From NCBI GenBank assembly GCA_016182365.1, contig JACOXO010000018.1, positions 1-63,820 on the forward strand: a stretch of 63,820 nucleotides of DNA. The letters run 5' to 3'. The position numbers were made by a program, and so were the translations under genes. This DNA is from Candidatus Gottesmanbacteria bacterium (GTDB taxonomy: Bacteria; Patescibacteriota; Microgenomatia; JACOXO01). The notes beneath the pieces were generated by a model. That model worked only from the letters and a program-made list of their open reading frames with translations. It was not told the DNA's origin and ran no database searches. Positions 1-63,820 of this stretch are shown one piece after another (the stretch's first letter is position 1; each line of letters opens with the position of its first letter).

Positions 1-1004
1 CCGTGTCCTAAGGCTGGCGAATTTAAAGGGCGGAAGCTAAAAGCGCCATCCTGCAAATTCAGTTTTTCAACTGCCTCCCTAAACTCTGCAAATTTATCGC
101 TCTCAACCGGGAAAAGTCCCATAAACACCATTGGTTTAGGCTCTTTATACCCAGGAAGAGGGTGGATATTTTTAGACTCCAAATCAGTTAAGGTATCACC
201 AACTTTAGCATGGTGAATATCTTTAAGACCGGTTGCCACATAACCTACTTCACCTGTTAAAAGCTGGTCAGCCCGTTTAATTTTGGGAGAAAAATAGCCA
301 ACCTCTACAGGAGTAATTATATTCTTAGAAGCCATAAATTTAAGTTTCGAAAGAGGAGTATAAATATATGAACCGTCAACAACTTTAACAAAACAAATTA
401 CACCTCTGTGATGGTCAAAGTATGATGAAAAAACCAGCATTCTTAAAGGCCTGTTATCGTTTTCCCCAGGAGGTGGAATCCTGTTTATAATCTTAGTCAG
501 CAGTAAATCTACATTCTTTCCGGTTTTACCTGATATCTCCACAAATTCCTCATCCTTAAATCCAAAAGCCATTTTCATCTGTTCTTTAGCTTCCTTGATA
601 TTGGCAATTGGAAGATCTATTTTATTTATAACTGGAATCACTTTTAAATTTCTTTTAACAACCTGCTGCATATAGGCCAGAGTCTGAGCCTGTACGCCCT
701 GAGTTGCGTCAACTACCAGGATTACCCCTTCGCAGGCTGCAAGGGAGCGGGATACTTCATAGGAAAAATCAACATGCCCAGGGGTATCTATCAAATTCAA
801 AATATACTCTTTCCATTTCATCCGTACTGGGGCCAGTTTTATAGTAATTCCCCGCTCTTTTTCAATAGGATTGCTATCCAATACCTGCTCAGTCATGTCA
901 CTTTTTGCTATAGTTCCGGTCATCTCCAAAAGCCTATCGGCAAGAGTGGATTTGCCATGATCAACATGTGCTACAATAGCAAAATTACGGATATTTTTGG
1001 TCAT
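1..1004 (-). CDS. lepA: Elongation factor 4 (LepA GTPase), N-terminal ~334 codons; the rest lies beyond the left edge
   Basis: Own translation of the minus strand from the ATG at 1004: MTKNIRNFAIVAHVDHGKSTLADRLLEMTG...LNLIDTPGHVDFSYEVSRSLAACEGVILVVDATQGVQAQT. Contains G1 AHVDHGKST, G3 DTPGH and the LepA-typical SRSLAACEG block. Open to position 1, so it is missing from the ORF track. Confidence 0.9.
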   Translation of the reverse strand, partial: MTKNIRNFAIVAHVDHGKSTLADRLLEMTGTIAKSDMTEQVLDSNPIEKERGITIKLAPVRMKWKEYILNLIDTPGHVDFSYEVSRSLAACEGVILVVDATQGVQAQTLAYMQQVVKRNLKVIPVINKIDLPIANIKEAKEQMKMAFGFKDEEFVEISGKTGKNVDLLLTKIINRIPPPGENDNRPLRMLVFSSYFDHHRGVICFVKVVDGSYIYTPLSKLKFMASKNIITPVEVGYFSPKIKRADQLLTGEVGYVATGLKDIHHAKVGDTLTDLESKNIHPLPGYKEPKPMVFMGLFPVESDKFAEFREAVEKLNLQDGAFSFRPLNSPALGH

Positions 1005-1037
1005 AATATGGATTGTACCATGATATAATTCACTTAG

Positions 1038-1111
1038 GCGCCTGTGGCTCAACTGGATAGAGCGCATCGCTTCGGACGATGAAGTTGCAGGTTCAACTCC
1101 TGCCAGGCGCG
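1038..1111 (+). tRNA. tRNA-Arg (anticodon TCG)
   Basis: Hand-folded cloverleaf. Acceptor GCGCCTG/CAGGCGC; D arm GCTC-AACTGGATA-GAGC; anticodon arm CATCG-CTTCGGA-CGATG; T arm GCAGG-TTCAACT-CCTGC; discriminator G; no encoded CCA. Confidence 0.85.
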
Positions 1112-1113
1112 CA

Positions 1114-1195
1114 ATGGAGGTTTCCCGCAACAAATTTATAATCTTAAGGATTGCGGGACCCCGCAAAATGCGGGGCGATTCCCTCCAGGCGCACA
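1114..1195 (+). repeat. GC-rich multi-hairpin module at the tRNA-Arg 3' flank, followed by a decayed copy of the tRNA 3' end
   Basis: Outer pairing TGGAGG (1115-1120)/CCTCCA (1182-1187). Hairpin TCCCGCAA-N20-TTGCGGGA (1123-1158). Hairpin CCCCGCA-AAA-TGCGGGG (1159-1175). CCAGGCGCGCA (1103-1113, tRNA end) recurs as CCAGGCGCACA (1185-1195). Confidence 0.6.
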
Positions 1196-1201
1196 ACATT
1201 T

Positions 1202-1351
1202 ATGAAAGAAAAACTTCCTATAAAAGTTTCTGAAAACCAATATATTTCATTAAATATGGGTGAAGTTTTTTTTGCAGATCCTTGGAGTTTTTGTGTCTAT
1301 ATTAAAAATAGGCAGATGAAAATTGATTTAAAGATGCCCCTGATTTTGTAA
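1202..1351 (+). CDS. Small hypothetical protein (49 aa) if real
   Basis: ATG-initiated part of track ORF 1151..1351 (MKEKLPIKVSENQYISLNMGEVFF...). The TTG-initiated extension runs through the hairpin module. No recognisable family. Confidence 0.3.
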   Translation: MKEKLPIKVSENQYISLNMGEVFFADPWSFCVYIKNRQMKIDLKMPLIL

Positions 1352-1403
1352 TTAATGCTTGGAAAAAACGGTTGGTAAGGTAAGAGTATAATAAATAACA
1401 TTC

Positions 1404-1823
1404 ATGATTATCCTAAAAGATAAGAATACATACATATTAAGGCTGAAAAGAGGTGAGTATGTTATCAAATCTCTTGAGAAGCTTGCAATAAGGGAGAAAC
1501 TAAAATCTGCATCATTTACGGCAATTGGGGCATTGGATCAGGTTGAACTTGCTCATTATAACGTTGCTAAGAAGAAATATTCCAGTAAGAAGTTTAATTC
1601 TGAGATGGAACTGGTGAACATGACCGGTAATATTTCCTGGTATGATGGAAAACCGCTAGTTCATGCTCATGCTTCATTATCAAATCCTGATATGAGTGTA
1701 GTTGGAGGCCATTTTGTTGAAGGAAGAGTGTCGGGGACATGTGAAATCAGTTTAAATGTTCTTGGGAATCGAATTGAAAAACAGTATGATCCAGAGACTG
1801 GCTTGAAGTTGATGGTTCCTTAA
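1404..1823 (+). CDS. PPC / DUF296 domain protein
   Basis: 139 aa. ILRLKRGEYVIKSLEKLA...FTAIGALDQVEL...MELVNMTGNIS...LVHAHASLS...VVGGHFVEGRVSGTCEISL matches the DUF296 (PPC) fold pattern. Confidence 0.7.
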   Translation: MIILKDKNTYILRLKRGEYVIKSLEKLAIREKLKSASFTAIGALDQVELAHYNVAKKKYSSKKFNSEMELVNMTGNISWYDGKPLVHAHASLSNPDMSVVGGHFVEGRVSGTCEISLNVLGNRIEKQYDPETGLKLMVP

Positions 1824-2472
1824 TTTTTAATGTATCGGGAGAATTTAGACAACCAGGTACGTGGGCATTTATCCCATCACAACATCTATATTCTTTTATA
1901 ATTCTAACTGTATTGTCGGTTTTTTCTATAATAGAAATATTATATTGTGAGTCTTCAGGTTCTTCATTTTTCAGTTTTTCAATTTCAAAAGGCAGGTCCC
2001 GTTCAAGTTTAAGCTCATTTTTTGCTGTTTGTATGATCTGGATTAAACCATTTTTATCAACACTGCCAACAGAAGCTAAAATTTCAGCGCACTTATCTAA
2101 CAGATCATATCCAAAATGAGCAAGAATAAATTTAGCTCTCATTTCTGCTGCAAAAAGTGTTGACTGGTCGCCGCCAATTAAATAGGTTAAAACTTGTGCC
2201 TGGTAGTTATCACCGGCTAAACCCTGGGGAGTATAACGTGTCGGCTCCGAAACCCTGCTTGCCATCAAAGCCGACAAAAATCCTAAAGTATTATTCTCTA
2301 CACTTCCTGCGTAGAAACGGGTAACACCTCTATATTCTGAGGTGGGAATTACACTGACTTCCTTAATATTTATTCCTTCAAACATAGCTACAACGGCATG
2401 CTGCAACTCATGGCGGGCGACATTTTTAATTTCTGGTGATACAAACCTTTCACCAGCTAATCTCTCCATCAT
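1747..2472 (-). CDS. Stand-alone FtsH-like (M41-type) zinc metallopeptidase domain protein
   Basis: 241 aa. VARHELQHAVVAMFEGINIKEVSVIPTSEYRGVT resembles the FtsH protease block (HExxH followed by an IIPRG-like strand). No AAA+ motifs or TM segment. 3' end overlaps the convergent gene by 77 nt. Confidence 0.55.
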   Translation of the reverse strand: MMERLAGERFVSPEIKNVARHELQHAVVAMFEGINIKEVSVIPTSEYRGVTRFYAGSVENNTLGFLSALMASRVSEPTRYTPQGLAGDNYQAQVLTYLIGGDQSTLFAAEMRAKFILAHFGYDLLDKCAEILASVGSVDKNGLIQIIQTAKNELKLERDLPFEIEKLKNEEPEDSQYNISIIEKTDNTVRIIKEYRCCDGINAHVPGCLNSPDTLKIKEPSTSSQSLDHTVFQFDSQEHLN

Positions 2473-2542
2473 TTTATTTGTATGATAATTTCATACAATT
2501 ATACCATTTGATAATAAATAAATAACGTTCTAATATAGTCCT

Positions 2543-3190
2543 ATGAACCTTAGTGGAAAAATTGCTTCGGATCAGGTTATAAAGTTAAAGTTTTCTATAA
2601 GTGGTACGGTTTCCTCTGTCAACACAACTACCGGCAAATCAGTTAAAAAAGGAGAACTTCTGGCTTCTTTAAATCAGAAAGAACTTCAGGCGTATTTGGA
2701 CAGGTCTTTGAAATATTATGATTCTCAAAGGGCAGAGTTTGAGGAGAAGCAGAAAAAGGGAATAGGGGATTTTGAAAGAATAAAAATTCAAAGTGAGTTA
2801 GATATATCAGTTAAAAATGTTGAGATTGCAAAGACCAATCTTGAGGCGACTAATCTTTATTCTCCAATTAATGGAATTGTAGTTGAAATGGACCCGATAG
2901 CACCGGGAGTAAATATTGCCCCAACGAATTTCGTAATAACTGTTTTAAATCCTGATTCATATTATTTTGATGCAGAAGTTAAGGAGGAGAATTTAAATGA
3001 CCTTAAGGTCGATGATTATGCCGAAATTTCATTAAAAGCTTTTAAAGATAAAGTCTATAAAGGCAGGGTTGCTGCAATCGGCATTACACCTTCAAAAGAT
3101 GGAATTTATCCTGTTAAAATTGTCCTAGAGGAAAAAACTGATCTGAGGCTTGGTTTATCAGGTACAGTTGAGCTAAAACAATCAGTGTAA
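2543..3190 (+). CDS. HlyD-family periplasmic adaptor-like protein (no N-terminal anchor)
   Basis: 215 aa. Lipoyl-like GTVSSVNTTTGKSVKKGELLASL, a coiled-coil stretch, LYSPINGIVVEMD, and beta-barrel YKGRVAAIGITPS. Confidence 0.6.
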   Translation: MNLSGKIASDQVIKLKFSISGTVSSVNTTTGKSVKKGELLASLNQKELQAYLDRSLKYYDSQRAEFEEKQKKGIGDFERIKIQSELDISVKNVEIAKTNLEATNLYSPINGIVVEMDPIAPGVNIAPTNFVITVLNPDSYYFDAEVKEENLNDLKVDDYAEISLKAFKDKVYKGRVAAIGITPSKDGIYPVKIVLEEKTDLRLGLSGTVELKQSV

Positions 3191-3937
3191 CTCTAAATCT
3201 AATATATCTCCTGTTTTTATGGAATAATGTTTAGCTGCGTTGCCTAAATTAACAGCAAGCTCAAGAGTTCCACTGCTTCCCAATAAAGCAAGAGGTTCTC
3301 CTTTAGCTACATCGGCGAAAGTTCTTACAACCCGGACAGTTGCAATTTTTTCAGAGTTTTTTGAAAAAGTCAGCGATTTTCCCTCTTTAAAACCATTCTT
3401 TGCATAAATTTTTAAGTTCCCATAGCTGTCTGTATGAACAACTTGCCCCTGGATAAAGGATAATTTTGTAATTTTATTCGCATCTATCAAAGATGAACCA
3501 AAATCCTCGGGTAATTTTCTCTGAGCCAGATAAATACCTGCTTTTATAAACACGTCTCTCCCGTGGAATGTTGTTGAAATACGTGAATTTACTTTGTTCT
3601 CGTTTATCTTCCATATTTTCTTAATCCCGTCGTTTATAGCTGCTGGATACAAAAGACCATTGTCAGGTCCTACAAACCAAAACTTATTAGATCGTATGAC
3701 TATCCCGGATCTTTGGCTTCCAACCCCAGGATCAATAACACCAATATGTACAGTGTTAACAGGAGAGAATTTAGTCAAGGTAAGTATCTGAAAAGCACCT
3801 TCTGTGATGGAAAAGTCGGTTACATCATGGTTCTCAATGACCTGACCGTCAAAGTTCTCCGAAGCAAGCACAGCTTTAAGCTGTGCTGCTGCAAAACTGT
3901 CGCCAAAATCAGTCGTTATTGTAATTGTTGGTTTCAT
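3182..3937 (-). CDS. SAM hydroxide adenosyltransferase / SAM-dependent chlorinase-fluorinase family (DUF62) protein
   Basis: 251 aa. ITITTDFGDSFAAAQLKAV...HIGVIDPGVGSQRSGIVIR...FVGPDNGLL are signature blocks of the DUF62 family. Confidence 0.8.
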   Translation of the reverse strand: MKPTITITTDFGDSFAAAQLKAVLASENFDGQVIENHDVTDFSITEGAFQILTLTKFSPVNTVHIGVIDPGVGSQRSGIVIRSNKFWFVGPDNGLLYPAAINDGIKKIWKINENKVNSRISTTFHGRDVFIKAGIYLAQRKLPEDFGSSLIDANKITKLSFIQGQVVHTDSYGNLKIYAKNGFKEGKSLTFSKNSEKIATVRVVRTFADVAKGEPLALLGSSGTLELAVNLGNAAKHYSIKTGDILDLELH

Positions 3938-3998
3938 AGTAAATCCCGCGGAGCGGGATTGATGGTTTCTAAATTCGCTTCGCTCATTAAGTAACCAT

Positions 3999-4022
3999 CA
4001 AAAAACCTCCTTGCGGAGGTTT
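3999..4022 (-). terminator. Intrinsic terminator (attenuator) AAACCTCC-GCAA-GGAGGTTT followed by T6
   Basis: Perfect 8-bp stem plus a U-tract, read on the minus strand. Lies between the leader ORF and the DUF62 gene. Confidence 0.7.
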
Positions 4023-4046
4023 AAAAAGTATAAATAAACCTCCGAC

Positions 4047-4094
4047 TCAAACGGCAACCATTGCCATTGTGGAGGTTTTAAGAGTTTGTTTCAT
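4047..4094 (-). CDS. Candidate leader peptide MKQTLKTSTMAMVAV (15 aa)
   Basis: ATG 7 nt after the -10 box. The stop TGA lies 4 nt before segment 2 (GGAGGTTT). Met codons 10 and 12 lie just downstream of segment 1. Confidence 0.45.
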   Translation of the reverse strand: MKQTLKTSTMAMVAV

Positions 4095-4145
4095 TTAATT
4101 TATTATACCTGAATGTATAATCATTGCAAGTGATATAATTATTTT

Positions 4146-4499
4146 ATGGAGTCAGTAAAAAATCCACAGGCTTATCAGGCTTTGTTGACAATAAACGAGC
4201 AGGAAGCTTCGCTTAAAGCCCGAAGCGGTTATCTCAAAGCCTATATCTTAAGTTTTTTTGTACCGCCTATTGGTGTCTATTATTTTATTAAATATTTTTT
4301 TATCGCAGACTCCAGTTATGGAAACCGTAAAGCTGCATTTTTATCTCTTGTCATAACAGCAACATCACTCCTTTTAAATATTTGGTTATTTAATCTATTT
4401 TTTAGCCAGTTTGCAGCAAAAGACAGTGTAAATGAGCAGTTTATTCAGGATCTTATAACTCCTGCCAACCAGAAAGAACTCCAGCAGTTATTTGAGTAA
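4146..4499 (+). CDS. Hypothetical membrane protein
   Basis: 117 aa with two hydrophobic segments ([20 protein letters not shown]; [24 protein letters not shown]). TGaTATAAT ends 6 nt before the ATG. Confidence 0.55.
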
Positions 4500-4539
4500 A
4501 TATCTCTTAATGTGTTATATTTTTATTAGGAACTCATTT

Positions 4540-5043
4540 ATGAGTAATAAATGGTATCTTACGGTTACGTTTAAAATCACAACTATACTTCTACTTATTA
4601 TATTTATAATAAAAATATCAGATGTATATGCTGCAAAACCAACACCTACACCAACAAATACTCCAATCCCAACACCAACATCAACACCTACATTAACTCC
4701 TACTCCGACGCTTACTCCAATTCCTATACCTACCAATACTCCTGCTCCTTCTGCGACTCTGACACCTATTCCGACCCTAATTCCTACAGATACCCCTATA
4801 CCAACAACTGCTCCTACTTTTACTCCAATACCTCTGGATACGCCAACTGTTACTCCTCAATCTTGCATAAAGTTAACAAATGGTGATGCGAATTGTGATA
4901 ATTTGATTAATCTGGATGATTTTATAATTTGGAAAACTGAGTTTATTTATCAACCTGCAACTCCAACTGCAGATTTTGATGGTAATGGTGTAGGGATGAG
5001 CGATTTTAACGTCTGGCAAAACGGTTTTATTAATAATCCTTGA
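4540..5043 (+). CDS. Secreted Pro/Thr-rich protein with a C-terminal dockerin-like module
   Basis: Preferred start is the ATG at 4540 (MSNKWYL..), giving a signal peptide ending VYA-AK; the track starts at a TTG at 4492. About 90 aa of (P-T-x) repeats. Then [18 protein letters not shown] and [16 protein letters not shown], two EF-hand-like dockerin repeats. Confidence 0.7.
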
Positions 5044-5066
5044 AATAGACTGATATAATATAATCA

Positions 5067-5513
5067 ATGGTAGTCTCAGTAGAAAATCTAAGACACATAA
5101 ACGCTTTAAAAAATGAAGTAGTTTCTATTTGTTCTTATCAGGATCATATAATAAGTCTGGTATCTCTTCTCTACCCGGAAAATAAAAAAACGCATGTATC
5201 ATTCAACCCTAATGGAAATTCAATCAAGGTAATTAGAAATAGTGACGAGGACACCATGGAAAATTCATTTCAGTCTGAAGACAAGCTTATAGTAACTAGA
5301 ATTACTCGTAAACCTAACACTGTAGTGACTTATTTAGATATACAAGATGGGAGTGAATCTAAAAAAAGATACGAGTTTTCTGCCGACGGAACTTATATTA
5401 AAACTGAAACTGTAGGCGATGATTCTAAACCTGGCGAAATGGATCTTGCAGAAGCAAGAAAAATAAATGAAACGCTTTCATCTATTTTGGCAACTTTCCA
5501 GATTCACAATTAG
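5067..5513 (+). CDS. Hypothetical protein
   Basis: 148-aa ORF. TGaTATAAT ends 7 nt before the ATG. No recognisable motif. Confidence 0.5.
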   Translation: MVVSVENLRHINALKNEVVSICSYQDHIISLVSLLYPENKKTHVSFNPNGNSIKVIRNSDEDTMENSFQSEDKLIVTRITRKPNTVVTYLDIQDGSESKKRYEFSADGTYIKTETVGDDSKPGEMDLAEARKINETLSSILATFQIHN

Positions 5514-5515
5514 CA

Positions 5516-5984
5516 TTATTTAACTACCTCAGTTAATAACTCAGGGAATTGATTTGTTCCCATAGTGAAAATAAGAAAATGACCTTTATTTTCTAATTTA
5601 ATAACTTTTGGTTTTAAAGCTGAATTCATATAAACCCTTCCTTGTATCGTTTTCTGTCTCAGGAATTTTGACTGGTGCAACAAGTACTAATTTTTTAACT
5701 TTTTTGCCGCTTTCTAATAAATAACGGACTAAGAAAGCCGCCCCACAACTATGACCTACGAGAACAGAGTTTTCTGTAATCGGATACTTTTCAAACTCAC
5801 TTTTCCACTTTGAATAAATAGGATTCCAAGGAGTTGGCATATCAAGAGCATATGCTTTATAACCAAGTATTTTTAATTCCGTTTCCAGCCAATTCATCCA
5901 CCGATCTTTTTTGGGAATAATCCTATCAGCAGAGGCAGGACAACCATGAATTATTAAACATATATCGAATTTATTCTTGTTCAT
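5516..5984 (-). pseudogene. YdeN/RBBP9-family serine hydrolase, apparently frameshifted
   Basis: Track ORF 5598..5984 carries IIHGCPA and the nucleophile elbow GHSCGA, then stops after ...ENDTRKGLYEFSFKTKSY. The family's C-terminal block (GRVYMNSALKPKVIKLENKGHFLIFTMGTNQFPELLTEVVK, catalytic His in GHF) continues in the +1 frame to a stop at 5516-5518. Confidence 0.55.
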
Positions 5985-6184
5985 TGTGATCCCGATGAAC
6001 TTTGTTTCAAACGCCTTCTAACTCGGGTTCATAAATTAATACTTGCATATCCCATAAAAGAAAATAGCAGCTTTTACCTCCACTTTTTTACATATATGCA
6101 CTGGATGTTAGCTTTAAACTAACTTACAGTTTAAATATAAAAGGTTATATAAAATTTGTCATGTCCTTCTTTAATTAAACAAAA

Positions 6185-6240
6185 GCCAAGGGGACTCGAA
6201 CCCACATCCACCTACTTAATAGGAAGATGCCCCGCCTGCA
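6185..6240 (-). pseudogene. 5'-truncated, decayed tRNA-Lys-like 3' fragment
   Basis: Minus strand: GGGGCATCTTCCTATTAAGTAGGTGGATGTGGGTTCGAGTCCCCTTGGC aligns with the anticodon-to-T-arm part of the adjacent tRNA-Lys. No matching 5' acceptor or D arm. Confidence 0.5.
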
Positions 6241-6250
6241 AAAGCTGATG

Positions 6251-6312
6251 TGAGCTCGGAGAGACTCGAACCCACAACCACTCCCGACTAAGTCGGGAAT
6301 GCTCTACCAATG
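6251..6312 (-). pseudogene. 5'-truncated tRNA-like fragment (D-loop to T-arm) abutting the 3' end of tRNA-Lys
   Basis: Minus strand: TGGTAGAGCATTCCCGACTTAGTCGGGAGTGGTTGTGGGTTCGAGTCTC... No 5' acceptor. Anticodon region is aberrant: 6-bp stem TCCCGA/TCGGGA with a 5-nt loop. Confidence 0.5.
6271..6309. repeat. 39-bp perfect direct repeat, copy 1 (copy 2 at 6637-6675)
   Basis: CCCACAACCACTCCCGACTAAGTCGGGAATGCTCTACCA occurs at both positions. The two copies bracket tRNA-Lys plus the GIY-YIG gene. Confidence 0.85.
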
Positions 6313-6385
6313 TGAGTCTGATGGGACTCGAACCCACAACCACCTCCTTAAGAGGGAGATGCTCTACCAGTTGAGCTACAGACCC
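6313..6385 (-). tRNA. tRNA-Lys (anticodon CTT)
   Basis: Minus strand: GGGTCTG-TA-GCTC-AACTGGTA-GAGC-A-TCTCC-CTCTTAA-GGAGG-TGGTT-GTGGG-TTCGAGT-CCCAT-CAGACTC-A. Complete cloverleaf with G-U pairs at 2:71 and 49:65. Confidence 0.8.
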
Positions 6386-6395
6386 TTATTGTTAT
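6359..6395. repeat. 37-bp perfect direct repeat, copy 1 (copy 2 at 6665-6701)
   Basis: ATGCTCTACCAGTTGAGCTACAGACCCTTATTGTTAT occurs at both positions. It covers the tRNA 5' half plus upstream flank (10 nt, 6386-6395). The two copies bracket the GIY-YIG ORF. Confidence 0.85.
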
Positions 6396-6630
6396 CTATA
6401 TACCACTCTAAATATCTTTTATTTTTTGCCTTCTTTAATCGAGTTTCTTCTTTTCTTGCATCATGAGAATTGTTATATTCTTTGCTGAATATTAATTTCC
6501 ATATACCCGGTATTTTACCTGTATAATGATTGTGTTTTCCATTATGTTCTTCTAATCTTCTCTTAATATTATTAGTAATCCCTATATAATAAACGTTCGT
6601 GTCCTTATTCTTAAGAATATATAGAAACAT
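6376..6630 (-). CDS. GIY-YIG nuclease domain protein (UPF0213/YhbQ-like)
   Basis: 84 aa. MFLYILKNKDTNVYYIGITNNIKRRLEEHN...ARKEETRLKK carries the GIY..YIG, R and E-H-N blocks. The last 10 nt including the stop overlap the 5' end of tRNA-Lys. Confidence 0.8.
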   Translation of the reverse strand: MFLYILKNKDTNVYYIGITNNIKRRLEEHNGKHNHYTGKIPGIWKLIFSKEYNNSHDARKEETRLKKAKNKRYLEWYIDNNKGL

Positions 6631-6636
6631 AGATTA

Positions 6637-6690
6637 CCCACAACCACTCCCGACTAAGTCGGGAATGCTCTACCAGTTGAGCTACAGACC
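6637..6690 (-). pseudogene. 3'-truncated tRNA-like fragment (acceptor 5' strand to T-stem 5' strand)
   Basis: Minus strand: GGGTCTGTAGCTCAACTGGTAGAGCATTCCCGACTTAGTCGGGAGTGGTTGTGGG, then unrelated sequence. The 5' half is identical to tRNA-Lys. The middle is identical to fragment 6251-6312. Confidence 0.55.
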
Positions 6691-6798
6691 CTTATTGTTA
6701 TTATAGCTAAATTCGCAGTTAACCTCAATCCAAGTAACCCCTACCACACCCTTGACCAAGATGGTAATATTCTTATTAGTATTAATTATTATATAAAT

Positions 6799-7128
6799 AT
6801 GAGCAAAGGTCCTGAAAGTAATACATTTTTAACTTTTATAAATGGTAATACCGGTAATATAGATTTACAAGCAGATTACAAAACCCGATTAGAACAACTT
6901 CCAGCTAGAGAAATCGTAGATATTGTCGAAGATGGTCAGCAACAATTAGAATTATCGGTTGAACCTGATGTAAGAGTCACAATAGAAGCAGCATTTCATA
7001 CTGTAAAAAGTAAGGCTGGCAACGTATTAGAAAGACATGTATTACAGCCACAGGTAAAAACTCAAACTGATCTTTTAACCTCGGCTAGAAAATTAGTTCA
7101 TCCCAGCGTTAGAAGAAATGGTGTATAA
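6799..7128 (+). CDS. Hypothetical protein
   Basis: 109-aa ORF with no recognisable motif. Overlaps the convergent gene by 36 nt. Confidence 0.4.
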   Translation: MSKGPESNTFLTFINGNTGNIDLQADYKTRLEQLPAREIVDIVEDGQQQLELSVEPDVRVTIEAAFHTVKSKAGNVLERHVLQPQVKTQTDLLTSARKLVHPSVRRNGV

Positions 7129-7755
7129 ATCACAAGCAACTTCTGTGGTTAATATCTGAGGAAGAAATGGCCAACCACTCGGTAATTTAGTGTATAAGCG
7201 ATAATCGGGATTTGGATTTTTTACAATCTGCCTATCACCCCAACTGTCTTTAAACTGAACCATTTCTGGATTCTTAGGTAATTTTTCTAAAGAATCTATC
7301 ATTTGATCATAGTTAACTGCAAGATCTTCAAGAGACTCGATTTTAAACGGGAACCATCTTTTATATGGGCTTTCCTCAGTTAATTGTAGTGTAAGATCAG
7401 CTACGTATCTTGTAGGTCTACCATCTGTGTCAATATTGTAACAGGTAAAACTAGTAGAGTACCCTGGGACGCCTTTAATAGATATTTTCCCTTTACCACT
7501 ATAAAAAATAGATGCACTTCCTTTATTATTAATGTTTAGGTCAGCCCAGCCATCGCAGTCGAACGTACTGAATTTCTCAACTACAATTCCTGGAGTTTTA
7601 GCGATTTCTTCATAAAATTCCTGATTAATTTTTTGTTCATTTTGTGGGCAAACATATTTATATTTAATATAAAAGTATATGTAAGTAGTGATAGGAATTA
7701 AGATCATTATAATTATACTAACTATTACTACCTTTCTAATTTTTTTCATAATCAA
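7093..7755 (-). CDS. Membrane-anchored hypothetical protein
   Basis: 220 aa with an N-terminal TM segment (VVIVSIIIMILIPITTYIYFYI) and an extracytoplasmic domain containing Cys residues. Confidence 0.55.
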   Translation of the reverse strand: MIMKKIRKVVIVSIIIMILIPITTYIYFYIKYKYVCPQNEQKINQEFYEEIAKTPGIVVEKFSTFDCDGWADLNINNKGSASIFYSGKGKISIKGVPGYSTSFTCYNIDTDGRPTRYVADLTLQLTEESPYKRWFPFKIESLEDLAVNYDQMIDSLEKLPKNPEMVQFKDSWGDRQIVKNPNPDYRLYTKLPSGWPFLPQILTTEVACDLYTISSNAGMN

Positions 7756-7803
7756 GAAAAAGATTTTGTCATTCCCGTTATCATAACATGTATAATCATA
7801 TTT

Positions 7804-8211
7804 ATGAGGAAAAATATATCTACAAATACGCCTTCTGAAAAATTTGTTGGCTACTCAAGAGCAGTTAGGGTAAGGAATACAATTTATATTTCAGGTACAA
7901 CAAGCCAGAATGAGAAGGGTGAAATTATTGGCAATACAGTTGGTGGTCAAACAAAGTTTATTATAAAGAAAATTAAAAGTGTTTTAGAAAATGAGAACTT
8001 TTCGTTAAATGATATAGTTGAAACTACGGTTTATCTAGTTGATTTGAAAAATTTAAAAGATTTTGATAAAGTCTTTAAAAAATATTTCTACTCTATTAAT
8101 CCTACCTGCACTCTTGTTGGTATTAACAGCTTGGTTGATGAAAAACTCCTAATTGAAATCTCGGCAACAGCACAAAAAGAAAAAGATGAATGTTGTGGTG
8201 AGTGTTATTAA
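7804..8211 (+). CDS. RidA/YjgF/TdcF-family protein with a Cys-rich tail
   Basis: 135 aa. GYSRAVRVRNTIYISGTTS...GGQTKFIIKKIKSVLE...IVETTVYLVDLKNLKDFDKVFKKYF fits the YjgF fold. C-terminal ECCGECY. A -10 box ends 7 nt before the ATG. Confidence 0.65.
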   Translation: MRKNISTNTPSEKFVGYSRAVRVRNTIYISGTTSQNEKGEIIGNTVGGQTKFIIKKIKSVLENENFSLNDIVETTVYLVDLKNLKDFDKVFKKYFYSINPTCTLVGINSLVDEKLLIEISATAQKEKDECCGECY

Positions 8212-8639
8212 ATTCCTCCACCATCTGTAAACATTAGACCTGAGACAATTGAATTTGTAAAGGAGATAATTCGCTTAATGGCTTCTGGATTATCTTTTTG
8301 GGTTTTAAAATTTCGTCCCCAGAAAATACGACTTAATTGACCGATTTGCACAAAGTTGGCTCTTTCCATTAAAGCTTTCCTCACTCTTACAACAGAAAAA
8401 ACTGAATTATCAGATGTCCTAGATATCTTATATGAATCTGCCCCAATAGCAAATTTTGTAATAAATAAAGTAGACCCTTTTTCTTTATGAATAAAGTGTT
8501 CACCAGCTAGAAACTCTGGTAATTCATTTATTCTATTACTTAGTTCTATATACACTTCCTGTATACTATCTTGTAACTGTTCTAAACTAGGATTATTGAA
8601 TATATCTGAATAAGTTAAACCGTCTAATACGTCTTTCAT
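8208..8639 (-). CDS. Hypothetical protein, last gene of the sortase operon
   Basis: 143-aa ORF. Its ATG directly abuts the sortase stop codon. Confidence 0.5.
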   Translation of the reverse strand: MKDVLDGLTYSDIFNNPSLEQLQDSIQEVYIELSNRINELPEFLAGEHFIHKEKGSTLFITKFAIGADSYKISRTSDNSVFSVVRVRKALMERANFVQIGQLSRIFWGRNFKTQKDNPEAIKRIISFTNSIVSGLMFTDGGGI

Positions 8640-9140
8640 TTAGTCAATAAATGCTGTAACAACAAATCGTTTTGAGTCGAGAAAGCCTATACATGTATAC
8701 AACGTTAACCGGGAATCAATGGTCTGGTTTAATATGTATGTCTGATTCGGTTCTATTTCTTGGGTAAATGCAACAGTATATGTATATGTTTTACCATCTT
8801 TAGTTATAATTTCAATACTATCACCAGGCTTTACCTTAGCAAGTGGCCCGAATAAATTGCTCCAGTTATGGGCATAAAACACATTACTTTCTGGGATAAA
8901 ACTAGCGCCTTTAGTTGTTGTTGGCCAGTTTTTTCCGTCAAAAGAAGCTGGTATAACAGGAAGTTCTATACCTACTGAGTTGATTTTTATAATCACAGGG
9001 GTGTCCATATTAATGCTTGAAGATTGAGATGGCGCTGAAGCGAAAGCAAGACGGGATGACCTATTTCTAAGATAAAGCTCCCAAGAGAACAATGATAGGA
9101 AAAAAATGCCAAGGATGAGGAAAAACTTACTTGGTTTCAT
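8640..9140 (-). CDS. Sortase family transpeptidase (probably class E)
   Basis: 166 aa. N-terminal TM segment; His in FYAHNW; catalytic Cys in LTLYTC; Arg in SKRFVVTAF. Confidence 0.8.
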   Translation of the reverse strand: MKPSKFFLILGIFFLSLFSWELYLRNRSSRLAFASAPSQSSSINMDTPVIIKINSVGIELPVIPASFDGKNWPTTTKGASFIPESNVFYAHNWSNLFGPLAKVKPGDSIEIITKDGKTYTYTVAFTQEIEPNQTYILNQTIDSRLTLYTCIGFLDSKRFVVTAFID

Positions 9141-9699
9141 GAGATCTTGTGTTGACTCCTAAAAGCATAAATAAAAGGCCAGCAATTCCTAGACTAAATA
9201 ATCTGGCTGAGTCTCCGGTTCCTGCTAAACTTAAAACATTGGTTGTTGAAATACCAGCAGGCCCGATATCTCCAGGTTCTGGTCCACCTATTCCTCCATT
9301 ACCACAAGAATAAGAGGTGTTATATGCAAGATAGGGCCCATTTTCAAGTCCCCAAACACTACCGTCAGGTATATAAATCCAGCCTAAATTTTTGTAATAA
9401 TTTAAATCATCATCTGATATTTCATTTATTCTTAACCAGTTTGTCTGTATACCATTTCCATTTTCAGGACAAAAGCATTGAATAAGCCTATCAGCTGAAA
9501 GATTATAGACTTTATCAGTACCTGTGTAGGCATTACTGTCGCCTGGTATACCGTGTGTACCACTGGGATATTCCACTTTTAGTTCCCCTTGTGGATTTGA
9601 ACAAACAGGAAACTTAGGCATTTGAATCGCAGCATAAGAGGGTAGGGAAGAGCTGACAAAAATTAAAATAAAGAATAAAATGATCTTCAAAAATTTCAT
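9127..9699 (-). CDS. Secreted Cys-containing surface protein with an LAGTG sorting signal
   Basis: 190 aa. Signal peptide ends SYA-AI. C-terminal LSLAGTG, hydrophobic ARLFSLGIAGLLFMLLGV, then charged tail NTRSHETK. Overlaps the sortase start by 14 nt. Confidence 0.75.
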   Translation of the reverse strand: MKFLKIILFFILIFVSSSLPSYAAIQMPKFPVCSNPQGELKVEYPSGTHGIPGDSNAYTGTDKVYNLSADRLIQCFCPENGNGIQTNWLRINEISDDDLNYYKNLGWIYIPDGSVWGLENGPYLAYNTSYSCGNGGIGGPEPGDIGPAGISTTNVLSLAGTGDSARLFSLGIAGLLFMLLGVNTRSHETK

Positions 9700-9768
9700 A
9701 TTAGGCCTAATATTATTAACTATGGGATTATATCAAGAAGTTGAGGTTAAGGCAAATAAAATACGAAA

Positions 9769-10974
9769 CTATTTTCTTAGGATTACATTAAATGGAGAAG
9801 TATTAAGATTTACAAGTACATTCTGCAGTTTATAACCGTCAATTTCTACAGGAAGTATAAACTCATCATCAAAACTTCGTATATGTGCAAAACCTTCCTT
9901 ATCAGTTATATATCTTGTGCCGTCATAGTCAAAGGAGGCTCCTACGACTGGTCTTCTCACACCATCCAAAAATCTAATTGAGGCAGATTTTACATTGTAG
10001 TATTTTGTCAAAACGTCAACTGCAGCTCTGGCTCTCCCATCATCATTCCACAGGCGGGTTGATCCGCCGACGTTTACCCAATAGTTTAATCCATAAAGAT
10101 TAGGGTTCTTTATCAAAAGTTTTAGAGCCTCGTCAATCCATTGAGCTTGATCGTCTTCTGACATTCCCTGATGAATATCAGGAATAGGAACTCCCCATTC
10201 ACCCAAAACTACCTGTCCACCTGTAATTAAGGCATAATTATTTATATCTTCATTTAACTCTCGGGGGGTTTTTACATAATGGTCAACAGAAATTATTCCA
10301 CCGAGTTGATCAGTAGTATTCTCATCCATAATAAGTTTGATAACGTCACCATTTGAGGAATTCATTCTTATATCAACATCCTTATTTATAGCTTTAAAAG
10401 TGTCAACCATAGCATTATGTTCCGTAATCAAGAATTGTCTATATCCCTCGATATCTCCAACTCTGCGGGGATCACCTGGCCCGCCGTTTTCACATTCGGG
10501 ACAGCTAGTAAACACATCACCATCTTTAAATAGTTCACGCTGGGTTAGGATAAACTTTTTAGTTTTCTCTATATGTTCTTCTCTTGTGATTTTAGGATAG
10601 CTAAACCATCCCTCCCATCCGGAAAAGTTACCTCTAAACCAGATTTTAAGACCTTTTTTTCTGGCATAATCTATCCACCTGGCAAGATAAGGGATAAATT
10701 CATCATCATAGGGTGTTGCAATTGCAATATGGGTTGCTCCGGTATCTGCAATTTGATTAATCTGTTTTTTGATAACATCATCAAAAGAAGGGTCATCAAT
10801 TTTTTCTCTTGCAATGTCTCGCGTATATTTCATTGCATCTATAGATTGTACTTTCCAGAATGGGTTTCTTTTATTAGTATAACTTTTCACCCGCAACTGA
10901 ATGATAAAAAAAATAGCAGATAGAATGATAAATAAAATTAACAGGCGTCTAAGTAGGGGAATTATTGAAGTCAT
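9769..10974 (-). CDS. Membrane-anchored glycoside-hydrolase-like (TIM-barrel) protein
   Basis: 401 aa. N-terminal TM segment. SIDAMKYTRD...ADTGATHIAIATPYDD...ARKKGLKIWFRGNFSGWEGWF resembles GH-clan TIM barrels. Family not assignable by eye. Confidence 0.45.
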   Translation of the reverse strand: MTSIIPLLRRLLILFIILSAIFFIIQLRVKSYTNKRNPFWKVQSIDAMKYTRDIAREKIDDPSFDDVIKKQINQIADTGATHIAIATPYDDEFIPYLARWIDYARKKGLKIWFRGNFSGWEGWFSYPKITREEHIEKTKKFILTQRELFKDGDVFTSCPECENGGPGDPRRVGDIEGYRQFLITEHNAMVDTFKAINKDVDIRMNSSNGDVIKLIMDENTTDQLGGIISVDHYVKTPRELNEDINNYALITGGQVVLGEWGVPIPDIHQGMSEDDQAQWIDEALKLLIKNPNLYGLNYWVNVGGSTRLWNDDGRARAAVDVLTKYYNVKSASIRFLDGVRRPVVGASFDYDGTRYITDKEGFAHIRSFDDEFILPVEIDGYKLQNVLVNLNTSPFNVILRK

Positions 10975-10985
10975 TATATTATATA

Positions 10986-12284
10986 TTACAATAAATGTGC
11001 AAATCTGAAATCAAAAGGAAAAGCTGGTGTTTTCTTTTGAGGTTTTATTAAACCAGATAATATTGTTGCAGAGTTTACTGGAAGTTCTACATCAGAAATT
11101 TTAATTGGCTGGTCCTGATGAAGAGTATGTTTTACAATCGCTCCTTCACTAAGACCAATAGGCAAATAGTCTTCTGAATTTTCAGCTCTGTCAATAACTC
11201 CGTACACTGTATCTCCACCAATTCCGTCTATTTTTGAACCTTTAGTTAAATTAAATTTAGCAACCGCAATTGATCTTGTGTTCTGCACTCTGTTATTAAT
11301 TGTTTCCTGTCCAAAAAAAGCAACTTTTGCAATAGTTCCAGGGACTTCAAGATGAATCAAGTGGTAGGGTTCAAAAAGAATATATCTTGGACCATCTCCC
11401 ATACCTAAATAGCGAAGGTATAATTTCTGGTTAGTATCTGGGTGTTCAACAATGACAAAAACTCCCGGAAAAAGTTTTTTTCCAATAACATAATCAACAA
11501 TACCTTTATCAGGAATTTTATTAAAATCAAAAAGTTTTAAACCTTCGTGTACCTCCTCAACCTGCGGCCCGCGCATACCGAATTCCAGAATATCCATATC
11601 AAAATAATTTGCAACCAGGTTCATCTCAATTGACTGTTTTGTTCCGTCAGTAAAAGATACTGTCTGGCGGGGAGCAAGACCTTTATCCTTTGCCCAGGGA
11701 GTCATTTCAACAACTGTTGCGTGCTTATTCATGTACCTCTTCATATTCCCGGCAACAAGAATTTTAAAACCCATTAGGCGGGCTTGAGTTATAAGTCTAG
11801 CAATACTTCCTGGCTGATCGCCGATAATGTCAGTTATAACCAGTTTTTTCTTATCAGCAATTACTTTCAGTTCAGAACCAAGAGTTGCCTGCAACTCAGG
11901 ATTCATGGTTATTAAATGCTTATCAGCATCCATGGCTCGAAGCGCAACCTCTGCTGCATAAGAAACAGTCCCTGTCATCTCACAAACAAGATCGTTTTCA
12001 TATGTTGAAACTAAATCAATATCAGAAGATATTGATATATAGCCTTTTTTAGAAAAATCCTTGATTTGAGAAGGATTATCAGAAAGTTTAACTTTAAAAC
12101 CTTTTTGGGAAAGAAGTTTTTTAGCATCCTCAGGCCTTCGTGAAATTACAAGGGGAACGCGGATACCTGTCATATTCTGCAAAGCAGAGATAAAGCCAAA
12201 GCTGACAAAACCCATACCGGAAACTACAACCTCCAAAGGATTGTTTTTTCTCTCTTCCAGTTTACTAAGAATAATATCGTACAT
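10986..12284 (-). CDS. NAD(P)-dependent oxidoreductase, homoserine-dehydrogenase-like, with a C-terminal SAF domain (COG4091-like)
   Basis: 432 aa. N-terminal Rossmann-like VVVSGMGFVSFG. C-terminal FNLTKGSKIDGIGGDTVYGVI...IKISDVEL is typical of SAF domains. Confidence 0.5.
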   Translation of the reverse strand: MYDIILSKLEERKNNPLEVVVSGMGFVSFGFISALQNMTGIRVPLVISRRPEDAKKLLSQKGFKVKLSDNPSQIKDFSKKGYISISSDIDLVSTYENDLVCEMTGTVSYAAEVALRAMDADKHLITMNPELQATLGSELKVIADKKKLVITDIIGDQPGSIARLITQARLMGFKILVAGNMKRYMNKHATVVEMTPWAKDKGLAPRQTVSFTDGTKQSIEMNLVANYFDMDILEFGMRGPQVEEVHEGLKLFDFNKIPDKGIVDYVIGKKLFPGVFVIVEHPDTNQKLYLRYLGMGDGPRYILFEPYHLIHLEVPGTIAKVAFFGQETINNRVQNTRSIAVAKFNLTKGSKIDGIGGDTVYGVIDRAENSEDYLPIGLSEGAIVKHTLHQDQPIKISDVELPVNSATILSGLIKPQKKTPAFPFDFRFAHLL

Positions 12285-12338
12285 AATTTAAGTAAGGATC
12301 TAATTATACCCTATAGTATGATATTATTCAAGTTTTAT

Positions 12339-13976
12339 TTATTTCTGCTTTCCTAAAACCGGTTCTGTATGAAGTTGCCCAATTAGTTCCTGTTTTATCT
12401 CGTATATATCAGCAAAAGGATAAGAAGCAACAAGTATGTAATTATCAAAAGCCGGTACTCTGGAAACAGATCTCCAAACAAGATCATTATCATCATTTGT
12501 TCTCATAATAATCCAACGCGCCCAACTGTCTGGCGAAGTTGTTGCTGATTCCCAATAAGCTCCGGTTCCTTCGTGAATAAAACGCTTCATAGGTAAACCA
12601 GAGGAGAAGATAATAGCATCATGGGAGGCTGCTGAAACAAGAATAAACCCTTTTTCGTTAGCTGAATTTTGTGCTAAATATCCCGACACTTCTGATACGT
12701 TTTTCTGGCTTGACCCGACCCTGGCATCATCAATTGTTACAGCATCATAATTTGAAAATGCAAAATAAGTTATAAATAGTAAAATACCTACAATAACCCA
12801 TCTAAAATCTTTAATTCTGCTAACCAGGTAGCCAATAAATATGGAAATTGATGGCATCATCATGATGCCGTAACGGACGTTAAACCAGGACGTACCAGAT
12901 ATACCTTGTATAAAAAGAACGGAATGACCTAAATAAAGTGCCAAAATATTAAACATCAGTGGTGCAAATAATGCAGTTATCGCTATTTTTAAACCAGGTT
13001 TAATTTTTTTGTCTGTCCAATAAAGAATTGCTCCGAATAAAGCTAGAATCGCAGGTATTGTATAGGAGTTGTAAAAAAGGGCATATAGATAAATTTTTAT
13101 AGATAATAATAAATTGCTTTTAGTAATCAGCACCCCTGCAGCCTCAAGTTGATCCTGCTGTGCTTTTGCCGAGAAAGGTCCTAATATAAAATATAGTGGA
13201 TCTTTAAAAATCAGAAGATTCCAAAGAAACCATAAAAATACCCCAAATGCCGCAAGGGTTGCATAAAAAACTGCTGTTCCCTCGGCAGACTTAAAACCTT
13301 TACGTTTGAATACCTCAATGATAATCAAAACTCCAGCATAAAGCATAAGGAACCATCCTTCGTAGCGAATGAGACTTGCCATCATTATCCAAAATGAAGA
13401 TTTAATTATGTTTAAAATCTGCCCGTTTTTGTGCCATAAATAAAGCTCATAAACTCCAGCTGTCATAGTTGCAATAAGTAATAGTTCGGTCATTGCAATT
13501 GACTGTAAATATAAAATATTTAAATTGGCAACAAAAACCATAACTCCAACCAGACGTCCGAATATAGAAACACCCATTTCTTTTAAGAAAAAGTGAATGA
13601 TTATTGCTGTTGCCACAAATGAGATCATAGATTGTAAAGCTCCTGAAAGACCGCTGTGCCAAAAATAGTCATTCCAGATTGTAGGAACCATAAGAAGATG
13701 GGGAAGGGGAAGCCAAACGCTTCCAAGTTGAGCTAGCCCTGGTTTTAACCCTTCAACAACACGCCTTCCAATATCCAAATGGGACCGTGCGTCATTGTAT
13801 GCAAGGCCCAACCCGTTATTTAAGTAGGTTACAAAATACACAATTGATATCGCAGTTAGTGCTCCTATAAGAATTAATAGGATATATTTATCCAAAAACT
13901 CTTTTGATTTATCAATATATTTATTTTTGACTGACAAAGTAATTTCTAGCATAAATTTTTTATTTATTTTTCTCAA
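12339..13976 (-). CDS. GT-C fold membrane glycosyltransferase (ArnT/PMT-like)
   Basis: 545 aa with more than 10 TM segments, an early loop AYNDARSHLDIGRRV and a C-terminal soluble domain. Confidence 0.6.
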   Translation of the reverse strand: MRKINKKFMLEITLSVKNKYIDKSKEFLDKYILLILIGALTAISIVYFVTYLNNGLGLAYNDARSHLDIGRRVVEGLKPGLAQLGSVWLPLPHLLMVPTIWNDYFWHSGLSGALQSMISFVATAIIIHFFLKEMGVSIFGRLVGVMVFVANLNILYLQSIAMTELLLIATMTAGVYELYLWHKNGQILNIIKSSFWIMMASLIRYEGWFLMLYAGVLIIIEVFKRKGFKSAEGTAVFYATLAAFGVFLWFLWNLLIFKDPLYFILGPFSAKAQQDQLEAAGVLITKSNLLLSIKIYLYALFYNSYTIPAILALFGAILYWTDKKIKPGLKIAITALFAPLMFNILALYLGHSVLFIQGISGTSWFNVRYGIMMMPSISIFIGYLVSRIKDFRWVIVGILLFITYFAFSNYDAVTIDDARVGSSQKNVSEVSGYLAQNSANEKGFILVSAASHDAIIFSSGLPMKRFIHEGTGAYWESATTSPDSWARWIIMRTNDDNDLVWRSVSRVPAFDNYILVASYPFADIYEIKQELIGQLHTEPVLGKQK

Positions 13977-15492
13977 GCAACAACCCGGTTAGCAAGGTGC
14001 CTGTAACAATTACTATCGATAAATAAATATAAAGGTAATACTCCTGTGCAGAAATTAACCTATTTAAATAAGTATTGTAAAAGAAAGATTTTGTCTTGTT
14101 TGCTTCTAAAAACTCTAAATTTCTATCGTATGAGTATTTTTCCTTTTTACCAGATAACAACTCTAAATTAGCTATTTCCACAAAAGGCGGGTTTCTGCTT
14201 GAAGTCAGTACTCCAAGAGTGTTAACACCAACAGAGTAAATGTATAGAACTATAAATAATATAATAAAAATTAGATTTTTTCTAAAGTTACTTAACGCAA
14301 TAGCTAGAAATATTGATAATACAGCATATGATGGGACTAAATAACGAGAACCAAATGCCCATCCTCCCCAAGGATCGCCCCAAAGAGAGTAAAGGGTAAT
14401 GTTAAGAGTTAAAATTGAAATTAGTAAAATTGACGCATTCTTATTTCTTTTGGTAAGACTTGGTACGCCCAAAATACCTAAAAGAATCACGGGGGTGTAG
14501 AATAAAATACCGCGATCAGGACTAAAAAAATGTATATATAATCCATTTAAAGTATTTCTTGTCCTGAAAAATCCCGTTGCTGATTTATTTGCAGGTGTTG
14601 TATCATCAACGCTGGTTACTATCACGTTTCTATCAACTGGTTCCCCCTGAGGTGTAATTTCCTGAACCCGAGTCACTACTCCGGATAATGTTAATGGATT
14701 CCCATACGATTCGTTATTAAACCATAAAAGAAATAATAATGGTATTAATGCCCCAAACAGAGTAGTAATGCCAAGAACCTTAAACTTAACATATGTTTTG
14801 CTGTCTTTTGACCATACGTCAATAAGTTTAATTACAGCAAATAATGAAACGGGGAACATCATAATTAAATTTGGGTAGTCAACAACAAATGCGATACCGA
14901 TTAAGAACCATACGAATAATAACTGCCATAACTTCTTACTGTATAGAACAATAAAAGAACTTAACAGTATTAAAAATGTTGATATCTGATGCTGAAACAA
15001 TGAACCGGAATACACAAATGCCGGTGTTGCAAAAAGAAATGTAAAACCAGCTAACCACCCGGCATTAGAGGATGCGCCTAATCTTGCACTTAACGTTCTA
15101 ATAATAATTACATTCAATAGACCAAAAAGTGCAATTGATAAATAAACACCTACCTGGGATAAATTAAAGTAACTTCCAAGATAATAACCGGGAAGAGTAA
15201 TAATAGACACACCCGGAGCAAATAATGAAACATAATTGCCTTTATAGTATCCTAAATCCGGTGTTGCAAAACGAGCTAAATCAATATCAAAAAAAACAGA
15301 ATTATTTTCTACTAACGAATAGGTAAGAGCAAATCTTCCCCGTTCTGGTGATAATTCTAAAGGGCCATCATCAGTCCATGATAAAGAAACTAGCTCAGAC
15401 GAATTAGGATAACCTTTATTTCCTTTAACTGACATCACAAGAATAGCAATAACAAAGGCTATTAAAAAAGCCGTTCCTAATATTTTTTTCAT
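13960..15492 (-). CDS. Polytopic membrane protein, probably a GT-C glycosyltransferase
   Basis: 510 aa with about 12 TM segments. Overlaps the downstream gene by 17 nt. Confidence 0.5.
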   Translation of the reverse strand: MKKILGTAFLIAFVIAILVMSVKGNKGYPNSSELVSLSWTDDGPLELSPERGRFALTYSLVENNSVFFDIDLARFATPDLGYYKGNYVSLFAPGVSIITLPGYYLGSYFNLSQVGVYLSIALFGLLNVIIIRTLSARLGASSNAGWLAGFTFLFATPAFVYSGSLFQHQISTFLILLSSFIVLYSKKLWQLLFVWFLIGIAFVVDYPNLIMMFPVSLFAVIKLIDVWSKDSKTYVKFKVLGITTLFGALIPLLFLLWFNNESYGNPLTLSGVVTRVQEITPQGEPVDRNVIVTSVDDTTPANKSATGFFRTRNTLNGLYIHFFSPDRGILFYTPVILLGILGVPSLTKRNKNASILLISILTLNITLYSLWGDPWGGWAFGSRYLVPSYAVLSIFLAIALSNFRKNLIFIILFIVLYIYSVGVNTLGVLTSSRNPPFVEIANLELLSGKKEKYSYDRNLEFLEANKTKSFFYNTYLNRLISAQEYYLYIYLSIVIVTGTLLTGLLLEKNK

Positions 15493-16547
15493 ACTCTAAT
15501 AAACTTTTTAGTTAAAGACATGTGCTTTAAGCTTAACTCAAAATTCTTTACTTCAGGTTTAATTTCAGATATAAATAAAAATAAGTAATTTCTGGTCTGT
15601 TTATATAATACTGACTTTTTACTTTCATTTGCCATTAAGTAAATAGAATAGAATATTGAAAGTATAATAAAGTTTGAAATTTGGGATTTTGTCTTTAAAT
15701 GTTTTGATAGGAATTTAATAATTTTTTGAGTTCCAATATCATTAAAATAAAATTTAGATATAATTGAAAGGTCCGTTTCCTTCGGTGCTATAACACACAC
15801 TTCCGGGTCTATAATATATATTTTATTTTTGCTTACTAAAATATTTTTCTGGTGAAGGTCCCGGTGACTAACCACAGTATTATTATTTTTAATAACCTGC
15901 CAGCTGAAAAAGTATTTGTAAAAAATATATAAATAATTAAGAAGTAAAGGGACGAGCTTACTGTCTCTTATGATTACTTTAAAAAGGTAAAATGGGAGAA
16001 CAAAAAAAGTGAAGATTTTGTTTGAATCTGGAAATATTACTATATCTTTTTTTCTTAATTTTTTGGAACATTGATTAAAATACTCAAGGCAAGTATTTAA
16101 TATTCTAATTTTTTCATTTTTTGAAAATTTCTCAAGCGGTTTACCCTCCACGTATTCACGGATTAGGGAAATTTGCTTATCAGTAACTATAATACCGTAA
16201 AATTTTGGCAAACTTATTTTATATCCGTAAATACTTAGTTTGTGTTTTGAAAACCATCGCAGTATATTAGCTTCTGTTAACTGTTGAAAATACTCAATTC
16301 CTCTGTAATTAACATCTATAGTCCTGATAACAACTTTTCTTCCTCTATTGTCTTTGTATAACCCAACGTGTGATTTAGAAGAAACATTTAAACTTAATTG
16401 TTTTATAAAAGTGTATTGTGAACTATTAAACCTCGCCTTTATATAATTCTTATGTTTCAAACTTCTAACCGCTTTAATTATCCTCTGCCTAAAACCATAT
16501 TTAGTGTTTTTTGTCAAGTTTCTCATATTATTTAGTTGAAACTGCAA
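15489..16547 (-). CDS. Kinase-like phosphotransferase (APH / LPS-kinase fold)
   Basis: 352 aa. Catalytic-loop-like VSHRDLHQKNILV followed by IYIIDPE (Brenner HxDxxxxN plus a DxE metal site). Confidence 0.55.
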   Translation of the reverse strand: MQFQLNNMRNLTKNTKYGFRQRIIKAVRSLKHKNYIKARFNSSQYTFIKQLSLNVSSKSHVGLYKDNRGRKVVIRTIDVNYRGIEYFQQLTEANILRWFSKHKLSIYGYKISLPKFYGIIVTDKQISLIREYVEGKPLEKFSKNEKIRILNTCLEYFNQCSKKLRKKDIVIFPDSNKIFTFFVLPFYLFKVIIRDSKLVPLLLNYLYIFYKYFFSWQVIKNNNTVVSHRDLHQKNILVSKNKIYIIDPEVCVIAPKETDLSIISKFYFNDIGTQKIIKFLSKHLKTKSQISNFIILSIFYSIYLMANESKKSVLYKQTRNYLFLFISEIKPEVKNFELSLKHMSLTKKFIRV

Positions 16548-17427
16548 TATCCCAATACCTATGTTGAGAATATTTATTTACACTCGTTGATAATCTAACT
16601 CCTGTTTCAAGTATTAAATATAGAATAGTTAATACTGGTTTTTTAAAAATTTCCTCTAATAAAATAGGCCATTTAGTCTTTTTGTTAATATTGTATTCCA
16701 AATATACCTGAGGTCCAAAAATAGAAGCCATTTTATACTTTGCGGATAAGAACCTTCTTTGTTGTTTAAAATAATCCTTCAGTGTCTGTGGGCTTTTAAA
16801 AAATACAGTAGCACTTGGAATATATTTGAAAGTGAATCCTAACTTTTTATTCATTAAAAAAATATAATCATCTGTTCCATTCACTTCTTCAGGTATATGT
16901 AGCTTAAGGCTCAAATTTTTTTTTAAAGCAGAAATTGATCCATGATGATTATGAATACTATTTTTTTTAATTCTATTCCTTACTTTACTCCAGATATTAA
17001 ATCCGTGTATATGTATATGTTCAACTAATGTCCTTGACTTTTGAGGTATGCGGTTTCCTCCAACAAGCGCAACTTTTTTATCTTTTATAAATGGCTGGAT
17101 TATTTGCTGAATAACAAAACGGTGTGCAAAAATAACATCACTATCCGATTGAATTAAAAAATCTGTATCTACTTTACGGTAAATTTGATTTAGCCTATGT
17201 GGTTTTCCTTCTCTCTTTGTAAATACAAACACTTTTATTCTTTTATCATTAATTGACCTAGCTATTTTTACAGTTCTATCTGTTGATCCATCAGAATATA
17301 TACAAATCATTTTTAATATAAAACCGATTTCATTTTGTGACAAAACTGACTTCAAAAATAATCCTATATTTTTCTCCTCGTTATAGGCGCTAACTGCAAC
17401 TGTAACTGTTGGTAATTTCTTTTTCAT
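16528..17427 (-). CDS. GT2 family glycosyltransferase (paralog 1)
   Basis: 299 aa. PTVTVAVSAYNEEKNI...IYSDGSTDRT...SDSDV. C-terminal WDIAVSTK. Contains A9 and A8 homopolymers on the coding strand (T runs on the + strand at 16916-16924 and 16965-16972). Confidence 0.8.
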   Translation of the reverse strand: MKKKLPTVTVAVSAYNEEKNIGLFLKSVLSQNEIGFILKMICIYSDGSTDRTVKIARSINDKRIKVFVFTKREGKPHRLNQIYRKVDTDFLIQSDSDVIFAHRFVIQQIIQPFIKDKKVALVGGNRIPQKSRTLVEHIHIHGFNIWSKVRNRIKKNSIHNHHGSISALKKNLSLKLHIPEEVNGTDDYIFLMNKKLGFTFKYIPSATVFFKSPQTLKDYFKQQRRFLSAKYKMASIFGPQVYLEYNINKKTKWPILLEEIFKKPVLTILYLILETGVRLSTSVNKYSQHRYWDIAVSTK

Positions 17428-18062
17428 ATTTTTTTAAAGACAAAAAAATGATGGTAAGGAAATTCATTAATTCGGTATTCATTTTGACAATCAAAACCAC
17501 TACTATCTGCAATATCAATAACTGAATTCTTTGTATGTATACCGTCACCAATTTCCCAATAATGCTGCCCATCTTTTTTCACTTGAAATCTAAATGGATT
17601 CATAACGGACAGCATTAACTTCTTAGCATCAAAAAACCAAAGTTTAATTGAGATTGAAAAACTGATGGATCTATTCGGTACAGAAACTATTAAATAATTA
17701 CAAATTCCGGAAAACTTTTGTATAGATTTTTCAGCATCTGCAAATTCAACATGCTCCAGTACTTGAGAACATAGAATAAAGTCAAATTTTTCACTAATAT
17801 TTATTTGAGGTAATACTTGGATATAATCGGGTTTGAGTGACTTGTCTAAATCTAATGTTTTAACTGAAAGTCCTAATTCACTTAATGCTTTAGGGACAAT
17901 ATTGTCTCCAACTCCAATTACCAGTATTTTTAGGTTCCTCTTGTTTATGGAGTACTTAATTTTCATAATATTTTGAATTTGATGGTAATAGGAAATCCAC
18001 CTCTCCAACGGAAGGTATGTTTTAAAACTATAATGATCTTCTCTTACTTGTTTTTTATACAT
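17424..18062 (-). CDS. Class I SAM-dependent methyltransferase
   Basis: 212 aa. Motif I LKILVIGVGDNIVPKAL. Post-I LDLD. ILCSQVLEHV. Confidence 0.7.
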   Translation of the reverse strand: MYKKQVREDHYSFKTYLPLERWISYYHQIQNIMKIKYSINKRNLKILVIGVGDNIVPKALSELGLSVKTLDLDKSLKPDYIQVLPQINISEKFDFILCSQVLEHVEFADAEKSIQKFSGICNYLIVSVPNRSISFSISIKLWFFDAKKLMLSVMNPFRFQVKKDGQHYWEIGDGIHTKNSVIDIADSSGFDCQNEYRINEFPYHHFFVFKKI

Positions 18063-18068
18063 GCAATT

Positions 18069-18989
18069 TTAAGTTATTAAATCAATCTCTATTCGTTTTG
18101 AACTAACTGCAATATCATAGCGGGATTGATGGTCAACTCTTAAATTCTTAAAGAAACTTATATAGAACATTAAGATGAAATAGGCTAATATAGAAAAAGG
18201 CCTTTTTAACAAAAAAGCTAAACAATAAATAAAAACTACTAAAAATGGTATTTTATACTCCCGCCTTAATAAATAGTTATCAAAGTACTTCTTTAATGCC
18301 TTTTTACCAGTAATAAAACGGTTGTTTTGCTTTATATGGTCAGATAATATGGTGGGCGGATGAAAATAACAAATTGCTTTTGATACATATATAAAACGAA
18401 ATCCTCTACTTTTACAATAAAAGTAAGAATATGCATCTTCCGGAATATCATCGGGCCATTTTAATTTTTTGTATAAATATTTTGAAAAAGCTCTCATTCT
18501 ACCAGCACAAAGATATACGTTATTAGAATTTGGCAGACTCTCAGAAATTTTACGCTTCATCTCGTGAGCATTAGCGAGAATTCTGCCAATAACTGTATCC
18601 ATTGCTCTTACTGCATATAATTTTCCACTAGTTAATCCTACTTGTGGATCGTTTAAAATTGGTGATATTAGTTTTTCAACACAATCATTGTTTTTTGGTA
18701 GAATGTCTGCGTCGAATAAGACAGCAATATCACTGTTAATTCTATTAAATATTTTATTTTGAGTCCCATTTAGCCCTAAACGTTTTTTATTAACTACTAA
18801 TATAATTATTTTGCTTTTTACTGATCTGACAATCTCATTTGTTTTATCTGTTGAACCGTCGGAAATTACTAATATTTTTTCCAGTTTAAAGTTTGTTGCT
18901 TTTTGCTGCAGCAAAGATTTCAGCAATTTTTTAATATTACCTTCCTCGTTATATGCTGGGATGCCGATAGTTACTGTTGGTTTTTTCAT
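18069..18989 (-). CDS. GT2 family glycosyltransferase (paralog 2)
   Basis: 306 aa. PTVTIGIPAYNEEGNI...VISDGSTDKT...FDADI. C-terminal YDIAVSSKR. Confidence 0.8.
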   Translation of the reverse strand: MKKPTVTIGIPAYNEEGNIKKLLKSLLQQKATNFKLEKILVISDGSTDKTNEIVRSVKSKIIILVVNKKRLGLNGTQNKIFNRINSDIAVLFDADILPKNNDCVEKLISPILNDPQVGLTSGKLYAVRAMDTVIGRILANAHEMKRKISESLPNSNNVYLCAGRMRAFSKYLYKKLKWPDDIPEDAYSYFYCKSRGFRFIYVSKAICYFHPPTILSDHIKQNNRFITGKKALKKYFDNYLLRREYKIPFLVVFIYCLAFLLKRPFSILAYFILMFYISFFKNLRVDHQSRYDIAVSSKRIEIDLIT

Positions 18990-18996
18990 ATTCTGA

Positions 18997-19890
18997 CTAA
19001 ATTTGTTTTGTACTCTTGTCTGTCTCCCAGAAACGGGATTTATTAGCGTACATATTTTTCATTTGTGTTCTTGTATAAATAAAGTCTGCAAAATAGAGGA
19101 AGCTGTAAAAAGGATTTAGCAAAAACTCTTCCAAATAACTTTTGATAATTAATTCTGTAGGTATATGGTATTCATTCTCAAGATTTAAATCTTTAGATAT
19201 CTGGGAGATTTCCTGCTGTGAATACTGGAATTTTTTACTTTGCTTAATATGTTCTTTTAATGTTTGCGGGCTTTTTATATAAACTTTTGCATTTTCTATA
19301 AACTTAAATATCCCTCCATGTCTTTTATTTTCAAAATAAAGATAAGCATCTGAGTTTATAACTTGCTCAGGAACAGTAAATTTTTTAATAAAGTCTGTCT
19401 TGAAAGCAAGACAGCGTCCGCTTGCCAGTAAATAATTGCTTCCATAATTCCAGCTATTACCTATTCTATAATTTAAATCAACACCAACCTCCAAAACAGA
19501 TTCAAGAAGGGAATTGGATTTTACCGGCAATACTTTTGCTGCAGCCATAGTAATTTTTTTGTCATTTTCCAGGGTATTAAGCATCTTTTTTACTGTTGTA
19601 CTTTCATATATGACATCATCCTGGGTCAGTATTAAGTAACCGCTTTTGGTTATTTTAATTAATTGTTTAATTCTTCCAACCTGTCCTTTTCTGTCTTTGT
19701 TATTTAAAACTTCAACACCTAAGTCTTTAAGTTGCTTATAAATTTTAGTCTCTAATGGGTTACCATCAACGGTAACAATCAGTCTGAAAGCTGGCACTTC
19801 TTTTGATGCCAAAATGTTTTTTACTGTTTTTACAAGTGACTGTCCTCCATAATACGTTGGAATACCTATTGTGAGTTTATAATTTTTCAT
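18997..19890 (-). CDS. GT2 family glycosyltransferase (paralog 3, divergent)
   Basis: 297 aa. LTIGIPTYYGGQSL...VTVDGNP...LTQDDV. C-terminal FWETDKSTK. Confidence 0.7.
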   Translation of the reverse strand: MKNYKLTIGIPTYYGGQSLVKTVKNILASKEVPAFRLIVTVDGNPLETKIYKQLKDLGVEVLNNKDRKGQVGRIKQLIKITKSGYLILTQDDVIYESTTVKKMLNTLENDKKITMAAAKVLPVKSNSLLESVLEVGVDLNYRIGNSWNYGSNYLLASGRCLAFKTDFIKKFTVPEQVINSDAYLYFENKRHGGIFKFIENAKVYIKSPQTLKEHIKQSKKFQYSQQEISQISKDLNLENEYHIPTELIIKSYLEEFLLNPFYSFLYFADFIYTRTQMKNMYANKSRFWETDKSTKQI

Positions 19891-19907
19891 AAATATTTAA
19901 TAAATTA

Positions 19908-20819
19908 TTACTTTGATGACACGGCTATCTCCCATAGTCCGGCTTTAGTATTTGCTGGTTTTGGAAACAGGCGTATAAAAATTGCCAGAATAATAGCCAA
20001 CGAAGTAAAAACAGGATCAATTAATAGCCTTTTAACAACAGCAGCAAATTTATATCTAAACGGTATTTTATAATACAATATAGCTCCTTTTCCAAAAGTT
20101 TCAACGATATTATTTTTGTCAGAGTGTATTGCTCGTGTCCCCTGAGATAAATAATCTTTTAAATTGCTTACAGCTTTAAAGTAAACATTTGCATTGTCTA
20201 TATACTTATAGGAGTTTTTCCTCATTTTATTGGCTTTAATATATAAATATCCTTGATCAGCGATTATTCCGTAAGGATATCTAAAAGCATCAGCCAGTTC
20301 TTTTCTAAAAGCTGTCGAAGACCCTAAAACTGTATGAATATTCGATCCATTTTTATACACTTTTGCTGCCTCCTGCCATAAGAAAAATGAGGCATTACTT
20401 ATTTTTCCTATAAACCCTTTTTGGTTTACAGGGATATTTCTTAGACTACATATTAGTAATTTTGGATACTTAACAAAAAGACGTAATACTTTATCCAACT
20501 CACTAGGTGTAGCTAAAAATACATCTGCGTCTAAAGTAATTAGAATATCACTATTGTTTAACTCATAAATCTCGTTAAGCCTAGCTGCTTTACCCTTACG
20601 GCTATGTCCAGTTATAATTTTTACTTTTGATAAACCTCTAGAGATATTTTTGGCAACCGATACAGTTTTATCTGTACTACCATCACTTAGTACAATTATA
20701 TTTTCGAGAGTAAAATATGTATGTTTTTGTACATTTATACTTTTTAGTAGCCTTCCGATATTTTTTTCCTCGTTATAGGCGGGTATACCCACTGTTACAG
20801 TCGGCTTTTTATTTTTCAT
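19908..20819 (-). CDS. GT2 family glycosyltransferase (paralog 4)
   Basis: 303 aa. PTVTVGIPAYNEEKNI...VLSDGSTDKT...LDADV. C-terminal WEIAVSSK. Confidence 0.8.
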   Translation of the reverse strand: MKNKKPTVTVGIPAYNEEKNIGRLLKSINVQKHTYFTLENIIVLSDGSTDKTVSVAKNISRGLSKVKIITGHSRKGKAARLNEIYELNNSDILITLDADVFLATPSELDKVLRLFVKYPKLLICSLRNIPVNQKGFIGKISNASFFLWQEAAKVYKNGSNIHTVLGSSTAFRKELADAFRYPYGIIADQGYLYIKANKMRKNSYKYIDNANVYFKAVSNLKDYLSQGTRAIHSDKNNIVETFGKGAILYYKIPFRYKFAAVVKRLLIDPVFTSLAIILAIFIRLFPKPANTKAGLWEIAVSSK

Positions 20820-23800
20820 ATGCTAGTTTTGGATTAAATGTTACAAACCGTTTTTGTGAAAGTTCAGAAATAATTATTTTTAAAAATTTATCTGCGCTTT
20901 TATCCCAGGAGAATTGATTTGACCAAATAACAGCCTGCTTCGATAGCTTTATCCTAAATGCCGGGTTTGATGCCAGAGTTTTCATAGCGTTTGCCAGTGC
21001 CTGTGCGTTTCTTGCCGACACAAGAATTCCTGTCTTGTTATGAATAACTGAATCTCTAAGGCCGGCAACGTTTGCGGCAATAACCGGAGTACCTGAGGCA
21101 TTGGCTTCAATAACAGTAATTCCCCAGCCTTCTATCATGGAAGGGTGTACAAACACCCAGGCTTTTGCAAGAAGTTTTGATTTCTCACTATCTTTTATTT
21201 TCCCGGTAAATATTACGCTTTGGTTAAGATTCATTTGTTTAACTTGTTTTTTTAATTCATCACTAGTTTCTCCCTCACCGGCTATAGCCAGTTTTGCATT
21301 AGGTTTATCAATTAATAAGGTTGCGAATGCTGATACTAATATATCCAGATTTTTGTAAGACTTTAGTCTTCCCAAATAAACAAACGAAGGATGAGAAGTT
21401 TTAGTTTCCAATTTAAACAAACTGGATTCAACGCCAGGTGAAACTATTTGAATACTCTCTGATTTCCAGGTATTAAGTTTAACTATTTCATTTTTAGTTG
21501 AGTCTGAAATTGTTATAATGTTTTGATTTTTATAGATCCAGGGCATTAATTTCCCTTCTAGAAACCTGGCCAGTTGAGACAGTGGAAACTTTAAATGTTT
21601 TCTAAAAACATCCTGATGAATATGGTGAATAAGTAAAAACTTAGGCACTTTCACATAAATAGGTGTGAAGAATGGGATACCGTTTTCGCTGTCAATTACA
21701 ACATCAAAGTTACCTTTAAACTTAAGGACGTAGTAAAGAAATGCCCAAATGTATACTGCATAAAATCCACCTCGTCTTACCATCTGCACTCCGTCAATTA
21801 CCTGGTTTCTAGGTGATTTTTGGTCATTTCCGCAAAATACTGTGACTTTATGACCGGATTTTACCCATCTTTTTGCTATTTCATGGATATAGTTTTCAGC
21901 CCCTCCTGCCCAAGCATGCCTGGTATCCCTCCAGTTAAATATTAGTATTCTTAACAATCCATTCTGATCCTGTCTTATAGAAGGAGTGAATAAGTCAACT
22001 AAATTTTCCCCGAAAAATGAGAATCTCTCGTAAAATGCATTAATAATTATCATTGAAATCAAAAAGACAGTAGATACAACCCCAATCACCCAGACTATTG
22101 CACCGGTATCCTGGTGAAACATATAGATACCAACTACTTGAAATATTGAGAACACAAAGGCTGCAATTGAAAGCGTATATTCCCGTTTTGCTTGCCTATA
22201 GGAAACTAACGTCTGACCAATTGTGAATACCATTATTGCGTAGGAGTAAAGAGGAAGATATTGGGTTATAAGAAATGCCCGGTTTCCCAAAAGGATAGGA
22301 ACAGTTAAATTACCTAATAGCCCTACTCCAATAAATGCAATTAGACTTGATATGGTTGTAGCGATAAAAAGTCTTGAAAATATTTGTTTTGAACTTTTCT
22401 TTGCGCCTTCAAAAGCAGATACAACTGGCATTATAAATTGGGAAAACTGGCTGCCAAAAAAGAAAATCATCTTGCCGACTAATGAAAGCAATGCATAATA
22501 CCCAGCTTGTTGCGCCGGTAGATAATGATTAGCAAGAAGCAAATCCAGGCTTAAGAATGTTACCATTGATATACGGGACAAAGCTGAAGTTGCAAAAAAC
22601 TTTTTAGGAAGACTAGTTAATTGTTTCTTTTCAAGAATAACTCTTTCTGATTTTGTTATCGAAATTACTACAAACCCTAAAACGCTTGATATAAACAATG
22701 AGAGAGGAGTTGCGGCGTACATTAATTCTGAGGAGTTCAAATAAACACCTGCCCAGGAAAAAGCAAATTTGCTAATAGATTCGGCAATAATAATAAATCC
22801 AAGAATAATAAACCGCATGTTTCCGGAAAGGTAGGCATTATTAACGCTACTAGCAACACCCAGAAACCATATAGGGGCAATAACAAGAAAAGGAATAGGA
22901 GTAGGAATATTAAAATATGCTGATAAATATGGCGTCAGTATTAACCAGACAGCTGTTAAAACCAGTGAAAATATCACATATCTGTCAAGAGTTGCAATCC
23001 AAAAAGACTTAATACTTTGTTTAAACTTCCCTTTAAAATATGCGCTTTGATGAGTAACAGTAGTACCTAAAGCACCCAGAGGAATCTGAGATAAGAAAAA
23101 AAGATTTGATAAAAGTCCAATAACAGCAAAATCTTCAACAGTTATTGACCTTGCCAAATATGCGTTATACAAAAAGTTCATAAATGAGGCAAAAAGGGAA
23201 GCTCCAATAAAGAATGCTCCGCTAAAAATTCCGGCAACCGCAAATTTCTTTTCAGGAAAAGAAGGAAGGTCAGCTGGTCCGCCTAGACTCGCCATATTAA
23301 TTATGTCAGGCGAGGCTGGCTCGAGTGTTTTTTTAAGATGAAAACCATGATGTGTTTTTTCCCAATAATGAGGTTTAAAGATAAGCTGGACAAATGCCAC
23401 AATTGCTGCAATTGATACCATCAACCAGTAAAATGGCACAAGAAATATATATTTCATAAGGGCCCACTGTTCTCTTTTGGCAACACCAATCATGTAGTAA
23501 TAAAGACAAAGAAAATTCCCAAAAAGAAGTGATACTGCTGCGATATAAAAAACAGGAGCAGGGTATAAAGATTCAATTGTTGGTCCAACGTAAGCATATA
23601 AAGCAAAGTAGGAAATTGTAGCTAACCAAAGAATCGGGTTTATAACCATAAATGCAATTTTTCCTCCAACAACCAGTTGAAAGATAAGAGCATGAATTCC
23701 CTGCTCTTTTACAAACAAAACAGGTGAGCGCATATGGACAAGGTAAGTCTGTATATATCCTTTTATCCATCTGGATCTTTGTCTTATCCAATTACCAAGC

Positions 23801-25482
23801 TTGCTGTTTGCCTCCTCAAGGGTGGTTGAGTTAATAACTGCAGTCTTATACCCTTTTTTAAAAAGCCTGGCTCCGAGGTCACAATCTTCGGTAACGTTAA
23901 AAGGATCCCAGCCTAACAGGGAAACAAGGTCTTTTTTTCTGAAGTGATTGCTTGTTCCACCCAATGGTATAGCAGTATCAATTGACTGAAGACCAGTAAG
24001 AATCAGGTCAAACCATAAAGAATATTCTGCTGTAAACAAGCGGGTTAACAGGTTGTGGTGCGGATTGTAATAGTTTAACTTTGCCTGCAGACATACCACC
24101 GTTGAAGAAGATTTATTAAACGCTGCTATGGCAATTTTAAGCTGCATTGGATCTGGGATATCCTCGGCATCAAAAATAACAATATATTCTCCACGGGCCT
24201 TGGTCAGACCGTAATTACACGCCTTTGGCTTGGTTTTAGGCTGCGAATCCGGCACAATAACAACTCTTACATACGAAGGAAGATTCATCTTTTTTGCCGC
24301 TTCTTTTGTCTCCCTATCGTCTTCTTCCAAAAGCAACAAAACATCAAGCTTGTTTTTCGGGTAACTTAGCTTTGATATTGAATTAACAAACTGAGGCAAA
24401 ACATGAGCTTCCCTGTATAAAGGGCAGAGAATTGAATACATGGGGAGTTTTCTTTCATCAAGTTTTTTTAACTCTTCCTCATCTACATTTATCTCCGGAG
24501 GAAAATGCAGGCTTTTCAATACAAGATAAAAATTAAAAAATACGTCAATAAAGTAAATTACAGAAAGAATTGCAATTGTTACTATCGCAGTTCCTTTTGC
24601 CTCTTTTATTATTCCGTAGGTTAATAATCCAATTACAAAGGCAATTAAAATCTTTTGCCACAAAACTAGAGTAGAAATTGCGCTTTCATAAGTTGCTAAA
24701 GTTGTATGGGTTATAAACCGTTTTTTATTGAATGCAACTCCAGCACCCATCATTGAATTGCTCTTTTCGGGTTTGAGAAAATATATTTTACTTCGTTTCA
24801 GCCTTAATTTTATAGCTCCTTTGGCTATTTCATATGAAGTTCTTAAAAAGCTTATTTTCGAATTGCCGTTTTTTCTTCTCTCAAATGTAATATCAACCGA
24901 GTCAATTTTAAAACCCAACTGTACTGCAGTATAAAGAAGGGGAATATCCAAGGCCCAGGGATATACCGTTGTTTTATTGACATGGGAAACAATCTCAGTT
25001 TTAACCAGTTTTAAACCTGACTGGATATCTGTGTGTAACCCAAATAAAAGAGAACCGAATATTAATTTATTAGCCCGGGAGGCAAATCTTCTAAAGAAAG
25101 AGCTTTTGTAGACTTTTCTGTTGGCAACAACCACCCCAACTAAAGGATCTTTCTCTACTTTTTCGATCATGAGTGGAATAGTTTCCGGTGCATATTGAAG
25201 ATCCGCATCCAGCATTACAAAATAATCCGTATCAACTTTTTCAACTCCCTCAAGAATTGAAAAAGCTTTTCCTAGTTTTCCTTGCTTTATAAAAAATTTT
25301 ATAGGGTACTGTCTGGAAAGTCTGTCTATTTCTTTTTGTGTATTGTCTAACGACCTGTCATCGATAAAAATCACACGGTAAGAGTAGTGTGTTTTTTTAA
25401 ACGTTTTATCAATCCTGTCGAGAAGAACTTGTATATTCTTTTCCTCGTTTTTAACAGGAACTATAATCGAAATTGTTGTCAT
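20809..25482 (-). CDS. 1557-aa multidomain glycan-assembly protein: GT2 (DPM1-like), processive GT2 synthase, MOP/Wzx-like polytopic module, GT4 (GT-B)
   Basis: N-terminus ISIIVPVKNEEKNI..FIDDRSLDNT..LDADLQY (GT2). Centre YSILCPLYREAHV..FDAEDIPDP..IRQRSRWIKGY (D,D,D,QxxRW synthase motifs) flanked by TM segments. About 400 aa of TM-rich flippase-like sequence. C-terminus RILIFNWRD..GGAENY..EGWGITVIEANASGTPVIA (GT4 E-x7-E region). Single uninterrupted ORF. Confidence 0.75.
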   Translation of the reverse strand: MTTISIIVPVKNEEKNIQVLLDRIDKTFKKTHYSYRVIFIDDRSLDNTQKEIDRLSRQYPIKFFIKQGKLGKAFSILEGVEKVDTDYFVMLDADLQYAPETIPLMIEKVEKDPLVGVVVANRKVYKSSFFRRFASRANKLIFGSLLFGLHTDIQSGLKLVKTEIVSHVNKTTVYPWALDIPLLYTAVQLGFKIDSVDITFERRKNGNSKISFLRTSYEIAKGAIKLRLKRSKIYFLKPEKSNSMMGAGVAFNKKRFITHTTLATYESAISTLVLWQKILIAFVIGLLTYGIIKEAKGTAIVTIAILSVIYFIDVFFNFYLVLKSLHFPPEINVDEEELKKLDERKLPMYSILCPLYREAHVLPQFVNSISKLSYPKNKLDVLLLLEEDDRETKEAAKKMNLPSYVRVVIVPDSQPKTKPKACNYGLTKARGEYIVIFDAEDIPDPMQLKIAIAAFNKSSSTVVCLQAKLNYYNPHHNLLTRLFTAEYSLWFDLILTGLQSIDTAIPLGGTSNHFRKKDLVSLLGWDPFNVTEDCDLGARLFKKGYKTAVINSTTLEEANSKLGNWIRQRSRWIKGYIQTYLVHMRSPVLFVKEQGIHALIFQLVVGGKIAFMVINPILWLATISYFALYAYVGPTIESLYPAPVFYIAAVSLLFGNFLCLYYYMIGVAKREQWALMKYIFLVPFYWLMVSIAAIVAFVQLIFKPHYWEKTHHGFHLKKTLEPASPDIINMASLGGPADLPSFPEKKFAVAGIFSGAFFIGASLFASFMNFLYNAYLARSITVEDFAVIGLLSNLFFLSQIPLGALGTTVTHQSAYFKGKFKQSIKSFWIATLDRYVIFSLVLTAVWLILTPYLSAYFNIPTPIPFLVIAPIWFLGVASSVNNAYLSGNMRFIILGFIIIAESISKFAFSWAGVYLNSSELMYAATPLSLFISSVLGFVVISITKSERVILEKKQLTSLPKKFFATSALSRISMVTFLSLDLLLANHYLPAQQAGYYALLSLVGKMIFFFGSQFSQFIMPVVSAFEGAKKSSKQIFSRLFIATTISSLIAFIGVGLLGNLTVPILLGNRAFLITQYLPLYSYAIMVFTIGQTLVSYRQAKREYTLSIAAFVFSIFQVVGIYMFHQDTGAIVWVIGVVSTVFLISMIIINAFYERFSFFGENLVDLFTPSIRQDQNGLLRILIFNWRDTRHAWAGGAENYIHEIAKRWVKSGHKVTVFCGNDQKSPRNQVIDGVQMVRRGGFYAVYIWAFLYYVLKFKGNFDVVIDSENGIPFFTPIYVKVPKFLLIHHIHQDVFRKHLKFPLSQLARFLEGKLMPWIYKNQNIITISDSTKNEIVKLNTWKSESIQIVSPGVESSLFKLETKTSHPSFVYLGRLKSYKNLDILVSAFATLLIDKPNAKLAIAGEGETSDELKKQVKQMNLNQSVIFTGKIKDSEKSKLLAKAWVFVHPSMIEGWGITVIEANASGTPVIAANVAGLRDSVIHNKTGILVSARNAQALANAMKTLASNPAFRIKLSKQAVIWSNQFSWDKSADKFLKIIISELSQKRFVTFNPKLAYEK

Positions 25483-25613
25483 TTTAGAATTGGCTAAATT
25501 AGAAAAAATAGCCTTACATCAAAAGTTATAGGATTATAACTCAGGATCTTATGTGATGCAAGTCAATATAAAAGTTTAAACGTTAGGTATTTTGAAATGT
25601 TACAATAATAGAC

Positions 25614-26252
25614 ATGCCAAAATCCAACACCAGTTTTGAAATAATTAAAATCCCTGTAGGCCAAATGGCTGCAAACTGTTATCTTGTTGCTGAAAAATCA
25701 ACTAAAAAAACGATGATTATCGATCCCGGTGATGTGCCTGAGTATTTAAAAGAGGTGATTATAAGAGAAAAGCTTCTACCACAGGTAATTATTGCCACAC
25801 ACGGACATTTTGACCATATCATGGGAGTTTTGGATTTGCAGCTCTCATTAAAAATTCCATTTCTGGCAAGCAGTAGAGACGATTTTTTAATTACCAGGAT
25901 GGCCGGTAGCGCTAAACATTTTTTGTCAATTGACCCGGGGCCACCACCTAAACCTACCATGCATTTAAAAGAAGGGCATATTGTAAACGTAGGTAGGTTA
26001 GAGTTTAAGGTTCTAGAAACCCCGGGCCATACTCCGGGAAGCATTTGCCTTGTAAATAGTGATGCAATATTTACAGGAGACACATTGTTCTCCCAAGGCG
26101 GGGTAGGGAGAACTGACTTCTCTTATAGTAAAAAGGGTGATTTAGACAAAAGTATTAAAAGAATCCTGTCATTACCCAAAAATACAACTATTCTTCCAGG
26201 CCATGGCGACAGCTCAACTATTGAAAATGAAAGAAAAAACCATAATTCTTAG
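25614..26252 (+). CDS. MBL-fold metallo-hydrolase (glyoxalase II-like)
   Basis: 212 aa. IIATHGHFDHIMG (HxHxDH); ETPGHTPGS; GDTLF; LPGHG. Confidence 0.8.
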   Translation: MPKSNTSFEIIKIPVGQMAANCYLVAEKSTKKTMIIDPGDVPEYLKEVIIREKLLPQVIIATHGHFDHIMGVLDLQLSLKIPFLASSRDDFLITRMAGSAKHFLSIDPGPPPKPTMHLKEGHIVNVGRLEFKVLETPGHTPGSICLVNSDAIFTGDTLFSQGGVGRTDFSYSKKGDLDKSIKRILSLPKNTTILPGHGDSSTIENERKNHNS

Positions 26253-26316
26253 CCACCATCCGAGGAGTCCCTTTGGGCCACCTCGGAGGTGACCGGATGG
26301 GCTCCTCCGAGGTGAA
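26253..26316 (+). other. GC-rich structured element immediately after the MBL gene stop
   Basis: CCATCCG (26256-62) pairs with CGGATGG (26294-300). Internal hairpin CACCT-CGG-AGGTG (26279-91). Near-repeat CCTCGGAGGTGA (26281-92) / CCTCCGAGGTGA (26304-15). Clearly more GC-rich than its surroundings by eye. Confidence 0.4.
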
Positions 26317-26361
26317 TATTGACCTTGACAAGTGTTTAAAAATAGCCCACTATAAACTATA

Positions 26362-26967
26362 GTGAGAATTGTCAGAAAACCTGTAGTTATATTTACCGTT
26401 TGGATTCCTTTGGCGGTAATTCTTTTAACCGCTACTACTTTTACGCTTTTAAGGCTATCTAACTCCATGCTTGCCCAGCAGGAAACTCTAGCAAGACAAA
26501 ATAATGCAATTGGAGTTAACGAGTATCATTTATACGCCTCTGTACCTGAAGTTTTAGGCACGTTTACCTCGATTTTTAAAACCGGGGATGCAAGGCCAGA
26601 GATACTTCGTAAATTCTTCAAAAAGTATAACTCGGATCTGGTAGATTACTCAGACTTTTTTGTCCAGACTGCCGATACTTATAACCTTGACTTCAGGCTA
26701 CTTCCGGCTATAGCTATGCAGGAATCAAACCTATGCAAGAAAATACCTGAAGATTCATACAATTGCTGGGGTTTTGGCATATATGGAGATAAGGTAACAA
26801 AGTTTAAGTCATACGATCAGGCTATAGAGACAGTTGCCAAGACCTTGCGGGCTCAATATAATGATAAAGGTCTTTTAAGCGCTGAGGAGATACAATCTAA
26901 GTATACACCCACAAGCAACGGTTCCTGGGCTAGTTCAGTGAATCACTTTATGGAACAAATGAGGTAA
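26362..26967 (+). CDS. Membrane-anchored SLT-like (lytic transglycosylase/muramidase-like) protein, paralog A
   Basis: 201 aa, GTG start, N-terminal TM segment. LDFRLLPAIAMQESNLCKKIPEDSYNCWGFG contains an E-S catalytic-type motif. Paralogous to 27103..27630. Confidence 0.55.
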   Translation: MRIVRKPVVIFTVWIPLAVILLTATTFTLLRLSNSMLAQQETLARQNNAIGVNEYHLYASVPEVLGTFTSIFKTGDARPEILRKFFKKYNSDLVDYSDFFVQTADTYNLDFRLLPAIAMQESNLCKKIPEDSYNCWGFGIYGDKVTKFKSYDQAIETVAKTLRAQYNDKGLLSAEEIQSKYTPTSNGSWASSVNHFMEQMR

Positions 26968-27022
26968 CTACGCTCAACTTTCGTCTACGAAGGGGTTCAT
27001 TACGGTCAATTTTCGTATATTC

Positions 27023-27051
27023 TTGACAAAACCTATAGGATATGCTATATT
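27023..27051 (+). promoter_or_regulatory. Sigma-70-type promoter: TTGACA, 17-nt spacer, TATATT
   Basis: Consensus -35 (27023-28), a 17-nt spacer, and -10 TATATT (27046-51), 52 nt upstream of the ATG at 27103. Confidence 0.65.
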
Positions 27052-27060
27052 TCTACTCAG

Positions 27061-27100
27061 ATCCTAAGGTTTGGACCAAAATCCAGGCTTTAGGATTTTT
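27061..27100 (+). promoter_or_regulatory. Long 5'-terminal hairpin plus T-tract between the promoter and the start codon
   Basis: 15-bp helix ATCCTAAGGTTTGGA / TCCAGGCTTTAGGAT with 3 G-U pairs and loop CCAAAA, followed by TTTT. It ends 2 nt before the ATG at 27103 and there is no SD. Confidence 0.5.
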
Positions 27101-27102
27101 CT

Positions 27103-27630
27103 ATGAGAAACTATATAGTTTTTACTATATTATTTTCACTGATAGTTCTTGCTTTCCCACAAAAAACCTACTCAGATTCGGCACAAATTAATCTAAAAGT
27201 GGATTATGTTGACCTGGAAAAAGCCAGAAGAATTAGAGTGCTGGAAAATTTTTTAAATAAGTATAATTCTCCTTTAGCAGCATACACTTCAGTTTTTGTT
27301 GATGAGGCTTATTCTAACAACCTGGACTGGAGACTCGTTGCTTCAATAGCAGGTGTTGAATCTACATTTGGAAAAACAATTCCGGCTAATTCCTATAACG
27401 GCTGGGGATGGAATAATGGAAAATATAGCTTTGAAAGTTGGGAAGATGCCATCTCAACTATCTCAGAATCACTTAACGTAAAGTATGCTCAAAAATGGGG
27501 AGCAAAAGATCCCTACCAAATAGGCAAGTACTACGCCGCTTCACCTACTTGGGCTTCAAGAGTAACTTATTTTATGGAAAAAATAGAGAAGTCAAGTCCG
27601 GAAACTGAAAAGTTAACTTTCAACCTCTAA
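27103..27630 (+). CDS. Secreted SLT-like protein, paralog B
   Basis: 175 aa with a signal peptide. LDWRLVASIAGVESTFGKTIPANSYNGWGWN aligns with paralog A. C-terminal SPTWASRVTYFMEKI versus GSWASSVNHFMEQM in paralog A. Confidence 0.55.
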   Translation: MRNYIVFTILFSLIVLAFPQKTYSDSAQINLKVDYVDLEKARRIRVLENFLNKYNSPLAAYTSVFVDEAYSNNLDWRLVASIAGVESTFGKTIPANSYNGWGWNNGKYSFESWEDAISTISESLNVKYAQKWGAKDPYQIGKYYAASPTWASRVTYFMEKIEKSSPETEKLTFNL

Positions 27631-27666
27631 GACTTTTTCCTTGAACTCATGGTAAAATAGAGCAAT

Positions 27667-27752
27667 GCCGGGGTGGCGAAATTGGTAGACGCGCAGGGCT
27701 TAGAACTCTGTGGGTAGCAATACTCTTGGAGGTCCGATTCCTCTCCCCGGCA
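27667..27752 (+). tRNA. tRNA-Leu (anticodon TAG), class II with a long variable arm
   Basis: Acceptor GCCGGGG/CCCCGGC. Anticodon arm CAGGG-CTTAGAA-CTCTG. Variable arm about 16 nt. T arm GGAGG-TCCGATT-CCTCT. Discriminator A. Confidence 0.8.
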
Positions 27753-27771
27753 CACAATTGACAGAAAAAGC

Positions 27772-29403
27772 ATGAAACGATCAGCTACTTTAAAAAAACG
27801 ACGGATCCATATTTTTTTATTCCTGATATTTCTAGTTGGATTAACTCTTAGGCTATATAAACTCAATGATGGACTTATTTTTACCTATGATCAGGCCAGG
27901 GACGCGTACCGATCAACACAAATTTTTACCCAAAAGGATTTTAAAATTGTAGGTCCTGAAACTGACATTCCCGGAGTGCATCACGGTGTGGGTTATTATT
28001 ATCTTTTGGCTATTCCATATGCTTTATTTCAAGATCCTGTAGCTGCTGCTAGTTTGATTGCAGTATTTAATGCTTTAGGAATATTTTTGATTTTTTGGGC
28101 AGCAAACAAATTTTTTGGCAATTTACAAACTGCTGTAATAAGCAGTGTATTATATGCTGTTTCGTTTGAAATGGTGCAATACGGAAAATGGTTATCCAAT
28201 CCTTCGTTGGCAGTTTTAACTGTTTTGTTATCGTTTATTGGGTTGTGGATTTGGACTACTGGAAATAGGCGGGGCTTTTTACTGGCAATGTTTGGGATAT
28301 CTTTAAGTCTGCATTTTCAGCTCTTTTTATTATATCTTTTTTTAGTTCCAATTGTTATTTTTCTTATCTATCATCCAAAAATATCAGTTAAATATATTAT
28401 TTTAGGAATTATTATTTCGATTGTGATTGATTTACCACTGATAATTGCTGAAATTAAATTCGGTTTTCAAACAATCCACGCATTGGGACATTTTTTTTCA
28501 TCTCAAAGCAACGTTTATAGTTCGGTGACAGATTTTTTGATTAAATACATAGATCGATTTATTAGTGTTGCTTATCATACTATTTTTCCCTTAAACAGTG
28601 TATTTGCTTTTTTCGCAGCTGTATTTATTTTTTACGTTGTATTTAAAAATCAGAAAGGCAAGAGGGAGAAAAATCCACTTAAATTTTTGATCTTGTGGCT
28701 TTTTTCTGTAATACCTTTGTTTGCTTTTTCATCTGGAGCGCTAGGCTCTGAGTTTAGCTTTGTGGGTGTAGCTATATGTTTTATTCTGTTAACAGCATAT
28801 ACATTAAATTATATTTGGGAGGAAAAAAAGAAGTCGTCACTTGCTTTGATACTTTTGGCGATACTTATTCTTGTTAATCTACGTTTTAATCTAATACATG
28901 CCAAAGACGGAGCTTACATATTTTCCATACAGAAATCTATGACCTACGGCATTGAAAAACAAATATTAGACTATACTTACCAAGAAGCCAAAGGTGAGCC
29001 TTTTAGCATCTGTACTTTAACCAACCCGCTTTTTATTAATACTACCTGGGCATATCTTTATGAAAATTATGGTAAAAGTAAATATAAATATCTTCCTTTC
29101 TGGGCTGGTCCCGATCAGTCAAGTTATCTAGGTAATTTACCTGACGATACCAGCAAACCAAAGTTACGATTTATAATCTATGAACCATTAACTGGAATTG
29201 CTGTCACTCCTGTTGAGCTTTTTGCAAAATTTGAAGATTTTGTGTCGGAACTGGTTGAGGTTAAAACTTTTGCAGAGTTTAAGGTTGAGAAAAGGTTATT
29301 GGTTACTGATAGCGAAAAATCAAAAAAAATTGCTCCTGCTACTTCTTATGACCAAAACCTGTTGAAGGATGAAAATTATCTTCAATATCACTGTTTTAAC
29401 TGA
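27772..29403 (+). CDS. GT-C fold membrane glycosyltransferase (ArnT/PMT-like)
   Basis: 543 aa with more than 10 TM segments, first-loop motif FTYDQARDAYRS, and a C-terminal soluble domain. Confidence 0.6.
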   Translation: MKRSATLKKRRIHIFLFLIFLVGLTLRLYKLNDGLIFTYDQARDAYRSTQIFTQKDFKIVGPETDIPGVHHGVGYYYLLAIPYALFQDPVAAASLIAVFNALGIFLIFWAANKFFGNLQTAVISSVLYAVSFEMVQYGKWLSNPSLAVLTVLLSFIGLWIWTTGNRRGFLLAMFGISLSLHFQLFLLYLFLVPIVIFLIYHPKISVKYIILGIIISIVIDLPLIIAEIKFGFQTIHALGHFFSSQSNVYSSVTDFLIKYIDRFISVAYHTIFPLNSVFAFFAAVFIFYVVFKNQKGKREKNPLKFLILWLFSVIPLFAFSSGALGSEFSFVGVAICFILLTAYTLNYIWEEKKKSSLALILLAILILVNLRFNLIHAKDGAYIFSIQKSMTYGIEKQILDYTYQEAKGEPFSICTLTNPLFINTTWAYLYENYGKSKYKYLPFWAGPDQSSYLGNLPDDTSKPKLRFIIYEPLTGIAVTPVELFAKFEDFVSELVEVKTFAEFKVEKRLLVTDSEKSKKIAPATSYDQNLLKDENYLQYHCFN

Positions 29404-29413
29404 ATATAATTAC

Positions 29414-30184
29414 TTATTTATTTTTGCTTCGGAAGAATAGAAGATAGGTTGCCGTTATAACAAACCCCACATAGCTGTACAATGTTATGTATAAAATTCC
29501 TAGTATCATACTATTTGATGGACTTATTACATAAATGTTAAGAATGCCGATGATAATAAAATAGGGTGTTAAAAGATAGCTCATTTTTAAGTTTTTCATG
29601 GCAAATTGTGCACTTTTGATCATTGCAAAAATAAAAAATTTATTTCTTATTGCAAAGAATATCCCGGTGTATATAAACAAAGGGGATATTAAACTAATAA
29701 ATAAGTTTATATAAACAGGAAAAGATTTATAACTAACAGTTTGAGGATCTAAAATAAGCACTTTTGACAGGATTAATATTGTTCCAAGAAAGACTAACAA
29801 TACAAATATTAATACTACAAGGACTATAAAAGCTATTGAGAATCGCAATAGTAATTTAGTTATCGACTTAATGGCATAATTAACCGATATTTGCTTTTTT
29901 TCAAGAATATCGTTAAAAAACAACCAAATTGAAAGACTATATGTTCCAAGCAATAAAATAATTATGAATGCTAATGCAAAGTTTGCAAAAGTAGAGTTCT
30001 TAATGAGTGATAAACTATTTAATTGGGAAACAACAGACAAAATAAATATAGGAATATAAAGTTTTATATTCCTGTTAGCAAGCTCGGATCCTTGTTTCAA
30101 AAAAATCAAAGCGTCTCTCATCATATCGTGAGTATTATTATACCATCCCCATGTAGTATTCTCAATACTGGTCAATATATCCAA
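29414..30184 (-). CDS. Polytopic membrane protein, function unknown
   Basis: 256 aa with about 6 TM segments. Confidence 0.5.
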   Translation of the reverse strand: MDILTSIENTTWGWYNNTHDMMRDALIFLKQGSELANRNIKLYIPIFILSVVSQLNSLSLIKNSTFANFALAFIIILLLGTYSLSIWLFFNDILEKKQISVNYAIKSITKLLLRFSIAFIVLVVLIFVLLVFLGTILILSKVLILDPQTVSYKSFPVYINLFISLISPLFIYTGIFFAIRNKFFIFAMIKSAQFAMKNLKMSYLLTPYFIIIGILNIYVISPSNSMILGILYITLYSYVGFVITATYLLFFRSKNK

Positions 30185-30195
30185 AAAAGGTTATA

Positions 30196-31224
30196 ATGGC
30201 GCTCTTATTTTTTATGAGGAAGTTTTTTAGTAAACGCAATATTATTATCCTTCTTATCCTTATTTTTTTAGGCGGAGGATCCTATTTCTATCAAAACAGG
30301 CAAAAAGCTCCCCAATACGAAACAAAAACCATAGAAAGTTCTTCTTTAACCAGTTATATTTCAGCCTCAGGCACTATTAACGCACAAAAATACGCTGATC
30401 TTCATTTTCAAACAGGAGGGGTTCTTTCCTGGCTTGGCGTATCAGAAGGTGATACTGTAAAATCATGGCAGGTCATTGCAACTTTGGACCAGAGAGAAGT
30501 ACATAAACAGCTTACTAAAGCCCTTCGTGACTATTCAATAGAACGGAATAAATTTGACGAAGCAAAATACGATACGTATGCCAACGAACCAGTTACTGCA
30601 ACAATCAGCCGTATTCTACAAAATAATCAGTATAATCTTGATAAAGCTGTTTTGGATGTAGAACTTCGAGACCTGTCTTTGCAATTATCACGACTATCTA
30701 CTCCAATCTCTGGAGTTGTCACACATCTTGATACGCCTGTTGCTGGAGTTAATATTACACCAGCAACAGCTTTTGTTGTTGTTGACCCCAACTCAATAGT
30801 TTTTCAGGCTGAGGTAGATGAGGTTGATGTTAGCAATGTAACAATTGGTCAAAATGTTGAAGTTTCCTTAGACAGTTATCCTAGTGAAACTTTTGCTGGC
30901 ACTGTTTCAAAAATTTCTTTTGAAGCTGTAACCTCTTCATCGGGTGGAACTACATTTTTAGTTGATATTAATCTTCCTTATAGCCAAAATTTAATGTTTA
31001 GACCAGGTATGAATGGGGATGCGCAAATTATTACCTCAGAAAAAACAGATATTATTGTTATACCTTTTAATGCAATTGTTGAGGAAGATGAAGGTAGTTT
31101 TGTTTATGTTCTGGAAAATGAAAAGAGGCTAAAACGAAAGGTAGAAACAGGTATAGAAGGGGAAGCTGAGGTTGAGATTGTCAGTGGAGTAAATTTGGGA
31201 GAAGTCATTATAATCAATCCATGA
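30196..31224 (+). CDS. HlyD/MacA-type efflux adaptor
   Basis: 342 aa. TM anchor; lipoyl-like GGVLSWLGVSEGDTVKSWQVIATLD; coiled coil; LSTPISGVVTHLD; beta-barrel and MP domains. Confidence 0.75.
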   Translation: MALLFFMRKFFSKRNIIILLILIFLGGGSYFYQNRQKAPQYETKTIESSSLTSYISASGTINAQKYADLHFQTGGVLSWLGVSEGDTVKSWQVIATLDQREVHKQLTKALRDYSIERNKFDEAKYDTYANEPVTATISRILQNNQYNLDKAVLDVELRDLSLQLSRLSTPISGVVTHLDTPVAGVNITPATAFVVVDPNSIVFQAEVDEVDVSNVTIGQNVEVSLDSYPSETFAGTVSKISFEAVTSSSGGTTFLVDINLPYSQNLMFRPGMNGDAQIITSEKTDIIVIPFNAIVEEDEGSFVYVLENEKRLKRKVETGIEGEAEVEIVSGVNLGEVIIINP

Positions 31225-31901
31225 TCGCAATTCTAAACGTCTCCAAAATCTATAAACTTGATGGTGTTGAGGTTAGAGCGGTAAATAAGATTAATTTAAC
31301 CATCAAGGAAAAAGAGTTTATAGCCATTATGGGCCCATCAGGATCGGGTAAATCAACTTTAATGCATCTTATTGGAGCTTTGGACACTCCAACATCAGGT
31401 TCCGTAATGATAGATGGTAAAGATATTGGGAAGATGAACGACGAAGAACTAGCTTTCCTCAGAAACCAAACTATTGGTTTTGTGTTTCAGCAGTTTAATC
31501 TTCTCCCTAAAACCACGTCAATAGATAATGTAATTCTACCTCTTTTATATGGTTCGACTCCATCTTCACTTAGAAAATCTCTGGCCCAGCAAATGCTGGT
31601 TAAAGTAGATCTTTCAAACAGGCTTTGTCATTTACCAAGCCAGCTTTCAGGAGGACAGCAGCAAAGGGTAGCAATAGCAAGAGCTATGGTTACAAATCCA
31701 AAAATAATACTTGCCGATGAACCAACTGGCAATTTGGATTCCAAATCCAGCGTTGAAATTATGAAATTATTTAAACAGTTGAATAAAGAAGGAAAAACAA
31801 TAATTTTAATTACTCATGAACTGACAATCGCAAAATTTGCAAAAAGAATAGTTCATATTAAAGATGGGGAGATAATTAAAAATAATAATGACTATAGATG
31901 A
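31221..31901 (+). CDS. ABC transporter ATP-binding protein (MacB/LolD type)
   Basis: 226 aa. Walker [10 protein letters not shown]; Q-loop; signature [14 protein letters not shown]; Walker B ILADEPT. ATGA overlap with the upstream gene. Confidence 0.9.
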
Positions 31902-32015
31902 TTGAAAATAGAAAATAGTGGTTGAAGCTTGAGAATAGAAAATAGACTTATCAATTTTCTATATTCTATTTTCTACAACAATCTTCTATTATCTATTATC
32001 CATCGTCAAAAATAT
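31902..32015. repeat. Intra-operon spacer with direct and inverted TAGAAAATAG motifs
   Basis: GAAAATAGAAAATAG (31904-18) and GAATAGAAAATAG (31933-45) are direct copies. CTATTTTCT (31967-75) is inverted. TCTATTATCTATTATC (31985-32000) follows. Confidence 0.5.
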
Positions 32016-33218
32016 ATGAATAAGTTTTTAGAATCGCTCTTAATTGCACTAAAATCACTGAAACGTAATAAAATACGTTCATTCTTAACCATGCTTGGGG
32101 TGATTATAGGAGTTACCTCAGTTATTCTTCTGGTTTCAATTGGCCAGGGCTTGCAAAATTATATTATCAATCAGTTTGAAGAGATGGGAACAAATCTACT
32201 TTTTGTCATGCCGGGAAAATTTCAGTTTAGAGACTCAAGAGAAGGTGGACCTCCAGGGGGCGGATCAGAAAAGTTGACACTGGATGATATTAATTATTTA
32301 GAGGCTCGGACCAGAAGGGTTAAGAGTTTTTTACCTATCGTATCCAAGACAGCTGATGTAAGTTATGGACGGGAAACTTACAACACCTTTGTTGTGGGAA
32401 CGACACAAGATTACGAACACTTAAGAAAATCTCCTGTAACATCAGGTAAGTTTTTTAACAAATCTCAGGTAATCGGAGGCAGAAGAGTTGCTGTTTTAGG
32501 AACAACAGTTGTTGAAGAAATATTTGGGACTATTGAACCTATTGATAAAAAAATTAGAGTTGATGGTACAACTTATACTGTTGTAGGCGTTTTATCAGAA
32601 AAAGGCGCAGCAGCAGGTTCTGATCAGGATGACCAAATTATTATCCCGATTGATGCTTTTGATAAACAATTTGAGCCGGGAGGAATAAGTTATGCCTACG
32701 CAGAAGTTGAAGATACAAGTGATATAACTTCTGCCCAGGAGGAAATGACCGAGATTTTAGGAAGAATTAAAAATGATGATGACTTTTCTGTTGTTGACCA
32801 AAGGGAGTTGTTATCAACAATCACTTCAATATTAGGAGTATTAACTTTAGGATTAGGAGGTATTGCGGCAATTTCTTTACTTGTTGGTGGAATTGGAATT
32901 ATGAATATTATGCTTGTATCAGTAACAGAAAGGACAAGAGAAATTGGCCTTAGAAAAGCAGTTGGTGCTACACCTAAGGTTATAAGAACACAATTCTTAA
33001 TTGAAGCAGTGATACTATCAGTTGGCGGAGGACTTATTGGAGTAATACTAGGTTCTTTAGGAACATTAGGAATATCTCAATTTTTCCCAGCATCAGTAAC
33101 TTTATGGTCAATACTACTAGCATTCGGGGTATCAGCTCTGGTAGGTGTGATATTTGGTATCGCACCGGCAATTAAAGCCTCCCGCCTTAGCCCAATCGAA
33201 GCACTAAGATATGAGTAA
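32016..33218 (+). CDS. ABC transporter permease, MacB/FtsX family
   Basis: Preferred start is the ATG at 32016 (MNKFLESLLIALKSLKRNKIRSFLTMLGVIIGV). Has a MacB periplasmic domain and FtsX C-terminal TM segments, including ERTREIGLRKAVGA. The track start 31929 (TTG) runs through the repeat spacer. Confidence 0.85.
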   Translation: MNKFLESLLIALKSLKRNKIRSFLTMLGVIIGVTSVILLVSIGQGLQNYIINQFEEMGTNLLFVMPGKFQFRDSREGGPPGGGSEKLTLDDINYLEARTRRVKSFLPIVSKTADVSYGRETYNTFVVGTTQDYEHLRKSPVTSGKFFNKSQVIGGRRVAVLGTTVVEEIFGTIEPIDKKIRVDGTTYTVVGVLSEKGAAAGSDQDDQIIIPIDAFDKQFEPGGISYAYAEVEDTSDITSAQEEMTEILGRIKNDDDFSVVDQRELLSTITSILGVLTLGLGGIAAISLLVGGIGIMNIMLVSVTERTREIGLRKAVGATPKVIRTQFLIEAVILSVGGGLIGVILGSLGTLGISQFFPASVTLWSILLAFGVSALVGVIFGIAPAIKASRLSPIEALRYE

Positions 33219-33219
33219 T

Positions 33220-33678
33220 TTACTTCGGAGGGCGATTTAGTATTTCTTGTTCTTTGGCTTTAATAATTCCCTCCCATAAACCTGGATATAAAAGACTTAA
33301 CCTATTTACACGTCTTAAAGCTTCTCTGTACTGATATTTCCCCTTTTTTCTGTCCCATCTCTTAGATAGCACAGCCTCCATATAAATTTTTGCATTCTGT
33401 TTTCCAGCTTCTGTAGGTCCAGGTTCTACTTCTTTTTTACTATCTCTACTACCTTTCTTTAATACTTCAGCAACTTCTTCAAAAAGTCCAGGATAATCTT
33501 TTCTTAATGAATTAACTTCACTAAGTGCTGATCTATATTCTCTACTTTTCATATTAGTAAAATAATCTTGAAAGAATGTTCTTGCTAACAATCTCTCATT
33601 ATCAAGGAATTTATTTGTTTCACTAAAATCAGACTTATTTGGAGGTAATATAGGAAGATTTTCTGGGCTATCTTGCAT
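33220..33678 (-). CDS. Hypothetical protein with an internal duplication
   Basis: 152 aa. YRSALSEVNSLRKDYPGLFEEV and YREALRRVNRLSLLYPGLWEGI are two copies of one motif. Confidence 0.45.
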   Translation of the reverse strand: MQDSPENLPILPPNKSDFSETNKFLDNERLLARTFFQDYFTNMKSREYRSALSEVNSLRKDYPGLFEEVAEVLKKGSRDSKKEVEPGPTEAGKQNAKIYMEAVLSKRWDRKKGKYQYREALRRVNRLSLLYPGLWEGIIKAKEQEILNRPPK

Positions 33679-33782
33679 AGTATAAATTATATCGAATACA
33701 GCAAAAATTACAAGAATATAAATATTTATTTTATTAGTTTACTATTGATCTTCGTCTTTTATTCGGATAGAATAAGATTATT

Positions 33783-34955
33783 ATGGATCCTAGACCTCTG
33801 GCAGAACAGCTCCGTCCTTCTAAGTTTAATGAGTTTGTCGGCCAGCCGCATTTGGTAGGTGAGAATGGGTTAATCACAAAACTTTTAGAATCAGGAAAAA
33901 TTCCTTCGTTAATTTTTTGGGGTCCGCCTGGATCTGGCAAAACCACTCTGGCAAGACTTATCGCAACTCAATCTGATTCAGATTTTGTGGAATTCTCAGC
34001 TGTAGCTACAAAACTTGAAATGATTAAAGACGTGGTAAAAAAAGCCCAGGAAGTTTTAAAACTTTATGGCAGGAAAACAATTTTATTTATAGATGAAATC
34101 CACAGATTTAATAAATCCCAACAGGCAATATTCCTTCCTTATGTGGAAAACGGGGACATTATTTTAATTGCATCAACTACGGAAAATCCTTCATTTGAAG
34201 TTATAAGCCCTCTATTATCCAGAAGTAAAGTTGTTGTGTTTTATAAGCACCAGAATAAGGAATTGTCACAAATTGCAAAAATTGCATTGAAAAAATTGAA
34301 AAAAAATGTTGATAAAAATGCTCTTAAGTTCTTAATACAAAGCTCAAATGGCGATGGAAGAATAATTATTACAACTCTTGATATTGCTTCTAGTTTGGTG
34401 GGAAATAGAAGAAAACTTACCATGCAGGATATTGAAACTGCTCTTCAGAAAAAAATGCTCGAGTATGACAAGAAAGGGGAGGAGCACTACAACACAATTT
34501 CAGCCTTTATCAAATCTATGAGATCATCAGACGTTAATGCAGCATTATATTACCTTGCCAGAATGGTTGAGGCAGGGGAAGATCCATTATTTATTGCAAG
34601 AAGAATGGTTATATTTGCCAGTGAAGATATAGGAATGGCTGTCCCAACTGCTTTGGTTGTTGCCAACGAAGTGTTTAGAGCTTGCGATACAATCGGTTAT
34701 CCAGAATGTGCAATAAATCTTGCTCATGGAGTAGTTTATCTGTCATCGGCTAAAAAAGATAGGAGATCATATGACGCCTATTTCTCAGCTGTTGCTGATG
34801 TTAAAAAATATGGAAATTTAGCGGTTCCTTTAAATATCAGGAACGCTCCTACAAAGTTGATGAAAGATTTAAACTACGGAAAAGATTATGAAATGTACAC
34901 CAAGGAAAGTCTCCTTCCTGATAAGTTAAAAGGCAAAAAATACTACAAAAAATAG
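33783..34955 (+). CDS. rarA: Replication-associated recombination protein A (MgsA/RarA AAA+ ATPase)
   Basis: 390 aa. LAEQLRPSKFNEFVGQPHLVG; Walker A GPPGSGKTTLA; Walker B LFIDEIHRFNK; ATTENPSFE; C-terminal MgsA domain. Confidence 0.9.
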   Translation: MDPRPLAEQLRPSKFNEFVGQPHLVGENGLITKLLESGKIPSLIFWGPPGSGKTTLARLIATQSDSDFVEFSAVATKLEMIKDVVKKAQEVLKLYGRKTILFIDEIHRFNKSQQAIFLPYVENGDIILIASTTENPSFEVISPLLSRSKVVVFYKHQNKELSQIAKIALKKLKKNVDKNALKFLIQSSNGDGRIIITTLDIASSLVGNRRKLTMQDIETALQKKMLEYDKKGEEHYNTISAFIKSMRSSDVNAALYYLARMVEAGEDPLFIARRMVIFASEDIGMAVPTALVVANEVFRACDTIGYPECAINLAHGVVYLSSAKKDRRSYDAYFSAVADVKKYGNLAVPLNIRNAPTKLMKDLNYGKDYEMYTKESLLPDKLKGKKYYKK

Positions 34956-34964
34956 TATTTTAAC

Positions 34965-34992
34965 TTGACTTTCACCATATTACTCCTACAAT
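34965..34992 (+). promoter_or_regulatory. Promoter: TTGACT, 16-nt spacer, TACAAT
   Basis: -35 at 34965-70 and -10 at 34987-92, 10 nt upstream of the GTG start at 35003. Confidence 0.55.
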
Positions 34993-35002
34993 ACATTTTC
35001 TA

Positions 35003-35908
35003 GTGAGTACAATTGAATTATTAAAAAATGTAGTCTCAGCAGAAGATGCTATAAAACAACTGAAAAAACCAGTTGAAATTCCTCGTGAAGCTTTTACAGA
35101 TGGGGTTGCGGATGTTGCCTTGGTTAAAGCATATTCAGTTATATTTGATAAATTGATTGTATTGGGTACTGATATTCTGAACAGAACACCATCTCAAGCT
35201 GTTGATACAACTGGTTTAATAGAAGAAGTCGATTTAGGCGGTGATTATTATATAAAATTTAGGTATTCAAAAGACGAAAAAGGAGCAAAGAGGATGTTTG
35301 TTGGTTTTTATCAGGATGATAAAAGAGCGAAAACTAAACGCGGTTACTCAACCGAGTTTAGAATTACCGGCTCTAACAATGGTCAATCTTTATTAGCAAT
35401 AAATTCTGATGAATCAAAACTGTCTGTTACTACTGTAAATGAAGGTTCTACTATAACCACTACTGTAAGTCAGGCAAACTTTGCTAGACTTCGAAAAGGC
35501 AGTTTCTTAGAACAAGACACTGAAGTTAATTATTTAGATATTCTCCAAACATCGGAATTTCCCGATACGCTTTCTGAAATTAGATTGATAAGGAATCTAC
35601 CACCTGATCAGGAAGGTTCAGCAGCAACACTTAGTGTTATTTTATATGCAAATCCCGAAAACTATGATGGATCGGTAATTAAATATTCAGCATACTATAG
35701 TCTATTTACAGGAGCGGGTACACCAACCTCAGTTAAAAACCGTCAATCGAATGTGTTTTTACCATTTGACACAGAGCAAGAAGAGGATTTGGATAATCGA
35801 GTAGCTAAAAAGCAAAAATCTTTATCTAAGCGATTATTTAAAACTCTGGATACAGTAGCTGTAATTACAACTTTAGCAGAAAACGAGAATCCGATATTAA
35901 ACGCATAA
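35003..35908 (+). CDS. Hypothetical protein
   Basis: 301-aa ORF with a GTG start. No recognisable family. Confidence 0.5.
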   Translation: MSTIELLKNVVSAEDAIKQLKKPVEIPREAFTDGVADVALVKAYSVIFDKLIVLGTDILNRTPSQAVDTTGLIEEVDLGGDYYIKFRYSKDEKGAKRMFVGFYQDDKRAKTKRGYSTEFRITGSNNGQSLLAINSDESKLSVTTVNEGSTITTTVSQANFARLRKGSFLEQDTEVNYLDILQTSEFPDTLSEIRLIRNLPPDQEGSAATLSVILYANPENYDGSVIKYSAYYSLFTGAGTPTSVKNRQSNVFLPFDTEQEEDLDNRVAKKQKSLSKRLFKTLDTVAVITTLAENENPILNA

Positions 35909-35929
35909 TATGCTATAATTAAGCTTTAT

Positions 35930-36787
35930 ATGACATCAGCTGTAGAAAGATTACCTAAAAGTACCATAAAAATAACCATAACTCTTCCCTGGAATGAAGT
36001 TAAGAATACCTATGAACATGTGATGGAAGAGGTTATCGCAACTGCCGAAGTTTCCGGATTTAGAAAAGGTAAGGCTCCAAGAAAATTAGTTGAGGATAAA
36101 ATTGACAAAACAAAAGTTTACCAGGAAGTAATCCAACATATTGTTCCCAAAACTTATGCCGATAGTGTAAAGCAGCACGATTTAAAACCAATCGTATCTC
36201 CAAGAATTACCATAACTAAAGCCAAAGAAAATGAAGACTGGCAGTTTGAGGCTTTAACTTGTGAACAGCCGCCGGTAGTTTTGGGTAAATATAAAGAGGA
36301 GATAGCAAAACTTAAAGCAACTAAAAAAATCTGGGTACCTGGAAAAGATATTAAAAAGCAAGAAGAGGAAGAAAAAAAGGGTGTTGAACTGTCACAAGTA
36401 CTAAGGGTACTTTTAAATTCAGCTCAAGTTGAAATTCCTGATATGCTAGTTGAGAATCAGGCTAATAAAAAGTTGTCTGAGCTTGTTGACCAAGTACGCA
36501 CATTGGGCATGACTGTTGAACAATACTTAATGTCTAAAGGTATAACATCAGAGCAACTTCGGGCTCAATACGCAAGAGAAGCTGAGGAGACACTAAAGCT
36601 TGAGTTTATACTCGAATCAATAGCTGATTTGGAAAAAGTTGTTATTTCTGATAAAGAGATAGATGAGGCTATTAATGCTGTAAAAGATGAAAAAGAAAGG
36701 GCTAATCTTGGAGCTCAAAGATATTATATTAGTATGATACTTAGGCGTCAAAAAACGCTTGACAGCCTCACGAAACCTATAGTATAA
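35930..36787 (+). CDS. tig: Trigger factor lacking the PPIase domain
   Basis: 285 aa. N-terminal ribosome-binding domain with the signature GFRKGKAP. C-terminal TF arm domain. No FKBP-type insert; full-length TF is about 430 aa. Confidence 0.75.
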   Translation: MTSAVERLPKSTIKITITLPWNEVKNTYEHVMEEVIATAEVSGFRKGKAPRKLVEDKIDKTKVYQEVIQHIVPKTYADSVKQHDLKPIVSPRITITKAKENEDWQFEALTCEQPPVVLGKYKEEIAKLKATKKIWVPGKDIKKQEEEEKKGVELSQVLRVLLNSAQVEIPDMLVENQANKKLSELVDQVRTLGMTVEQYLMSKGITSEQLRAQYAREAEETLKLEFILESIADLEKVVISDKEIDEAINAVKDEKERANLGAQRYYISMILRRQKTLDSLTKPIV

Positions 36788-36794
36788 TGCCGCC

Positions 36795-37406
36795 ATGCCG
36801 CAGACTCAATCTACAAAGAAAAAGCAATCACAATTAACAAGCGACTCATTATTCGAGCAACTTCGAAGTCTTTCAGCTGGAGCGAAATCTTCTGTTAAAA
36901 ATGACCTGGTTAAGGGCGGAGCTCAGGCTGCTTGGAAGCAGTTCTGGGGTGCCGAGACTGATTCATACTCATCTGAAACTGGTGCTTCTTTTGAGAAAAT
37001 GGCACCTCCTGAGGAGGTAGAAAGAAAAGGTCCTCCTAAACGAGGTGCTTATGAAACTCGCCAGGAATTTACCGTATTTACACTAGAACAAAGACAAACT
37101 ATACAGGAAGTCCAGGCAATTAGAGCGGAACTTTTGGCAATAATTAAGACCATGAAAGACGTAGATTATGAAGTAGAAAAAGCTGTCATGGAAGTTCCTG
37201 TTAAACCAGGTGTTTATCATGTAGCGTATCTGGAAAGAATCAGAAGAGTTTTAAAGCTTATTAGGGAAAGACTTGAGGATTCCAGATTGTGGCTTAGAAT
37301 GTCTAATTCAAAGAAAAAAGCCAGAGGTTATTGGGGTATGTATAAGAAAAAAGGTACCAGTTTTGGATTATCTGGTGAAAGAACAGTTGCAACCCAAACC
37401 GGATAA
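36795..37406 (+). CDS. Hypothetical protein
   Basis: 203-aa ORF with a basic C-terminus. TATAAT ends 6 nt before the ATG. Confidence 0.5.
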   Translation: MPQTQSTKKKQSQLTSDSLFEQLRSLSAGAKSSVKNDLVKGGAQAAWKQFWGAETDSYSSETGASFEKMAPPEEVERKGPPKRGAYETRQEFTVFTLEQRQTIQEVQAIRAELLAIIKTMKDVDYEVEKAVMEVPVKPGVYHVAYLERIRRVLKLIRERLEDSRLWLRMSNSKKKARGYWGMYKKKGTSFGLSGERTVATQTG

Positions 37407-37415
37407 TATAAAAAT

Positions 37416-37910
37416 ATGCCTTCTCCTGATTTAGAATATCTACGCTTTAAAGATAGATTCCAATCAACACCTCGTAGCTTTGGAAATGAAGATGATAAGG
37501 GTATCGATTTAGGAGATGGCGCTACAATAATGATAACTAAACGCGGAAGGGATCAAGGCGTAATACCACCTGTATTCGAATTTACTATCTTTCAAGAACC
37601 AAACAGTCCAGGTGGTCCTAAATGGTCATTTATGATAGACGAACAGGGATTAAGAAGCCTTACTGTTCCAGCTGTAGTTCACAAGTCATTGCAGGCTAAT
37701 AATTTTACAGTCTCCCAGTGGGACAGCACGACAACATTAGAAGCATATAGAAATTCTCTACCCAAAGATTGTCATACTGAGGAATTTAGAGCGTTAACAA
37801 AACCTCTTATTGGTTGGGTCGAAACAATGATATCTGAAAATCATTATGTAAATCCCCCCTCTTTTTCTTTTACTGTATCACCCTTCCGTACTGACTTATC
37901 CAATTTATAG
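37416..37910 (+). CDS. Hypothetical protein
   Basis: 164-aa ORF. TAATAT ends 6 nt before the ATG. Confidence 0.5.
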   Translation: MPSPDLEYLRFKDRFQSTPRSFGNEDDKGIDLGDGATIMITKRGRDQGVIPPVFEFTIFQEPNSPGGPKWSFMIDEQGLRSLTVPAVVHKSLQANNFTVSQWDSTTTLEAYRNSLPKDCHTEEFRALTKPLIGWVETMISENHYVNPPSFSFTVSPFRTDLSNL

Positions 37911-37942
37911 ATAAAATTGTATAAAAATGGACGGTATACCGT

Positions 37943-37972
37943 TTGACAAAATAAGCAGTTGTGGAATATAAT
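37943..37972 (+). promoter_or_regulatory. Promoter: TTGACA, 18-nt spacer, TATAAT
   Basis: Consensus hexamers at 37943-48 and 37967-72, in the gap after the 37416..37910 gene. Confidence 0.65.
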
Positions 37973-37991
37973 GATTGTTAGTTTAAAAACT

Positions 37992-38069
37992 ATGAATAGA
38001 CAAAACCTTCTTATTAACGTCATTAATGTCCTCCTTATTGGAGGAATTGACGTGTTGGGAGGAATGTAA
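37992..38069 (+). CDS. Candidate leader peptide MNRQNLLINVINVLLIGGIDVLGGM (25 aa; 12 Leu/Ile/Val)
   Basis: ATG 19 nt after the -10 box. Leu, Ile and Val make up 8 of 11 codons between codons 6 and 16. The ORF contains pairing segments TCCTCC, GGAGGA and GGGAGG. The stop lies 28 nt before the terminator. Confidence 0.5.
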   Translation: MNRQNLLINVINVLLIGGIDVLGGM

Positions 38070-38097
38070 ACTAGAAACCAAATTATTAAAAAATTAC

Positions 38098-38124
38098 AAA
38101 CCTCCTAAACAGGAGGTTTTTTTA
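38098..38124 (+). terminator. Intrinsic terminator (attenuator) AAACCTCCT-AAAC-AGGAGGTTT followed by a T-tract
   Basis: 9-bp perfect stem plus 7 T. Lies between the leader ORF and the structural genes. Confidence 0.75.
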
Positions 38125-38233
38125 TGCTGTAGTTTGCGAGCTACAAGCAAGCAAATACTACAGCATAATCCTTCGAAGCGAATATTCGTCTGCGGGGACG
38201 TAGCCCACGAGACGAACATGAGCGAAGGAGGAT
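38124..38233 (+). promoter_or_regulatory. Post-terminator hairpins in the ilvA leader
   Basis: ATGCTGTAGT-N23-ACTACAGCAT (38124-38166) with a loop containing GCGA. Nested TCCTTCG...CGAAGGA enclosing TCGTCT...AGACGA (38169-38231), containing GAAGCGAAT. Confidence 0.5.
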
Positions 38234-38253
38234 AGATTAAAAGGAGAAATCTT

Positions 38254-38517
38254 ATGGAAAATGGTAAAGGAGCAAGTGCTGCAGACATAATGGCTATGAG
38301 AATAAATGGAGGTGCTATGTTTAGTATACATAAAGATGCGCTAAATGGTACTAGTCCGCAAGAACACATACAAGCAATGTATGGGAAAATGGTCCTAATC
38401 GGAAAAGTGGAAACCTTAAAACAAGACCCGTATGTTGTTGTGTATGCTAGAGTAGCAGAACGTCCAGAACCACAACCAAACAAACCTAGTACTAACGGTA
38501 AACAATTACATTTTTAA
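38254..38517 (+). CDS. Hypothetical small protein (87 aa)
   Basis: ORF with a clear SD (AAAAGGAG) 7 nt upstream. No known motif. Confidence 0.5.
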   Translation: MENGKGASAADIMAMRINGGAMFSIHKDALNGTSPQEHIQAMYGKMVLIGKVETLKQDPYVVVYARVAERPEPQPNKPSTNGKQLHF

Positions 38518-38531
38518 AGGCGGTGATATTT

Positions 38532-38780
38532 ATGAAGGAATATCAAACAGCAATTCGAAGAACAGCTGAACAACAAAAGCGAGATTGGACTAAACCATTG
38601 GGAGATATAAGAGGAACTCAGGTAGCTCAAGATGTATTTCAAGCATACGGCGAAGTTGATCCTATCATAGGTACAGTCAAAGTATTCTCAAGAGCAATGA
38701 TTGAGACTCATTTTGAGACTGATCCGAGAGAGGCGGCTGCTAGAGCGTCAAAAAGAAAACCAGGCAAACCAATAGCATAA
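38532..38780 (+). CDS. Hypothetical small protein (82 aa)
   Basis: Preferred start is the ATG at 38532, preceded by AAAGGCGGTGA; the track uses a GTG at 38523. Stop overlaps the ilvA start region. Confidence 0.5.
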   Translation: MKEYQTAIRRTAEQQKRDWTKPLGDIRGTQVAQDVFQAYGEVDPIIGTVKVFSRAMIETHFETDPREAAARASKRKPGKPIA

Positions 38781-38781
38781 T

Positions 38782-40032
38782 ATGAAAACAGATTTAACTA
38801 TTGAATCTATTGATGAGGCGAGCCTTAGACTTAAAGGAGTGGTTAAGAAAACTCCGCTTCAATACAATAAAAGGCTATCTAATCAATATAAAGCTCATGT
38901 TTATCTTAAAAGGGAAGACCTGCAGGACGTCAGATCATACAAGATAAGAGGAGCATATAATCTGATGAGTACGCTAACCCTTGATGAAAAAAAGAGCGGT
39001 GTAGTTTGTGCCAGTGCAGGAAATCATGCCCAGGGAGTGGCTTTAAGTTCTTCACTTCTTAAAATTAGATCAGTAATCTTCATGCCATCAATAACACCTT
39101 TGCAAAAAATAAATAAGGTTAAGCATTTTGGCGGGAGATTTATAACTATTAAATTAGTCGGTCAAACATATGACGAGGCAAGTCACGCTGCTAAGGAATT
39201 TTGTAAGAAAAACCATATGGTTTTTGTACATCCTTTTGACGACTTAAGAACTATTGCCGGGCAGGGGACTGTTGGCAAAGAAATATATGATCAAAAAACT
39301 GCTAGCCTCGATTATGTATTATGTCCTGTTGGCGGAGGCGGTTTAATAAGCGGAGTATCAAGTTATTTAAAGGCTAAAGACAGTAAAGTTAAAATAATTG
39401 CTGTAGAAGCAGAAGGCGCTCCAACGTTATTTGAAGCATTAAAAAATAAAAAGATCGTGGATCTCAATAAAGTAGACACTTTTGTAGATGGCACTGCAGT
39501 TAAAACATTAGGTAAAATCCCTTTTGAAATAGCAATAACTAAGGTTTTTAAATCTATTCTAGTTGCCGAGGGTAAAGTATCAACAACTATGATTGAGCTT
39601 TATCAAAATGAAGGAATAGTCACTGAGCCTGCTGGAGCTTTGTCGGTTGCTGCACTTGAGGAGATAAAAGGGGAGATTAAAGGAAAGCATGTGGTCTGTA
39701 TTATAAGTGGTGGAAACAATGATATTTTAAGATATCCAGAAATAATGGAGAGAAGCCTTGTTTATCTGGGACTGAAACATTATTTCTTAATTGAATTTGC
39801 CCAAAAGCCCGGTCAGCTTAAGAAATTTGTAAATAAAGTGCTTGGACCGACTGATGACATTGTAAGGTTTGAGTATATGAAAAAAACATCTAAAGAAAGA
39901 GGGCCTGCATTAATCGGAATTGAACTTCAGAGGAAAAAAGATCTTAAAAGACTGCTTGATAAAATGAATAAAGAGGGAATAAGATATACTAAACTGGAAA
40001 GTAGCGACCCGTTATATAGTTACTTAATATGA
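38782..40032 (+). CDS. ilvA: Threonine ammonia-lyase (threonine dehydratase), short biosynthetic type with one C-terminal regulatory domain
   Basis: 416 aa. PLP-lysine block DLQDVRSYKIRGAYN; SAGNHAQGVA; glycine loop PVGGGGLISG; C-terminal ACT-like domain. Confidence 0.9.
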   Translation: MKTDLTIESIDEASLRLKGVVKKTPLQYNKRLSNQYKAHVYLKREDLQDVRSYKIRGAYNLMSTLTLDEKKSGVVCASAGNHAQGVALSSSLLKIRSVIFMPSITPLQKINKVKHFGGRFITIKLVGQTYDEASHAAKEFCKKNHMVFVHPFDDLRTIAGQGTVGKEIYDQKTASLDYVLCPVGGGGLISGVSSYLKAKDSKVKIIAVEAEGAPTLFEALKNKKIVDLNKVDTFVDGTAVKTLGKIPFEIAITKVFKSILVAEGKVSTTMIELYQNEGIVTEPAGALSVAALEEIKGEIKGKHVVCIISGGNNDILRYPEIMERSLVYLGLKHYFLIEFAQKPGQLKKFVNKVLGPTDDIVRFEYMKKTSKERGPALIGIELQRKKDLKRLLDKMNKEGIRYTKLESSDPLYSYLI

Positions 40033-40403
40033 AATACATAGATACTAATAAAGCACCAAAAGTAGTAGGCCCCTATTCACAGGCAATAGTATCTGGGGAT
40101 TTTGTTTTCCTTTCTGGTCAAATTGGTGTTAATCCCAAAACAAATAATTTAGTTGAAGGAATTGAAAACCAGGCAAAACAAATTTTTTCCAACATAACAG
40201 AAATTTTAGAAGCTGCTGGGACCGATAAAACAAAGGTATTGAAAACAACTGTATTCATTAAAAACATTTCTGATTTTGCAAAGGTAAATGAGCTTTACGA
40301 GTCCTTCTTTGAAGGACATAAACCTGCAAGATCAACTGTTGAAGTATCCAGCTTACCCAAAGGGGCACTTATTGAAATCGATACTATTGCCTCTCTTAAA
40401 TAA
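40029..40403 (+). CDS. ridA: RidA (2-iminobutanoate/2-iminopropanoate deaminase)
   Basis: 124 aa. APKVVGPYSQAIVSGDFVFLSGQIG...KTTVFIKNISDFAKVNELY...PARSTVEVSSLPKGALIEID. ATGA overlap with ilvA. Confidence 0.9.
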   Translation: MKYIDTNKAPKVVGPYSQAIVSGDFVFLSGQIGVNPKTNNLVEGIENQAKQIFSNITEILEAAGTDKTKVLKTTVFIKNISDFAKVNELYESFFEGHKPARSTVEVSSLPKGALIEIDTIASLK

Positions 40404-40419
40404 CTAAGTTTGACAATTC

Positions 40420-40428
40420 TGATATAAT
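40420..40428 (+). promoter_or_regulatory. Extended -10 promoter element TGaTATAAT
   Basis: TG-n-TATAAT lies 8 nt upstream of the leader ATG. The nearby TTGACA (40410-15) is only 7 nt away, so it is not a functional -35. Confidence 0.45.
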
Positions 40429-40436
40429 ATATTTTT

Positions 40437-40523
40437 ATGAGTAAACAATCGTTCCAAACATTTTATTTTTGGTTTTACTTTACAGACCTCAAGTTTGGGG
40501 GGATTGTTTTGTTTAAGAAGTAA
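40437..40523 (+). CDS. Candidate leader peptide MSKQSFQTFYFWFYFTDLKFGGIVLFKK (28 aa, aromatic-rich)
   Basis: Codons 6-15 are F Q T F Y F W F Y F. The ORF is followed by an intrinsic terminator and then pheA. Confidence 0.55.
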   Translation: MSKQSFQTFYFWFYFTDLKFGGIVLFKK

Positions 40524-40547
40524 AAAGTAGAAAAATAAACAACTAAC

Positions 40548-40571
40548 AACCTCCCAAACGGGAGGTTTTTT
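40548..40571 (+). terminator. Intrinsic terminator (attenuator) AACCTCCC-AAAC-GGGAGGTT followed by T6
   Basis: 8-bp GC-rich stem plus a U-tract. The upstream TTTGGGGGG (40494-40502) can pair with its 5' arm CCTCCCAAA. Confidence 0.75.
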
Positions 40572-40573
40572 GA

Positions 40574-40707
40574 TGGGAAAGTTAACGCGATTGCGAGTTT
40601 TACTTTCCCACATCCCGCTCAGCGGGATTATGTGGTAAATAACGTAATTTTGTCCCGCGAAGCGGGACATAGAAAGACTAAACTCTAAGAATTCGTTAAG
40701 TCTTTCT
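40574..40707 (+). promoter_or_regulatory. Four post-terminator hairpins in the pheA leader
   Basis: TGGGAAAGT-N19-ACTTTCCCA (40574-40610, loop ACGCGATTGCGAG). ATCCCGC-TCA-GCGGGAT (40612-28). GTCCCGC-GAA-GCGGGAC (40652-68). AGAAAGACT-N19-AGTCTTTCT (40671-40707). Then SD AGGAGG. Confidence 0.55.
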
Positions 40708-40727
40708 TATGAAAGGAGGTGAGTTTT

Positions 40728-41582
40728 ATGACAGAAAAAGAAAAAGCCGGATTCCAAGGCATGCATGGAGCATTCAGTGATATTGCCGGAAGAAGATATT
40801 TTGATGGGAATGTATTAACTGTACCTTACGAAAGCTTCGAACGAATGATGGAAGCAGTTAGCAGAAGTAATTGCACATATGCAATTTTACCCATAGAAAA
40901 TACAGTTGCAGGAAGCATATATCAAAATTACGATCTTTTAGGAGAGTCTGGTCTAGCAGTAGTAGGTGAGGTATCTTTAAGAATTAAGCATAATCTTTTA
41001 GTAACTAATCAACCACCGCTTGATCAACAAGAAAGGATAGCGATCCTAAAAAAAGTTGGGTCTCACTTTAAAGCATTAGAACAATGTATACGATTCTTTA
41101 GGGATAATCCACATATTCAACAATCTGTCGAATTTGATACCGCAGGCTATGCGGAAGTCGTTGCGAAACAAGGCACAATTTATGACGGAGCAATTGCAAG
41201 TAAAACTGCGGCCAGACTTTATAGACTTCATGTATTAAGAGAAAACATTGAAGATAATCCAAATAATATAACCAGATTTTTAGTAGTTGGAAGAGAAAAA
41301 CAGTTATTTGGTCAAAAAGCTTCAATCAGATTTACCTTAAAACATGAACCGGGTTCTTTATCACGAGCAATCGCTGCTTTTGCCAGAGAGGGACTTAATT
41401 TAACAAAAATTGAATCTAGGCCTTTGATCGGTAGCCCGTTTGAATATTTATTCTATCTGGATTTTGAAACCGGAAATGATATGACAAGAACTGGAGTAGC
41501 CATTGAGAGTCTAGGGATGGTCGCAGATAGTTTAGACATTTTAGGTTACTATGACAAAGGGGGAATTAGTCAAGAAGATTAA
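40728..41582 (+). CDS. pheA: Prephenate dehydratase with a C-terminal ACT domain
   Basis: Preferred start is the ATG at 40728, 8 nt after AGGAGG (40714-40719); the track uses a GTG at 40719. FQGMHGAFSD...ILPIENTVAGSI...TRFLVVG... ACT domain with TKIESRPL. Confidence 0.9.
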   Translation: MTEKEKAGFQGMHGAFSDIAGRRYFDGNVLTVPYESFERMMEAVSRSNCTYAILPIENTVAGSIYQNYDLLGESGLAVVGEVSLRIKHNLLVTNQPPLDQQERIAILKKVGSHFKALEQCIRFFRDNPHIQQSVEFDTAGYAEVVAKQGTIYDGAIASKTAARLYRLHVLRENIEDNPNNITRFLVVGREKQLFGQKASIRFTLKHEPGSLSRAIAAFAREGLNLTKIESRPLIGSPFEYLFYLDFETGNDMTRTGVAIESLGMVADSLDILGYYDKGGISQED

Positions 41583-41609
41583 GTATCAAAAATTAATAAG
41601 GAGTAAAAT

Positions 41610-41876
41610 ATGTCAGTTGAAGGTGAACAACCATTATTACCCGAAGGTAATGCAACAAATAACAGTGTTTTAAATAATCATTTAGATGCTCATACAATAC
41701 CAAGTATTCCGGCAGTTGAATTTGAAGCTTTTCAGGATGTTGTGGATAATATTCCAATGCACCCATATCACAATGAACTAATACTATTTTCATTGTGGGA
41801 GGAGCGGCGCAAATCAAAAGGATGTAGGACGGATTTACAACTTCAGCCAATAAAACCTAAACAAACAAAAAAGTAA
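41610..41876 (+). CDS. Hypothetical small protein (88 aa)
   Basis: ORF with SD AAGGAG 7 nt upstream. No known motif. Confidence 0.45.
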   Translation: MSVEGEQPLLPEGNATNNSVLNNHLDAHTIPSIPAVEFEAFQDVVDNIPMHPYHNELILFSLWEERRKSKGCRTDLQLQPIKPKQTKK

Positions 41877-41900
41877 GACTGGACTGATATAATTAAAGTT

Positions 41901-42965
41901 ATGAACCCGCAAATTTTATATGACATTTTTGAAAAAGCAGGAAAAGCAAGGGCATCGGGAAAAGATGTTATTAAACTTAATGTAGGTGAACCGGAACAAA
42001 GTCCTCCTAAAGAATTGTTTAAGGCAATTGAGAAGTCTTTAAAATCAGGTCGCACTACTTATGGTTCTGCTAGTGGTGATCCAAATTTAAGAGAACTTTT
42101 GGCAAAAGAGCATGGAATAAAACCAGAAAATGTTTTAATAGGTCCGGGATCTAAGTTTTTGATTTTTGCCACTCTTAAATTATTATCAAAGACGAAAGGA
42201 AAAATAATAATTCCTCTTCCGGCCTGGAGTGCATTTTCACTAATGTTTAAAGATTTGGGCATTAATAATATCCATTACCTAAAAACCACTGAAAAAAATA
42301 ACTGGCAAATAAATATTTCTGATTTAGAGAAAGTGGTTAGAGGATCAATTATTATTACCAATCCAAATAACCCCACAAGTACTTTATTTGATTATGCTTC
42401 TATCTTAAAAATATGTAAAAGAAATAGAATAAAAATAATTAAAGACTGTGCATATCAGGACTTAACTTTCTATGAAATAAAAAATAAGGTGGACTTAGAA
42501 AATACTATTGAGATTCACAGCTTTTCAAAAAAATTCTGTATGACTGGGTTTAGAATAGGGTATATGTTAGCAAACTCTACTATAGTTTCAGCCTTAACTA
42601 AGTTTATGCAGATAACAATAAGTAACGTCCCCCTATTTATTCAAGACGGTGCTTACCATCTTCTTAAAACAAATAAAAGTTTTCCAAGAAAAGTAGCATC
42701 TGTTTATAAAAAAAGGGTAGAGGTAATAGGCAAAATTTTAACAGATAATAATGTTACATTTGTTAAACCAAATGCCGGATTCTATATTTTTGCAAATATA
42801 GGAAGGCCCAGTGAAAAATTATGTTTAGAACTAATTGATAAAGGGGTAGCTTTTGTCCCAGGTACAGCTTTTGGTCCATACCCAAATTACATAAGGATAT
42901 CATTAACTGAAGACGAGAATAGGCTTAAAAAAGGAATTAATATTCTCATAAAGAATCTGAATTAA
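41901..42965 (+). CDS. Class I/II pyridoxal-phosphate aminotransferase (aspartate/aromatic type)
   Basis: 354 aa. NVGEPEQSPP; NPNNPTS; PLP-lysine block HSFSKKFCMTGFRIGY; FVPGTAFG..IRISL. TGaTATAAT ends 7 nt before the ATG. Confidence 0.85.
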   Translation: MNPQILYDIFEKAGKARASGKDVIKLNVGEPEQSPPKELFKAIEKSLKSGRTTYGSASGDPNLRELLAKEHGIKPENVLIGPGSKFLIFATLKLLSKTKGKIIIPLPAWSAFSLMFKDLGINNIHYLKTTEKNNWQINISDLEKVVRGSIIITNPNNPTSTLFDYASILKICKRNRIKIIKDCAYQDLTFYEIKNKVDLENTIEIHSFSKKFCMTGFRIGYMLANSTIVSALTKFMQITISNVPLFIQDGAYHLLKTNKSFPRKVASVYKKRVEVIGKILTDNNVTFVKPNAGFYIFANIGRPSEKLCLELIDKGVAFVPGTAFGPYPNYIRISLTEDENRLKKGINILIKNLN

Positions 42966-43644
42966 CAGGTGGAGTTTTAGCAATAACCTCCCACCATTGT
43001 TCACCTTCTAGCTCGTCACGATTTATTGAAACAGTAATGTCAGTAAAACCAGCATTCTGTAATGTTTTATTTATTTGTTCTCTAGATGAAAATAATAAAT
43101 TATTCTCCTTCAGGTATGACCAATAACCACGAACATCTTTATTGTCTGCTTGATTGAGGTCTTCGGGAATCATTGAAGGATGATGCAAATAAAAAATTGC
43201 AATTCCATAGTTTGCAAGGACTCTATAAGCTTCATTGATTGCAACCCTGGGCATAAAGTCAATTGCGTGATTACTAAATACAAGTCCAAATTTAGAATCG
43301 GGAAAAGGCAAAATAGTACCATCTGCCGGAACATGATCAACTTTATATTTTTTTGCCAGAAGTCTTGCTTTGGCAATTCTTGCTTTATCCAGAGAAAAGA
43401 AATTATAGCGGGTAGGATACTTAATACGACGCATATCTAATAACTGCTTCTCTATTGATTGTGGACCAGAGCCTATGTCTAGAATATTTGGAATAGGTAT
43501 ACCGCCAATCAGATAATTTTTAATTCTTTGTGTCATACTAACCCTGCTTTGATCTGGACTATCGTGTTTGTAAAGAACACGATTATAGTTTAATGCATAA
43601 CCTTGAAGTAAAGATTGTTCTGGCGTAAGTTGTGTGTTTTCCAT
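42946..43644 (-). CDS. Class I SAM-dependent methyltransferase
   Basis: 232 aa. Motif I ILDIGSGPQSIEKQL; FGLVFSNHAIDFMP. Abuts the PEPC stop. Confidence 0.65.
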   Translation of the reverse strand: MENTQLTPEQSLLQGYALNYNRVLYKHDSPDQSRVSMTQRIKNYLIGGIPIPNILDIGSGPQSIEKQLLDMRRIKYPTRYNFFSLDKARIAKARLLAKKYKVDHVPADGTILPFPDSKFGLVFSNHAIDFMPRVAINEAYRVLANYGIAIFYLHHPSMIPEDLNQADNKDVRGYWSYLKENNLLFSSREQINKTLQNAGFTDITVSINRDELEGEQWWEVIAKTPPVNSDSL

Positions 43645-43645
43645 A

Positions 43646-45199
43646 TTACCCTAAGCTTTTTCTCATAATAGCAGAATTTTCAATTAAATGGGGTATTATT
43701 TTAGTGTTTGTGTAAAAATGCATTAGCTTTTCAGATAATTTATGATGCTCTTTTTCTTCTTGGGCCTGTGGTCTCAGTTCTATTTTGAAAATCCTTTCAA
43801 TATCGGCAATATCAGTTTGAATTTCCTGCCAATAAGAAGAAGTGGAAGATAGTTTTTTGAGATTATTTTTGTTTAAATATTTTCCAGCTTTTGTTAAATC
43901 TGAAATTAACTGGGGATAATATTTTTCCAAAATACTAAGGCTTCCAATTTTTTTAATTGCCAACAATGCTCTGCCTGTACCAATAAGCTCCGGTGGGACA
44001 CCTAAAGAATATAGGGAGGCTGTAAAGGAAATTGCTCTTGGCAGTTTTACTCTACCCAAACCTCTTGAATAACCAAAAAGTCCAACATGCTGGACTCTCT
44101 CCCGTCTTTGAGGTACAAATTTGGCAATATAATTAATGTTATCGGCAATACCTTCAATTGTTTTTCTGTAATACAATTCAAAAATCGGAATAAGTTGTCT
44201 TAATATTAATTCATCTTTTCTGGTAATTTTTACCGTATTACGAGTGTGAAGTTGTGTGTTTATTAAATTTATGGCTTTTATTACATCTTCTTTTTTAAAA
44301 TCATACCTGAATGCGCTTTGTAAAAGCACGGTTCTTATTCCAGTGTATAAATCCATAAATTCATAAGCCGTACGTGGCGATAATCCTCCCCTAAATGGTA
44401 AAGAGGCAGAACCGATGATTGGATAAAGTTTAATTCCTGACTCTTTTTCAAAATCTAAATATCTTGATAAGGCGATTTTAATGGCAAGTACAGTAGGTAC
44501 AATTCCGGAGTTGAGAGCTGGATCGCTTCTTGCCACATAAGGTCTTAAATATTTTGGCTTTTTTCCAAATTGAAGTTTAGATAAAGTTAGATAATCTCTT
44601 AAAATATTATCTGAATGAATAATTGTGTCCACCTGTTCAAAAAGAGGAATTATTTCTAAATGTTTTAAGCTGTCATTATCCAGTTTGTGTAGTGGATGTT
44701 TTAATGTAGTTAACTCAACAAATGCTTCCTGTACAGATATCATTTCTGATGCTGATTCAGTCATGGGTAGAATTACTTCAAAAAGAGGAGGGGAGTGGAG
44801 TTTAACTTTTTTAGCAAGGGCGGAAGAGCCTAAAATCACCATGAATGCCCTTGTTAATCTAAACTCAGTTTCCACTTTAGGGTTGGGGAGTCTGAATGTT
44901 AAAAATTTCTCTTTCCCCAGGGGAGCTTTTTTAAAGAAATCGAAGTGCTCACTTAACAAATGTTCAACAACGCTCTCGTCGACAAATTTTCCCTCCCAGT
45001 CCCATTTATATTCATCAACACCAAGTTCTTTATAAGTAAGAACTAGTTCGGTAATTTCACTTCTTGAGCTTATGAATTCTTTGGGATGCCAGAAGGGTTT
45101 GGAAGCGTGATCAGGATGCTGAGAAGCCATGGTCGCCGGTATTTTTCTCATATAGTCAGGATGTATTATATACGATTTATAAACAGAGTACTTATCCAC
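43646..45199 (-). CDS. Archaeal-type phosphoenolpyruvate carboxylase (PepcA, about 500 aa)
   Basis: IPATMASQHPDHA...YKWDWEGKFVDESVV...LTFRLPNP...LFEVILPMTES match the PepcA N-terminal signature. The true start may be Met17 (MRKIPATM, about 45151). Confidence 0.8.
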   Translation of the reverse strand: MDKYSVYKSYIIHPDYMRKIPATMASQHPDHASKPFWHPKEFISSRSEITELVLTYKELGVDEYKWDWEGKFVDESVVEHLLSEHFDFFKKAPLGKEKFLTFRLPNPKVETEFRLTRAFMVILGSSALAKKVKLHSPPLFEVILPMTESASEMISVQEAFVELTTLKHPLHKLDNDSLKHLEIIPLFEQVDTIIHSDNILRDYLTLSKLQFGKKPKYLRPYVARSDPALNSGIVPTVLAIKIALSRYLDFEKESGIKLYPIIGSASLPFRGGLSPRTAYEFMDLYTGIRTVLLQSAFRYDFKKEDVIKAINLINTQLHTRNTVKITRKDELILRQLIPIFELYYRKTIEGIADNINYIAKFVPQRRERVQHVGLFGYSRGLGRVKLPRAISFTASLYSLGVPPELIGTGRALLAIKKIGSLSILEKYYPQLISDLTKAGKYLNKNNLKKLSSTSSYWQEIQTDIADIERIFKIELRPQAQEEKEHHKLSEKLMHFYTNTKIIPHLIENSAIMRKSLG

Positions 45200-45207
45200 T
45201 TCAAAAT

Positions 45208-45231
45208 TAACCTTATTTATGCTAGTGTGGA
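45208..45231. repeat. 24-bp direct repeat, copy 1 (TAACCTTATTTATGCTAGTGTGGA), within a hairpin-capable 36-mer
   Basis: Identical 24-mer at 45880-45903. Local arms TTAACCT/AGGTTAA. Lies 14 nt upstream of the ATG at 45246. Confidence 0.85.
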
Positions 45232-45245
45232 AGTTAGGTTAATTT

Positions 45246-45875
45246 ATGGATAATCAAATACCCTTTGAAAAACTTGTAAACATTCTTCTAAAAGAACAAA
45301 AACAAGAGTATTTAAGGCTAAGAAATGAAAAACTAAAAAGAATACTTCTACTTTTGGGAAAAGGGGTTGTGTTAGCAACAATAATCGCAGCACCAAATAC
45401 TGCACGTCATTTTAAAGGATTTTTTTATGAAAAATCTGATTGGAACCAGTGGAAGATTTTTAATACTTATTATTTAAAACGAACATTAAGAAAACTAGAA
45501 AAACAAAAATTAATTGAAGTAGGCAATCATGATGGTTACGCAGAAGTAAAAATATCTGAAGCTGGACGAAGAAGAATTCTTAAATTCGGAATTGATAATC
45601 TTAATGTTGAGAAACCAGCACATTGGGACGGTAAATGGCGTTTAGTATTTTATGACGTTTTGGGTGGTAGGAGAGTTTTGCGTGATAAATTTCGGTCTTA
45701 TTTAAAACTTGCTGGTTTTTATCAACTTCAGGAAAGCGTTTATTTGCATGCTTTTCCATGCGAGAAGGAAATGGAGTTTTTAAAGTATTATTTAGGAATT
45801 GGAAGCGAAGTACAAATTATTATTGCTGAAAGTATAGAGAATGACCTTGAATTTAGAGAATTTTTTGGAGTTTAA
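45246..45875 (+). CDS. PaaX-like protein (wHTH plus Cas2-fold PaaX_C-like domain), putative regulator
   Basis: 209 aa. One N-terminal hydrophobic segment; YYLKRTLRKLEKQKLIEV (wHTH-like); WDGKWRLVFYDVLGGRRVLRDKFRSYLKLAGFYQLQESVYLHAFP (PaaX C-terminal pattern). Confidence 0.5.
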   Translation: MDNQIPFEKLVNILLKEQKQEYLRLRNEKLKRILLLLGKGVVLATIIAAPNTARHFKGFFYEKSDWNQWKIFNTYYLKRTLRKLEKQKLIEVGNHDGYAEVKISEAGRRRILKFGIDNLNVEKPAHWDGKWRLVFYDVLGGRRVLRDKFRSYLKLAGFYQLQESVYLHAFPCEKEMEFLKYYLGIGSEVQIIIAESIENDLEFREFFGV

Positions 45876-45879
45876 ATTT

Positions 45880-45903
45880 TAACCTTATTTATGCTAGTGT
45901 GGA
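45880..45903. repeat. 24-bp direct repeat, copy 2
   Basis: Starts 5 nt after the stop codon of the PaaX-like gene. Local arms TAACCTTA/TAAGGTTA. Confidence 0.85.
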
Positions 45904-45962
45904 TTTAAGGTTATTAGGAATATTGCTCTATATGCTTGATTTTGGTACAATTTAGGGACTTT

Positions 45963-46010
45963 GGGGCGGTAGCTTAGGTTGGCAAGAGCGTTTCGTTGAC
46001 ATCCGCCTGC
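45963..46010 (+). pseudogene. tRNA-Val-like 5' half (acceptor 5' strand to anticodon loop) joined to CCGCCTGCCA
   Basis: GGGGCGG-TA-GCTT-AGGTTGGCAA-GAGC-G-TTTCG-TTGACAT, then CCGCCTG-CCA. GGCAAGAGCGTTTCGTTGACATC (23 nt) is identical to the adjacent tRNA-Val. No T arm. Confidence 0.55.
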
Positions 46011-46018
46011 CATAGTGC

Positions 46019-46092
46019 GACCACTTAGCTCAGTTGGCAAGAGCGTTTCGTTGACATCGAAAAGGTCGGTGGTCCGAGTCCACCAGTGGTCA
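46019..46092 (+). tRNA. tRNA-Val (anticodon GAC)
   Basis: GACCACT-TA-GCTC-AGTTGGCAA-GAGC-G-TTTCG-TTGACAT-CGAAA-AGGTC-GGTGG-TCCGAGT-CCACC-AGTGGTC-A. Confidence 0.8.
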
Positions 46093-46105
46093 CTAAGCTG
46101 GTATT

Positions 46106-46166
46106 GGGTTTCCCGCGAAGCGGGATCCCGCAATCATTAGAATTTGTAATAAATATTTGTGCGGGA
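46106..46166 (+). repeat. GC-rich hairpin module at the tRNA-Val 3' flank, homologous to 1114-1187
   Basis: GGTTTCCCGC..., TCCCGC-GAA-GCGGGA (46111-25), then CCCGCA-N27(AT-rich)-TGCGGG (46127-46165). Shares GGTTTCCCGC, CCCGCAA and TGCGGGAC with the tRNA-Arg flank. Confidence 0.6.
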
Positions 46167-46191
46167 CAAGTCCCTTTCCGCCCACACAGTT

Positions 46192-47595
46192 ATGAACAGA
46201 GATAAACTTGTAGTTTCTCATGCAAATCCTGCCGAAGGAAATTATCTTGATCAACCAGCTCAAGCTAAAAAAGAGATAGAAGCTTTATTACCTCCAAATT
46301 TATTTAATGGTTTAATGGGTGTAACATTTAACGAATATCAGATTCCATGTGATGCGGTAGTCTATTCAAGGTTAATTCAAAAGCATAAATACCAAGAATT
46401 TCCAGAGAATACAGGAATACTTGAACAAATTAAAAGAGTAGAAAAGGGGAAACTAGTGCTGATGAGATATAAACTTCCTGGGGAGGATAGATATAATAAA
46501 AGATCACCAGAAAAAAGAGATGTTGTTCTCTTATTTGCCGGAGTAATAGAAGAGTATAACCCAAATAGACAATATATTGGAGATATTGAAAGCGGTGATA
46601 TAAAACTAAAAAGAGGTATTATTATCGCAGACGCAGATGTGAAATTTGATGGATTTTACCATGAAGGAGAAATTAAAGCATCAAAAGGAAATCCATTTGG
46701 GATACGTTCTGGTAAAGTACCTGTTGCTGTCATCACTCAGTTTCAAGAAATAAATCTTGGTCGTCAACTTGAAGGATTTGATGAGTATGCGTTGTATGCT
46801 GTAATGCAAGAAAGAGTTAAACCTTATCAGGAAGAAGATTTTAGAAGACTCAAGTTGGAACTATACCCATCAAATCCAAATCTACTTAAAGAGGCTGAAG
46901 CTAACACTTATGATTTATATTTAAATTGGATTGAAAAAGAATTAGACAATCGTGGTGAAGATACCTTTAGAGCGATAGAAGAAGTACTAAAAAGACAACT
47001 TACAGAAATTCATGAAAGACTTAACAATTTACCATTAGAGAAAGAGCAATATCTAGCTGATTTGAGCTTTACCAAGTCTATCTTAGACGCTCTTAAAGCT
47101 AAGCAAAAAAAGGCTCCTCCAAGAACCTCAGAAGCTTTGATAGTTAGCGAAAGTTTAAAGGAAGTTTTCCAAACCCACGGTTTTGAATTATCAGCCATAA
47201 ACCCTTTATTTTATCCTTATTATCGGCAAGTAATCTTCAAAATAGCAGAAAATCAGGCATATGCAAGTGAAGCTGAAAAACAAAAACATTTAAACGAGCT
47301 AACTCAAAGTTTGGATGCAACACCTGAAAGTATTATCGATACCTTTCCAGAAATAAAATATGACATTAGAAGTATTACTAATATACAAGCTGTTTTCACT
47401 AAAAACTTAAATACATTCCTTGAAATTGTTCCAGAAGAAAATAGAAGAGTAATTTCTAGACAGTTGAAGAGACTTTATTCACATTATTTCCATCCTGACA
47501 CTACTCCGTTTGCCAAGGATATAACTCAAGAATTATTTAAAATCGGTTTTCCACAATATAACATCCTCGAAAATCAATTTAAAACCAAAACTTGA
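46192..47595 (+). CDS. Hypothetical protein (467 aa)
   Basis: Preferred start is the ATG at 46192 (MNRDKLVVSH...). The track GTG start at 46159 lies inside the hairpin module. No recognisable family. Confidence 0.55.
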   Translation: MNRDKLVVSHANPAEGNYLDQPAQAKKEIEALLPPNLFNGLMGVTFNEYQIPCDAVVYSRLIQKHKYQEFPENTGILEQIKRVEKGKLVLMRYKLPGEDRYNKRSPEKRDVVLLFAGVIEEYNPNRQYIGDIESGDIKLKRGIIIADADVKFDGFYHEGEIKASKGNPFGIRSGKVPVAVITQFQEINLGRQLEGFDEYALYAVMQERVKPYQEEDFRRLKLELYPSNPNLLKEAEANTYDLYLNWIEKELDNRGEDTFRAIEEVLKRQLTEIHERLNNLPLEKEQYLADLSFTKSILDALKAKQKKAPPRTSEALIVSESLKEVFQTHGFELSAINPLFYPYYRQVIFKIAENQAYASEAEKQKHLNELTQSLDATPESIIDTFPEIKYDIRSITNIQAVFTKNLNTFLEIVPEENRRVISRQLKRLYSHYFHPDTTPFAKDITQELFKIGFPQYNILENQFKTKT

Positions 47596-47613
47596 GTCGA
47601 TAACTTAGAAGGG

Positions 47614-48804
47614 CTAAATTACTTTTAACTTTTTCCCAATTTTCTCTATTTTCTTAATTCCAAGATCTAAGTCTTTTTTAGTGTGAGTTGCTGAAGGCAT
47701 AAGCCTTAATCTTGCAGTTCCTAGTGGCACCATTGGGAATTTGATTGGTGTTGCCATTACTCCTTCTTTAAATAATTCCATAGAATACTGCTTTGCAGTA
47801 TTTTCATCTCCTATCATAAGGGGAGTAATTGGGGTTTCACTTTTGCCAATATCAAAATCTAACTTTTGCAACTCATCTTTTAGATATTTGGTATTATCCC
47901 AAAGTCTTTTAAGTTCACGGTCACTTTTTGCCAGTATATCAACAGCTGCAATTAAAGCCGCAGTGTCCGGAATTGAAAGGGCATTGGTAAACAAAAATTG
48001 TCTTGCTTTTTGCCTGTAATATTCAACAAGTTCTTTATTTCCGGTTATAAATCCTCCCATTACTCCGAATGCTTTGGATAAGGTTCCTACTTCAATATCT
48101 ACTTTCCCATGAAGATGAAAATGGTCAACTATGCCTCTGCCGTTTTTACCCAATACTCCTTCTCCATGGGCATCATCAACCATTAAATATGCTCCGATTT
48201 CTTTTGCAACTTTCACAAGATCTGGAAGAGGTGCAAGATCTCCATCCATGGAAAATACTCCATCGGTAACTATAAGTATGGTTCTTTTTTTAAACTTTAA
48301 GATCTCGGGAATTTGTCTTCTTAAATCCTTTACATCAGCATGTTTATAAATAAACTTGTTTTTGCATCCTGAAAGTCTTACAGCATCAATTATTGAAGCG
48401 TGGTTTAATTCGTCTGATATTACGATATCTTCTTTTCCAATTAGTGTTTGTATTGCAGCCATGTTGGCAAGGTATCCACCAGTTAAAAGTAAGCAGCCCT
48501 CGGCTTTTTTAAATCTTGCCAGTTTTTCCTCAAGTTCTATATGCAAGGAATTTGTACCAATTAAAGATCTTACTGAGGCTGTACCAACACCGTATTTTTC
48601 AATTGCCCTGATTGCTGCTTTTTTAAGTCTAGGGTCTGAGGCCAGACCTACATAATTATTTGAACAAAGATTTAAATATTTTTTTCCATTAATGTTTAAA
48701 TATGCTCCCTGCTCGGAATCCACTGTCTTTATATTATTATATAATCCCTTCTGCTTCATCGAAGTTAAGGTGGTCTCAATAAAGTTTTGTCTCATAATTT
48801 TCAA
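47614..48804 (-). CDS. kbl: 2-amino-3-ketobutyrate CoA ligase (glycine C-acetyltransferase)
   Basis: 396 aa. NLCSNNYVGLA; SDELNHASIIDA; TDGVFSMDGD; MVDDAHGEG; PLP lysine in GTLSKAFG. Adjacent to tdh. Confidence 0.85.
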   Translation of the reverse strand: MKIMRQNFIETTLTSMKQKGLYNNIKTVDSEQGAYLNINGKKYLNLCSNNYVGLASDPRLKKAAIRAIEKYGVGTASVRSLIGTNSLHIELEEKLARFKKAEGCLLLTGGYLANMAAIQTLIGKEDIVISDELNHASIIDAVRLSGCKNKFIYKHADVKDLRRQIPEILKFKKRTILIVTDGVFSMDGDLAPLPDLVKVAKEIGAYLMVDDAHGEGVLGKNGRGIVDHFHLHGKVDIEVGTLSKAFGVMGGFITGNKELVEYYRQKARQFLFTNALSIPDTAALIAAVDILAKSDRELKRLWDNTKYLKDELQKLDFDIGKSETPITPLMIGDENTAKQYSMELFKEGVMATPIKFPMVPLGTARLRLMPSATHTKKDLDLGIKKIEKIGKKLKVI

Positions 48805-48907
48805 TTTTCAAGTTCCAATTTTCAATAAATTTTTAAATTTTACAATTTAATAATCGGAGCATTGATAATTCATTGATAATTGATAATTGGTAATTGTAAA
48901 TTTTATA
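48805..48907. repeat. Low-complexity AT-rich spacer between tdh and kbl
   Basis: CAATTTTCAA variants, and TTGATAAT repeated three times (CATTGATAATTCATTGATAATTGATAATTGG). Confidence 0.5.
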
Positions 48908-49930
48908 TTATGGTTTCAAAAGAATTTTACCAGCTTTACCGGATTTCATAATCTCCATTGCTTTATCAAACTCGGATAATTTAAATCTATGGGTAATAAT
49001 TTTAGTTAAATCTACTTTTTTATTTTTCAATAAATCAGTCGTCTGAAACCATGTTTCCCAGATTCTTCGGCCAAATACAGATTTAATTGTTATTTCTTTA
49101 TTAATAAGGTACTTACCAACATTTAAAATAACTTCCTTTTTGGGTATACCAAATGCAACAAATACTCCGGCAATTCTAATGGCTTCCAGACCAACGGTAA
49201 AGACTTCACTATTTCCGGTCATTTCCAAAACACAGTCAAAAGAACTGTATTCTCTTTTTGGAATCTCTGATAATACTCTGTCAAAACCCATTTTCTTTGC
49301 AAGTTTTCTTCTAAACTCACCCCTGTTTATTCCTACTACTTCTTTTGCTCCGTAAGCTTTAGCAACTGCGCCAGCACAGAGTCCGGTTGGGCCAAGACCC
49401 AAAACTAATACTTTTTTACCAGTAACTTTTGCCTTGGTTACAACGTGAACTGCATTCCCCAATGGTTCCTGTACACTCATGGCTTCAATTGGAATTGCCG
49501 GGTCATTTTTCCAGGTGGTTTTAATTGGAATTGTTGCATATTCGGCGAATCCGCCATTCCTACCTATTCCAAAAAGCTCCATGTTTTCACAAATGTGACG
49601 GTTGTTTATAAGACACTGATAACATTTATTGCAAAAAATATGGGTCTCTGATGAAACAATATCTCCTTTTTTAAGATGAGTTGGGGAGGTGCTATTTATT
49701 TCTATGACTTTTCCAACAACTTCATGTCCGATTACAATTGGAGGTTTTATATATGAAGCAGCCCAGGCATTCCAGTCATAGATTCCAATATCTGTTCCGC
49801 AGATTGATGAATAAAGAACTTTAATTAATACTTCTCCTTTTTGGGGAATTGGGACTGGGATTCTTTTTATTACAACTCCTGGAGCAGGTTTCTCTTTGAC
49901 AACCGCAAGCATCAATTTTTTAGAATTCAT
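48908..49930 (-). CDS. tdh: L-threonine 3-dehydrogenase (Zn-dependent MDR family)
   Basis: Preferred start is MNSKKLMLAVV at 49930, 10 nt after TGTATATT; the track starts at 49963. SSICGTDIGIYDWNAWA..IVIGHEVVGKV; structural Zn Cys cluster CNKCYQC..C; GLGPTGL. Confidence 0.85.
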   Translation of the reverse strand: MNSKKLMLAVVKEKPAPGVVIKRIPVPIPQKGEVLIKVLYSSICGTDIGIYDWNAWAASYIKPPIVIGHEVVGKVIEINSTSPTHLKKGDIVSSETHIFCNKCYQCLINNRHICENMELFGIGRNGGFAEYATIPIKTTWKNDPAIPIEAMSVQEPLGNAVHVVTKAKVTGKKVLVLGLGPTGLCAGAVAKAYGAKEVVGINRGEFRRKLAKKMGFDRVLSEIPKREYSSFDCVLEMTGNSEVFTVGLEAIRIAGVFVAFGIPKKEVILNVGKYLINKEITIKSVFGRRIWETWFQTTDLLKNKKVDLTKIITHRFKLSEFDKAMEIMKSGKAGKILLKP

Positions 49931-50033
49931 ATTTGTTGGCAATATACAGTATATGAGACGCAAAATATCAAATAATCATTCTATAAATTTGTATTTTTAT
50001 TATTTTCTACTATAATTCCTTCACAAAATATAT

Positions 50034-50942
50034 ATGTTAATAGAAAAACCAAACTTTGAAATAGGTGGAGATATTTTTCCTTATGATACCTTTCTTGCTT
50101 TACTGCGATCTGCAAATATTACAGATCCTGAAAGCTTATCCGATAACAGTAATCAGAATTTTATGAGTATCCTACAAGCTTCTTACGAAAGACAACAAGC
50201 TTTATTGATAGTTTCTGCAACTAACATTGATCATAGAAAATGGCACCATGACAGAACATATTTTGCTGGCGATCCTAATAATGAATATATTCTTTTAAAA
50301 ATTGATAAACCCATAGAAAAAGGTTCATACCCAACCCATATCAGTTATGTTTCAAATACGCCGGGGCAAACCACTGAAGATAGTATTGATCTTGTAATTT
50401 CTAGCGGTACAAATGTTATAAGTATTTTACAGAATTCACCGAGTTATATAACTCCTGAAATGGAAACTGATCCTAGAATGCTTAGGCGGTTCAAAAAATT
50501 TTTACTAGGAAAGTGGTCTTTTGAGAGAAGTCTAAAAAGAACTGTTAGAACAGATGAGTTTGAAGTAGAAACTTCATATGATCTTTATCCACATACGTTT
50601 AGAATCAACCAACATACACGACCAAGAAATCAAGAATCAGTTGTTCCAGCCTTGAGTGTATTAGATATGGGAGGATCACTTAGTATGAGTCTCTGGCAGC
50701 CCGACGGTAAAGGTTTATGTGGAGTCGAATATAATATTGAAGCTGATGGAAGTTATCATATGAAATTTGACCCGAGATTATATAAATTAAATCCAAACGA
50801 TCCAAATCTTGCACAGTTTATGGTAAGGTCACTTTCTAATGATAAGTATTTTGAGGTACCAATGCTAATAGACCCTCAAGATGTTTATGCTAAACTTGCT
50901 AAAGGTATACCTGCAATATATTTTGATATAAAAGATCGTTGA
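50034..50942 (+). CDS. Hypothetical protein (302 aa)
   Basis: Long ORF with no recognisable family. Confidence 0.5.
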   Translation: MLIEKPNFEIGGDIFPYDTFLALLRSANITDPESLSDNSNQNFMSILQASYERQQALLIVSATNIDHRKWHHDRTYFAGDPNNEYILLKIDKPIEKGSYPTHISYVSNTPGQTTEDSIDLVISSGTNVISILQNSPSYITPEMETDPRMLRRFKKFLLGKWSFERSLKRTVRTDEFEVETSYDLYPHTFRINQHTRPRNQESVVPALSVLDMGGSLSMSLWQPDGKGLCGVEYNIEADGSYHMKFDPRLYKLNPNDPNLAQFMVRSLSNDKYFEVPMLIDPQDVYAKLAKGIPAIYFDIKDR

Positions 50943-50961
50943 CAAAAAAGGTGGTGATTTT

Positions 50962-51150
50962 ATGAAAAAAGAAGCACCTATTTGGGTTGATATGAGCGCG
51001 GTAGACATTGGTGCAGAACCTGAAATTCACGATGGAATGTATGTAACAAGTTTTGCATTAGGAGGAGTATGTGGATCAATTAAAGCACCAGAGAAAATAG
51101 AACCACAAAGTCAACCGTTAATGCCTTTATTTGTAGCAAAAAGCAAATAA
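50962..51150 (+). CDS. Hypothetical small protein (62 aa)
   Basis: ORF with SD-like AAAAGGTGGTGA 5 nt upstream. Followed by an 8-bp hairpin (51148-51180) ahead of thrS. Confidence 0.4.
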   Translation: MKKEAPIWVDMSAVDIGAEPEIHDGMYVTSFALGGVCGSIKAPEKIEPQSQPLMPLFVAKSK

Positions 51151-51199
51151 TACGCTTGCGTTGGAATAAGAGGCGTATTATCATTAACCTAAGTATTTT

Positions 51200-52918
51200 A
51201 TGGATAACTTAAGACATTCTTGTGCGCATTTGCTTGCTGCAGCTGTTATGCAGTTGTGGCCAAATACAAAAAGGACGATAGGGCCAGCAATTGAAAATGG
51301 GTTTTATTTTGACTTTGATTTCGGCAAAGTTAAGATAAATGATGAAGACCTTCCCAAAATAGAAAAGAAAATGCGCCAGATTCTTCCTACATGGAAAGGG
51401 TTTGAAAGGCATGAGTTATCGACTCAAGATGCTAAAAAAGAATACCCGGGTAATGAATTTAAAGAAGAGTTAATCGATGAATTCACAAAAGATGGGCAAA
51501 AGTTGAGCTTTTATAAATCCGGGGACTACTGGGATCTTTGTAAAGGAGGCCATGTTGAAAATCCTGATAAGGTTTTAGGTAATTTTAAATTGCTTTCAAT
51601 TGCCGGTGCCTATTGGAGAGGAAGTGAGAAGAATAAAATGCTGACAAGAATATATGGAACAGTATTTCCAACAAAAGAAGAACTGGATAAATATCTCTGG
51701 CAGCTTGAAGAAGCTAAAAAGAGGGATCATAAAAAATTAGGCCCAAAACTTGAGCTTTTTATGTTTGACCCTTATAGTCCGGGTATGCCTTATTGGCTGC
51801 CTCATGGAGTAATCGTCTTAAATGAACTTGTCAACTTTTGGAGAGTAGAACATAACAAAAGAGGATATCAGGAGATAAAAACGCCTCTTATTAACAAAAG
51901 GGAACTATATGAAACTTCCGGACACTGGGACCACTACCGGGAAAATATGTTTTTATCTGAGACTTCGGAAAAAGAAATTTATGGTTTAAAACCGATGAAT
52001 TGTCCAAATGCTATGGTTGTGTTTGCCAAAAAGTCTAGAAGCTATCGGGAACTACCTTTGAGGTTATCTGATACCGATACACTGCACAGATATGAAAGAT
52101 CCGGAACATTAAATGGACTTTTTAGAGTAAGGGAATTTTCTCAGGATGATGCCCATATCTTCGTAAGTGAGAATCAGATAAAAGATGAGTATATGCGGAT
52201 ATTTGAAATTACTGAGCTTTTTTATTCTGTCTTTAACATGGAGTATTCATACAGGCTAGGGACAAGACCGGAAAAATTTATGGGTGATAAAAAAGTCTGG
52301 GATCGTGCTGAAAAGGAACTAAAGGCAATCCTTGATAAAAGTGGTAAAAAATACACAGTTTTGGCTGGTGACGGAGCATTTTATGGTCCTAAAATTGATA
52401 TTTTGATGAAAGATTTTTTAGGAAGAGAGTGGCAAATGGGTACGATTCAGCTGGATTTCCAAATTCCTAAGCGCTTTGGCCTTGCCTATCAAGCTGCCGA
52501 CGGAACATTAAAAACACCTGTTGTTATTCATAGGGTAATTTATGGATCACTAGAAAGATTTATAGGGATATTAATAGAACACAGTGCTGGCAACTTTCCA
52601 GACTGGCTCTCCCCAGTACAAATCACTCTTATACCTATAGCCGAAAGGCATAATGATTATGTTAAGAAAATACAAGATGAGCTTTTGAAAAATGGGGTTA
52701 GGGTGAATGTTGATGACAGGGCAGAGCGTATGCAGGCTAGGATTAGAGATGCAACGTTGCAAAAAGTCCCATATATAGGTATAATTGGGGACAGAGAAGC
52801 CAGAAACGAGGCTTTTAGTTTTTCCCTTAGAAATATTAAAGGGGAAGACAAAGGAATAATAACAATCGATGAGTTCATTTCAAAGATTCTCAAGAAGGCC
52901 GTATCAGCCAAGGGGTAA
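51200..52918 (+). CDS. thrS: Threonyl-tRNA synthetase, short form without the N-terminal TGS domain
   Basis: 572 aa. Starts in the editing/SAD domain (HSCAHLLAAAV). Class II core with RVREFSQDDAHIF and GAFYGPKID. C-terminal anticodon-binding domain. Confidence 0.9.
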   Translation: MDNLRHSCAHLLAAAVMQLWPNTKRTIGPAIENGFYFDFDFGKVKINDEDLPKIEKKMRQILPTWKGFERHELSTQDAKKEYPGNEFKEELIDEFTKDGQKLSFYKSGDYWDLCKGGHVENPDKVLGNFKLLSIAGAYWRGSEKNKMLTRIYGTVFPTKEELDKYLWQLEEAKKRDHKKLGPKLELFMFDPYSPGMPYWLPHGVIVLNELVNFWRVEHNKRGYQEIKTPLINKRELYETSGHWDHYRENMFLSETSEKEIYGLKPMNCPNAMVVFAKKSRSYRELPLRLSDTDTLHRYERSGTLNGLFRVREFSQDDAHIFVSENQIKDEYMRIFEITELFYSVFNMEYSYRLGTRPEKFMGDKKVWDRAEKELKAILDKSGKKYTVLAGDGAFYGPKIDILMKDFLGREWQMGTIQLDFQIPKRFGLAYQAADGTLKTPVVIHRVIYGSLERFIGILIEHSAGNFPDWLSPVQITLIPIAERHNDYVKKIQDELLKNGVRVNVDDRAERMQARIRDATLQKVPYIGIIGDREARNEAFSFSLRNIKGEDKGIITIDEFISKILKKAVSAKG

Positions 52919-53534
52919 ATTCTGGAGGATTAATTTTGGTATACAAGCACTAACTGTGCGTCTTCTTGATGAAAAAGGGAAGCAGATTGGTGTTTTTAAT
53001 AAGGCAGAGGCTTTAAGAAGAGCCAAAGAAGCTGGTCTTGATTTAGTTGAAATTGCGCCTCTTGCAAAACCACCTGTTTGTAAAATAATTGATTTTAAAA
53101 AATTTAAGTATATTGAATCTAAAAGAGAAAGAGAGAGTAAGAAAAAAGCAAGGTCAGTTGATTTGAAACAAATTATGCTGTCTCCTTTTATAGGAGAACA
53201 TGATCTTGAAATTAAAGAAAATCGAGCACGCGATTTTTTTGTCAAGGGTGACAGAGTAAAATTTATTGTTAGATTTCACGGAAGACAGCTAGGCAAAAAA
53301 TCATTTGGTTTTGATTTATTAAATAAAGTAATTGCCCATCTACAGGACGTAGCAACAGTTGAAAGAGAAGCAAAATTTGAAGGCCCGCTTTTAACTCTTA
53401 GCTTAATACCTGTTAAAAAAAGGAGAATTGATGAAACAGAAAACAAAAAAAGCAATAACATCCAGATTCCGCTTAACCAAAACAGGAAAACTAATGCGAA
53501 GGCGCCAGAACAGTCGCCATCTTCGCTCAAATAA
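52869..53534 (+). CDS. infC: Translation initiation factor IF-3 with a C-terminal extension
   Basis: RINFGIQALTVRLLDEKGKQIGV...AGLDLVEIAPLAKPPVCKIIDFKKFKY...DLKQIMLSPFIGEHDL...VKFIVRFHGRQ. The usual C-terminal end is near LIPVKKRR, but the frame stays open for 36 more codons. The ATG at 52869 overlaps thrS by 50 nt; the start is uncertain. Confidence 0.8.
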   Translation: MSSFQRFSRRPYQPRGKFWRINFGIQALTVRLLDEKGKQIGVFNKAEALRRAKEAGLDLVEIAPLAKPPVCKIIDFKKFKYIESKRERESKKKARSVDLKQIMLSPFIGEHDLEIKENRARDFFVKGDRVKFIVRFHGRQLGKKSFGFDLLNKVIAHLQDVATVEREAKFEGPLLTLSLIPVKKRRIDETENKKSNNIQIPLNQNRKTNAKAPEQSPSSLK

Positions 53535-53622
53535 AAACAAAAGACAAAAGAGAAAATTTAAGGTAGCAACAACAGTCTCACCAGTGTTCGCCAAAAAGAT
53601 TACTAAATTAATAAATATCTAA
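53431..53622 (+). CDS. rpmI: 50S ribosomal protein L35
   Basis: MKQKTKKAITSRFRLTKTGKLMRRRQNSRHL. SD AGGAG 5 nt upstream. The first 104 nt overlap the infC frame. Confidence 0.85.
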   Translation: MKQKTKKAITSRFRLTKTGKLMRRRQNSRHLRSNKNKRQKRKFKVATTVSPVFAKKITKLINI

Positions 53623-53626
53623 AATT

Positions 53627-53974
53627 ATGGCGCGCGTTAAAAGAGGAATTGTCGTTAAAAGAAAACATAAGAAGATGCTTTCAATGGCTAAAGGCTATAG
53701 AGGATCAAGAAGTAAGATATATAGGAGAGCTCATGAAGCTGTTCTTCATGCAGGAGAATACGCTTTCGCAGGAAGAAAACTTAAAAAAAGAGATTTTAGA
53801 GCTCTTTGGATTACCCACATCTCACAGGCTGCAAAACTAAATAATATTTCATATTCCAAATTTATGGATCTCTTAAGAGAGAAAAATATAGCGTTAAATA
53901 GAAAAATGCTTAATGAGTTGGTTGTGAATGACAACAATAGCTTTAAAAAGTTAGTGCAAATAGTTAAGGCCTGA
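53627..53974 (+). CDS. rplT: 50S ribosomal protein L20
   Basis: MARVKRGIVVKRKHKKMLSMAKGYRGSRSKIYRRA...RDFRALWITHISQAAK. Confidence 0.9.
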   Translation: MARVKRGIVVKRKHKKMLSMAKGYRGSRSKIYRRAHEAVLHAGEYAFAGRKLKKRDFRALWITHISQAAKLNNISYSKFMDLLREKNIALNRKMLNELVVNDNNSFKKLVQIVKA

Positions 53975-53986
53975 TATAATCTCCTT

Positions 53987-55012
53987 ATGACTCTACGTGA
54001 AGAACTTCTTCATCTTAAAAACGAATCGCTGGGATCTATCACAAATGCTTCAACTGTTTTGGAGCTTGAAGAAATTAGAATCGAATATTTAGGCAAAAAA
54101 GGCAAAATTGCAGAGATGTTTAAAAAGGTTCCTCATTTAGAAGATGAGGAGAAAATAGCCATAGGAAAACTTGCCAATGAGGTCAAAATTATTTTAGAAA
54201 ATGCTTTTGAGGATAGCAAACAGAGTTTAACAAAAAAGGCGTATGAACAGGACGTCAAGAACGAAGAAATTGACGTTACAGCACCATCTATTAAACCTCA
54301 GTTTGGAAGAATCCATCCGGTAACTCAAGTCGTTTGGGAACTTAAAGAAGCATTTGAAAAATTAGGATACCAAATAATGGAGGGAGGGGAAATTGAGACA
54401 GAATGGTATAACTTTACTGCCCTAAATATTCCTCCTAATCACCCCGCCCGTGATCTCCAAGATACATTTTGGATTGATGATATTATTCTTCCTAGAACTC
54501 ACACTTCAAGTATGCAAGTAAGAACAATGGAGAAATTAAAACCTCCTTTTAAGGTAGCAGTTCCCGGATGGGTTTATAGATGTGAAAGGGAAGATGCAAC
54601 TCATGCTAGCCAGTTCTGGCATTTTGAAGGTTTTGTTGTTGGTAAAAATATATCATTTTCAGATTTAAAAGGCACTTTGACACTTCTTATGAGATCGGTT
54701 CTGGGCCAAAATTCACAGCTTAAGTTTAGAGCTAGCTATTTTCCTTATGTTGAACCGTGCGCTGAGATGAGCGCATCTTGTCCGCATTGCAATATGAAAG
54801 GTTGCACTGCTTGTGGTGGATCTGGCTGGTTAGAAATACTAGGATCAGGAATGATTCATCCTAAAGTATTGGAAAATGCCGGCATTGACCCTAAAGTATA
54901 TAACGGGTTTGCATTCTGTCCCGGTCCAACCAGACTAGCAATGATTAAATACAAAATTAATGACATCCGCTTATTAACAGGTGGAGATATACGTTTTCTT
55001 AAGCAGTTCTAG
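53987..55012 (+). CDS. pheS: Phenylalanyl-tRNA synthetase alpha subunit
   Basis: 341 aa. NIPPNHPARDLQDTFW; RTHTSSMQVR; class II motifs; GFAFCPGPTRLAM. Confidence 0.9.
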   Translation: MTLREELLHLKNESLGSITNASTVLELEEIRIEYLGKKGKIAEMFKKVPHLEDEEKIAIGKLANEVKIILENAFEDSKQSLTKKAYEQDVKNEEIDVTAPSIKPQFGRIHPVTQVVWELKEAFEKLGYQIMEGGEIETEWYNFTALNIPPNHPARDLQDTFWIDDIILPRTHTSSMQVRTMEKLKPPFKVAVPGWVYRCEREDATHASQFWHFEGFVVGKNISFSDLKGTLTLLMRSVLGQNSQLKFRASYFPYVEPCAEMSASCPHCNMKGCTACGGSGWLEILGSGMIHPKVLENAGIDPKVYNGFAFCPGPTRLAMIKYKINDIRLLTGGDIRFLKQF

Positions 55013-55015
55013 AAT

Positions 55016-57022
55016 ATGATTATTTCTCTAGATTGGTTATCAGATTTTATTAAATTAAATAGATCTCCTAAGGAGATTGCTGATAAGATAACTCTATCTT
55101 TATCAGAAGTTGAGAAAATAGAGAAAAAAAGGAGTGATACGATTTTGGAAATTGAAAATAAGGCCCTAACACACAGGCCTGACTGTTTTTCCCAATTAGG
55201 CCTGGCGAGAGAAATAGCTGCATATTTTAACACTCCACTAAACGATCCATTGCACAAGCTTACAAATACTAAAATTAAAAAACCTAATAAAAACCTGAAT
55301 TTATCAGTTTCGCTGAAGAACCCTGAAGATATTCCTAGATATTGCACTATTGTTCTTTCTACTATAAAAGTAAAAACTTCACCAGAATTCATACAGAAAC
55401 GGCTTATTTCCTGCGGCATACGGCCAATAAACAATGTTGTAGATATAACTAATTATGTCATGCTAGAACTGGGACAACCATTGCACGCGTATGATTATGA
55501 TAAAGTGGATGGCCATAAAATTGAGGTTAGAAAAGCTAGCAAAGGTGAGACTATCGTTACTCTTGACTCGGTTGCAAGAAATCTTGATAAAACTATGGTA
55601 GTTATCGCCGATGATAAAAAAGTGTTGCTATTGGGTGGTGTGATGGGTGGTAAAGACAGCGAAGTAAATGGCGATACTAAAACAATAATATTGGAGAGTG
55701 CAACTTTTGATGGAAAAACAACAAGAATAACTTCCAAAAAAGTTGGTCTTAGGACAGATGGCTCAACAAGATATGAAAAAAACATTGATCCTAATTTGGC
55801 TTATGCAGGATTGGTCAGGGCTGCTGAACTTTTAGAGAAATTTGCTGGAGCAAAAGTAGCATCAAAGTTATTTGATATTCATTACGGATTGCCAAATCCC
55901 AAGGTAATTGAAGTAGAAACAGACAGGTTAAACACAATTCTAGGTCTTAGTTTAAAACCGGAAGATATAAAGAATTTATTGGAAAGACTCAAATTAAAAA
56001 CAGAGATTAAAGATAAACTATTAACAATAACTATTCCCACATACAGAAGAGATTTATCAATGGAGGCTGATATCGCCGAAGAAGTGGCAAGAATATATGG
56101 ATATGATGAAATCCCAACAACACTACCTAAAGGAGATATTATTCCACCATTTAAAAATCCTGTCATCGAAGGGCAATATCAAATTAAAAATATTTTAATG
56201 GGACTGGGACTTTACGAAGTTCATCTTCCTAGTTTAATAGGCAATGAAACAATTTCACTCCTTGGTGAGGATAAGGAAAAGCACATAAAACTTCTTAACC
56301 CTACAAGTCCTGAAAAAACATATTTTAAAAGAAGTTTAATTGAATCTCTTGTACTTGCTGCAGAATTGAATTCTAAATACTTTAACAATTTTGGAATTTT
56401 TGAAGTTGGAAGAGTTTACGAAAAAACTCAAAAAGGAAAACTTCCTAATGAGAGGATAAAAGTAGGCGCTATATTTTTATATCCAAAAACTGATGATATT
56501 GGAAATTCTTTTTACAAAGTAAAAGGCATTATTGAAGAACTACTTAATATATTAAGTATTCCTCTACCAGAATTTAATCCATTAGATAAGCATCAGGTTT
56601 TCCAAAAAGGAATAACTGCAAAAGTTGGAGATTACGGAATTGTAGGAAAAATTAATCCTCAAATTTCAGATTGGATTTCCAAAGAATCTAACGTTTTTGG
56701 CTTTGAATTGGATTTTAAAATGCTCATAAGTAAAAGGGTAGGGAAGTACTATAAACAAATTTCGAATAATCCTGCAATTATTGAAGATTTTACTTTTGAA
56801 TTTGCAAAAATACCTTTGATAGGATATTTGCTTTCAGAAATAAAATCATCTGATCAACTTATTAATCAAATAGATATTGTGGGAACTTATAATAATTCGA
56901 TAACAGTAAGAGTCTATTTCCAGGACCCCAATAAATCCCTGTCATCAAAAGAAATAGATCCATTTAGAAAAAAGTTAATTGAATTAATTGGAGAAAAATT
57001 TAAAGGAAAAATTAAAACTTAA
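55016..57022 (+). CDS. pheT: Phenylalanyl-tRNA synthetase beta subunit, short form
   Basis: 668 aa. MIISLDWLSDFIKL start; B3/4 domain (NNVVDITNYVMLELGQPLHAYD); B5 (RRDLSMEADIAEEVARIYGYD); FDX-ACB end. About 120 aa shorter than typical (no OB tRNA-binding insert). Confidence 0.85.
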   Translation: MIISLDWLSDFIKLNRSPKEIADKITLSLSEVEKIEKKRSDTILEIENKALTHRPDCFSQLGLAREIAAYFNTPLNDPLHKLTNTKIKKPNKNLNLSVSLKNPEDIPRYCTIVLSTIKVKTSPEFIQKRLISCGIRPINNVVDITNYVMLELGQPLHAYDYDKVDGHKIEVRKASKGETIVTLDSVARNLDKTMVVIADDKKVLLLGGVMGGKDSEVNGDTKTIILESATFDGKTTRITSKKVGLRTDGSTRYEKNIDPNLAYAGLVRAAELLEKFAGAKVASKLFDIHYGLPNPKVIEVETDRLNTILGLSLKPEDIKNLLERLKLKTEIKDKLLTITIPTYRRDLSMEADIAEEVARIYGYDEIPTTLPKGDIIPPFKNPVIEGQYQIKNILMGLGLYEVHLPSLIGNETISLLGEDKEKHIKLLNPTSPEKTYFKRSLIESLVLAAELNSKYFNNFGIFEVGRVYEKTQKGKLPNERIKVGAIFLYPKTDDIGNSFYKVKGIIEELLNILSIPLPEFNPLDKHQVFQKGITAKVGDYGIVGKINPQISDWISKESNVFGFELDFKMLISKRVGKYYKQISNNPAIIEDFTFEFAKIPLIGYLLSEIKSSDQLINQIDIVGTYNNSITVRVYFQDPNKSLSSKEIDPFRKKLIELIGEKFKGKIKT

Positions 57023-57198
57023 TTTATGTTATAATAAATTTTATGAGCAAACAAAAACAAACAAGCTTAAAAAAAAGAATTTTGAAATTTATTACTGAAG
57101 TTATAGATTCGTTAAGCTACCTTTTTTCAGGCTGGTAGCTTATGGCGTAAGAGTGGAGGTGTTTGACAATTCTTGGCTACACCTGGAATTTATAAAGG

Positions 57199-57846
57199 CT
57201 ATCTGTTTCTTAAAACGCTCATAGAAGCCTCTCCGAAAGTAAAGACGTTTATACGGTTTAAAATTCTTCCGGGAAGATTGCCTGAACCATTTATTCCAAA
57301 ATTGTCAACTGAATTAGTCCAGTTTAAATTATCCGGAATATCAAATAATAATTGAGCTAGGCGCTGAAGATTATTTGGGTGAATCTCCTTTGGATGCGTT
57401 GGTTTAAGTACAACAAAGTTAGCTAAGTTTTCTTTTCCATCAATTAATTCCATACTAATCCCGGTTAACATTCTAAAAGAGACAGGATTGCCTTGTGGAT
57501 CGTAAAGACGATTTAAGTCTGGATAATCTACTATCTTTAAATCATCTATGGCAAAATTAAACGAACTTAGGTTTCCCCTTCTAATGGCTAAACCGGAAGC
57601 TGAATTCAGTCTTTCAGTTAATTGACGATCCCCCCAAAAAGAGCTATTAATCAATGTAGGATTTAGAGTACTCTGGATAATTTCTGTGGTTAACTTGGCA
57701 TCTTCCCGGCTTAGCGAAAAATCTTCAAACGCCAATTGTAATTCTGCTAAACCTATTTCATTAGCTAGAGTATAATATGCAGCCGATGCAGCAATTAAAC
57801 CAGTAGCTACTAAGAAACCTCTTCTTTGTATATTTCGCTCTGTCAT
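57199..57846 (-). CDS. Hypothetical exported protein with a twin-arginine-like signal
   Basis: 215 aa. N-terminal MTERNIQRRGFLVATGLIAASAAYYTLA (RRxFL plus an h-region). Confidence 0.5.
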   Translation of the reverse strand: MTERNIQRRGFLVATGLIAASAAYYTLANEIGLAELQLAFEDFSLSREDAKLTTEIIQSTLNPTLINSSFWGDRQLTERLNSASGLAIRRGNLSSFNFAIDDLKIVDYPDLNRLYDPQGNPVSFRMLTGISMELIDGKENLANFVVLKPTHPKEIHPNNLQRLAQLLFDIPDNLNWTNSVDNFGINGSGNLPGRILNRINVFTFGEASMSVLRNR

Positions 57847-57859
57847 GCGCTATATTATA

Positions 57860-60442
57860 TCAGAGTGTTGGGGTGGGGGTGGTTTGCCAGTCGGATTTTA
57901 CTCCAATTTTAACTTCTCTAGATCCATTATTCCCTTGATTGTCAAAAGCTGTAATTTTAACAGTATGCGGGCCGGTAGTCATATTAAATACCTCGTTTAT
58001 CGAATCTCCGTTTACGGTTTTTTTAAGTCCTCCATCAATTTCAATTTCCAGTTTTGATATACCGTTTAGGGAAACTCCCTTTGCCTGAATTGTTATGTCA
58101 TTGGTATCGTATCTTTTCTCTTGATCCGGCTCATGTAGCTCAACAACAACACTATTGTTTGACCCATCGCTATTATCTGTTGGTGGATGAAATTTAGAAT
58201 CGGACTGGGTAGACAGCCAGGTGTTAATTCCTTCTTGGTATCTGTTTCTACCATCTGTTGATAGGGGATCGTTTTCAGCAAAAACAATAAATTCTTTTTC
58301 TTCATAATTCCCACTGGCTACTTCGACTTCGTTTGCCAGTTTTCCAGTTGATTTTGAAATTTTAATTTTTTTATAAATTGCGCTTTGAGTCGTAGGCTCT
58401 GTGCCTTTCTTATAAAATTCTTTTCTGATAGGGTAGCCTTCTTTGGGGAGACCGCCTCCATACGCGTCTATATCAAGTTCAACAATATTATCCGGTTTTT
58501 TAAACGCTTCTTTTGGATATTTTTTTAGAGCCTCCTGCATTATCCTGTTCCATATTGGAGCGGCCCCAGTAACACCCGAGGCAAGTGTAGGGCTCATTTG
58601 CGTGTTATCATTATTGCCAACCCAAGCACCAATAACAATTGAGGGAACATAGCCGACTGTCCAGTTATCTTTTTTATCATCTGTAGTACCTGTTTTTACT
58701 GCAACTCCGTCAATATTAAGCCAGGAATTGGGGCCAAACACATCAATTCTGGCATTATTATCGGAAAGTATGTTGGAAATTAAGAATGATACATCCTCAC
58801 CTAATACTGTTTTTCCTTTTGTAGGTTTATCTTGATAAAGTATTTTGCCGCTGCTATCGGTAACTTTTAATATTGATACAGGTTCATGAAATTGTCCATT
58901 TGTTGCGAATACGCCGAATGCATTAACAAGCTCCAGAAGTGTTACTTCTCCTCCCCCTAGAGTTACAGATAAACCAAAACGGTTGACGTTGTCTTGAGTT
59001 GGAGCAAGGCTTGTTAAACCCATATTAAAGGCAGTTGATAGCAAATCTTCAACACCAACATAAGATAATAACTTTACAGCTGACATGTTGATAGAATTAC
59101 CAAGAGCTTGGCGAAGCTGTATAGGTCCTCTAAATTTTCCATCATAGTTTTTAGGTTCATACTCTTTCTCCCCAGCGCCTCCGGGAAATTTAGTAGGCAC
59201 ATCCATAATAATTGATGAGGGAGTAAACCCTTTTTTAAATGCTGCTGCGTATGTTATTGGTTTTAAAGTACTTCCAGGCTGTCTCAAAGCTGTGGTTACA
59301 TTATAATTTCCATCCTCATCAGTTGCAAAGTAATCTTTAGATCCTATCATTACCAGTATTTCACCGGTGTTTGGATCCATAGCAAGCGCGGCTCCATTTC
59401 CAACTTGTAAACCTTTAGCTTTTTCAACTTCTTCAAAAACTGCCTGTTGCGATTTTTCCTGTAATTCATAATCAAGGGTTGTAAAAACCCTCAAACCATC
59501 TTCTTCGATGCTTTTTTCTCCGAACCTGTCTAATAACTGCTCCCGAACATACATTACAAAATGGGGCGCCAATATGTCTTTTCTTTGCGGTTGGAAAGAA
59601 AGACCGGGAAGCTCTTTTTTTGCCGCTTCTTCCTCTTCCTTGGTTATATACCCATCTTCCCTCATACGTCTTAAAACATCCCCGCCCCTTGCAATATATG
59701 CTTTAGAATCTCCGGTATACGGTGAATAGAAGCTGGGACGCTGGGGGATTCCGGCAAGTACAGCAGATTCTGATAATGTTAAATCTTTTGCCCTCTTACC
59801 AAAATAGTCTTGTGAAGCAACTTCAATTCCGGCTGCAGTTCCTCCGTAAGGTACTTCATTTAAATACATTTGCAGAATTTCGTCTTTTGAGTACCGCCTT
59901 TCAATTTCAACAGAAAGAATAAACTCCTTTATTTTCCTAGGAACGCTTCTTTCGTTGGATAATAGCGCATTTTTAACAAGTTGCTGGGTTAGAGTAGAAC
60001 CTCCTTCAGTCCTTCCTTTTATAAGTGGGCTTATAATCAGTCCGCGGAGAAGTCCGGGAATGGAAAAACCTTTGTGTTTGTAAAAATCCTTATCTTCAAT
60101 TGCAACTGTTGCGTTTTTAAGATGATCAGGAACTTCACTCAAGCCAACAGGAACTCTATTCTCATCTTTATAGATATCATAAAGAACTTTGCCGTTTCTA
60201 TCGTAGATAATTGTAGATAGACCGCTTGTTCTCCTTATCTGGTCAGGTTTCGGAAGATCTCTGCCATACCAGACAAAAAGGAAAGCTGTAGCGATAAATC
60301 CGAGAATTAATAAAATTAATATCGCTAAAGTTGCGTACCTAAGTATGGCTGCTTTTGAAAATGTAAATTTCCTCATGTTAAATCTTCTCCCATTGGAACG
60401 GTAATCAAAATTATTTGGCGTACGGGATATCATTATCTCCAA
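57860..60442 (-). CDS. Class A penicillin-binding protein (PBP1A: GT51 transglycosylase plus transpeptidase) with a C-terminal Ig-like domain
   Basis: 860 aa. GT51 motifs EDKDFYKHKGF, GGSTLTQQLVKN, RKIKE. Transpeptidase STLKP (SxxK), SIN (SxN), KTGT. An alternative start at 60376 (MRKFTF) precedes the TM segment. Confidence 0.9.
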   Translation of the reverse strand: MEIMISRTPNNFDYRSNGRRFNMRKFTFSKAAILRYATLAILILLILGFIATAFLFVWYGRDLPKPDQIRRTSGLSTIIYDRNGKVLYDIYKDENRVPVGLSEVPDHLKNATVAIEDKDFYKHKGFSIPGLLRGLIISPLIKGRTEGGSTLTQQLVKNALLSNERSVPRKIKEFILSVEIERRYSKDEILQMYLNEVPYGGTAAGIEVASQDYFGKRAKDLTLSESAVLAGIPQRPSFYSPYTGDSKAYIARGGDVLRRMREDGYITKEEEEAAKKELPGLSFQPQRKDILAPHFVMYVREQLLDRFGEKSIEEDGLRVFTTLDYELQEKSQQAVFEEVEKAKGLQVGNGAALAMDPNTGEILVMIGSKDYFATDEDGNYNVTTALRQPGSTLKPITYAAAFKKGFTPSSIIMDVPTKFPGGAGEKEYEPKNYDGKFRGPIQLRQALGNSINMSAVKLLSYVGVEDLLSTAFNMGLTSLAPTQDNVNRFGLSVTLGGGEVTLLELVNAFGVFATNGQFHEPVSILKVTDSSGKILYQDKPTKGKTVLGEDVSFLISNILSDNNARIDVFGPNSWLNIDGVAVKTGTTDDKKDNWTVGYVPSIVIGAWVGNNDNTQMSPTLASGVTGAAPIWNRIMQEALKKYPKEAFKKPDNIVELDIDAYGGGLPKEGYPIRKEFYKKGTEPTTQSAIYKKIKISKSTGKLANEVEVASGNYEEKEFIVFAENDPLSTDGRNRYQEGINTWLSTQSDSKFHPPTDNSDGSNNSVVVELHEPDQEKRYDTNDITIQAKGVSLNGISKLEIEIDGGLKKTVNGDSINEVFNMTTGPHTVKITAFDNQGNNGSREVKIGVKSDWQTTPTPTL

Positions 60443-60471
60443 TTATTCCAAACTCAAGCTTAATATGCAAA

Positions 60472-60636
60472 TTATTTATTGAAGTTAAAGCGGAGAATTT
60501 CGAAATCAAGAATATTTATCTTATTATCTTTGTTAAAATCAGCACTTAAATTTATCCCATTTTGATTAAATTGAGATCTTAAAATTTCAAAATCTAAAAT
60601 ATTTACTTTACCATGGCGGTATTTGTGTAATTTTTT
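60472..60636 (-). pseudogene. Dockerin module out of frame with the upstream glycosidase ORF
   Basis: Part of track ORF 60472..60702: HGKVNILDFEILRSQFNQNGINLSADFNKDNKINILDFEILRFNFNK, two dockerin repeats. Joined to the 60608..62278 frame by a 1-nt shift at the A6 run (60631-60636). Confidence 0.6.
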
Positions 60637-62278
60637 CAACTGACGCCCAGTGTAAGACTTCATCTCCATCATTGTTATCATCAATATAAAAGTCGGCTCC
60701 ATTTATTCCTTTATTAAATAATGCATCTGCTAGATTAACTGTTTTATCTATCCATCTAGCTGTATTTGTTTTAGTTACAATCCATGCCTGTTTTATTCCA
60801 TTCGGAGAATTGTAGTATAGAGAAATAGTATTGCTGCTTTGATCATAATAAGTAATAGTGATTATTACGTTGTGAGGACCACCGGTTATATAGTAGTTGC
60901 TATTATTATCGGCAATTGCCCTAAAGGCCATAACTCTCCCCGGATAAGTTGATCTGGCAAATGCACCTCTATAATCACCGCCAATAAGAGCTGTACTGTT
61001 AAAACCCGACCAAAGTGAAGAAGTGGTTGACGTTTTTCCATCAATATTTACTCCTTCAAACTGATCCAGGTAAAAAGTGAAGTTTCTTTGCCTTAAATTG
61101 GAAGACTGCGGAGTATAATCTTCATGCAATGCAACCCAGGCTCTGGGAGTAGTTAGAGCTGTTTTTGTGGCATAAGTATTAAAAAATTGTCTTGCTTTTT
61201 GAGAAAGAGGGATCCATGGACCTCTGGTCATAAAACCATCAACCCGCTGCCACAAGGCACTGGCTGCTCTCCACCAATGCTTCCATTCTTCACTATCCTG
61301 GCTACCTGCATCTCCATGCTCTCCTAAGCAGGGTCTGGTTAGACAAAATTTTCTTAGAATATCCTGAATGTCTCCGTTATTTGATAGTATTTCATCTGCA
61401 GTTGTACTGTGGGGCTGGGAATATCTTGGTCCATCATAACCAGTACTTATTCCAGCAGTATATAATCCCCAAGTATTGGGTTTTCCTTGAATAATATTTG
61501 CATAAGCATTTTTCTCCGTAATTCCATCTTTAAAATTTGCAGATATTGCCAAATATCTAGTTTTATTTGGATATTGGGCGTTTATCTCATTATCAGCCAT
61601 GTTAACTAGAAACTGTATAAATGTAATCCAGGCTGATACAGCTACTGAATTGTTTCCACCCCATTTATTTATATATGCCTGGTCAGTTCTGTTTCCGTTA
61701 CTATCACTGTCTTCAGGTTGAGCTTCACAATCTATACCGCTACAGATTAAGAATGATATGTTTGGATTATCTGCATATTTAGTTTTAATATGGTCAACTA
61801 AGGCTGCCGTAGTTTGTCTCATTGCGTTCTGTACATTGGGGTTTAAATAATTAAGCATTGGATGGCTATCGGTAGTACTTGATACCGGATCATATGAGCT
61901 AGAAAGTACCCATACCGGAGTTCCGTCAATACAGGAAGATGTGTTTGCGGTACCACAACCATTGTTTTGAGTAGGACCTATATATCTTCCTTTCCACATA
62001 ATACCCACTGCTACTTTTTTACCTTCTGCAATTAATGGATCGATAAAGCTGTCAACGCCTGAAAAGTTATACTGACCTTGCTGTGGTTCAACTGAGGCCC
62101 ATGAAAATCTTTGAGAAGCGCTATCAATATATGATAGGGGGGCATACTGAGTTATATTCTGAGTCGCATTGGTTCCCCAACCTGAAAGTGCCGAATTACT
62201 GATTGCTGCATAACTTGGGTTGACAAGTATCATGCTAATTATTATTAATACCACAATAAAACCTTGTTTTAAGGCCAT
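60608..62278 (-). CDS. Secreted glycoside-hydrolase-like protein (TIM-barrel, GH42/DUF4832-like), reading frame ends just before its dockerin
   Basis: 556 aa. Signal peptide ends SYA-AI. FSWASVEPQQGQYNFSGVDSFIDPLIAEGKKVAV is typical of GH clan A. Stops at 60608 within 30 nt of an A6 run. Confidence 0.55.
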   Translation of the reverse strand: MALKQGFIVVLIIISMILVNPSYAAISNSALSGWGTNATQNITQYAPLSYIDSASQRFSWASVEPQQGQYNFSGVDSFIDPLIAEGKKVAVGIMWKGRYIGPTQNNGCGTANTSSCIDGTPVWVLSSSYDPVSSTTDSHPMLNYLNPNVQNAMRQTTAALVDHIKTKYADNPNISFLICSGIDCEAQPEDSDSNGNRTDQAYINKWGGNNSVAVSAWITFIQFLVNMADNEINAQYPNKTRYLAISANFKDGITEKNAYANIIQGKPNTWGLYTAGISTGYDGPRYSQPHSTTADEILSNNGDIQDILRKFCLTRPCLGEHGDAGSQDSEEWKHWWRAASALWQRVDGFMTRGPWIPLSQKARQFFNTYATKTALTTPRAWVALHEDYTPQSSNLRQRNFTFYLDQFEGVNIDGKTSTTSSLWSGFNSTALIGGDYRGAFARSTYPGRVMAFRAIADNNSNYYITGGPHNVIITITYYDQSSNTISLYYNSPNGIKQAWIVTKTNTARWIDKTVNLADALFNKGINGADFYIDDNNDGDEVLHWASVEKITQIPPW

Positions 62279-62337
62279 AGATTTACTTTAAAAGATAGAA
62301 GTAGCTTTTACAATAGATATGATATACTTTCACCAAT

Positions 62338-63519
62338 ATGGATAGTACTGATACATTATTAAACCGTGGCGTTGATAAAGTTTATCCGTCAAGAGAAGCT
62401 TTAGAAAAAGTTTTGAAATCCGGGAAAAAGTTAAAATTATATCAGGGTTTTGACCCAACAGGAATAAATCTTCATATTGGTCATATGGTGGGGCTTATGA
62501 AGTTAAGACAATTTCAAAAAGCAGGCCATGAAGTTATTTTTCTTATTGGGGATGGAACAGGCCAAGCTGGCGACCCATCAGGAAAAACCAGAAGCAGGGA
62601 TAAGTATTTAACAAATGAGCAGCTGAGAAAAAATGCTAAAGATTATGTAATGCAGGCAAAAAGAATTGTGGATTTTGATGGACCCAATGGCGTAAGGATA
62701 ATGTACAACGGCGACTGGTTGAACAAACTAACTCTTAGTGAAGTTCTAAATATCGCCGGTCATTTTACAGCCCAACAAATGAACGAAAGAGATCTATTCC
62801 AGGAAAGGTATAAAAATAATATACCTTTAAATTTACGGGAGTTTATGTATCCTCTTTTACAAGGATATGACAGTGTTGTAATGGATGTAGATATGGAAAT
62901 CGGAGGCTCTGACCAGACATTTAACATGCTTGCAGGAAGACAACTAATGAAGGCGATGAAAGGTAAAGATAAATTTGTTTTATCAACTGTTTTAATTTCT
63001 GACAAATTTGGTAAAAAAATAGGTAAAACAGAAGGAAATGCAATTTCATTAACTGATAAACCAGAAGATCTTTATGGGAAAATCATGTCATTTCCTGATG
63101 AAGTTATTGTCCAATGCTTAGAGTGCTTAACAGAAATTCCTATGGAAGATATTAATGTAATTGCTGACAAGATAAAAAATGGCGATAATCCTATGAAGTT
63201 TAAAAAACTTTTGGCTTTTGAAGTTGTTAAACTTTTAAACTCAGAAAAGGATGCCCAGGCTGCACAGGCTTTTTTTGAACAAGCACATCAGCAGGGATCA
63301 ACAACAGATTTAAAAAATGCCCAAGTAGTTTCTGGAAACGGTGAGTTGTTGAAAGACGTTATTATTAAAAACTTAGGTTTAAGTATTTCTGCAATCAAAC
63401 AATTAGTTTATCAGAAAGCAATCGATGTAAATGGGTTAGCTGTTAATGATGTAAAAATGAAATTAAAAACTGAAGATATGGTTAGGGTAGGTAAAAAACA
63501 TATTTTTAAAATTAAATAA
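62338..63519 (+). CDS. tyrS: Tyrosyl-tRNA synthetase with a C-terminal S4 domain
   Basis: 393 aa. LYQGFDPTGINLHIGH (HIGH); GGSDQ; KFGKKIGKT (KMSKS-like); S4-like C-terminus. Confidence 0.9.
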   Translation: MDSTDTLLNRGVDKVYPSREALEKVLKSGKKLKLYQGFDPTGINLHIGHMVGLMKLRQFQKAGHEVIFLIGDGTGQAGDPSGKTRSRDKYLTNEQLRKNAKDYVMQAKRIVDFDGPNGVRIMYNGDWLNKLTLSEVLNIAGHFTAQQMNERDLFQERYKNNIPLNLREFMYPLLQGYDSVVMDVDMEIGGSDQTFNMLAGRQLMKAMKGKDKFVLSTVLISDKFGKKIGKTEGNAISLTDKPEDLYGKIMSFPDEVIVQCLECLTEIPMEDINVIADKIKNGDNPMKFKKLLAFEVVKLLNSEKDAQAAQAFFEQAHQQGSTTDLKNAQVVSGNGELLKDVIIKNLGLSISAIKQLVYQKAIDVNGLAVNDVKMKLKTEDMVRVGKKHIFKIK

Positions 63520-63620
63520 TGGAAGCATTTAGAAAACACAAAAAGATTTTTACAATAATAATGGGAATTGCAATGATTGCTCTTATATTAACCTCAATTA
63601 TTCCTTACTTTTTCTATTAA
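63519..63620 (+). CDS. Possible small membrane protein (33 aa)
   Basis: Own reading: MEAFRKHKKIFTIIMGIAMIALILTSIIPYFFY. ATG overlaps the tyrS stop (TAATG). Basic N-terminus plus one TM segment. Below the track length cut-off. Confidence 0.4.
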   Translation: MEAFRKHKKIFTIIMGIAMIALILTSIIPYFFY

Positions 63621-63820
63621 ACTTTTTTCTTCCCTTTAATCCATTTAACTGATGTCAAAATTTCAGAATATAGATCCGCTTTAACATCAATATGTAGATC
63701 TCTTATTTCTTTTTTTGTCGGGTTTCTTCTTTGGAATTGAACAAAAGGTATATCAGAAATTACTGCAAGTGGTGTTTGCTCATTTCCTTCACCCATAACA
63801 AGAACTGATGCTGCTGCCAG
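63617..63820 (-). CDS. C-terminal part of a CofE/FbiB-like (F420-0:gamma-glutamyl ligase family) protein; the 5' part lies beyond the right edge
   Basis: Own translation of the minus strand: LAAASVLVMGEGNEQTPLAVISDIPFVQFQRRNPTKKEIRDL... The AAA..VMGE....P block resembles the CofE C-terminus. Open to the window end. Confidence 0.45.
   Translation of the reverse strand: MAAASVLVMGEGNEQTPLAVISDIPFVQFQRRNPTKKEIRDLHIDVKADLYSEILTSVKWIKGKKKV

Follow-up and report, generated by a model that had tools for sequence, protein, structure and literature searches.

The window analysed here, a stretch of 63,820 nucleotides (contig JACOXO010000018.1, positions 1 to 63,820, Candidatus Gottesmanbacteria bacterium), carries on its minus strand a gene of the DUF62 family that is preceded by a promoter-like sequence, a short open reading frame (ORF) and a series of mutually exclusive hairpins. 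The organism is uncultured. The sequencing runs that contain the stretch are groundwater metagenomes, with no RNA-sequencing run among them, and the leader is identical in three further contigs (L001-L003), its sequence being unchanged across four metagenome runs; because these three copies are identical to the window, they are uninformative for comparison. The features of the locus, in the direction in which the DUF62 gene is read, are:

4146..4499, plus strand: divergent gene upstream of the leader
4102..4129, minus strand: predicted sigma-70-like promoter, TTGCAA-N16-TATAAT (TTGCAA at 4129-4124, TATAAT at 4107-4102)
4047..4094, minus strand: putative leader ORF of 15 codons plus stop, MKQTLKTSTMAMVAV*, identified from sequence and homologous to the Met-run leaders of relatives
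4071..4078, minus strand: segment 1, AAACCTCC, codons 6-8 of the leader ORF; pairs with segment 2
4036..4043, minus strand: segment 2, GGAGGTTT, beginning three nt past the leader stop; pairs with segment 1 or, as antiterminator, with segment 3
4000..4022, minus strand: predicted intrinsic terminator, segment 3 (AAACCTCC, 4022-4015), loop GCAA, segment 4 (GGAGGTTT, 4010-4003) and U6 in total; -11.8 kcal/mol, z = -4.4
3938..3999, minus strand: double-hairpin cassette (GATGGTT...AACCATC, then AATCCCG-CTC-CGGGATT); -24.3 kcal/mol, z = -4.8
3182..3937, minus strand: gene for a DUF62 / SAM hydroxide adenosyltransferase ((R)-S-adenosyl-L-methionine hydrolase family) of 251 aa, with Pfam, NCBIfam and PH0463 matches

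An earlier note on this DNA had named the downstream gene as DUF62, and the domain searches bear this out: both SAM_HAT_N (PF01887, 8.9e-40) and SAM_HAT_C (PF20257, 4e-19) score above the Pfam cut-offs. The closest solved structure is PH0463 (2wr8, E = 1.3e-36), and the nearest relatives of the protein, 56-60% identical, are from Patescibacteria, including Gottesmanbacteria. A set of 40 DUF62 homologues shows no variation at D69 or in the TFHGRD motif with H125, and almost none at R76; all are kept in the window's protein, and D69, R76 and H125 occupy what we take to be the positions of the catalytic triad of DUF62 enzymes. Scores against the NCBIfam (R)-SAM hydrolase equivalog models lie below their cut-offs, and the exact substrate preference is therefore not fixed. 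Members of the DUF62 family convert SAM to adenosine and L-methionine (bioRxiv 10.1101/2025.08.29.672840), and archaeal members are reported to prefer the inactive (R)-sulfonium epimer of SAM and to serve as a salvage route (10.1101/2025.08.29.672840; see also PMC12120602). The gene that follows DUF62 in the window is convergent, so that DUF62 forms a single-gene unit here, and since the gene upstream of the leader is divergent, the leader hairpin is not the terminator of another gene.

The promoter-like sequence, the ATG at 4094 that lies 7 nt past the -10 hexamer and the leader ORF were all found at the minus-strand positions that the earlier note had given for them. TTGCAA-N16-TATAAT is the top promoter-like site in a scan of 3000-5200, with 10 of 12 matches and a -10 hexamer that matches at 6/6 positions. 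The leader ORF reads ATG AAA CAA ACT CTT AAA ACC TCC ACA ATG GCA ATG GTT GCC GTT TGA, and its regulatory Met codons are codon 10 (4067-4065) and codon 12 (4061-4059); taken alone, the window's leader shows weak Met enrichment (2 of 14 codons).

The four segments also stood as previously described, in that the 1:2, 2:3 and 3:4 pairings are all perfect 8-mers, but one detail did not. The T6 that had been placed beyond the 8-mer of segment 4 amounts to six T in total after GGAGG, such that the terminator is written as AAACCUCC-GCAA-GGAGGUUU followed by U6 in total. Segment 1 ends 2 nt before Thr9/Met10, and segment 4 is a perfect Shine-Dalgarno sequence with an ATG 7 nt after it. The sequence AAACCTCC occurs 10 times on the two strands of the window where 2.5 occurrences are expected (0 of 100 shuffles reach 10), and four of the ten fall within the leader's 76-nt stretch.

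RNA folding, which had been put forward as a check, gave separate hairpins of -19.9 (1:2), -13.5 (2:3) and -11.8 kcal/mol (3:4), each with z < -4, and a fold of -57.5 kcal/mol (z = -6.4) for the whole leader. The order of these energies, 1:2 > 2:3 > 3:4, therefore fits what is required of a switch that is set by the position of a ribosome. At equilibrium the naked leader favours a nested 1:4 / 2:3 structure over 1:2 / 3:4, and for this reason the model set out below depends on the order of co-transcriptional folding. The terminator of the window is modest (8 bp, -11.8 kcal/mol, U6), and it went undetected in a simple terminator scan, since some of the T run belongs to its stem. Searches against Rfam returned only four tRNAs for the whole window at the gathering score, with no leader, SAM riboswitch or T-box family among the matches, and nothing of these kinds for region 3850-4250 at E values up to 10.

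For comparison, we used the DNA upstream of close DUF62 homologues from Patescibacteria (48-60% identical), which provided 12 readable regions besides the window, and 80 distant DUF62 loci from other phyla as a negative control. A scan of genome contigs with the single protein as query gave 3 loci. A scan of metagenome contigs gave mostly loci that were 31-39% identical and contributed two positives, L007 and L008; one locus, L097, ends at a contig edge. A homologous leader ORF and terminator were present in 10 of the 12 other readable close upstream regions, with a Met run of 3-4 codons in nine. The leader peptides of these loci are:

L098: MNFKTSMMMAMVAV, the closest to the window's
L089: MSKLIQTSMMMVMRAG
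L004: MISQTSVMMDMMNAS
L087: MTIQSSVMMDMMLAS
L091: MSTIFQTSMMMSMNAG
L092: MNTVSQTSMMMAMNAG
L007: MNKSISIMMQMASA
L094: MKFEFVSMMSMQTV
L095: MTKVINMMQMMANLSGEALA (begins MTKVINMMQMM...)
L008: ...RMMAMMTPPIGR (contains ...RMMAMM...)

L096 keeps the hairpins and terminator and has no Met run, and the upstream region of L093 contains no leader unit. When a Met-run upstream ORF was defined as one with at least 3 Met within six codons, it was found at 9 of the 11 close loci scanned and at none of the 80 distant ones, which answers in the affirmative the question of conservation before related DUF62 genes that the earlier note had set as a test. Across the family, Met accounts for 42 of 180 internal leader codons (23%; binomial P = 4e-28 against a 2.5% background). 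A CM built from the Met leaders scores the window at 70 bits.

Aligned residue by residue, the window's leader reads ...K T S T M - A M V A V and that of L098 reads ...K T S M M M A M V A V. The homology of the two leaders is plain from these sequences, and the window's has lost two of four Met codons; the statement that it contains only two regulatory Met codons was correct. The presence of two Met codons in the window and the missing Met run in L096 indicate that Met codon content can decay while the hairpins persist. The alignment also bears on the nearby Thr codons, which had been raised as an alternative signal. Thr7 is encoded by segment 1 (AAA-ACC-TCC) and Thr9 stands where relatives have Met; the Thr codons come with segment 1 or have taken the place of Met, none of the relatives has a Thr run, and we rejected Thr sensing by the leader.

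Several features of the leader recur at all of these loci. The leader ORF is found at the equivalent place in 11 relatives and varies in length from 14 to 21 codons, yet the AUG triplets are always in frame with the start codon and with a stop at segment 2, which argues for a translated ORF rather than an AUG-repeat RNA motif. A -10-like hexamer (at least 5/6) ends 6-9 nt 5' of the leader ATG in 12 of 12 units, nine of which have TG before the hexamer, and an SD-like motif upstream of the leader ATG is absent from all 12. Because of this arrangement, the leader ORF is probably translated leaderless, from the very 5' end of a transcript whose start we place by the position of the hexamer. The terminator is likewise conserved in all 12, each hairpin being followed at once by 5-8 U, and outside the Met run and the stems the leader sequence is not conserved among the 12 units.

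Gene order points in the same direction as the leaders. In L004 and L094, DUF62 is followed by metG (TIGR00398, 384 bits and above the cut-off for L004), and L087/L088 and L097 likewise have a MetRS-type gene (PF09334) behind DUF62. Given this linkage, the unit would control Met release from SAM by DUF62 and often also the synthetase for tRNA(Met).

We then asked how the pairing partners are arranged across the 12 units. In every one of them, the upstream sequence that makes the best partner for the 5' arm of the terminator begins at -15 to +5 nt relative to the first base of the leader stop, and in 10 of them at +1 to +5. In the window this partner is segment 2 (p = 0.001); shuffle p values for partner position in single units range from 0.001 to 0.06, and their Fisher combination of 1.7e-14 is overstated since seven of the units are related. 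The stems fall into six classes (CCUCC/GGAGG, CCCCGC/GCGGG, CCGCC/GGCGG, CUCCC/GGGAG, CCUCCC/GGGAGG and CCCCC/GGGGG), and segment 2 changes with the stem. Column-wise covariation between segments 2 and 3 on a MAFFT alignment was weak and not significant, with 36 of 500 shuffles reaching the observed number of double changes; realignment with the CM left the register of L094 and L095 uncorrected, and a test of cognate against permuted duplexes was used instead. In this test the cognate 2:3 duplexes of the six classes sum to -94 kcal/mol, compared with a mean of -66 kcal/mol for permuted ones, and a total as good as that of the cognate set was reached by only 3 of the 720 permutations and by none of the 265 derangements. 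The same test applied to the 1:2 pairing across classes was not significant (76-141 of 720 permutations). Support for the 1:2 pairing is strong only in the seven related units of the CCUCC class, which includes the window, and segment 1 ends just 5' of the Met codons throughout that class; the segment 1 feature is weak or absent in L094, L095 and L096. The antiterminator is longer, at 12-14 bp, in L008 and L095.

The effect of a ribosome was modelled as a 28-nt footprint. When this was set at the stop codon, the modelled terminator probability was at least 0.80 in 12 of 12 units and 0.94 in the window, which, together with the position of the partner arm at the leader stop, is in agreement with the earlier proposal that segment 2 is masked by a ribosome located at that codon. 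Moving the footprint to a Met codon brought the terminator probability below 0.2, with 2:3 pairing in place of the terminator, in 11 of 12 units at one or more of the Met positions; in the window, a footprint at the second Met position still left a terminator probability of 0.51.

Together, these data make it likely, in our estimation, that the leader is a ribosome-mediated transcription attenuator of the trp/pheST type that reads Met codons, and that it belongs to a family of such attenuators located before DUF62 genes, often in DUF62-metG operons, of Microgenomates-type Patescibacteria. The reading of the leader as an attenuator responding to Met starvation, first offered in the earlier note, is supported by conservation within the family and by the position and covariation of segment 2; the response to Met itself is predicted from the codon content. 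In such a mechanism, transcription would begin about 7 nt past TATAAT, which would put the 5' end of the RNA on or beside the leader AUG, and a 70S ribosome would load there without a Shine-Dalgarno sequence. If Met-tRNA(Met) is ample, the ribosome would reach the UGA and mask segment 2, allowing the 3:4 hairpin with its GCAA loop to form before the U-tract and terminate transcription. If charged elongator tRNA(Met) is scarce, the ribosome would stall at Met10 or Met12 and mask segment 1, which lies 4-12 nt upstream; segment 2 would then be free to pair with segment 3 (-13.5 kcal/mol; terminator, -11.8 kcal/mol), which would keep the terminator from forming, and transcription would continue into the SAM hydrolase gene. 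The enzyme would release L-methionine and adenosine from SAM, perhaps from the (R)-sulfonium epimer, and Met salvage would thus be switched on when Met is short. In a leader that is not translated at all, 1:2 (-19.9 kcal/mol) and 3:4 would form together and transcription would terminate.

Between the terminator and the DUF62 gene, the window differs from its compact relatives. The GGAGG core of the terminator lies 68 nt from the gene start, compared with 7-27 nt in eight relatives, and the double-hairpin cassette corresponds to this insertion. The extra 60 nt look like an inserted repeat element, a mobile hairpin cassette: a similar cassette follows the pheA leader in the same window, and its second hairpin recurs beside a tRNA gene at 46.1 kb. 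The cassette holds two overlapping mini-ORFs, the first of which starts at the ATG at 3998 (MVT*, 3998-3987) and is joined by a TAATG overlap to a second of 17 codons (3987-3934), which in turn overlaps the DUF62 start through ATGA. We considered a mini-ORF with an ATGA overlap as a conserved relay and retain it simply as an observation, since four of the 12 loci have such an overlap (L098, L091, L007 and, through its two ORFs, the window), about the frequency expected by chance given that the second DUF62 codon is usually AAA.

The window's pheA and ilvA leaders resemble the Met leader in how the terminator is built (CCUCC...GGAGG-U) and in the junction that follows (GGAGG-T6/7-ATG); behind the terminator of the pheA unit lies the same cassette, and the CM built from the Met leaders matches the ilvA leader at 26 bits. 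They differ from it in that they are rich in Phe/Tyr/Trp or Leu/Ile/Val codons rather than Met and are located before biosynthetic genes. Met, aromatic and branched-chain versions of the leader are thus carried together in the window.

These junctions raise the question of whether control is mainly translational, with segment 4 (GGAGG) serving as the Shine-Dalgarno sequence of the downstream gene or of a relay mini-ORF and segment 3 (CCUCC) as the anti-SD that masks it. Stalling in the leader would then free the SD through the 2:3 pairing, with the U-tract of lesser importance or with control at both levels, such that this explanation adds to attenuation rather than excluding it. The spacing at some loci is suggestive: the DUF62 ATG of L095 lies exactly 7 nt past the GGGAGG of segment 4, an ATG lies 7-8 nt past GGAGG in the window, L098 and L087, and the GGAGG-T6/7-ATG arrangement is also present in the ilvA and pheA leaders. 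In addition, the DUF62 start in the window has no SD of its own and is reached via the two mini-ORFs that overlap through TAATG and ATGA. Sequestration of an SD would not by itself need the 5-8 U that follow the hairpin in every unit, however, and segment 4 is GCGGG in L007, GGCGG in L094 and GGGGG in L096, none of which is an SD. The distance from GGAGG to the start is 13-27 nt in most compact loci, which is beyond normal SD spacing, and the ATGA overlaps, as noted above, are about as frequent as chance would give with AAA as the usual second codon. We regard mainly translational control as unlikely, and translational masking may add to termination.

A different concern is that the copy in the window is a decayed relic, an ancestral Met attenuator that has lost two Met codons, has been split from its gene by a mobile hairpin cassette and now acts as a constitutive partial terminator or as a general sensor of translation coupling without specificity for Met. 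It has two Met codons where six relatives have 4, 60 nt have been inserted between its terminator and the gene, and its modelled terminator probability is 0.51 at the second Met position; L096, moreover, shows that a Met run can be wholly lost while the terminator is retained. Set against these observations, the four perfect 8-mers, the 6/6 match of the -10 hexamer and the spacing from stop to segment 2 are all intact, both remaining Met codons are placed such that a stalled ribosome would cover segment 1, and the identical sequence in four metagenome runs gives no sign of ongoing decay. The E. coli trpL leader works with two Trp codons. We consider loss of Met specificity in the window's copy improbable; its two Met codons, where most relatives have four, probably make it a less sensitive attenuator, and it may be partly decayed.

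That sensing does not run through the ribosome, and that the leader is instead a riboswitch-like or protein-binding RNA (with the AUG repeats as the site of a ligand or protein), a small-RNA gene, or a terminator or pair of repeats left by a mobile element, is very unlikely: the structure of the leader is pronounced (z = -6.4), the genome has further hairpin terminators of the CCUCC/GGAGG kind and mobile hairpin cassettes adjoin the leader, but Rfam gave no match, SAM riboswitches and T-box included, the AUGs are in frame with a start 6-9 nt past a -10 hexamer and a stop at segment 2 in ORFs of 14-21 codons, there is no conservation beyond the Met run and stems of the kind an aptamer would show, and with a divergent gene upstream the hairpin terminates no other gene.

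As a ribosome-mediated attenuator, the Met unit would bear a close resemblance to the classical leaders of E. coli, namely the pheST attenuator (pheM), trpL, hisL, leuL, thrL, ilvL and pheL. Like these, it has a short leader ORF rich in codons for the amino acid that would be sensed, four segments with exclusive 1:2, 2:3 and 3:4 pairings, an intrinsic terminator before the gene, a stop codon set such that a terminating ribosome would mask segment 2, and pairing energies in the order 1:2 > 2:3 > 3:4. The pheST attenuator further controls a cognate aminoacyl-tRNA synthetase, as the relatives of the Met unit would do with metG. The Met unit differs from the classical enterobacterial leaders in that AUG would be the codon sensed, in having no match to the Rfam families Trp_leader, His_leader, Leu_leader, Thr_leader or Phe_leader, in being apparently leaderless (no SD, with the start 6-9 nt past the -10 hexamer), in stems that consist of SD and anti-SD sequences, in a target that is a SAM-cleaving salvage enzyme rather than a biosynthetic operon, and in its hosts, which are Patescibacteria (CPR).

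Leaderless upstream ORFs rich in a single amino acid have been described as attenuators in mycobacteria, where expression of the operon behind a polycysteine uORF is reported to respond to the supply of that amino acid (bioRxiv 10.1101/834739). The likeness lies in the leaderless 5' uORF and its composition; the amino acid, Cys, and the phylum are different. SAM riboswitches (S-box and others) and Met T-box leaders are, like the Met unit, cis-acting leader RNAs that have a terminator and antiterminator and precede Met or SAM genes, and in Firmicutes they control, for example, metG and Met transporters (PMC2965389). Their signal is SAM or uncharged tRNA itself, recognised by an aptamer or by specifier and T-box contacts, whereas the sensor of the Met unit is a predicted translated ORF. 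According to a 2010 survey, leader peptides had been shown only in Proteobacteria and Actinobacteria, to which the survey itself added Firmicutes (PMC2965389). Our full-text literature search found leader-peptide attenuation for Trp, His, Phe, Leu, Thr, Ile/Val and Cys-type leaders, and no Met-specific leader-peptide attenuator and none in bacteria of the Candidate Phyla Radiation.

An attenuator that reads Met poses a question of its own, as the same amino acid starts the leader peptide: how is self-shutoff avoided? Met starvation should also lower fMet-tRNA and with it initiation on the leader, which would push the switch towards termination, and such lowered initiation under Met shortage is a possible reason for the rarity of Met attenuators. 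The copy in the window would show the lower limit of the design, with two Met codons, as well as the insertion of a cassette between switch and gene.

More broadly, and only as a tentative proposal about which we have considerable doubt, Microgenomates-type CPR bacteria, which have few transcription factors, may run their amino-acid economy largely via leaderless attenuators. The Met leader would then be the first Met-specific one and a two-level device, in that the 3' arm of its terminator would also be the SD of the downstream cistron, and its invariant DUF62 target would provide a starvation-induced route from SAM to Met. If this is true, the SAM that is used might be the inactive (R)-epimer or derived from a host. 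The device would tie DUF62 SAM hydrolases and metG to methionine starvation and offers a hypothesis for how Met is recovered in ultra-small, biosynthetically poor bacteria; it would also give DUF62, a widespread enzyme family, a physiological role in bacteria.

The terminators of the Met leader, the predicted Met-codon attenuator upstream of the DUF62 SAM hydrolase gene, and of the pheA leader, an attenuator-like unit of the same window, are each followed by a double-hairpin cassette with a common layout: TTTTTTGATGG and a hairpin, then ATCCCGC-N3-GCGGGAT. The core of the second hairpin, TCCCGC-N3-GCGGGA, occurs four times in the window, where no copies are expected, once beside a tRNA gene (46019-46092).

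3938-3999, minus strand, cassette behind the Met leader
40571-40632, plus strand, cassette behind the pheA leader
46111-46125, copy of the second-hairpin motif adjoining the tRNA gene

The cassette is absent from compact relatives and so has the appearance of a short repeat element that inserts directly 3' of terminators. In three relatives, too, the Met attenuator terminator is separated from the DUF62 start by lineage-specific, hairpin-bearing insertions 60-100 nt long, and the position directly behind this terminator seems to be insertion-prone.

L087, 920-1000, hairpin-containing insertion
L008, 867-965, hairpin-containing insertion, e.g. GTCATTGCGAG...CTCGCAATGAC
L094, 945-1000, hairpin-containing insertion, e.g. 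TCCCTCTCTTAATCTAAGAGAGGGA

The interval between terminator and DUF62 gene in the window also contains two tiny overlapping ORFs (3934-3998, minus strand). The first (GGAGG-N7-ATG GTT ACT TAA, encoding MVT*) has a stop codon that overlaps the ATG of the second, which comprises 17 codons (MSEANLETINPAPRDLL*) and whose TGA overlaps the DUF62 ATG (ATGA). DUF62 itself lacks an SD at its start, and the mini-ORFs may constitute a translational relay to DUF62. Similar ATGA-overlapping mini-ORFs are present in relatives L098, L091 and L007, at a frequency near chance.

Other genes of the window include the following:

1-1199, minus strand, longest ORF of a LepA-like GTPase
1038-1111, plus strand, tRNA gene
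4492-5043, plus strand, 183-aa ORF

The upstream end of the longest LepA-like ORF runs across the opposite-strand tRNA gene, and the true start therefore probably lies further in, near MTKNIRNFAIVAH. The product of the 183-aa ORF has a hydrophobic N-terminus followed by a long Pro/Thr-rich repeat and no Pfam match; it is probably a linker protein, either secreted or on the cell surface.

A covariance model of the Met leaders also matches the Leu/Ile/Val-rich ilvA leader (37986-38123, plus strand; 26 bits, E about 0.002). The ilvA and Met leaders have in common the terminator design AAACCTCC...GGAGGTTTTTTT-ATG, which suggests that the attenuators of this genome share either their origin or a terminator module.

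Follow-up and report, generated by a model that had tools for sequence, protein, structure and literature searches.

Leader-peptide attenuators control the ilvGMEDA (ilvL) and ilvBN (ivbL) operons of Escherichia coli, and in the Bacillus ilv-leu operon the choice between terminator and antiterminator is made by a T-box leader that responds to tRNA charging. In the Patescibacteria (CPR), whose tiny genomes encode few recognisable regulators and limited biosynthesis, gene regulation is, to our knowledge, almost entirely uncharted. Leader-peptide control of branched-chain genes exists outside the Proteobacteria: C. glutamicum ilvBNC carries a three-hairpin attenuator (PMC11857589), S. aureus ilv-leu a leucine-rich attenuator peptide (PMC5794164) and the Listeria ilv leader a branched-chain attenuator (PMC5864092). 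Our literature search found no report of ribosome-sensing attenuation in Patescibacteria.

The locus described here lies within a 63,820-nucleotide stretch of DNA from a Candidatus Gottesmanbacteria bacterium, referred to below as the window. In common with E. coli ilvL and ivbL it has a promoter-proximal short ORF with many Leu, Val and Ile codons, mutually exclusive 1:2, 2:3 and 3:4 hairpins with an intrinsic terminator, a fold that is predicted to be chosen by ribosome position, and ilvA among the genes predicted to be regulated. It differs from them in its CPR host, in showing no sequence similarity, in its shorter leader ORF (25 codons) with a short 5' UTR and no Shine–Dalgarno sequence, in an extra hairpin nested within the 1:2 stem, and in the two orphan genes that separate the attenuator from ilvA. 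The C. glutamicum, S. aureus and Listeria attenuators share its logic and pathway, whereas their lineages, leader sequences and operon contents are unrelated, and they have been tested experimentally while the present one is predicted. As the mechanism is a textbook one, the gain would be in phylogenetic reach, not in principle.

Promoter, leader ORF and terminator

The region upstream of the first structural gene combines a promoter, a 25-codon ORF and an intrinsic terminator in the classic four-segment attenuator layout:

37943-37972, + strand: sigma-70-type promoter, TTGACA-N18-TATAAT, 12/12 consensus match
37992-38069, + strand: leader ORF of 25 codons, MNRQNLLINVINVLLIGGIDVLGGM, predicted to be translated; ATG 37992, TAA 38067-69
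38006-38011, + strand: segment 1, CCUUCU, codons 5-7, forming a protector stem with segment 2
38018-38052, + strand: hairpin B within the leader ORF; inner stem 38029-34/38040-45 (UCCUCC/GGAGGA) conserved, outer stem window-specific
38055-38062, + strand: segment 2, UUGGGAGG, codons 22-24, 5' strand of the antiterminator, paired with 38101-38108 in the MFE fold
38098-38124, + strand: intrinsic terminator; segment 3 38098-38106, loop 38107-10, segment 4 38111-19, then a U run

The -35 box (TTGACA, 37943-48) and the -10 box (TATAAT, 37967-72) are separated by an 18-nt spacer, and the promoter is one of two 12/12 matches between 35000 and 43000. Transcription would be expected to start near 37979, giving a 5' UTR of ~12 nt ahead of a leader ORF that lacks a Shine–Dalgarno sequence. 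A palindrome beside the -35 box, ACGGTATACCGT, was considered as a repeated operator and rejected, there being no other exact copy in the window. The leader is a promoter-proximal short ORF enriched in codons for the end-product amino acids, with five Leu, four Ile and three Val among its 25 residues; of the 517 short ORFs of the window that begin with ATG, 3.1% have a Leu/Ile/Val content of at least 48%, so composition alone is weak evidence.

Located 3' of the leader ORF and ahead of the first structural gene, the terminator AAACCUCCU-AAAC-AGGAGGUUU (38098-38119, with the U run extending to 38124) has a 9-bp stem of −11.4 kcal/mol and was also found by a terminator scan. The 3' strand of the antiterminator consists of segment 3 and two bases of the terminator loop. 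Within the leader ORF, UCCUCC-UUAUU-GGAGGA (38030-46) folds in isolation into a 5-bp CCUCC/GGAGG stem (−8.6 kcal/mol). The original prediction had named this promoter, the ORF with its 12 branched-chain residues, the TCCTCC-TTATT-GGAGGA hairpin inside it and the terminator with its T tract, all of which are present, with the coordinates and the translation borne out. Its count of 8/11 Leu/Ile/Val for codons 6-16 is corrected to 9/11 on recounting, and the second GGGAGG that it had assigned to codons 23-24, just before the stop, is present (38057-62) but takes its first base from the end of codon 22.

Downstream genes

Two small ORFs, a threonine dehydratase gene and ridA had been expected 3' of the leader, and the annotation agrees:

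38254-38517, + strand: ORF1, 87 aa, orphan family, first structural gene after the attenuator, GGAG ribosome-binding site
38532-38780, + strand: ORF2, 82 aa, orphan, stop 1 nt before the ilvA start codon
38782-40032, + strand: ilvA, threonine ammonia-lyase with one C-terminal regulatory domain (PALP + Thr_dehydrat_C)
40029-40403, + strand: ridA (PF01042, E = 3.4e-40), 4-nt overlap with the end of ilvA

The score of ilvA against the NF006390 equivalog model (610.7 bits, cut-off 421) identifies a true IlvA equivalog; the gene lacks a Shine–Dalgarno sequence of its own. In many relatives ridA adjoins ilvA, and in most others it lies within a few kb. No promoter-like or terminator-like site was found on the + strand between 38125 and the ilvA start, and ilvA and ridA may be co-transcribed with the leader, although the two orphan genes precede them. 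There are no other ilv or leu genes in the 64-kb window.

Neither ORF1 nor ORF2 gave a significant match in Pfam, PHROG or NCBIfam, and a word-indexed protein search returned only the query. The GC1/GC2/GC3 values of ORF1 (0.55/0.38/0.23) resemble those of host genes, as does the GC3 of ORF2 (0.23). Among ~15 billion proteins three members of the ORF1 family were found, each encoded by the first gene after the leader and with non-homologous small ORFs behind it; three contigs with identical ORF1 represent the same population and add no information, and the HMMER hits P0004 and P0005, which are repeat or low-complexity proteins, were judged spurious. A single-sequence AlphaFold model of ORF1 (pLDDT 69) matched no PDB fold better than E = 0.25. 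For ORF2, no homologs were found in 5.8 billion proteins and the structure model was of too poor a quality for use.

Mutually exclusive folds and ribosome position

In the MFE fold of the leader, positions 38055-62 are paired to the 5' arm of the terminator (fold z-score −5.1), and the two global folds are nearly isoenergetic (−38.3 versus −39.8 kcal/mol). All co-transcriptional MFE folds up to 38097 contain instead the 1:2 stem (38006-11 with 38057-62), which closes around hairpin B and constitutes an anti-antiterminator positioned for disruption by a stalled ribosome; the hairpin B region (38018-38054) folds with −14.9 kcal/mol and the larger segment 38003-38065 with −24.6 kcal/mol. A 1:4 pairing (38002-11/38111-20) also appears in the MFE fold, and is not counted as a functional element because it is not conserved, with 3/10 pairs broken in the related locus L164.

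The terminator probability for each A-site codon was calculated from partition functions in which the ribosome masks part of the RNA. This probability does not exceed 0.12 while the A site is on codons 6-18, takes values of 0.93-0.94 for positions between codon 19 and the stop, and is 0.07 when no ribosome is present. The pattern is unchanged over five footprint sizes and upon removal of the U tail, and none of 240 dinucleotide shuffles reproduces it. Alternative-structure folding, which the original prediction had proposed as a check, thus finds an antiterminator that excludes the terminator, and a segment 2 that is masked only once translation has reached the ORF's end. In L164 and the second close relative, L165, the same equilibrium model shows no clean switch; the clean result for the window therefore depends in part on weak auxiliary pairings, and any real control would have to be kinetic.

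We consider it probable (at about 0.78) that the region is a ribosome-mediated leader-peptide attenuator through which the availability of charged Leu, Ile and Val tRNAs governs read-through into ORF1-ORF2-ilvA-ridA. Transcription would start near 37979 and the leader would be translated at once, while in the nascent RNA segment 1 (38006-11) would pair with segment 2 (38055-62) around hairpin B. When branched-chain amino acids are in good supply, a ribosome reaching the end of the ORF would cover segment 2, the 3:4 terminator would form and transcription would stop at ~38124. A ribosome stalled on the Leu/Ile/Val codons at positions 6-16 would melt the 1:2 stem and hairpin B and leave segment 2 free to pair with segment 3 once it is transcribed; no terminator would form, and the operon would be transcribed. 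The branched-chain attenuation put forward originally is in this way supported in silico, as a predicted mechanism, by the switch in folding, by the conserved pairs and by the Ile-run leaders before ilvA described below.

Conservation and covariation in close relatives

The leader recurs in L164 (peptide MKNLNLLIINVLLIGGINVVGGKAS) and L165 (peptide MKNLNLLIINVLLIGGVNVLGGM), in both cases with a promoter, TTGCAA-N17-TAATAT, directly 5' of the ORF. The conserved peptide core of the three genomes is NLLI-NVLLIGGI-V-GG; every core Leu/Ile/Val position is kept as Leu, Ile or Val in both relatives, the core changes being synonymous or within this group, and the indel between the leaders, of 6 nt, keeps the reading frame.

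The cells of the 1:2, 2:3 and 3:4 pairings all pair in the window, L164 and L165. The relatives keep 9/9 terminator pairs, 3 of them through two-sided changes (three compensatory pairs are seen in L164), and the 8/8 antiterminator pairs are intact in all three, where one double change and two wobble changes are seen; with three sequences as the covariation sample, the shuffle controls (17/500 and 175/500) are weak. In the antiterminator, the double change affects a base of the terminator loop for which the terminator itself has no use. The inner stem of hairpin B is kept in L164 and L165, and its outer stem in the window arose by insertion of AACGTC.

Isoleucine leaders in more distant relatives

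A comparative search for branched-chain-rich uORFs upstream of ilvA homologs, also proposed with the original prediction, found Ile-run leaders before ilvA in many Microgenomates. A leader that is Ile-rich or mixed in Leu, Ile and Val, followed by a terminator, precedes ilvA, ridA-ilvA or ilvB-...-ilvA at L001, L003, L004, L009, L014, L030, L031, L037, L059, L068, L071 and L118, and likewise in Solitalea (L063, L074). At least five Ile in eight residues are encoded by 0.28% of short ORFs, and the background for Ile runs ranges from 0.28 to 1.5%. The same switch is predicted for most of the Ile leaders of these distant relatives, and comparable promoters stand directly before the leader ORF in L003, L004, L037, L001 and L059. 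Duplexes of segment 2 with its cognate segment 3 exceed those of non-cognate pairs in stability, a result matched or beaten in 21/20000 permutations. A genome and metagenome scan found no ilvA relatives of more than 67% identity.

The order trigger factor, DUF5660, leader, ilvA, ridA is common to the window, L003 and L037, and L030 shares it minus DUF5660; the leaders of L003, L030 and L037 thus occupy the same syntenic slot as that of the window, after the trigger factor gene (and, in L003 and L037, after DUF5660), and in these three loci the leader lies directly 5' of ilvA. The distant Microgenomates leaders (L003, L004, L037) share with the window a terminator of the CCUCC/GGAGG type. The leaders of the distant relatives are 12-22 codons long and near-pure Ile, with the ORF stop between segments 1 and 2, whereas the window leader is longer, is mixed in Leu, Ile and Val, and extends through segment 2. 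Many of them begin 6-7 nt after the -10 box, so that the transcripts concerned are probably leaderless.

One broader proposal is that the attenuator has captured fast-evolving orphan small proteins, that ORF1 takes part, so far unrecognised, in isoleucine metabolism or in regulating IlvA in these reduced-genome bacteria, and that the often leaderless Ile-leader attenuators form a phylum-wide, undescribed RNA class. We regard it as unlikely; if true, it would imply that tight transcription-translation coupling operates in CPR.

Points against the proposed attenuation are the mixture of Leu, Ile and Val in the window leader, where relatives with ilvA as the sole regulated gene have Ile runs, together with the missing Shine–Dalgarno sequence and the lack of further ilv or leu genes in the window.

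The predicted target gene

The gene directly controlled by the candidate attenuator is the conserved orphan ORF1, not ilvA. The attenuator could accordingly be real but have ORF1 (with variable small ORFs) as its conserved target, the link to ilvA being incidental or ilvA being expressed mainly by other means. An ORF1 homolog directly follows the terminator in 3/3 genomes with the same leader (in L164 with 51% identity by HMMER and 49% by alignment), the place of ORF2 is taken in L164 by unrelated small ORFs that are not homologous to it, and the L164 and L165 contigs are too short to show whether ilvA follows. All of this would suit such a target, which we nevertheless consider unlikely: neither a promoter nor a terminator separates ORF1 from ilvA, the ORF2 stop lies 1 nt from the start of an ilvA that has no Shine–Dalgarno sequence, the syntenic leaders of L003, L037 and L030 stand directly before ilvA, and the codon content of the leader fits the ilvA pathway.

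Independent gene, other switches and chance

The promoter-to-terminator unit could also be a gene in its own right that yields an sRNA or a small hydrophobic peptide, the conserved peptide core then being the functional product. Such a gene would account for a peptide that is well conserved in three genomes and for a unit with its own promoter and a good terminator. It would have no need of an antiterminator 5' strand in its last codons, however, and the conserved bases are exactly those engaged in the 1:2, 2:3 and 3:4 pairs, where compensatory changes keep the pairing. Moreover, the peptides at the same place in distant relatives are unrelated, with only Ile runs in common, and the downstream genes have no other promoter. 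Together, these features make an independent gene very unlikely.

A terminator/antiterminator switch might instead be set by an RNA-binding protein, by uncharged tRNA, as in a T-box, or by a metabolite, with the ORF fortuitous. In favour of this, the ilv-leu genes of Firmicutes are under T-box control, the leader here has no Shine–Dalgarno sequence and the equilibrium model does not reproduce the switch in L164 or L165. The Bacillus T-box likewise controls branched-chain genes, whereas the window leader, at ~140 nt, is too short for a T-box and contains an ORF; between 37400 and 38900 no T-box was matched in Rfam even at E <= 10. Neither in the window nor in 12 related loci did a T-box, riboswitch or any other Rfam family reach its gathering score. 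His_leader (RF00514, 34 bits against a gathering score of 49) and Phe_leader (RF01859, 29 against 55) gave matches below it, which reflect the general architecture in common: the hairpin-hairpin-terminator geometry is alike and the codon content is different. A fortuitous ORF is also at odds with the frame kept over the 6-nt indel, with substitutions that stay within Leu, Ile and Val, and with Ile runs in relatives far above the background rate. Control by anything other than the ribosome is thus highly unlikely.

An accidental pairing of a short AT-rich ORF with the terminator of some upstream transcript, for which the lack of enrichment of promoter-like sites in the region (29 found, 25.9 expected) and the ~3% frequency of Leu/Ile/Val-rich short ORFs could be cited, is extremely unlikely in view of the 0/240 shuffles showing the switch, the fold z-score of −5.1, the conserved and covarying arrangement in relatives and the recurrence of the design at pheA.

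A similar leader at pheA

The pheA gene, 2.3 kb downstream, is preceded by an analogous leader rich in Phe, Tyr and Trp, with a terminator of the same type. On the + strand the motif CCTCC-N6-GGAGGTTTT is confined to the terminators of the ilvA and pheA leaders, against 0.02 occurrences expected on both strands. If the leader-peptide attenuation proposed here is real, the ilvA and pheA attenuators would mean that CPR bacteria read tRNA charging by way of the ribosome, depend on the coupling of translation to transcription, and actively tune the few amino-acid pathway steps that they retain. The collected relatives could seed a new RNA family model, and short "hypothetical protein" calls upstream of CPR ilv genes could be re-annotated.

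A window-specific hairpin block

One further structure lies between the terminator and the ribosome-binding site of ORF1:

38125-38235, + strand: a pair of very stable hairpins (MFE fold: 38123-38167 and 38168-38233), GC 0.46, z-score −7.6

This 111-nt block is an insertion specific to the window; in L164 and L165 it is absent, and the ORF1 ribosome-binding site follows ~25-35 nt past the terminator. Its absence from the close relatives means that it is not part of the conserved attenuator. A role as riboswitch, second regulator or repeat element was rejected on the same ground, and because the block has no Rfam match and no other copy in the window or the compared loci. We also considered ATGCTGTAG (38125-33) as a vestige of an ancestral ilvA start, as suggested by TTTTTTTATGCT in L003 and L030; this was ruled out, as the closer relatives L165 and L164 lack ATGCTGTAG, which in the window forms the 5' arm of the inserted hairpin.

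Promoter, leader ORF and terminator upstream of ilvA

Ribosome-mediated attenuation responsive to Leu, Ile and Val supply, which the original prediction had inferred for this region, is judged the best explanation (probability of about 0.78) of a predicted switch, conserved pairings and recurrent Ile leaders. Sequence reading and scans recover every element that had been described:

37943-48 and 37967-72, + strand: leader promoter, TTGACA, 18-nt spacer, TATAAT (consensus scan)
37992 (ATG) to 38067-69 (TAA), + strand: leader ORF MNRQNLLINVINVLLIGGIDVLGGM, 25 codons (sequence reading, ORF scan)
38030-46, + strand: inner hairpin UCCUCC-UUAUU-GGAGGA (sequence reading)
38057-62, + strand: second GGGAGG (sequence reading)
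38098-38119, + strand: terminator hairpin AAACCUCCU-AAAC-AGGAGGUUU, U tract to 38124 (sequence reading, scan)

In 35000-43000 just two sites match the promoter consensus at 12/12 positions: the leader promoter and a second site (36759-36788), which falls within the 3′-terminal part of the trigger factor gene, immediately upstream of DUF5660. Abutting the −35 box is a perfect 12-nt palindrome, ACGGTATACCGT (37931-37942), which has no second exact copy within the window and could be a weak terminator of the upstream gene, or an operator. Another ATG in the leader frame, at 37971, shares bases with the −10 box and could serve only transcripts starting farther upstream.

Codons 6-16 hold nine Leu, Ile or Val residues out of 11 on recounting, rather than the eight first claimed. 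As a Leu/Ile/Val content of at least 48% is reached by 3.1% of 517 short ATG ORFs in the window (35% GC), composition by itself is weak evidence against chance. The Val codons (GTC twice, GTG once; 9% and 10% of the family in the genome) and the CTC Leu codon (3%) are rare, and Ile is encoded by the common ATT; codon choice is also constrained by the RNA pairings.

Downstream genes and close relatives

The two small ORFs, threonine dehydratase and RidA expected downstream are all present, behind a hairpin block:

38125-38235: hairpin block, 111 nt, two very stable hairpins (z = −7.6, GC 0.46)
38254-38517, + strand: ORF1, GGAG ribosome-binding site
38532-38780, + strand: ORF2, orphan
38782-40032, + strand: ilvA, NF006390 IlvA equivalog (610.7 bits, cut-off 421)
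40029-40403, + strand: ridA

The ilvA ATG lies 1 nt past the ORF2 stop, without a Shine-Dalgarno sequence of its own, and a + strand scan from 38125 to the ilvA start found no promoter-like or terminator-like sites.

Two contigs of close relatives were obtained, L164 through an exhaustive HMMER search with ORF1 that gave one real homolog (P0003, 51% identity) and L165 through the DUF5660 cluster. Both show the layout DUF5660 gene, promoter, leader, terminator, ribosome-binding site, ORF1 homolog. Their leader peptides, MKNLNLLIINVLLIGGINVVGGKAS (L164) and MKNLNLLIINVLLIGGVNVLGGM (L165), retain the Leu/Ile/Val core, in which differences among the three sequences are synonymous (CTT/CTC, GTG/GTT) or within Leu/Ile/Val; the sole indel is 6 nt, in frame. 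In both, the leader promoter overlaps the DUF5660 gene end. The hairpin block and a 164-aa gene without family match (37416-37910, between DUF5660 and the leader) are absent from both contigs, marking them as insertions in the window's lineage, outside the attenuator. At the ORF2 position, behind its ORF1 homolog, L164 carries two small ORFs (85 and 93 aa, 663-1236) unrelated to ORF2. Fast-changing small genes seem to accumulate in the slot behind the attenuator.

Isoleucine-run leaders in distant relatives

The window ilvA protein has no relative above 67% identity in the genome and metagenome collections, and its best matches are Patescibacteria Microgenomates (Daviesbacteria, Roizmanbacteria, Levybacteria). 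The proposed comparative search upstream of ilvA homologs was run, and short ORFs with Ile runs, followed by a terminator, recur before ilvA, ridA-ilvA or ilvB-...-ilvA. Among 7952 background short ORFs, just 0.28% have at least five Ile in eight residues.

Leader peptides at loci of ilvA relatives
L001: MKNNFVIIALVLIHPV
L004: MTRQIIIIGIIIAP
L009: MNSLFVNTIIISIITR
L014: MKHFINSIIIIISAYPRAA
L030: MVVQLKLRIFIAISTR
L031: MRNVKQISIIAISNRM
L037: MVAQKFIIEIIIAP
L059: MLQKSILMIIVVGVLRKEGSFA
L063/L074 (Solitalea): MKNLSTIITVIIIIVVIIHT
L118: MNTELMIAVIIITEGGGER

No Rfam family covers the window leader or those of the relatives; within the window, His_leader scores highest, with 34 bits, under the gathering score of 49.

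The leading, though unlikely, alternative is that the attenuator is real, but mainly serves ORF1, which is the conserved first gene behind it in the window, L164 and L165; both contigs end before ilvA could appear. ORF1 agrees with host genes in codon-position GC. Against this stands the synteny of more distant relatives. The order trigger factor, DUF5660, leader, ilvA, ridA is common to the window, L003 and L037 (a Levybacteria chromosome), and L030 has the window's order without a DUF5660 match. Since the leader lies directly 5′ of ilvA in the syntenic relatives, the most economical history would begin with an attenuator of ilvA and add the intervening small genes by later insertion. The recurrence of Ile-run leaders before ilvA in distant relatives weighs against the leader unit being an independent small-peptide or sRNA gene, a reading that its own promoter and terminator would allow.

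Several of these loci have further features. In L003, L004, L030, L037 and L059 the leader ATG is just 6-7 nt past the −10 hexamer, so the peptide would come from a leaderless mRNA. Upstream of the ilvA leader promoter, L037 (~3630-3740) and L004 (~95-190) each carry a second Leu/Ile/Val-rich short ORF (MKKVIYSLVVLLIAP and MSKSLNLCYVILMTP, respectively) with a terminator-like hairpin; these could be tandem leader-like units. In L096, the closest metagenomic ilvA (67% identity), an Ile-rich ORF, MQTIISPIISII (~240-300), overlaps the stop of an upstream ORF that resembles those preceding the L009 and L031 leaders and may be ilvC; a hairpin, TCCCGC-TTAG-CGGGA, lacking a U run, sits 13 nt before the ilvA ATG, and the arrangement may be a translational, not transcriptional, variant. 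Hairpins of the form TGTCATTCC...GGAATGACA recur upstream of ilvA in different Microgenomates (L004 ~690-790, L009, L010, L013, L015, L019, L024); they resemble small mobile palindromic elements of one family.

Predicted ribosome-position switch

The leader RNA structure is not chance-like: its fold has z = −5.1, and CCTCC-N6-GGAGGTTTT has just two + strand matches across the 64 kb, one in this terminator and one in that of the pheA leader, against 0.02 matches expected by chance on both strands. In the MFE structure segment 2, UUGGGAGG (38055-62, codons 22-24), pairs with CCUCCUAA (38101-08), comprising segment 3 and two terminator-loop bases, which excludes the terminator formed by segments 3 and 4. 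In growing-transcript folds before segment 3, segment 2 is held by segment 1, CCUUCU (38006-11, codons 5-7), in a 1:2 stem surrounding hairpin B, the hairpin within the leader ORF.

Folding energies (kcal/mol)
1:2 stem with hairpin B, isolated element: −24.6
2:3 antiterminator, isolated element: −12.0
3:4 terminator, isolated element: −11.4
Global state 1:2 plus 3:4: −38.3
Global state 2:3 plus 1:4: −39.8

The near-equal energy of the two global states is expected for a kinetically decided switch. Classical attenuators are thought to decide kinetically, 2:3 ahead of segment 4; here, too, 2:3 would form before segment 4 is made.

Alternative-structure folding, one of the checks proposed originally, predicted a switch by ribosome position when a 30-nt ribosome footprint was placed at each codon and the terminator-stem probability computed.

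P(terminator) in the ribosome-mask model
A site at codons 1-4: 0.78-0.93
A site at codon 5: 0.60
A site at codons 6-18: at most 0.12
A site at codon 19 to stop: 0.93-0.94
No ribosome: 0.07

The anti-termination range holds 9 of the leader's 12 Leu/Ile/Val codons. The pattern was kept across five footprint sizes and, partly eroded at codons 12 and 14-17, on removal of the U tail. Most relatives' leaders are also predicted to switch (absent in L063, L118 and L072). That the arrangement is chance, a reading open to composition by itself, is opposed by a control in which the ATG-to-terminator stretch was shuffled with dinucleotides preserved: the switch appeared in 0 of 240 shuffled sequences.

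Across the window, L164 and L165, the terminator keeps 9/9 pairs (three via two-sided changes), the antiterminator 8/8 (two wobble changes and one double change, U-A to G-C, with its 3′ base, 38108, in the terminator loop) and the 1:2 stem 6/6. Five of six inner-stem pairs of hairpin B are invariant, with one cell unpaired in L165; its outer stem is found in the window only, and the 1:4 pairing is not conserved. Shuffle controls on this conservation (17/500 and 175/500) are weak, with n = 3 sequences. Among 13 leaders, segment 2 pairs with its cognate terminator arm at a mean of −10.7 versus −8.9 kcal/mol for non-cognate arms, a set equalled or beaten by 21 of 20000 permutations. Sequence evidence for 1:2, 2:3 and 3:4 is good.

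A caveat is that the equilibrium mask model gives no clean switch in L164, whose terminator is the stronger structure (−14.1 vs 2:3 −10.0 kcal/mol), and a messy result in L165; under ribosome-mediated attenuation, the decision must therefore be kinetic. The same result would fit a switch set by something other than the ribosome, an unlikely reading that agrees poorly with the reading frame being kept across the 6-nt indel, with core substitutions staying within Leu/Ile/Val and with the Ile runs of relatives.

The logic predicted here is shared with the ilvGMEDA and ilvBN leaders of E. coli and with experimentally tested Gram-positive cases (PMC5794164, PMC11857589, PMC5864092). As of 2010, leader peptides were described as known in Proteobacteria and Actinobacteria, and Firmicutes had just joined them (PMC2965389). 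A full-text literature search found no paper tying Patescibacteria or the candidate phyla radiation to leader peptides or transcription attenuation; what would be new is the occurrence of an already known logic in a phylum with largely uncharted gene regulation.

The pheA unit and other features of the window

A further attenuator-like unit precedes pheA (40411-40573):

40420-28: leader promoter, extended −10 TGaTATAAT
40437-40523: leader ORF MSKQSFQTFYFWFYFTDLKFGGIVLFKK
40548-67: terminator AACCTCCC-AAAC-GGGAGGTT

In its MFE structure GUUUGGGGGG in the ORF is paired with the terminator arm, and in the mask model the terminator reopens with a ribosome at the stop codon. Between this terminator and the pheA ribosome-binding site (40568-40731), very stable hairpins follow one another (z = −5.6), a parallel to the 38125-38235 block with no sequence similarity to it. 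Elsewhere, an AT-rich inverted repeat (31882-32015; 65-nt arms, 72% complementary, 4-nt gap) covers the end of one ORF (31221-31901) and the start of another (31929-33218), as that start was called mechanically. In L005 and L006, two of the ilvA relatives, the interval from ridA to ilvA holds comparable long palindromes, also AT-rich.

Follow-up and report, generated by a model that had tools for sequence, protein, structure and literature searches.

Directly upstream of pheA, the gene encoding prephenate dehydratase, an element was found in the window (the complete stretch of 63.8 kb of DNA that was analyzed) which, judged from its sequence and from modeling, is very likely a classical ribosome-mediated (leader-peptide) transcription attenuator controlling pheA and, probably, an aminotransferase gene (Table 1). 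It comprises a short ORF in which codons for the end product of the pathway are frequent, an intrinsic terminator between this leader ORF and the structural gene, and an antiterminator that shares one strand with the terminator and whose other strand can be reached by a ribosome finishing the ORF but is free upon stalling at the regulatory codons, as seen from the z-score of the 2:3 helix and from a ribosome-mask model. Furthermore, regulatory codons and alternative pairings are conserved in 7 of 7 comparison loci and 12 of 12 leaders.

Table 1. Features of the pheA leader region, its downstream genes and two sister elements (positions in the window).
Feature	Position	Strand	Basis or remark
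Extended -10 promoter TGATATAAT	40420..40428	+	Direct reading; properly spaced -35 absent
Leader-peptide ORF MSKQSFQTFYFWFYFTDLKFGGIVLFKK, 28 codons	40437..40523	+	Reading and ORF analysis
Regulatory codons F..FYFWFYF, 8 aromatic of 10	40452..40481	+	ORF codons 6-15
Region 1 (AAACAAUCGUUCCAAAC), partner of region 2	40443..40459	+	Inverted repeat, folding, duplex energy
Region 2, antiterminator 5' strand; core GUUUGGGGGGAUUGUUU at 40493-40509	40484..40516	+	Folding, duplex energy
Region 3, partner of region 2 (antiterminator) or region 4 (terminator)	40536..40559	+	Folding, mask model
Intrinsic terminator AACCUCCC-AAAC-GGGAGGUU plus U-tract	40548..40571	+	Terminator scan, folding
Second uORF (MGKLTRLRVLLSHIPLSGIMW)	40573..40638	+	Starts right past the U-tract
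Structured spacer, three hairpins, region of ~150 nt	40574..40711	+	Folding z = -6.07
pheA Shine-Dalgarno sequence AAAGGAGG	40713..40720	+	Reading; unpaired in minimum-free-energy fold
pheA, prephenate dehydratase, putative regulated gene	40728..41582	+	PF00800, PF01842 (ACT)
Class I/II aminotransferase	41901..42965	+	43% identical to aminotransferase in the aromatic-pathway operon of L085
ilv element: TTGACA-18-TATAAT, leader MNRQNLLINVINVLLIGGIDVLGGM (37992-38069), terminator 38098-38125	37943..38125	+	
Thr/Met element: TTGCAA/TATAAT, leaderless ATG 4094, leader MKQTLKTSTMAMVAV	4000..4129	-	

A preliminary description of this region had reported the promoter TGaTATAAT with an ATG 8 nt later, opening an ORF of 28 codons with eight aromatic codons within ten. 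These and all its other statements on the sequence agree base for base with our rereading. The TTGACA motif at 40410-15 is separated from the -10 hexamer by 7 nt and is therefore unusable as a -35 element, so that the extended -10 is the sole basis for the promoter. Since the ATG at 40437 lies 8 nt past the -10 hexamer and has no Shine-Dalgarno sequence, translation of the leader ORF probably occurs on a leaderless or near-leaderless mRNA. Its regulatory codons comprise five Phe, two Tyr and one Trp. Within the window, this is the single ORF of its kind (both strands, ORFs of 10-45 codons, at least 7 of 8 consecutive residues aromatic), and first-order Markov shuffles gave an expectation of 0.05 such ORFs per strand. 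The aromatic pattern is thus beyond chance.

On the RNA level, regions 1-4 form the mutually exclusive helices 1:2, 2:3, and 3:4 upon folding. The terminator hairpin AACCTCCC-AAAC-GGGAGGTT (40548-40567, with the T-run ending at 40571) had already been described together with its T6 and was recovered by the terminator scan; its stem of 8 bp contains five G-C pairs and the hairpin alone has a free energy of -13.5 kcal/mol. Complementary to its 5' arm, with one G-U pair, is TTTGGGGGG (40494-40502), which faces CCTCCCAAA (40550-58). This pairing, proposed before as the antiterminator, is real but was under-described: the helix is longer (40484-40516 with 40536-40568, ~-34 kcal/mol), and the 1:2 helix (40443-59 with 40493-40509; duplex -21.1 kcal/mol, z = -4.0), with which the four-region architecture becomes complete, had been omitted. 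The 2:3 duplex has -20.2 kcal/mol (z = -7.4 against shuffles). The free RNA folds as the 2:3 antiterminator (-38 kcal/mol, z = -3.2), and RNA truncated before region 3 folds as 1:2 (-21 kcal/mol).

Region 2 corresponds to codons 17-27 of the leader ORF. According to the ribosome-mask model, the terminator has a probability of 0.00 as long as the A site is on any of codons 1-13, including FYFWF, and of 0.93-0.97 for codons 14-26, where region 2 is covered by the ribosome. In this model, the antiterminator is the preferred fold at equilibrium both for the full-length free RNA and for RNA with a ribosome at the stop codon. Therefore, termination must use either kinetics, with 1:2 forming first, or a ribosome positioned on region 2.

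Mechanistically, transcription would start ~7 nt past TGATATAAT, which places the leader AUG at or adjoining the 5' end, where initiation would be leaderless. If the Phe-, Tyr-, and Trp-tRNAs are well charged, the ribosome would pass FYFWFYF, move into codons 14-28 and cover region 2 during transcription of regions 3 and 4; formation of the 3:4 terminator would then stop the polymerase at ~40571, giving a predicted RNA of ~135 nt. If charging of an aromatic tRNA is poor, the ribosome would stall on codons 9-13, mask region 1 and leave region 2 unpaired, which could then pair with region 3 to form the long antiterminator, allowing the polymerase to enter pheA. Without translation, 1:2 would form first and the terminator would follow. 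This might apply to read-through transcripts from ilvA-ridA, on which the AUG is internal and without a Shine-Dalgarno sequence, and the hairpin would here also end the upstream operon. Such a response to amino acids would involve coupling of ribosome and polymerase; to our knowledge, transcription-translation coupling has not been demonstrated for CPR bacteria.

CPR loci for comparison were obtained via homologs of the DAHP synthase of one of them, L085. Seven independent DAHP-synthase/pheA loci were fetched (L084, L085, L175, L176, L178, L179, and L181), three of which have Patescibacteria or Roizmanbacteria as source labels. A terminator together with one aromatic leader ORF or two such ORFs (FYFYFWFY, FFYFFYF, and similar) is present in all seven. 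Their promoters, TTGACA-16/18-TAnAAT, are found at the same place, some with a TGn extension. The ATG follows the -10 at a distance of 8-11 nt in six of the seven loci and of 14 nt in L179; counting all promoter-proximal leaders, it lies 7-11 nt past the -10 in 8 of 10, the others being L179 and the ilv leader of the window (19 nt).

In each of the 12 leaders, a segment within the ORF or at most ~15 nt after its stop codon pairs with the 5' arm of the terminator (z = -2.7 to -7.4 against shuffles). This segment begins 9-16 nt past the regulatory run in 10 of them, with the second leader of L176 (1 nt) and the ilv leader (24 nt) as outliers. Here, the core of region 2 repeats the core of the terminator 3' arm, and therefore its type, GGGAGG or GCGGGG, switches together with the terminator. 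A MAFFT alignment of the segments from region 2 to the terminator misplaced region 2 in some rows; column-wise pair counts were therefore avoided, and duplex energies against shuffles and a leave-one-out model were used instead. This covariance model, built from the leaders of the seven relatives with the window left out, returned the window element as its top match at full length (40435-40573; 77.4 bits, E = 1.4e-12), and no unrelated site in the window fell below E = 0.05. Thus, the computational tests which had been proposed in the preliminary description all came out favorably: competing 2:3 and 3:4 helices are present in the fold, together with 1:2, an aromatic uORF plus terminator is kept ahead of pheA or aromatic-pathway operons, and region 2 changes in concert with the type of terminator.

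In a scan covering 1.13 Mb of pheA loci, the combination of an aromatic leader and a terminator was found 11 times outside the window; 10 of these cases are on the pheA strand and adjoin pheA or aromatic-pathway genes. The mask model gives a weak equilibrium switch for L084 and L085. The leader is absent from the closest PheA relatives (L086/L168, L171, and L174). Among the matches listed, scans of genomes and metagenomes with PheA gave mostly other phyla, and the metagenome scan no locus above 43% identity; in the search for close relatives of the window organism, the best PheA identity is 47%. The three other contigs with an identical PheA belong to this organism itself (DNA identity of 99.9% or more) and have an identical leader, and therefore carry no comparative information.

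The start of pheA lies 205 nt past the stop codon of the leader ORF. The assignment of the downstream genes to a prephenate dehydratase and an aminotransferase, made earlier, is borne out by their domains, and the aminotransferase gene is probably part of the same operon as pheA. In the relatives, the operons combine pheA, tyrA and the common pathway, and an 88-aa CM_2 gene follows pheA. The window has an ORF of 88 aa at the equivalent place (41610-41876), which was rejected as a chorismate mutase based on the lack of a Pfam match and of BLASTP similarity to the mutases of L084 and L085. A tblastn search of the window with the aromatic-pathway proteins of these two loci identified pheA and the aminotransferase only; within the 64 kb, the genes for Tyr and the common pathway are lost from the operon. 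The genome had been called CPR-like and is indeed of this group: its threonyl-tRNA synthetase (ThrRS) shares 66-70% identity with proteins labeled Patescibacteria, Woesebacteria, Amesbacteria, and Daviesbacteria, and a DUF5660 protein is present. The gap upstream of ThrRS (50942-51200) was considered as a further leader and discarded, as an ordinary small ORF is located there.

Two sister elements are present in the window. The ilv element precedes two small ORFs, ilvA and ridA, and its leader is rich in Ile, Leu and Val (LLINVINVLLI). The Thr/Met element, with AAACCUCC/GGAGGUUU/AAACCUCC/GGAGGUUU as regions 1-4, precedes the gene of a SAM hydroxide adenosyltransferase (SAM hydrolase). Both leaders fit the genes they precede. 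A scan of the window for other amino-acid leaders (His, Trp, Cys, Arg, and others) gave nothing convincing beyond the Ile/Leu/Val leader; the Thr/Met leader was discovered through its terminator.

Between the terminator and pheA, the second uORF starts 7 nt 3' of the GGAGG in the terminator 3' arm. Its position is the one at which tandem relatives have their second aromatic leader. The spacer contains two copies of the palindrome TCCCGC-N3-GCGGGA. As candidates for a dispersed repeat the spacer hairpins were dismissed, since only this palindrome recurs, four times in the window; the other CPR loci examined lack it.

Other explanations have to be considered. The hairpin could be a mere terminator of ilvA-ridA, the aromatic ORF a product of chance in T-rich DNA, where Phe and Tyr codons arise easily, and the promoter of pheA could be located further downstream. 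This would be in line with the lack of any other terminator from the ridA stop (40403) up to the hairpin and with L171, where ilvA-ridA-pheA are contiguous and the leader is absent. Nevertheless, it is highly improbable given that the ORF, single in the window at an expectation of 0.05 per strand, has its own extended -10 and recurs with the terminator in seven other loci behind unrelated upstream genes. Region 2 co-varies with the terminator, the 77-bit match of the covariance model spans the whole leader beyond the hairpin, and no promoter-like site is listed for 40572-40727 on the + strand. Moreover, ending the upstream operon and serving as attenuator terminator are compatible roles of one hairpin. 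Similarly improbable is that the small ORF is no sensor and instead encodes a hydrophobic or aromatic micro-protein with a function of its own, e.g., as a toxin or membrane peptide. The leader peptide is hydrophobic, and leader peptides acting in trans are known, e.g., peTrpL (PMC7298713). However, across the relatives only the aromatic run is conserved, whereas the length (15-30 aa) and the remaining sequence vary freely, the ORF is always found directly upstream of aromatic-pathway genes, and it is always followed by a terminator, with the antiterminator in the ORF or at its end.

Control might also be mainly translational or post-transcriptional, with the GGGAGG arm as Shine-Dalgarno sequence for the ORF after the U-tract, the spacer with the second uORF and its three hairpins as second sensor or as processing or stability module, and the aromatic uORF modulating access. 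We consider this unlikely as the main mode of control, since the canonical hairpin with its U-tract speaks for termination, the predicted fold leaves the Shine-Dalgarno sequence of pheA unpaired, and L085, L178, and L179 keep leader and terminator nearly without a spacer; the spacer itself has no Rfam match, and spacer sequences are not conserved between loci. In favor of such control, the U-tract is followed by an ATG at Shine-Dalgarno distance (7-9 nt) in 6 of 6 GGAGG-type terminators examined, a feature seen in 8 of 21 terminator-like hairpins of the loci examined, all eight of them belonging to attenuators. The ORF after the U-tract is the second aromatic leader in L175 and the DAHP synthase gene in L179. 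For three unrelated attenuators, the spacer that follows has an exceptional degree of structure (z = -6.1, -8.0, and -6.1), and hairpin 1 of each begins at the AUG after the U-tract.

It is conceivable, if rather doubtful, that these CPR genomes contain a composite relay consisting of a leaderless leader, the GGAGG terminator arm as Shine-Dalgarno sequence and, in some cases, a hyper-structured spacer of 130-150 nt. The ORF after the U-tract would then be a second leader, a mini-ORF of 2-21 codons or a structural gene. Antitermination would in this case not only turn on transcription, but would also unmask translation and/or a second checkpoint, and the module would be adapted to non-biosynthetic salvage genes, as in the case of the Thr/Met leader and the methionine-releasing SAM hydrolase.

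CPR bacteria (Patescibacteria) are known almost only from metagenomes and are usually called auxotrophic symbionts, and little is known about their regulation. Our literature search found no paper on leader-peptide attenuation in CPR bacteria. A conserved attenuator ahead of pheA would imply that some Microgenomates-type lineages synthesize aromatic amino acids by themselves, at least in part, and that tRNA charging is sensed via the translating ribosome; therefore, transcription and translation would probably be coupled as in model bacteria. Since three elements (Phe/Tyr, Ile/Leu/Val, and possibly Met/Thr) lie within the 64-kb window, the data suggest that regulation relies mainly on strategies such as attenuation where few protein regulators exist. 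In addition, the arrangement provides annotators with a simple signature for small ORFs which are missed by gene callers.

Leader-peptide attenuation itself is a textbook mechanism, and the closest known system is the enterobacterial pheL-pheA of E. coli (RF01859, Phe_leader). Both share a Phe-rich short ORF with a Phe-codon run immediately upstream of pheA, the alternative helices 1:2, 2:3, and 3:4, and a nearly identical terminator (AAaGCCuCCcaAccgGGaGGCuUUUUUU in the model, AACCUCCCAAACGGGAGGUUUUUU in the window). RF01859 is the best Rfam match in the region (43.0 bits, E = 6.2e-6, full model length with positions 1-125, in a search of 501 nt), below its gathering score of 55 bits; L085 and L084 reach 40.3 and 39.5 bits. 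At the gathering threshold, the whole window yields four tRNAs only. A T-box or known riboswitch was therefore rejected, as no such curated family reaches this threshold and Phe_leader is the only credible match at E <= 10 in 40300-40800, the remainder of this sensitive scan being noise (miRNA and RNAI models). In contrast to pheL, which has 15 codons and pure Phe runs, the window leader has 28 codons, alternates Phe and Tyr with one Trp, lacks a Shine-Dalgarno sequence with its AUG at the predicted 5' end, and belongs to a patescibacterial host.

As in the multivalent attenuators ilvGMEDA and thr of E. coli, the codons of a single leader represent more than one end product of a branched pathway, and the logic of the E. 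coli ilv leader is mirrored by LLINVINVLLI before ilvA. Since, unlike in these systems, only pheA and the aminotransferase follow the aromatic leader, its Tyr and Trp codons may have been retained by inheritance without being needed. Leader peptides with leaderless initiation have been described for Deinococcus deserti and Actinobacteria (PMC4007540) and for Corynebacterium ilvB (PMC11857589). As in these cases, the AUG would be located at or a few nt from the transcription start, without a Shine-Dalgarno sequence and upstream of amino-acid biosynthesis genes; the phylum differs, and the start in the window is predicted from promoter geometry alone.

For pheL, reports are almost exclusively from Gammaproteobacteria, and a few further candidates are from Bacteroides and Desulfobacterium (PMC3082878). 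FY-repeat leaders (e.g., SFYFYFYFT) with a terminator directly before pheA were also found in MAGs labeled Anaerolineae, Acidobacteria/Blastocatellia, and Heliobacteriaceae. Their terminators are distinct in sequence and GC-richer, and the CPR model matches some of these leaders at 30-41 bits, in comparison to 77 bits for the window. With the conserved CPR element, the phyletic range of pheL-type leaders would be broadened past the Gammaproteobacteria-centered reports.

The phe element ahead of pheA is real and conserved, and it very probably works like the pheA attenuator, textbook ribosome-mediated attenuation being the best explanation for it. This had been proposed in a preliminary description from the sequence alone, and the reading is now supported by predicted folds, a ribosome-mask model, relatives, co-variation and a leave-one-out covariance model. 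Reading of the sequence (40000-41200) placed the extended -10 as described, with the ATG 8 nt past the hexamer, and together with the ORF listing returned the 28-codon leader ORF, in which eight aromatic codons (five Phe, two Tyr and one Trp) fall within codons 6-15. This is the sole ORF of 10-45 codons on both strands of the window with at least seven aromatic residues out of eight, at a chance rate of 0.05 per strand in Markov shuffles. A TTGACA is present at 40410-15, only 7 nt from the -10 and too near for a -35 role, thus the promoter relies on the extended -10. The hairpin that follows is also called a terminator by a consensus scan, and the proposed complementarity to its 5' arm, with one G-U pair, is there. 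The genes downstream are indeed a prephenate dehydratase (PF00800 plus ACT) and a class I/II aminotransferase.

The host was correctly labeled as CPR-like, since the ThrRS of the window shares 66-70% identity with proteins named Patescibacteria group, Microgenomates, Woesebacteria, Amesbacteria and Daviesbacteria, and a DUF5660 protein is encoded as well. Apart from pheA and the aminotransferase, to which the operon is reduced, no aromatic-pathway genes were found within the 64 kb. Between these two, an 88-aa ORF (41610-41876, +) occupies the exact place of the 88-aa chorismate mutase (CM_2) in the relatives L084 and L085; it has neither a Pfam match nor similarity to those mutases. The interval from ridA to the leader contains no terminator, so that the attenuator hairpin probably closes the ilvA-ridA transcript as well.

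Leader elements and associated features in the window and in fetched loci (L numbers)
Locus	Feature	Position	Strand	Sequence or remark
Window	phe extended -10	40420-28	+	TGATATAAT
Window	phe leader ORF	40437-40523	+	MSKQSFQTFYFWFYFTDLKFGGIVLFKK
Window	phe segment complementary to 5' arm	40494-502	+	TTTGGGGGG, with CCTCCCAAA (40550-58)
Window	phe terminator	40548-67, T-run to 40571	+	AACCTCCC-AAAC-GGGAGGTT
Window	phe post-U-tract uORF	40573-40638	+	MGKLTRLRVLLSHIPLSGIMW, 21 codons
Window	ILV leader-peptide attenuator	37943-38125	+	promoter TTGACA-18-TATAAT at 37943-72
Window	ILV leader ORF	37992-38069	+	MNRQNLLINVINVLLIGGIDVLGGM, Ile/Leu/Val-rich
Window	ILV terminator	38098-38125	+	AAACCUCCUAAACAGGAGGUUU-U4 (also written AAACCTCCTAAACAGGAGGTTT+T)
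Window	ILV post-U-tract ATG	38124	+
Window	Thr/Met leader element	4129-4000	-	promoter TTGCAA (4129-24), TATAAT (4107-02)
Window	Thr/Met leader peptide	ATG at 4094	-	MKQTLKTSTMAMVAV
Window	Thr/Met regions 1-4		-	AAACCUCC / GGAGGUUU / AAACCUCC / GGAGGUUU
Window	Thr/Met terminator	4022-4003	-
Window	Thr/Met post-U-tract ATG	3998	-
L084	leader; terminator	ATG after U-tract 3072		MSKLLSSQFFYFFYFKAQTGREDSALVI; (A)AUCCUCCCAAACGGGAGG-U7
L085	leader; terminator	ATG after U-tract 3187		MEKFISSQSFYFYFWFYGKTVGRIVEKIKN; AACCCUCCCAAGCGGAGGGUU-U4
L175	tandem attenuators	2246-2476; ATG after U-tract 2368		MQATQKAFFAFYFTS, second MKNKMKIRQIFSFGNFFKPN
L176	tandem attenuators	2239-2470		MKNIGAGNGFFYTYSCLGGGGCDC, second MGPNKINCNFFYVYPAYRGGLF
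L178	leader	ATG after U-tract 2475		MNTSNQKFYFFYFYPPTGRLVAGVTD
L179 (Roizmanbacteria protein)	leader	ATG after U-tract 2516		MDTLITKKFYFYFYPNYCGENF
L181	tandem attenuators	2227-2462		MKNTTAQNFYFYNDPPCGGSCNC, second MNIKLVLKFYFYFYPA

For the full phe leader, folding predicts a long helix of 40484-40516 with 40536-40568 (whole RNA -38 kcal/mol, z = -3.2). According to the model this helix is the antiterminator; it is far longer than the 9 bp previously described and takes up both terminator arms. If the RNA is cut before region 3, 40443-59 (region 1) pairs with 40493-40509 in region 2 at -21 kcal/mol. This helix, absent from the preliminary description, completes the four-region layout of the trp, phe and his attenuators. 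The anticipated competition between 2:3 and 3:4 helices was borne out in folding, and the 1:2 helix competes as well.

The ribosome was modeled as a mask, an equilibrium and not a kinetic treatment, which keeps approximately 15 nt upstream and 14 nt downstream of the first nucleotide in the A site from pairing. The terminator probability comes to 0.00 for A-site positions on codons 1-13, F9 Y10 F11 W12 F13 among them, and to 0.93-0.97 on codons 14-26, where the ribosome lies over region 2. At the stop codon this equilibrium model favors the antiterminator again, so that termination must rely on timing. Here, either the ribosome would occupy region 2 while regions 3 and 4 are synthesized, or the 1:2 helix would form first.

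The PheA of the window has no close relative. The two nearest loci, L084 and L085 (47 and 44% identity, the former being the best), carry the operon DAHP synthase-pheA-CM-tyrA-aroB-aroQ-aroA, and L085 has the PheT-PBP neighbourhood in common with the window. In the gap before the first gene both contain the same device: a TTGACA-17-TGaTAAAAA promoter with an ATG 8-9 nt on, a leader, a GGGAGGAU segment and a terminator. A search with the L085 DAHP synthase yielded homologues named Patescibacteria and Roizmanbacteria; five more loci were fetched, and all five (L175, L176, L178, L179 and L181) have aromatic leaders and terminators. The aromatic leader ORF plus terminator expected in relatives is thus present in 7/7 independent loci, and region 2 varies together with the terminator type. 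Three of these have tandem attenuators, two aromatic ORFs each with its own terminator before DAHP synthase; for L175 and L181 the sources give the name Patescibacteria.

Those of the closest PheA loci that have no gap ahead of pheA, L086/L168 (bacterium HR35 type), L171 and L174, carry no leader. The ilvA-ridA-pheA genes of L171 (3374-5864) directly adjoin and overlap in the gene order of the window, which suggests that the leader was either inserted into an ancestral ilvA-ridA-pheA cluster or lost in L171. PheT followed by a divergent class A penicillin-binding protein occurs both in the window (55016-60442) and in L085 (1-2984); beyond this pair lie the aromatic-pathway leader and operon in L085 and a GH42-like gene in the window.

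Co-variation was assessed by duplex folding against shuffled controls in 12 leaders (phe and ilv of the window, seven first and three second leaders of the relatives). All 12 have a segment complementary to the terminator 5' arm just past the regulatory run (z = -2.7 to -7.4), inside the ORF or at most about 15 nt beyond its stop. It begins 9-16 nt past the run in 10/12; the second leader of L176, at 1 nt, and the ilv leader, at 24 nt, fall outside this range. The segment core is a copy of the terminator 3' arm core, GGGAGG-like with CCUCCC/GGGAGG and GCGGGG-like with CCCCGC/GCGGGG terminators, and this match is the hallmark of an antiterminator. Only the window, L084 and L178 have a strong 1:2 helix; between these three loci the sequences of regions 1 and 2 differ wholly and the pairing is kept. 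The short leaders appear to depend on the stop-codon ribosome alone.

Furthermore, a covariance model built from the seven first leaders of the relatives, excluding the window, recovered 40435-40573 at full length as top match (77.4 bits, E = 1.4e-12) and the ILV leader as second (41.7 bits), with no other match in the window at E < 0.05. Run on 1.06 Mb of pheA loci from outside the CPR, the model gave five matches only, all aromatic leaders (30-41 bits).

Rfam at gathering thresholds returned only four tRNAs for the whole window. In a sensitive scan of 40300-40800, Phe_leader (RF01859) was clearly the best match (E = 6e-6, full model length), with a model terminator nearly identical to that of the phe element, at 43 bits against a gathering score of 55 bits. 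Since this formal threshold is missed, the element is filed as a new CPR-wide member of the general leader-peptide attenuator class, outside that Rfam family.

Both strands of 168 loci (1.13 Mb) were scanned by rule for small ORFs with at least six of eight aromatic residues, accompanied by a terminator. Beyond the window this turned up 11 such elements, 10 on the strand of pheA. Among their sources are MAGs labeled Heliobacteriaceae, Acidobacteria/Blastocatellia and Anaerolineae, one example of the leaders being SGFYFYFYFSG. An alternating Phe/Tyr leader ahead of pheA is therefore widespread. FY-repeat leaders lie before pheA in L010 (2746-2950), L011 (319-476) and L013 (2755-2946), MAGs labeled Heliobacteriaceae and Acidobacteria. 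Their near-identical terminators (AGGCCCCTC...GAGGGGCCTTTTGATT) suggest that pheA and its leader were transferred horizontally together, or that contigs were mis-binned.

Two sister elements are present in the window. The ILV leader precedes two small ORFs, ilvA and ridA, and over its final 58 nt it shares 74% identity with the matching part of the phe leader (repeat D1). The mask-fold model switches exactly across the ILV codons: the terminator probability is at most 0.14 when the ribosome stalls on codons 6-18 (LLINVINVLLIGG) and 0.6-0.93 at other positions. Its ATG is 19 nt past the -10, thus this leader is probably not leaderless. The small ORFs (38254-38517 and 38523-38780, +; 87 and 85 aa) each have a good Shine-Dalgarno and no Pfam match. 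The Thr/Met leader, with its ATG 7 nt past the -10, has a leaderless layout, and the gene downstream of it encodes a SAM hydroxide adenosyltransferase (3937-3182, -; PF01887/PF20257). Possibly this is an attenuator that senses Met or Thr and controls a gene releasing methionine from SAM. Three elements of the same design in 64 kb argue for routine use of leader-peptide attenuation in this genome.

Behind the terminators, all six of the GGAGG type have an ATG right after the U-tract, 7-9 nt past the GGAGG of the 3' arm, in Shine-Dalgarno geometry. Such an ATG occurs in 8 of the 21 terminator-like hairpins of the loci examined, all eight being attenuator terminators. It opens mini-ORFs of 2-5 codons in the ilv element, L084, L085 and L178, and is the start of the second aromatic leader in L175. 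In L179, whose terminator is of the GCGGGG type, the DAHP synthase gene itself probably begins at the ATG in this place. The database start of this Roizmanbacteria protein (ATG 2501) is inside the attenuator terminator loop (2492-2520), and the post-U-tract ATG is the more likely one.

The spacers of 130-150 nt from terminator to first gene fold much better than shuffles (z = -6.1 for 40572-40735, -8.0 for 38124-38260 and -6.1 for L084 3072-3220). Their sequences are unrelated, and they have a common layout of hairpin 1 from the post-U-tract AUG, then one or two long hairpins; a spacer is lacking in L085, L178 and L179. The phe spacer of the window could be a decayed second attenuator, since it lies where the tandem relatives have their second leader and its hairpin GTCCCGCGAAGCGGGAC is like their terminators, but has no U-tract. 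It could likewise be a stability, processing or translational module. A GC-rich palindrome, (A/G/T)TCCCGC-N3-GCGGGA(T/C), occurs four times in the window (3943-3959, 40612-40628, 40652-40668 and 46110-46126), intergenic and just 5' of genes, in a genome of 35% GC (chance expectation 0.04), and was not found in the other fetched CPR loci.

The pheL leader is reported from Gammaproteobacteria, with 'only a few' possible occurrences outside (PMC3082878), and in 2010 leader-peptide systems were stated to be known only in Proteobacteria and Actinobacteria, plus a new Firmicutes case (PMC2965389). A full-text search gave no paper combining leader peptides and attenuation with the candidate phyla radiation or Patescibacteria, weak evidence of absence given its incomplete coverage. 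In contrast to the E. coli paradigm, the leader AUG is 7-11 nt past the -10 in 8 of 10 promoter-proximal leaders, without a Shine-Dalgarno, a layout which implies leaderless initiation. Such initiation has been documented for Deinococcus deserti leader peptides (PMC4007540) and likewise in corynebacteria. Whereas enterobacterial PheL is pure Phe, the leader type widespread ahead of pheA alternates Phe and Tyr. The leader of the window mixes Phe, Tyr and Trp codons, a multivalent sensing known elsewhere too, which fits the operons of the relatives combining pheA, tyrA and the common pathway. Mechanistically, the system is ordinary; noteworthy are the host group, the density of elements and the post-terminator module.
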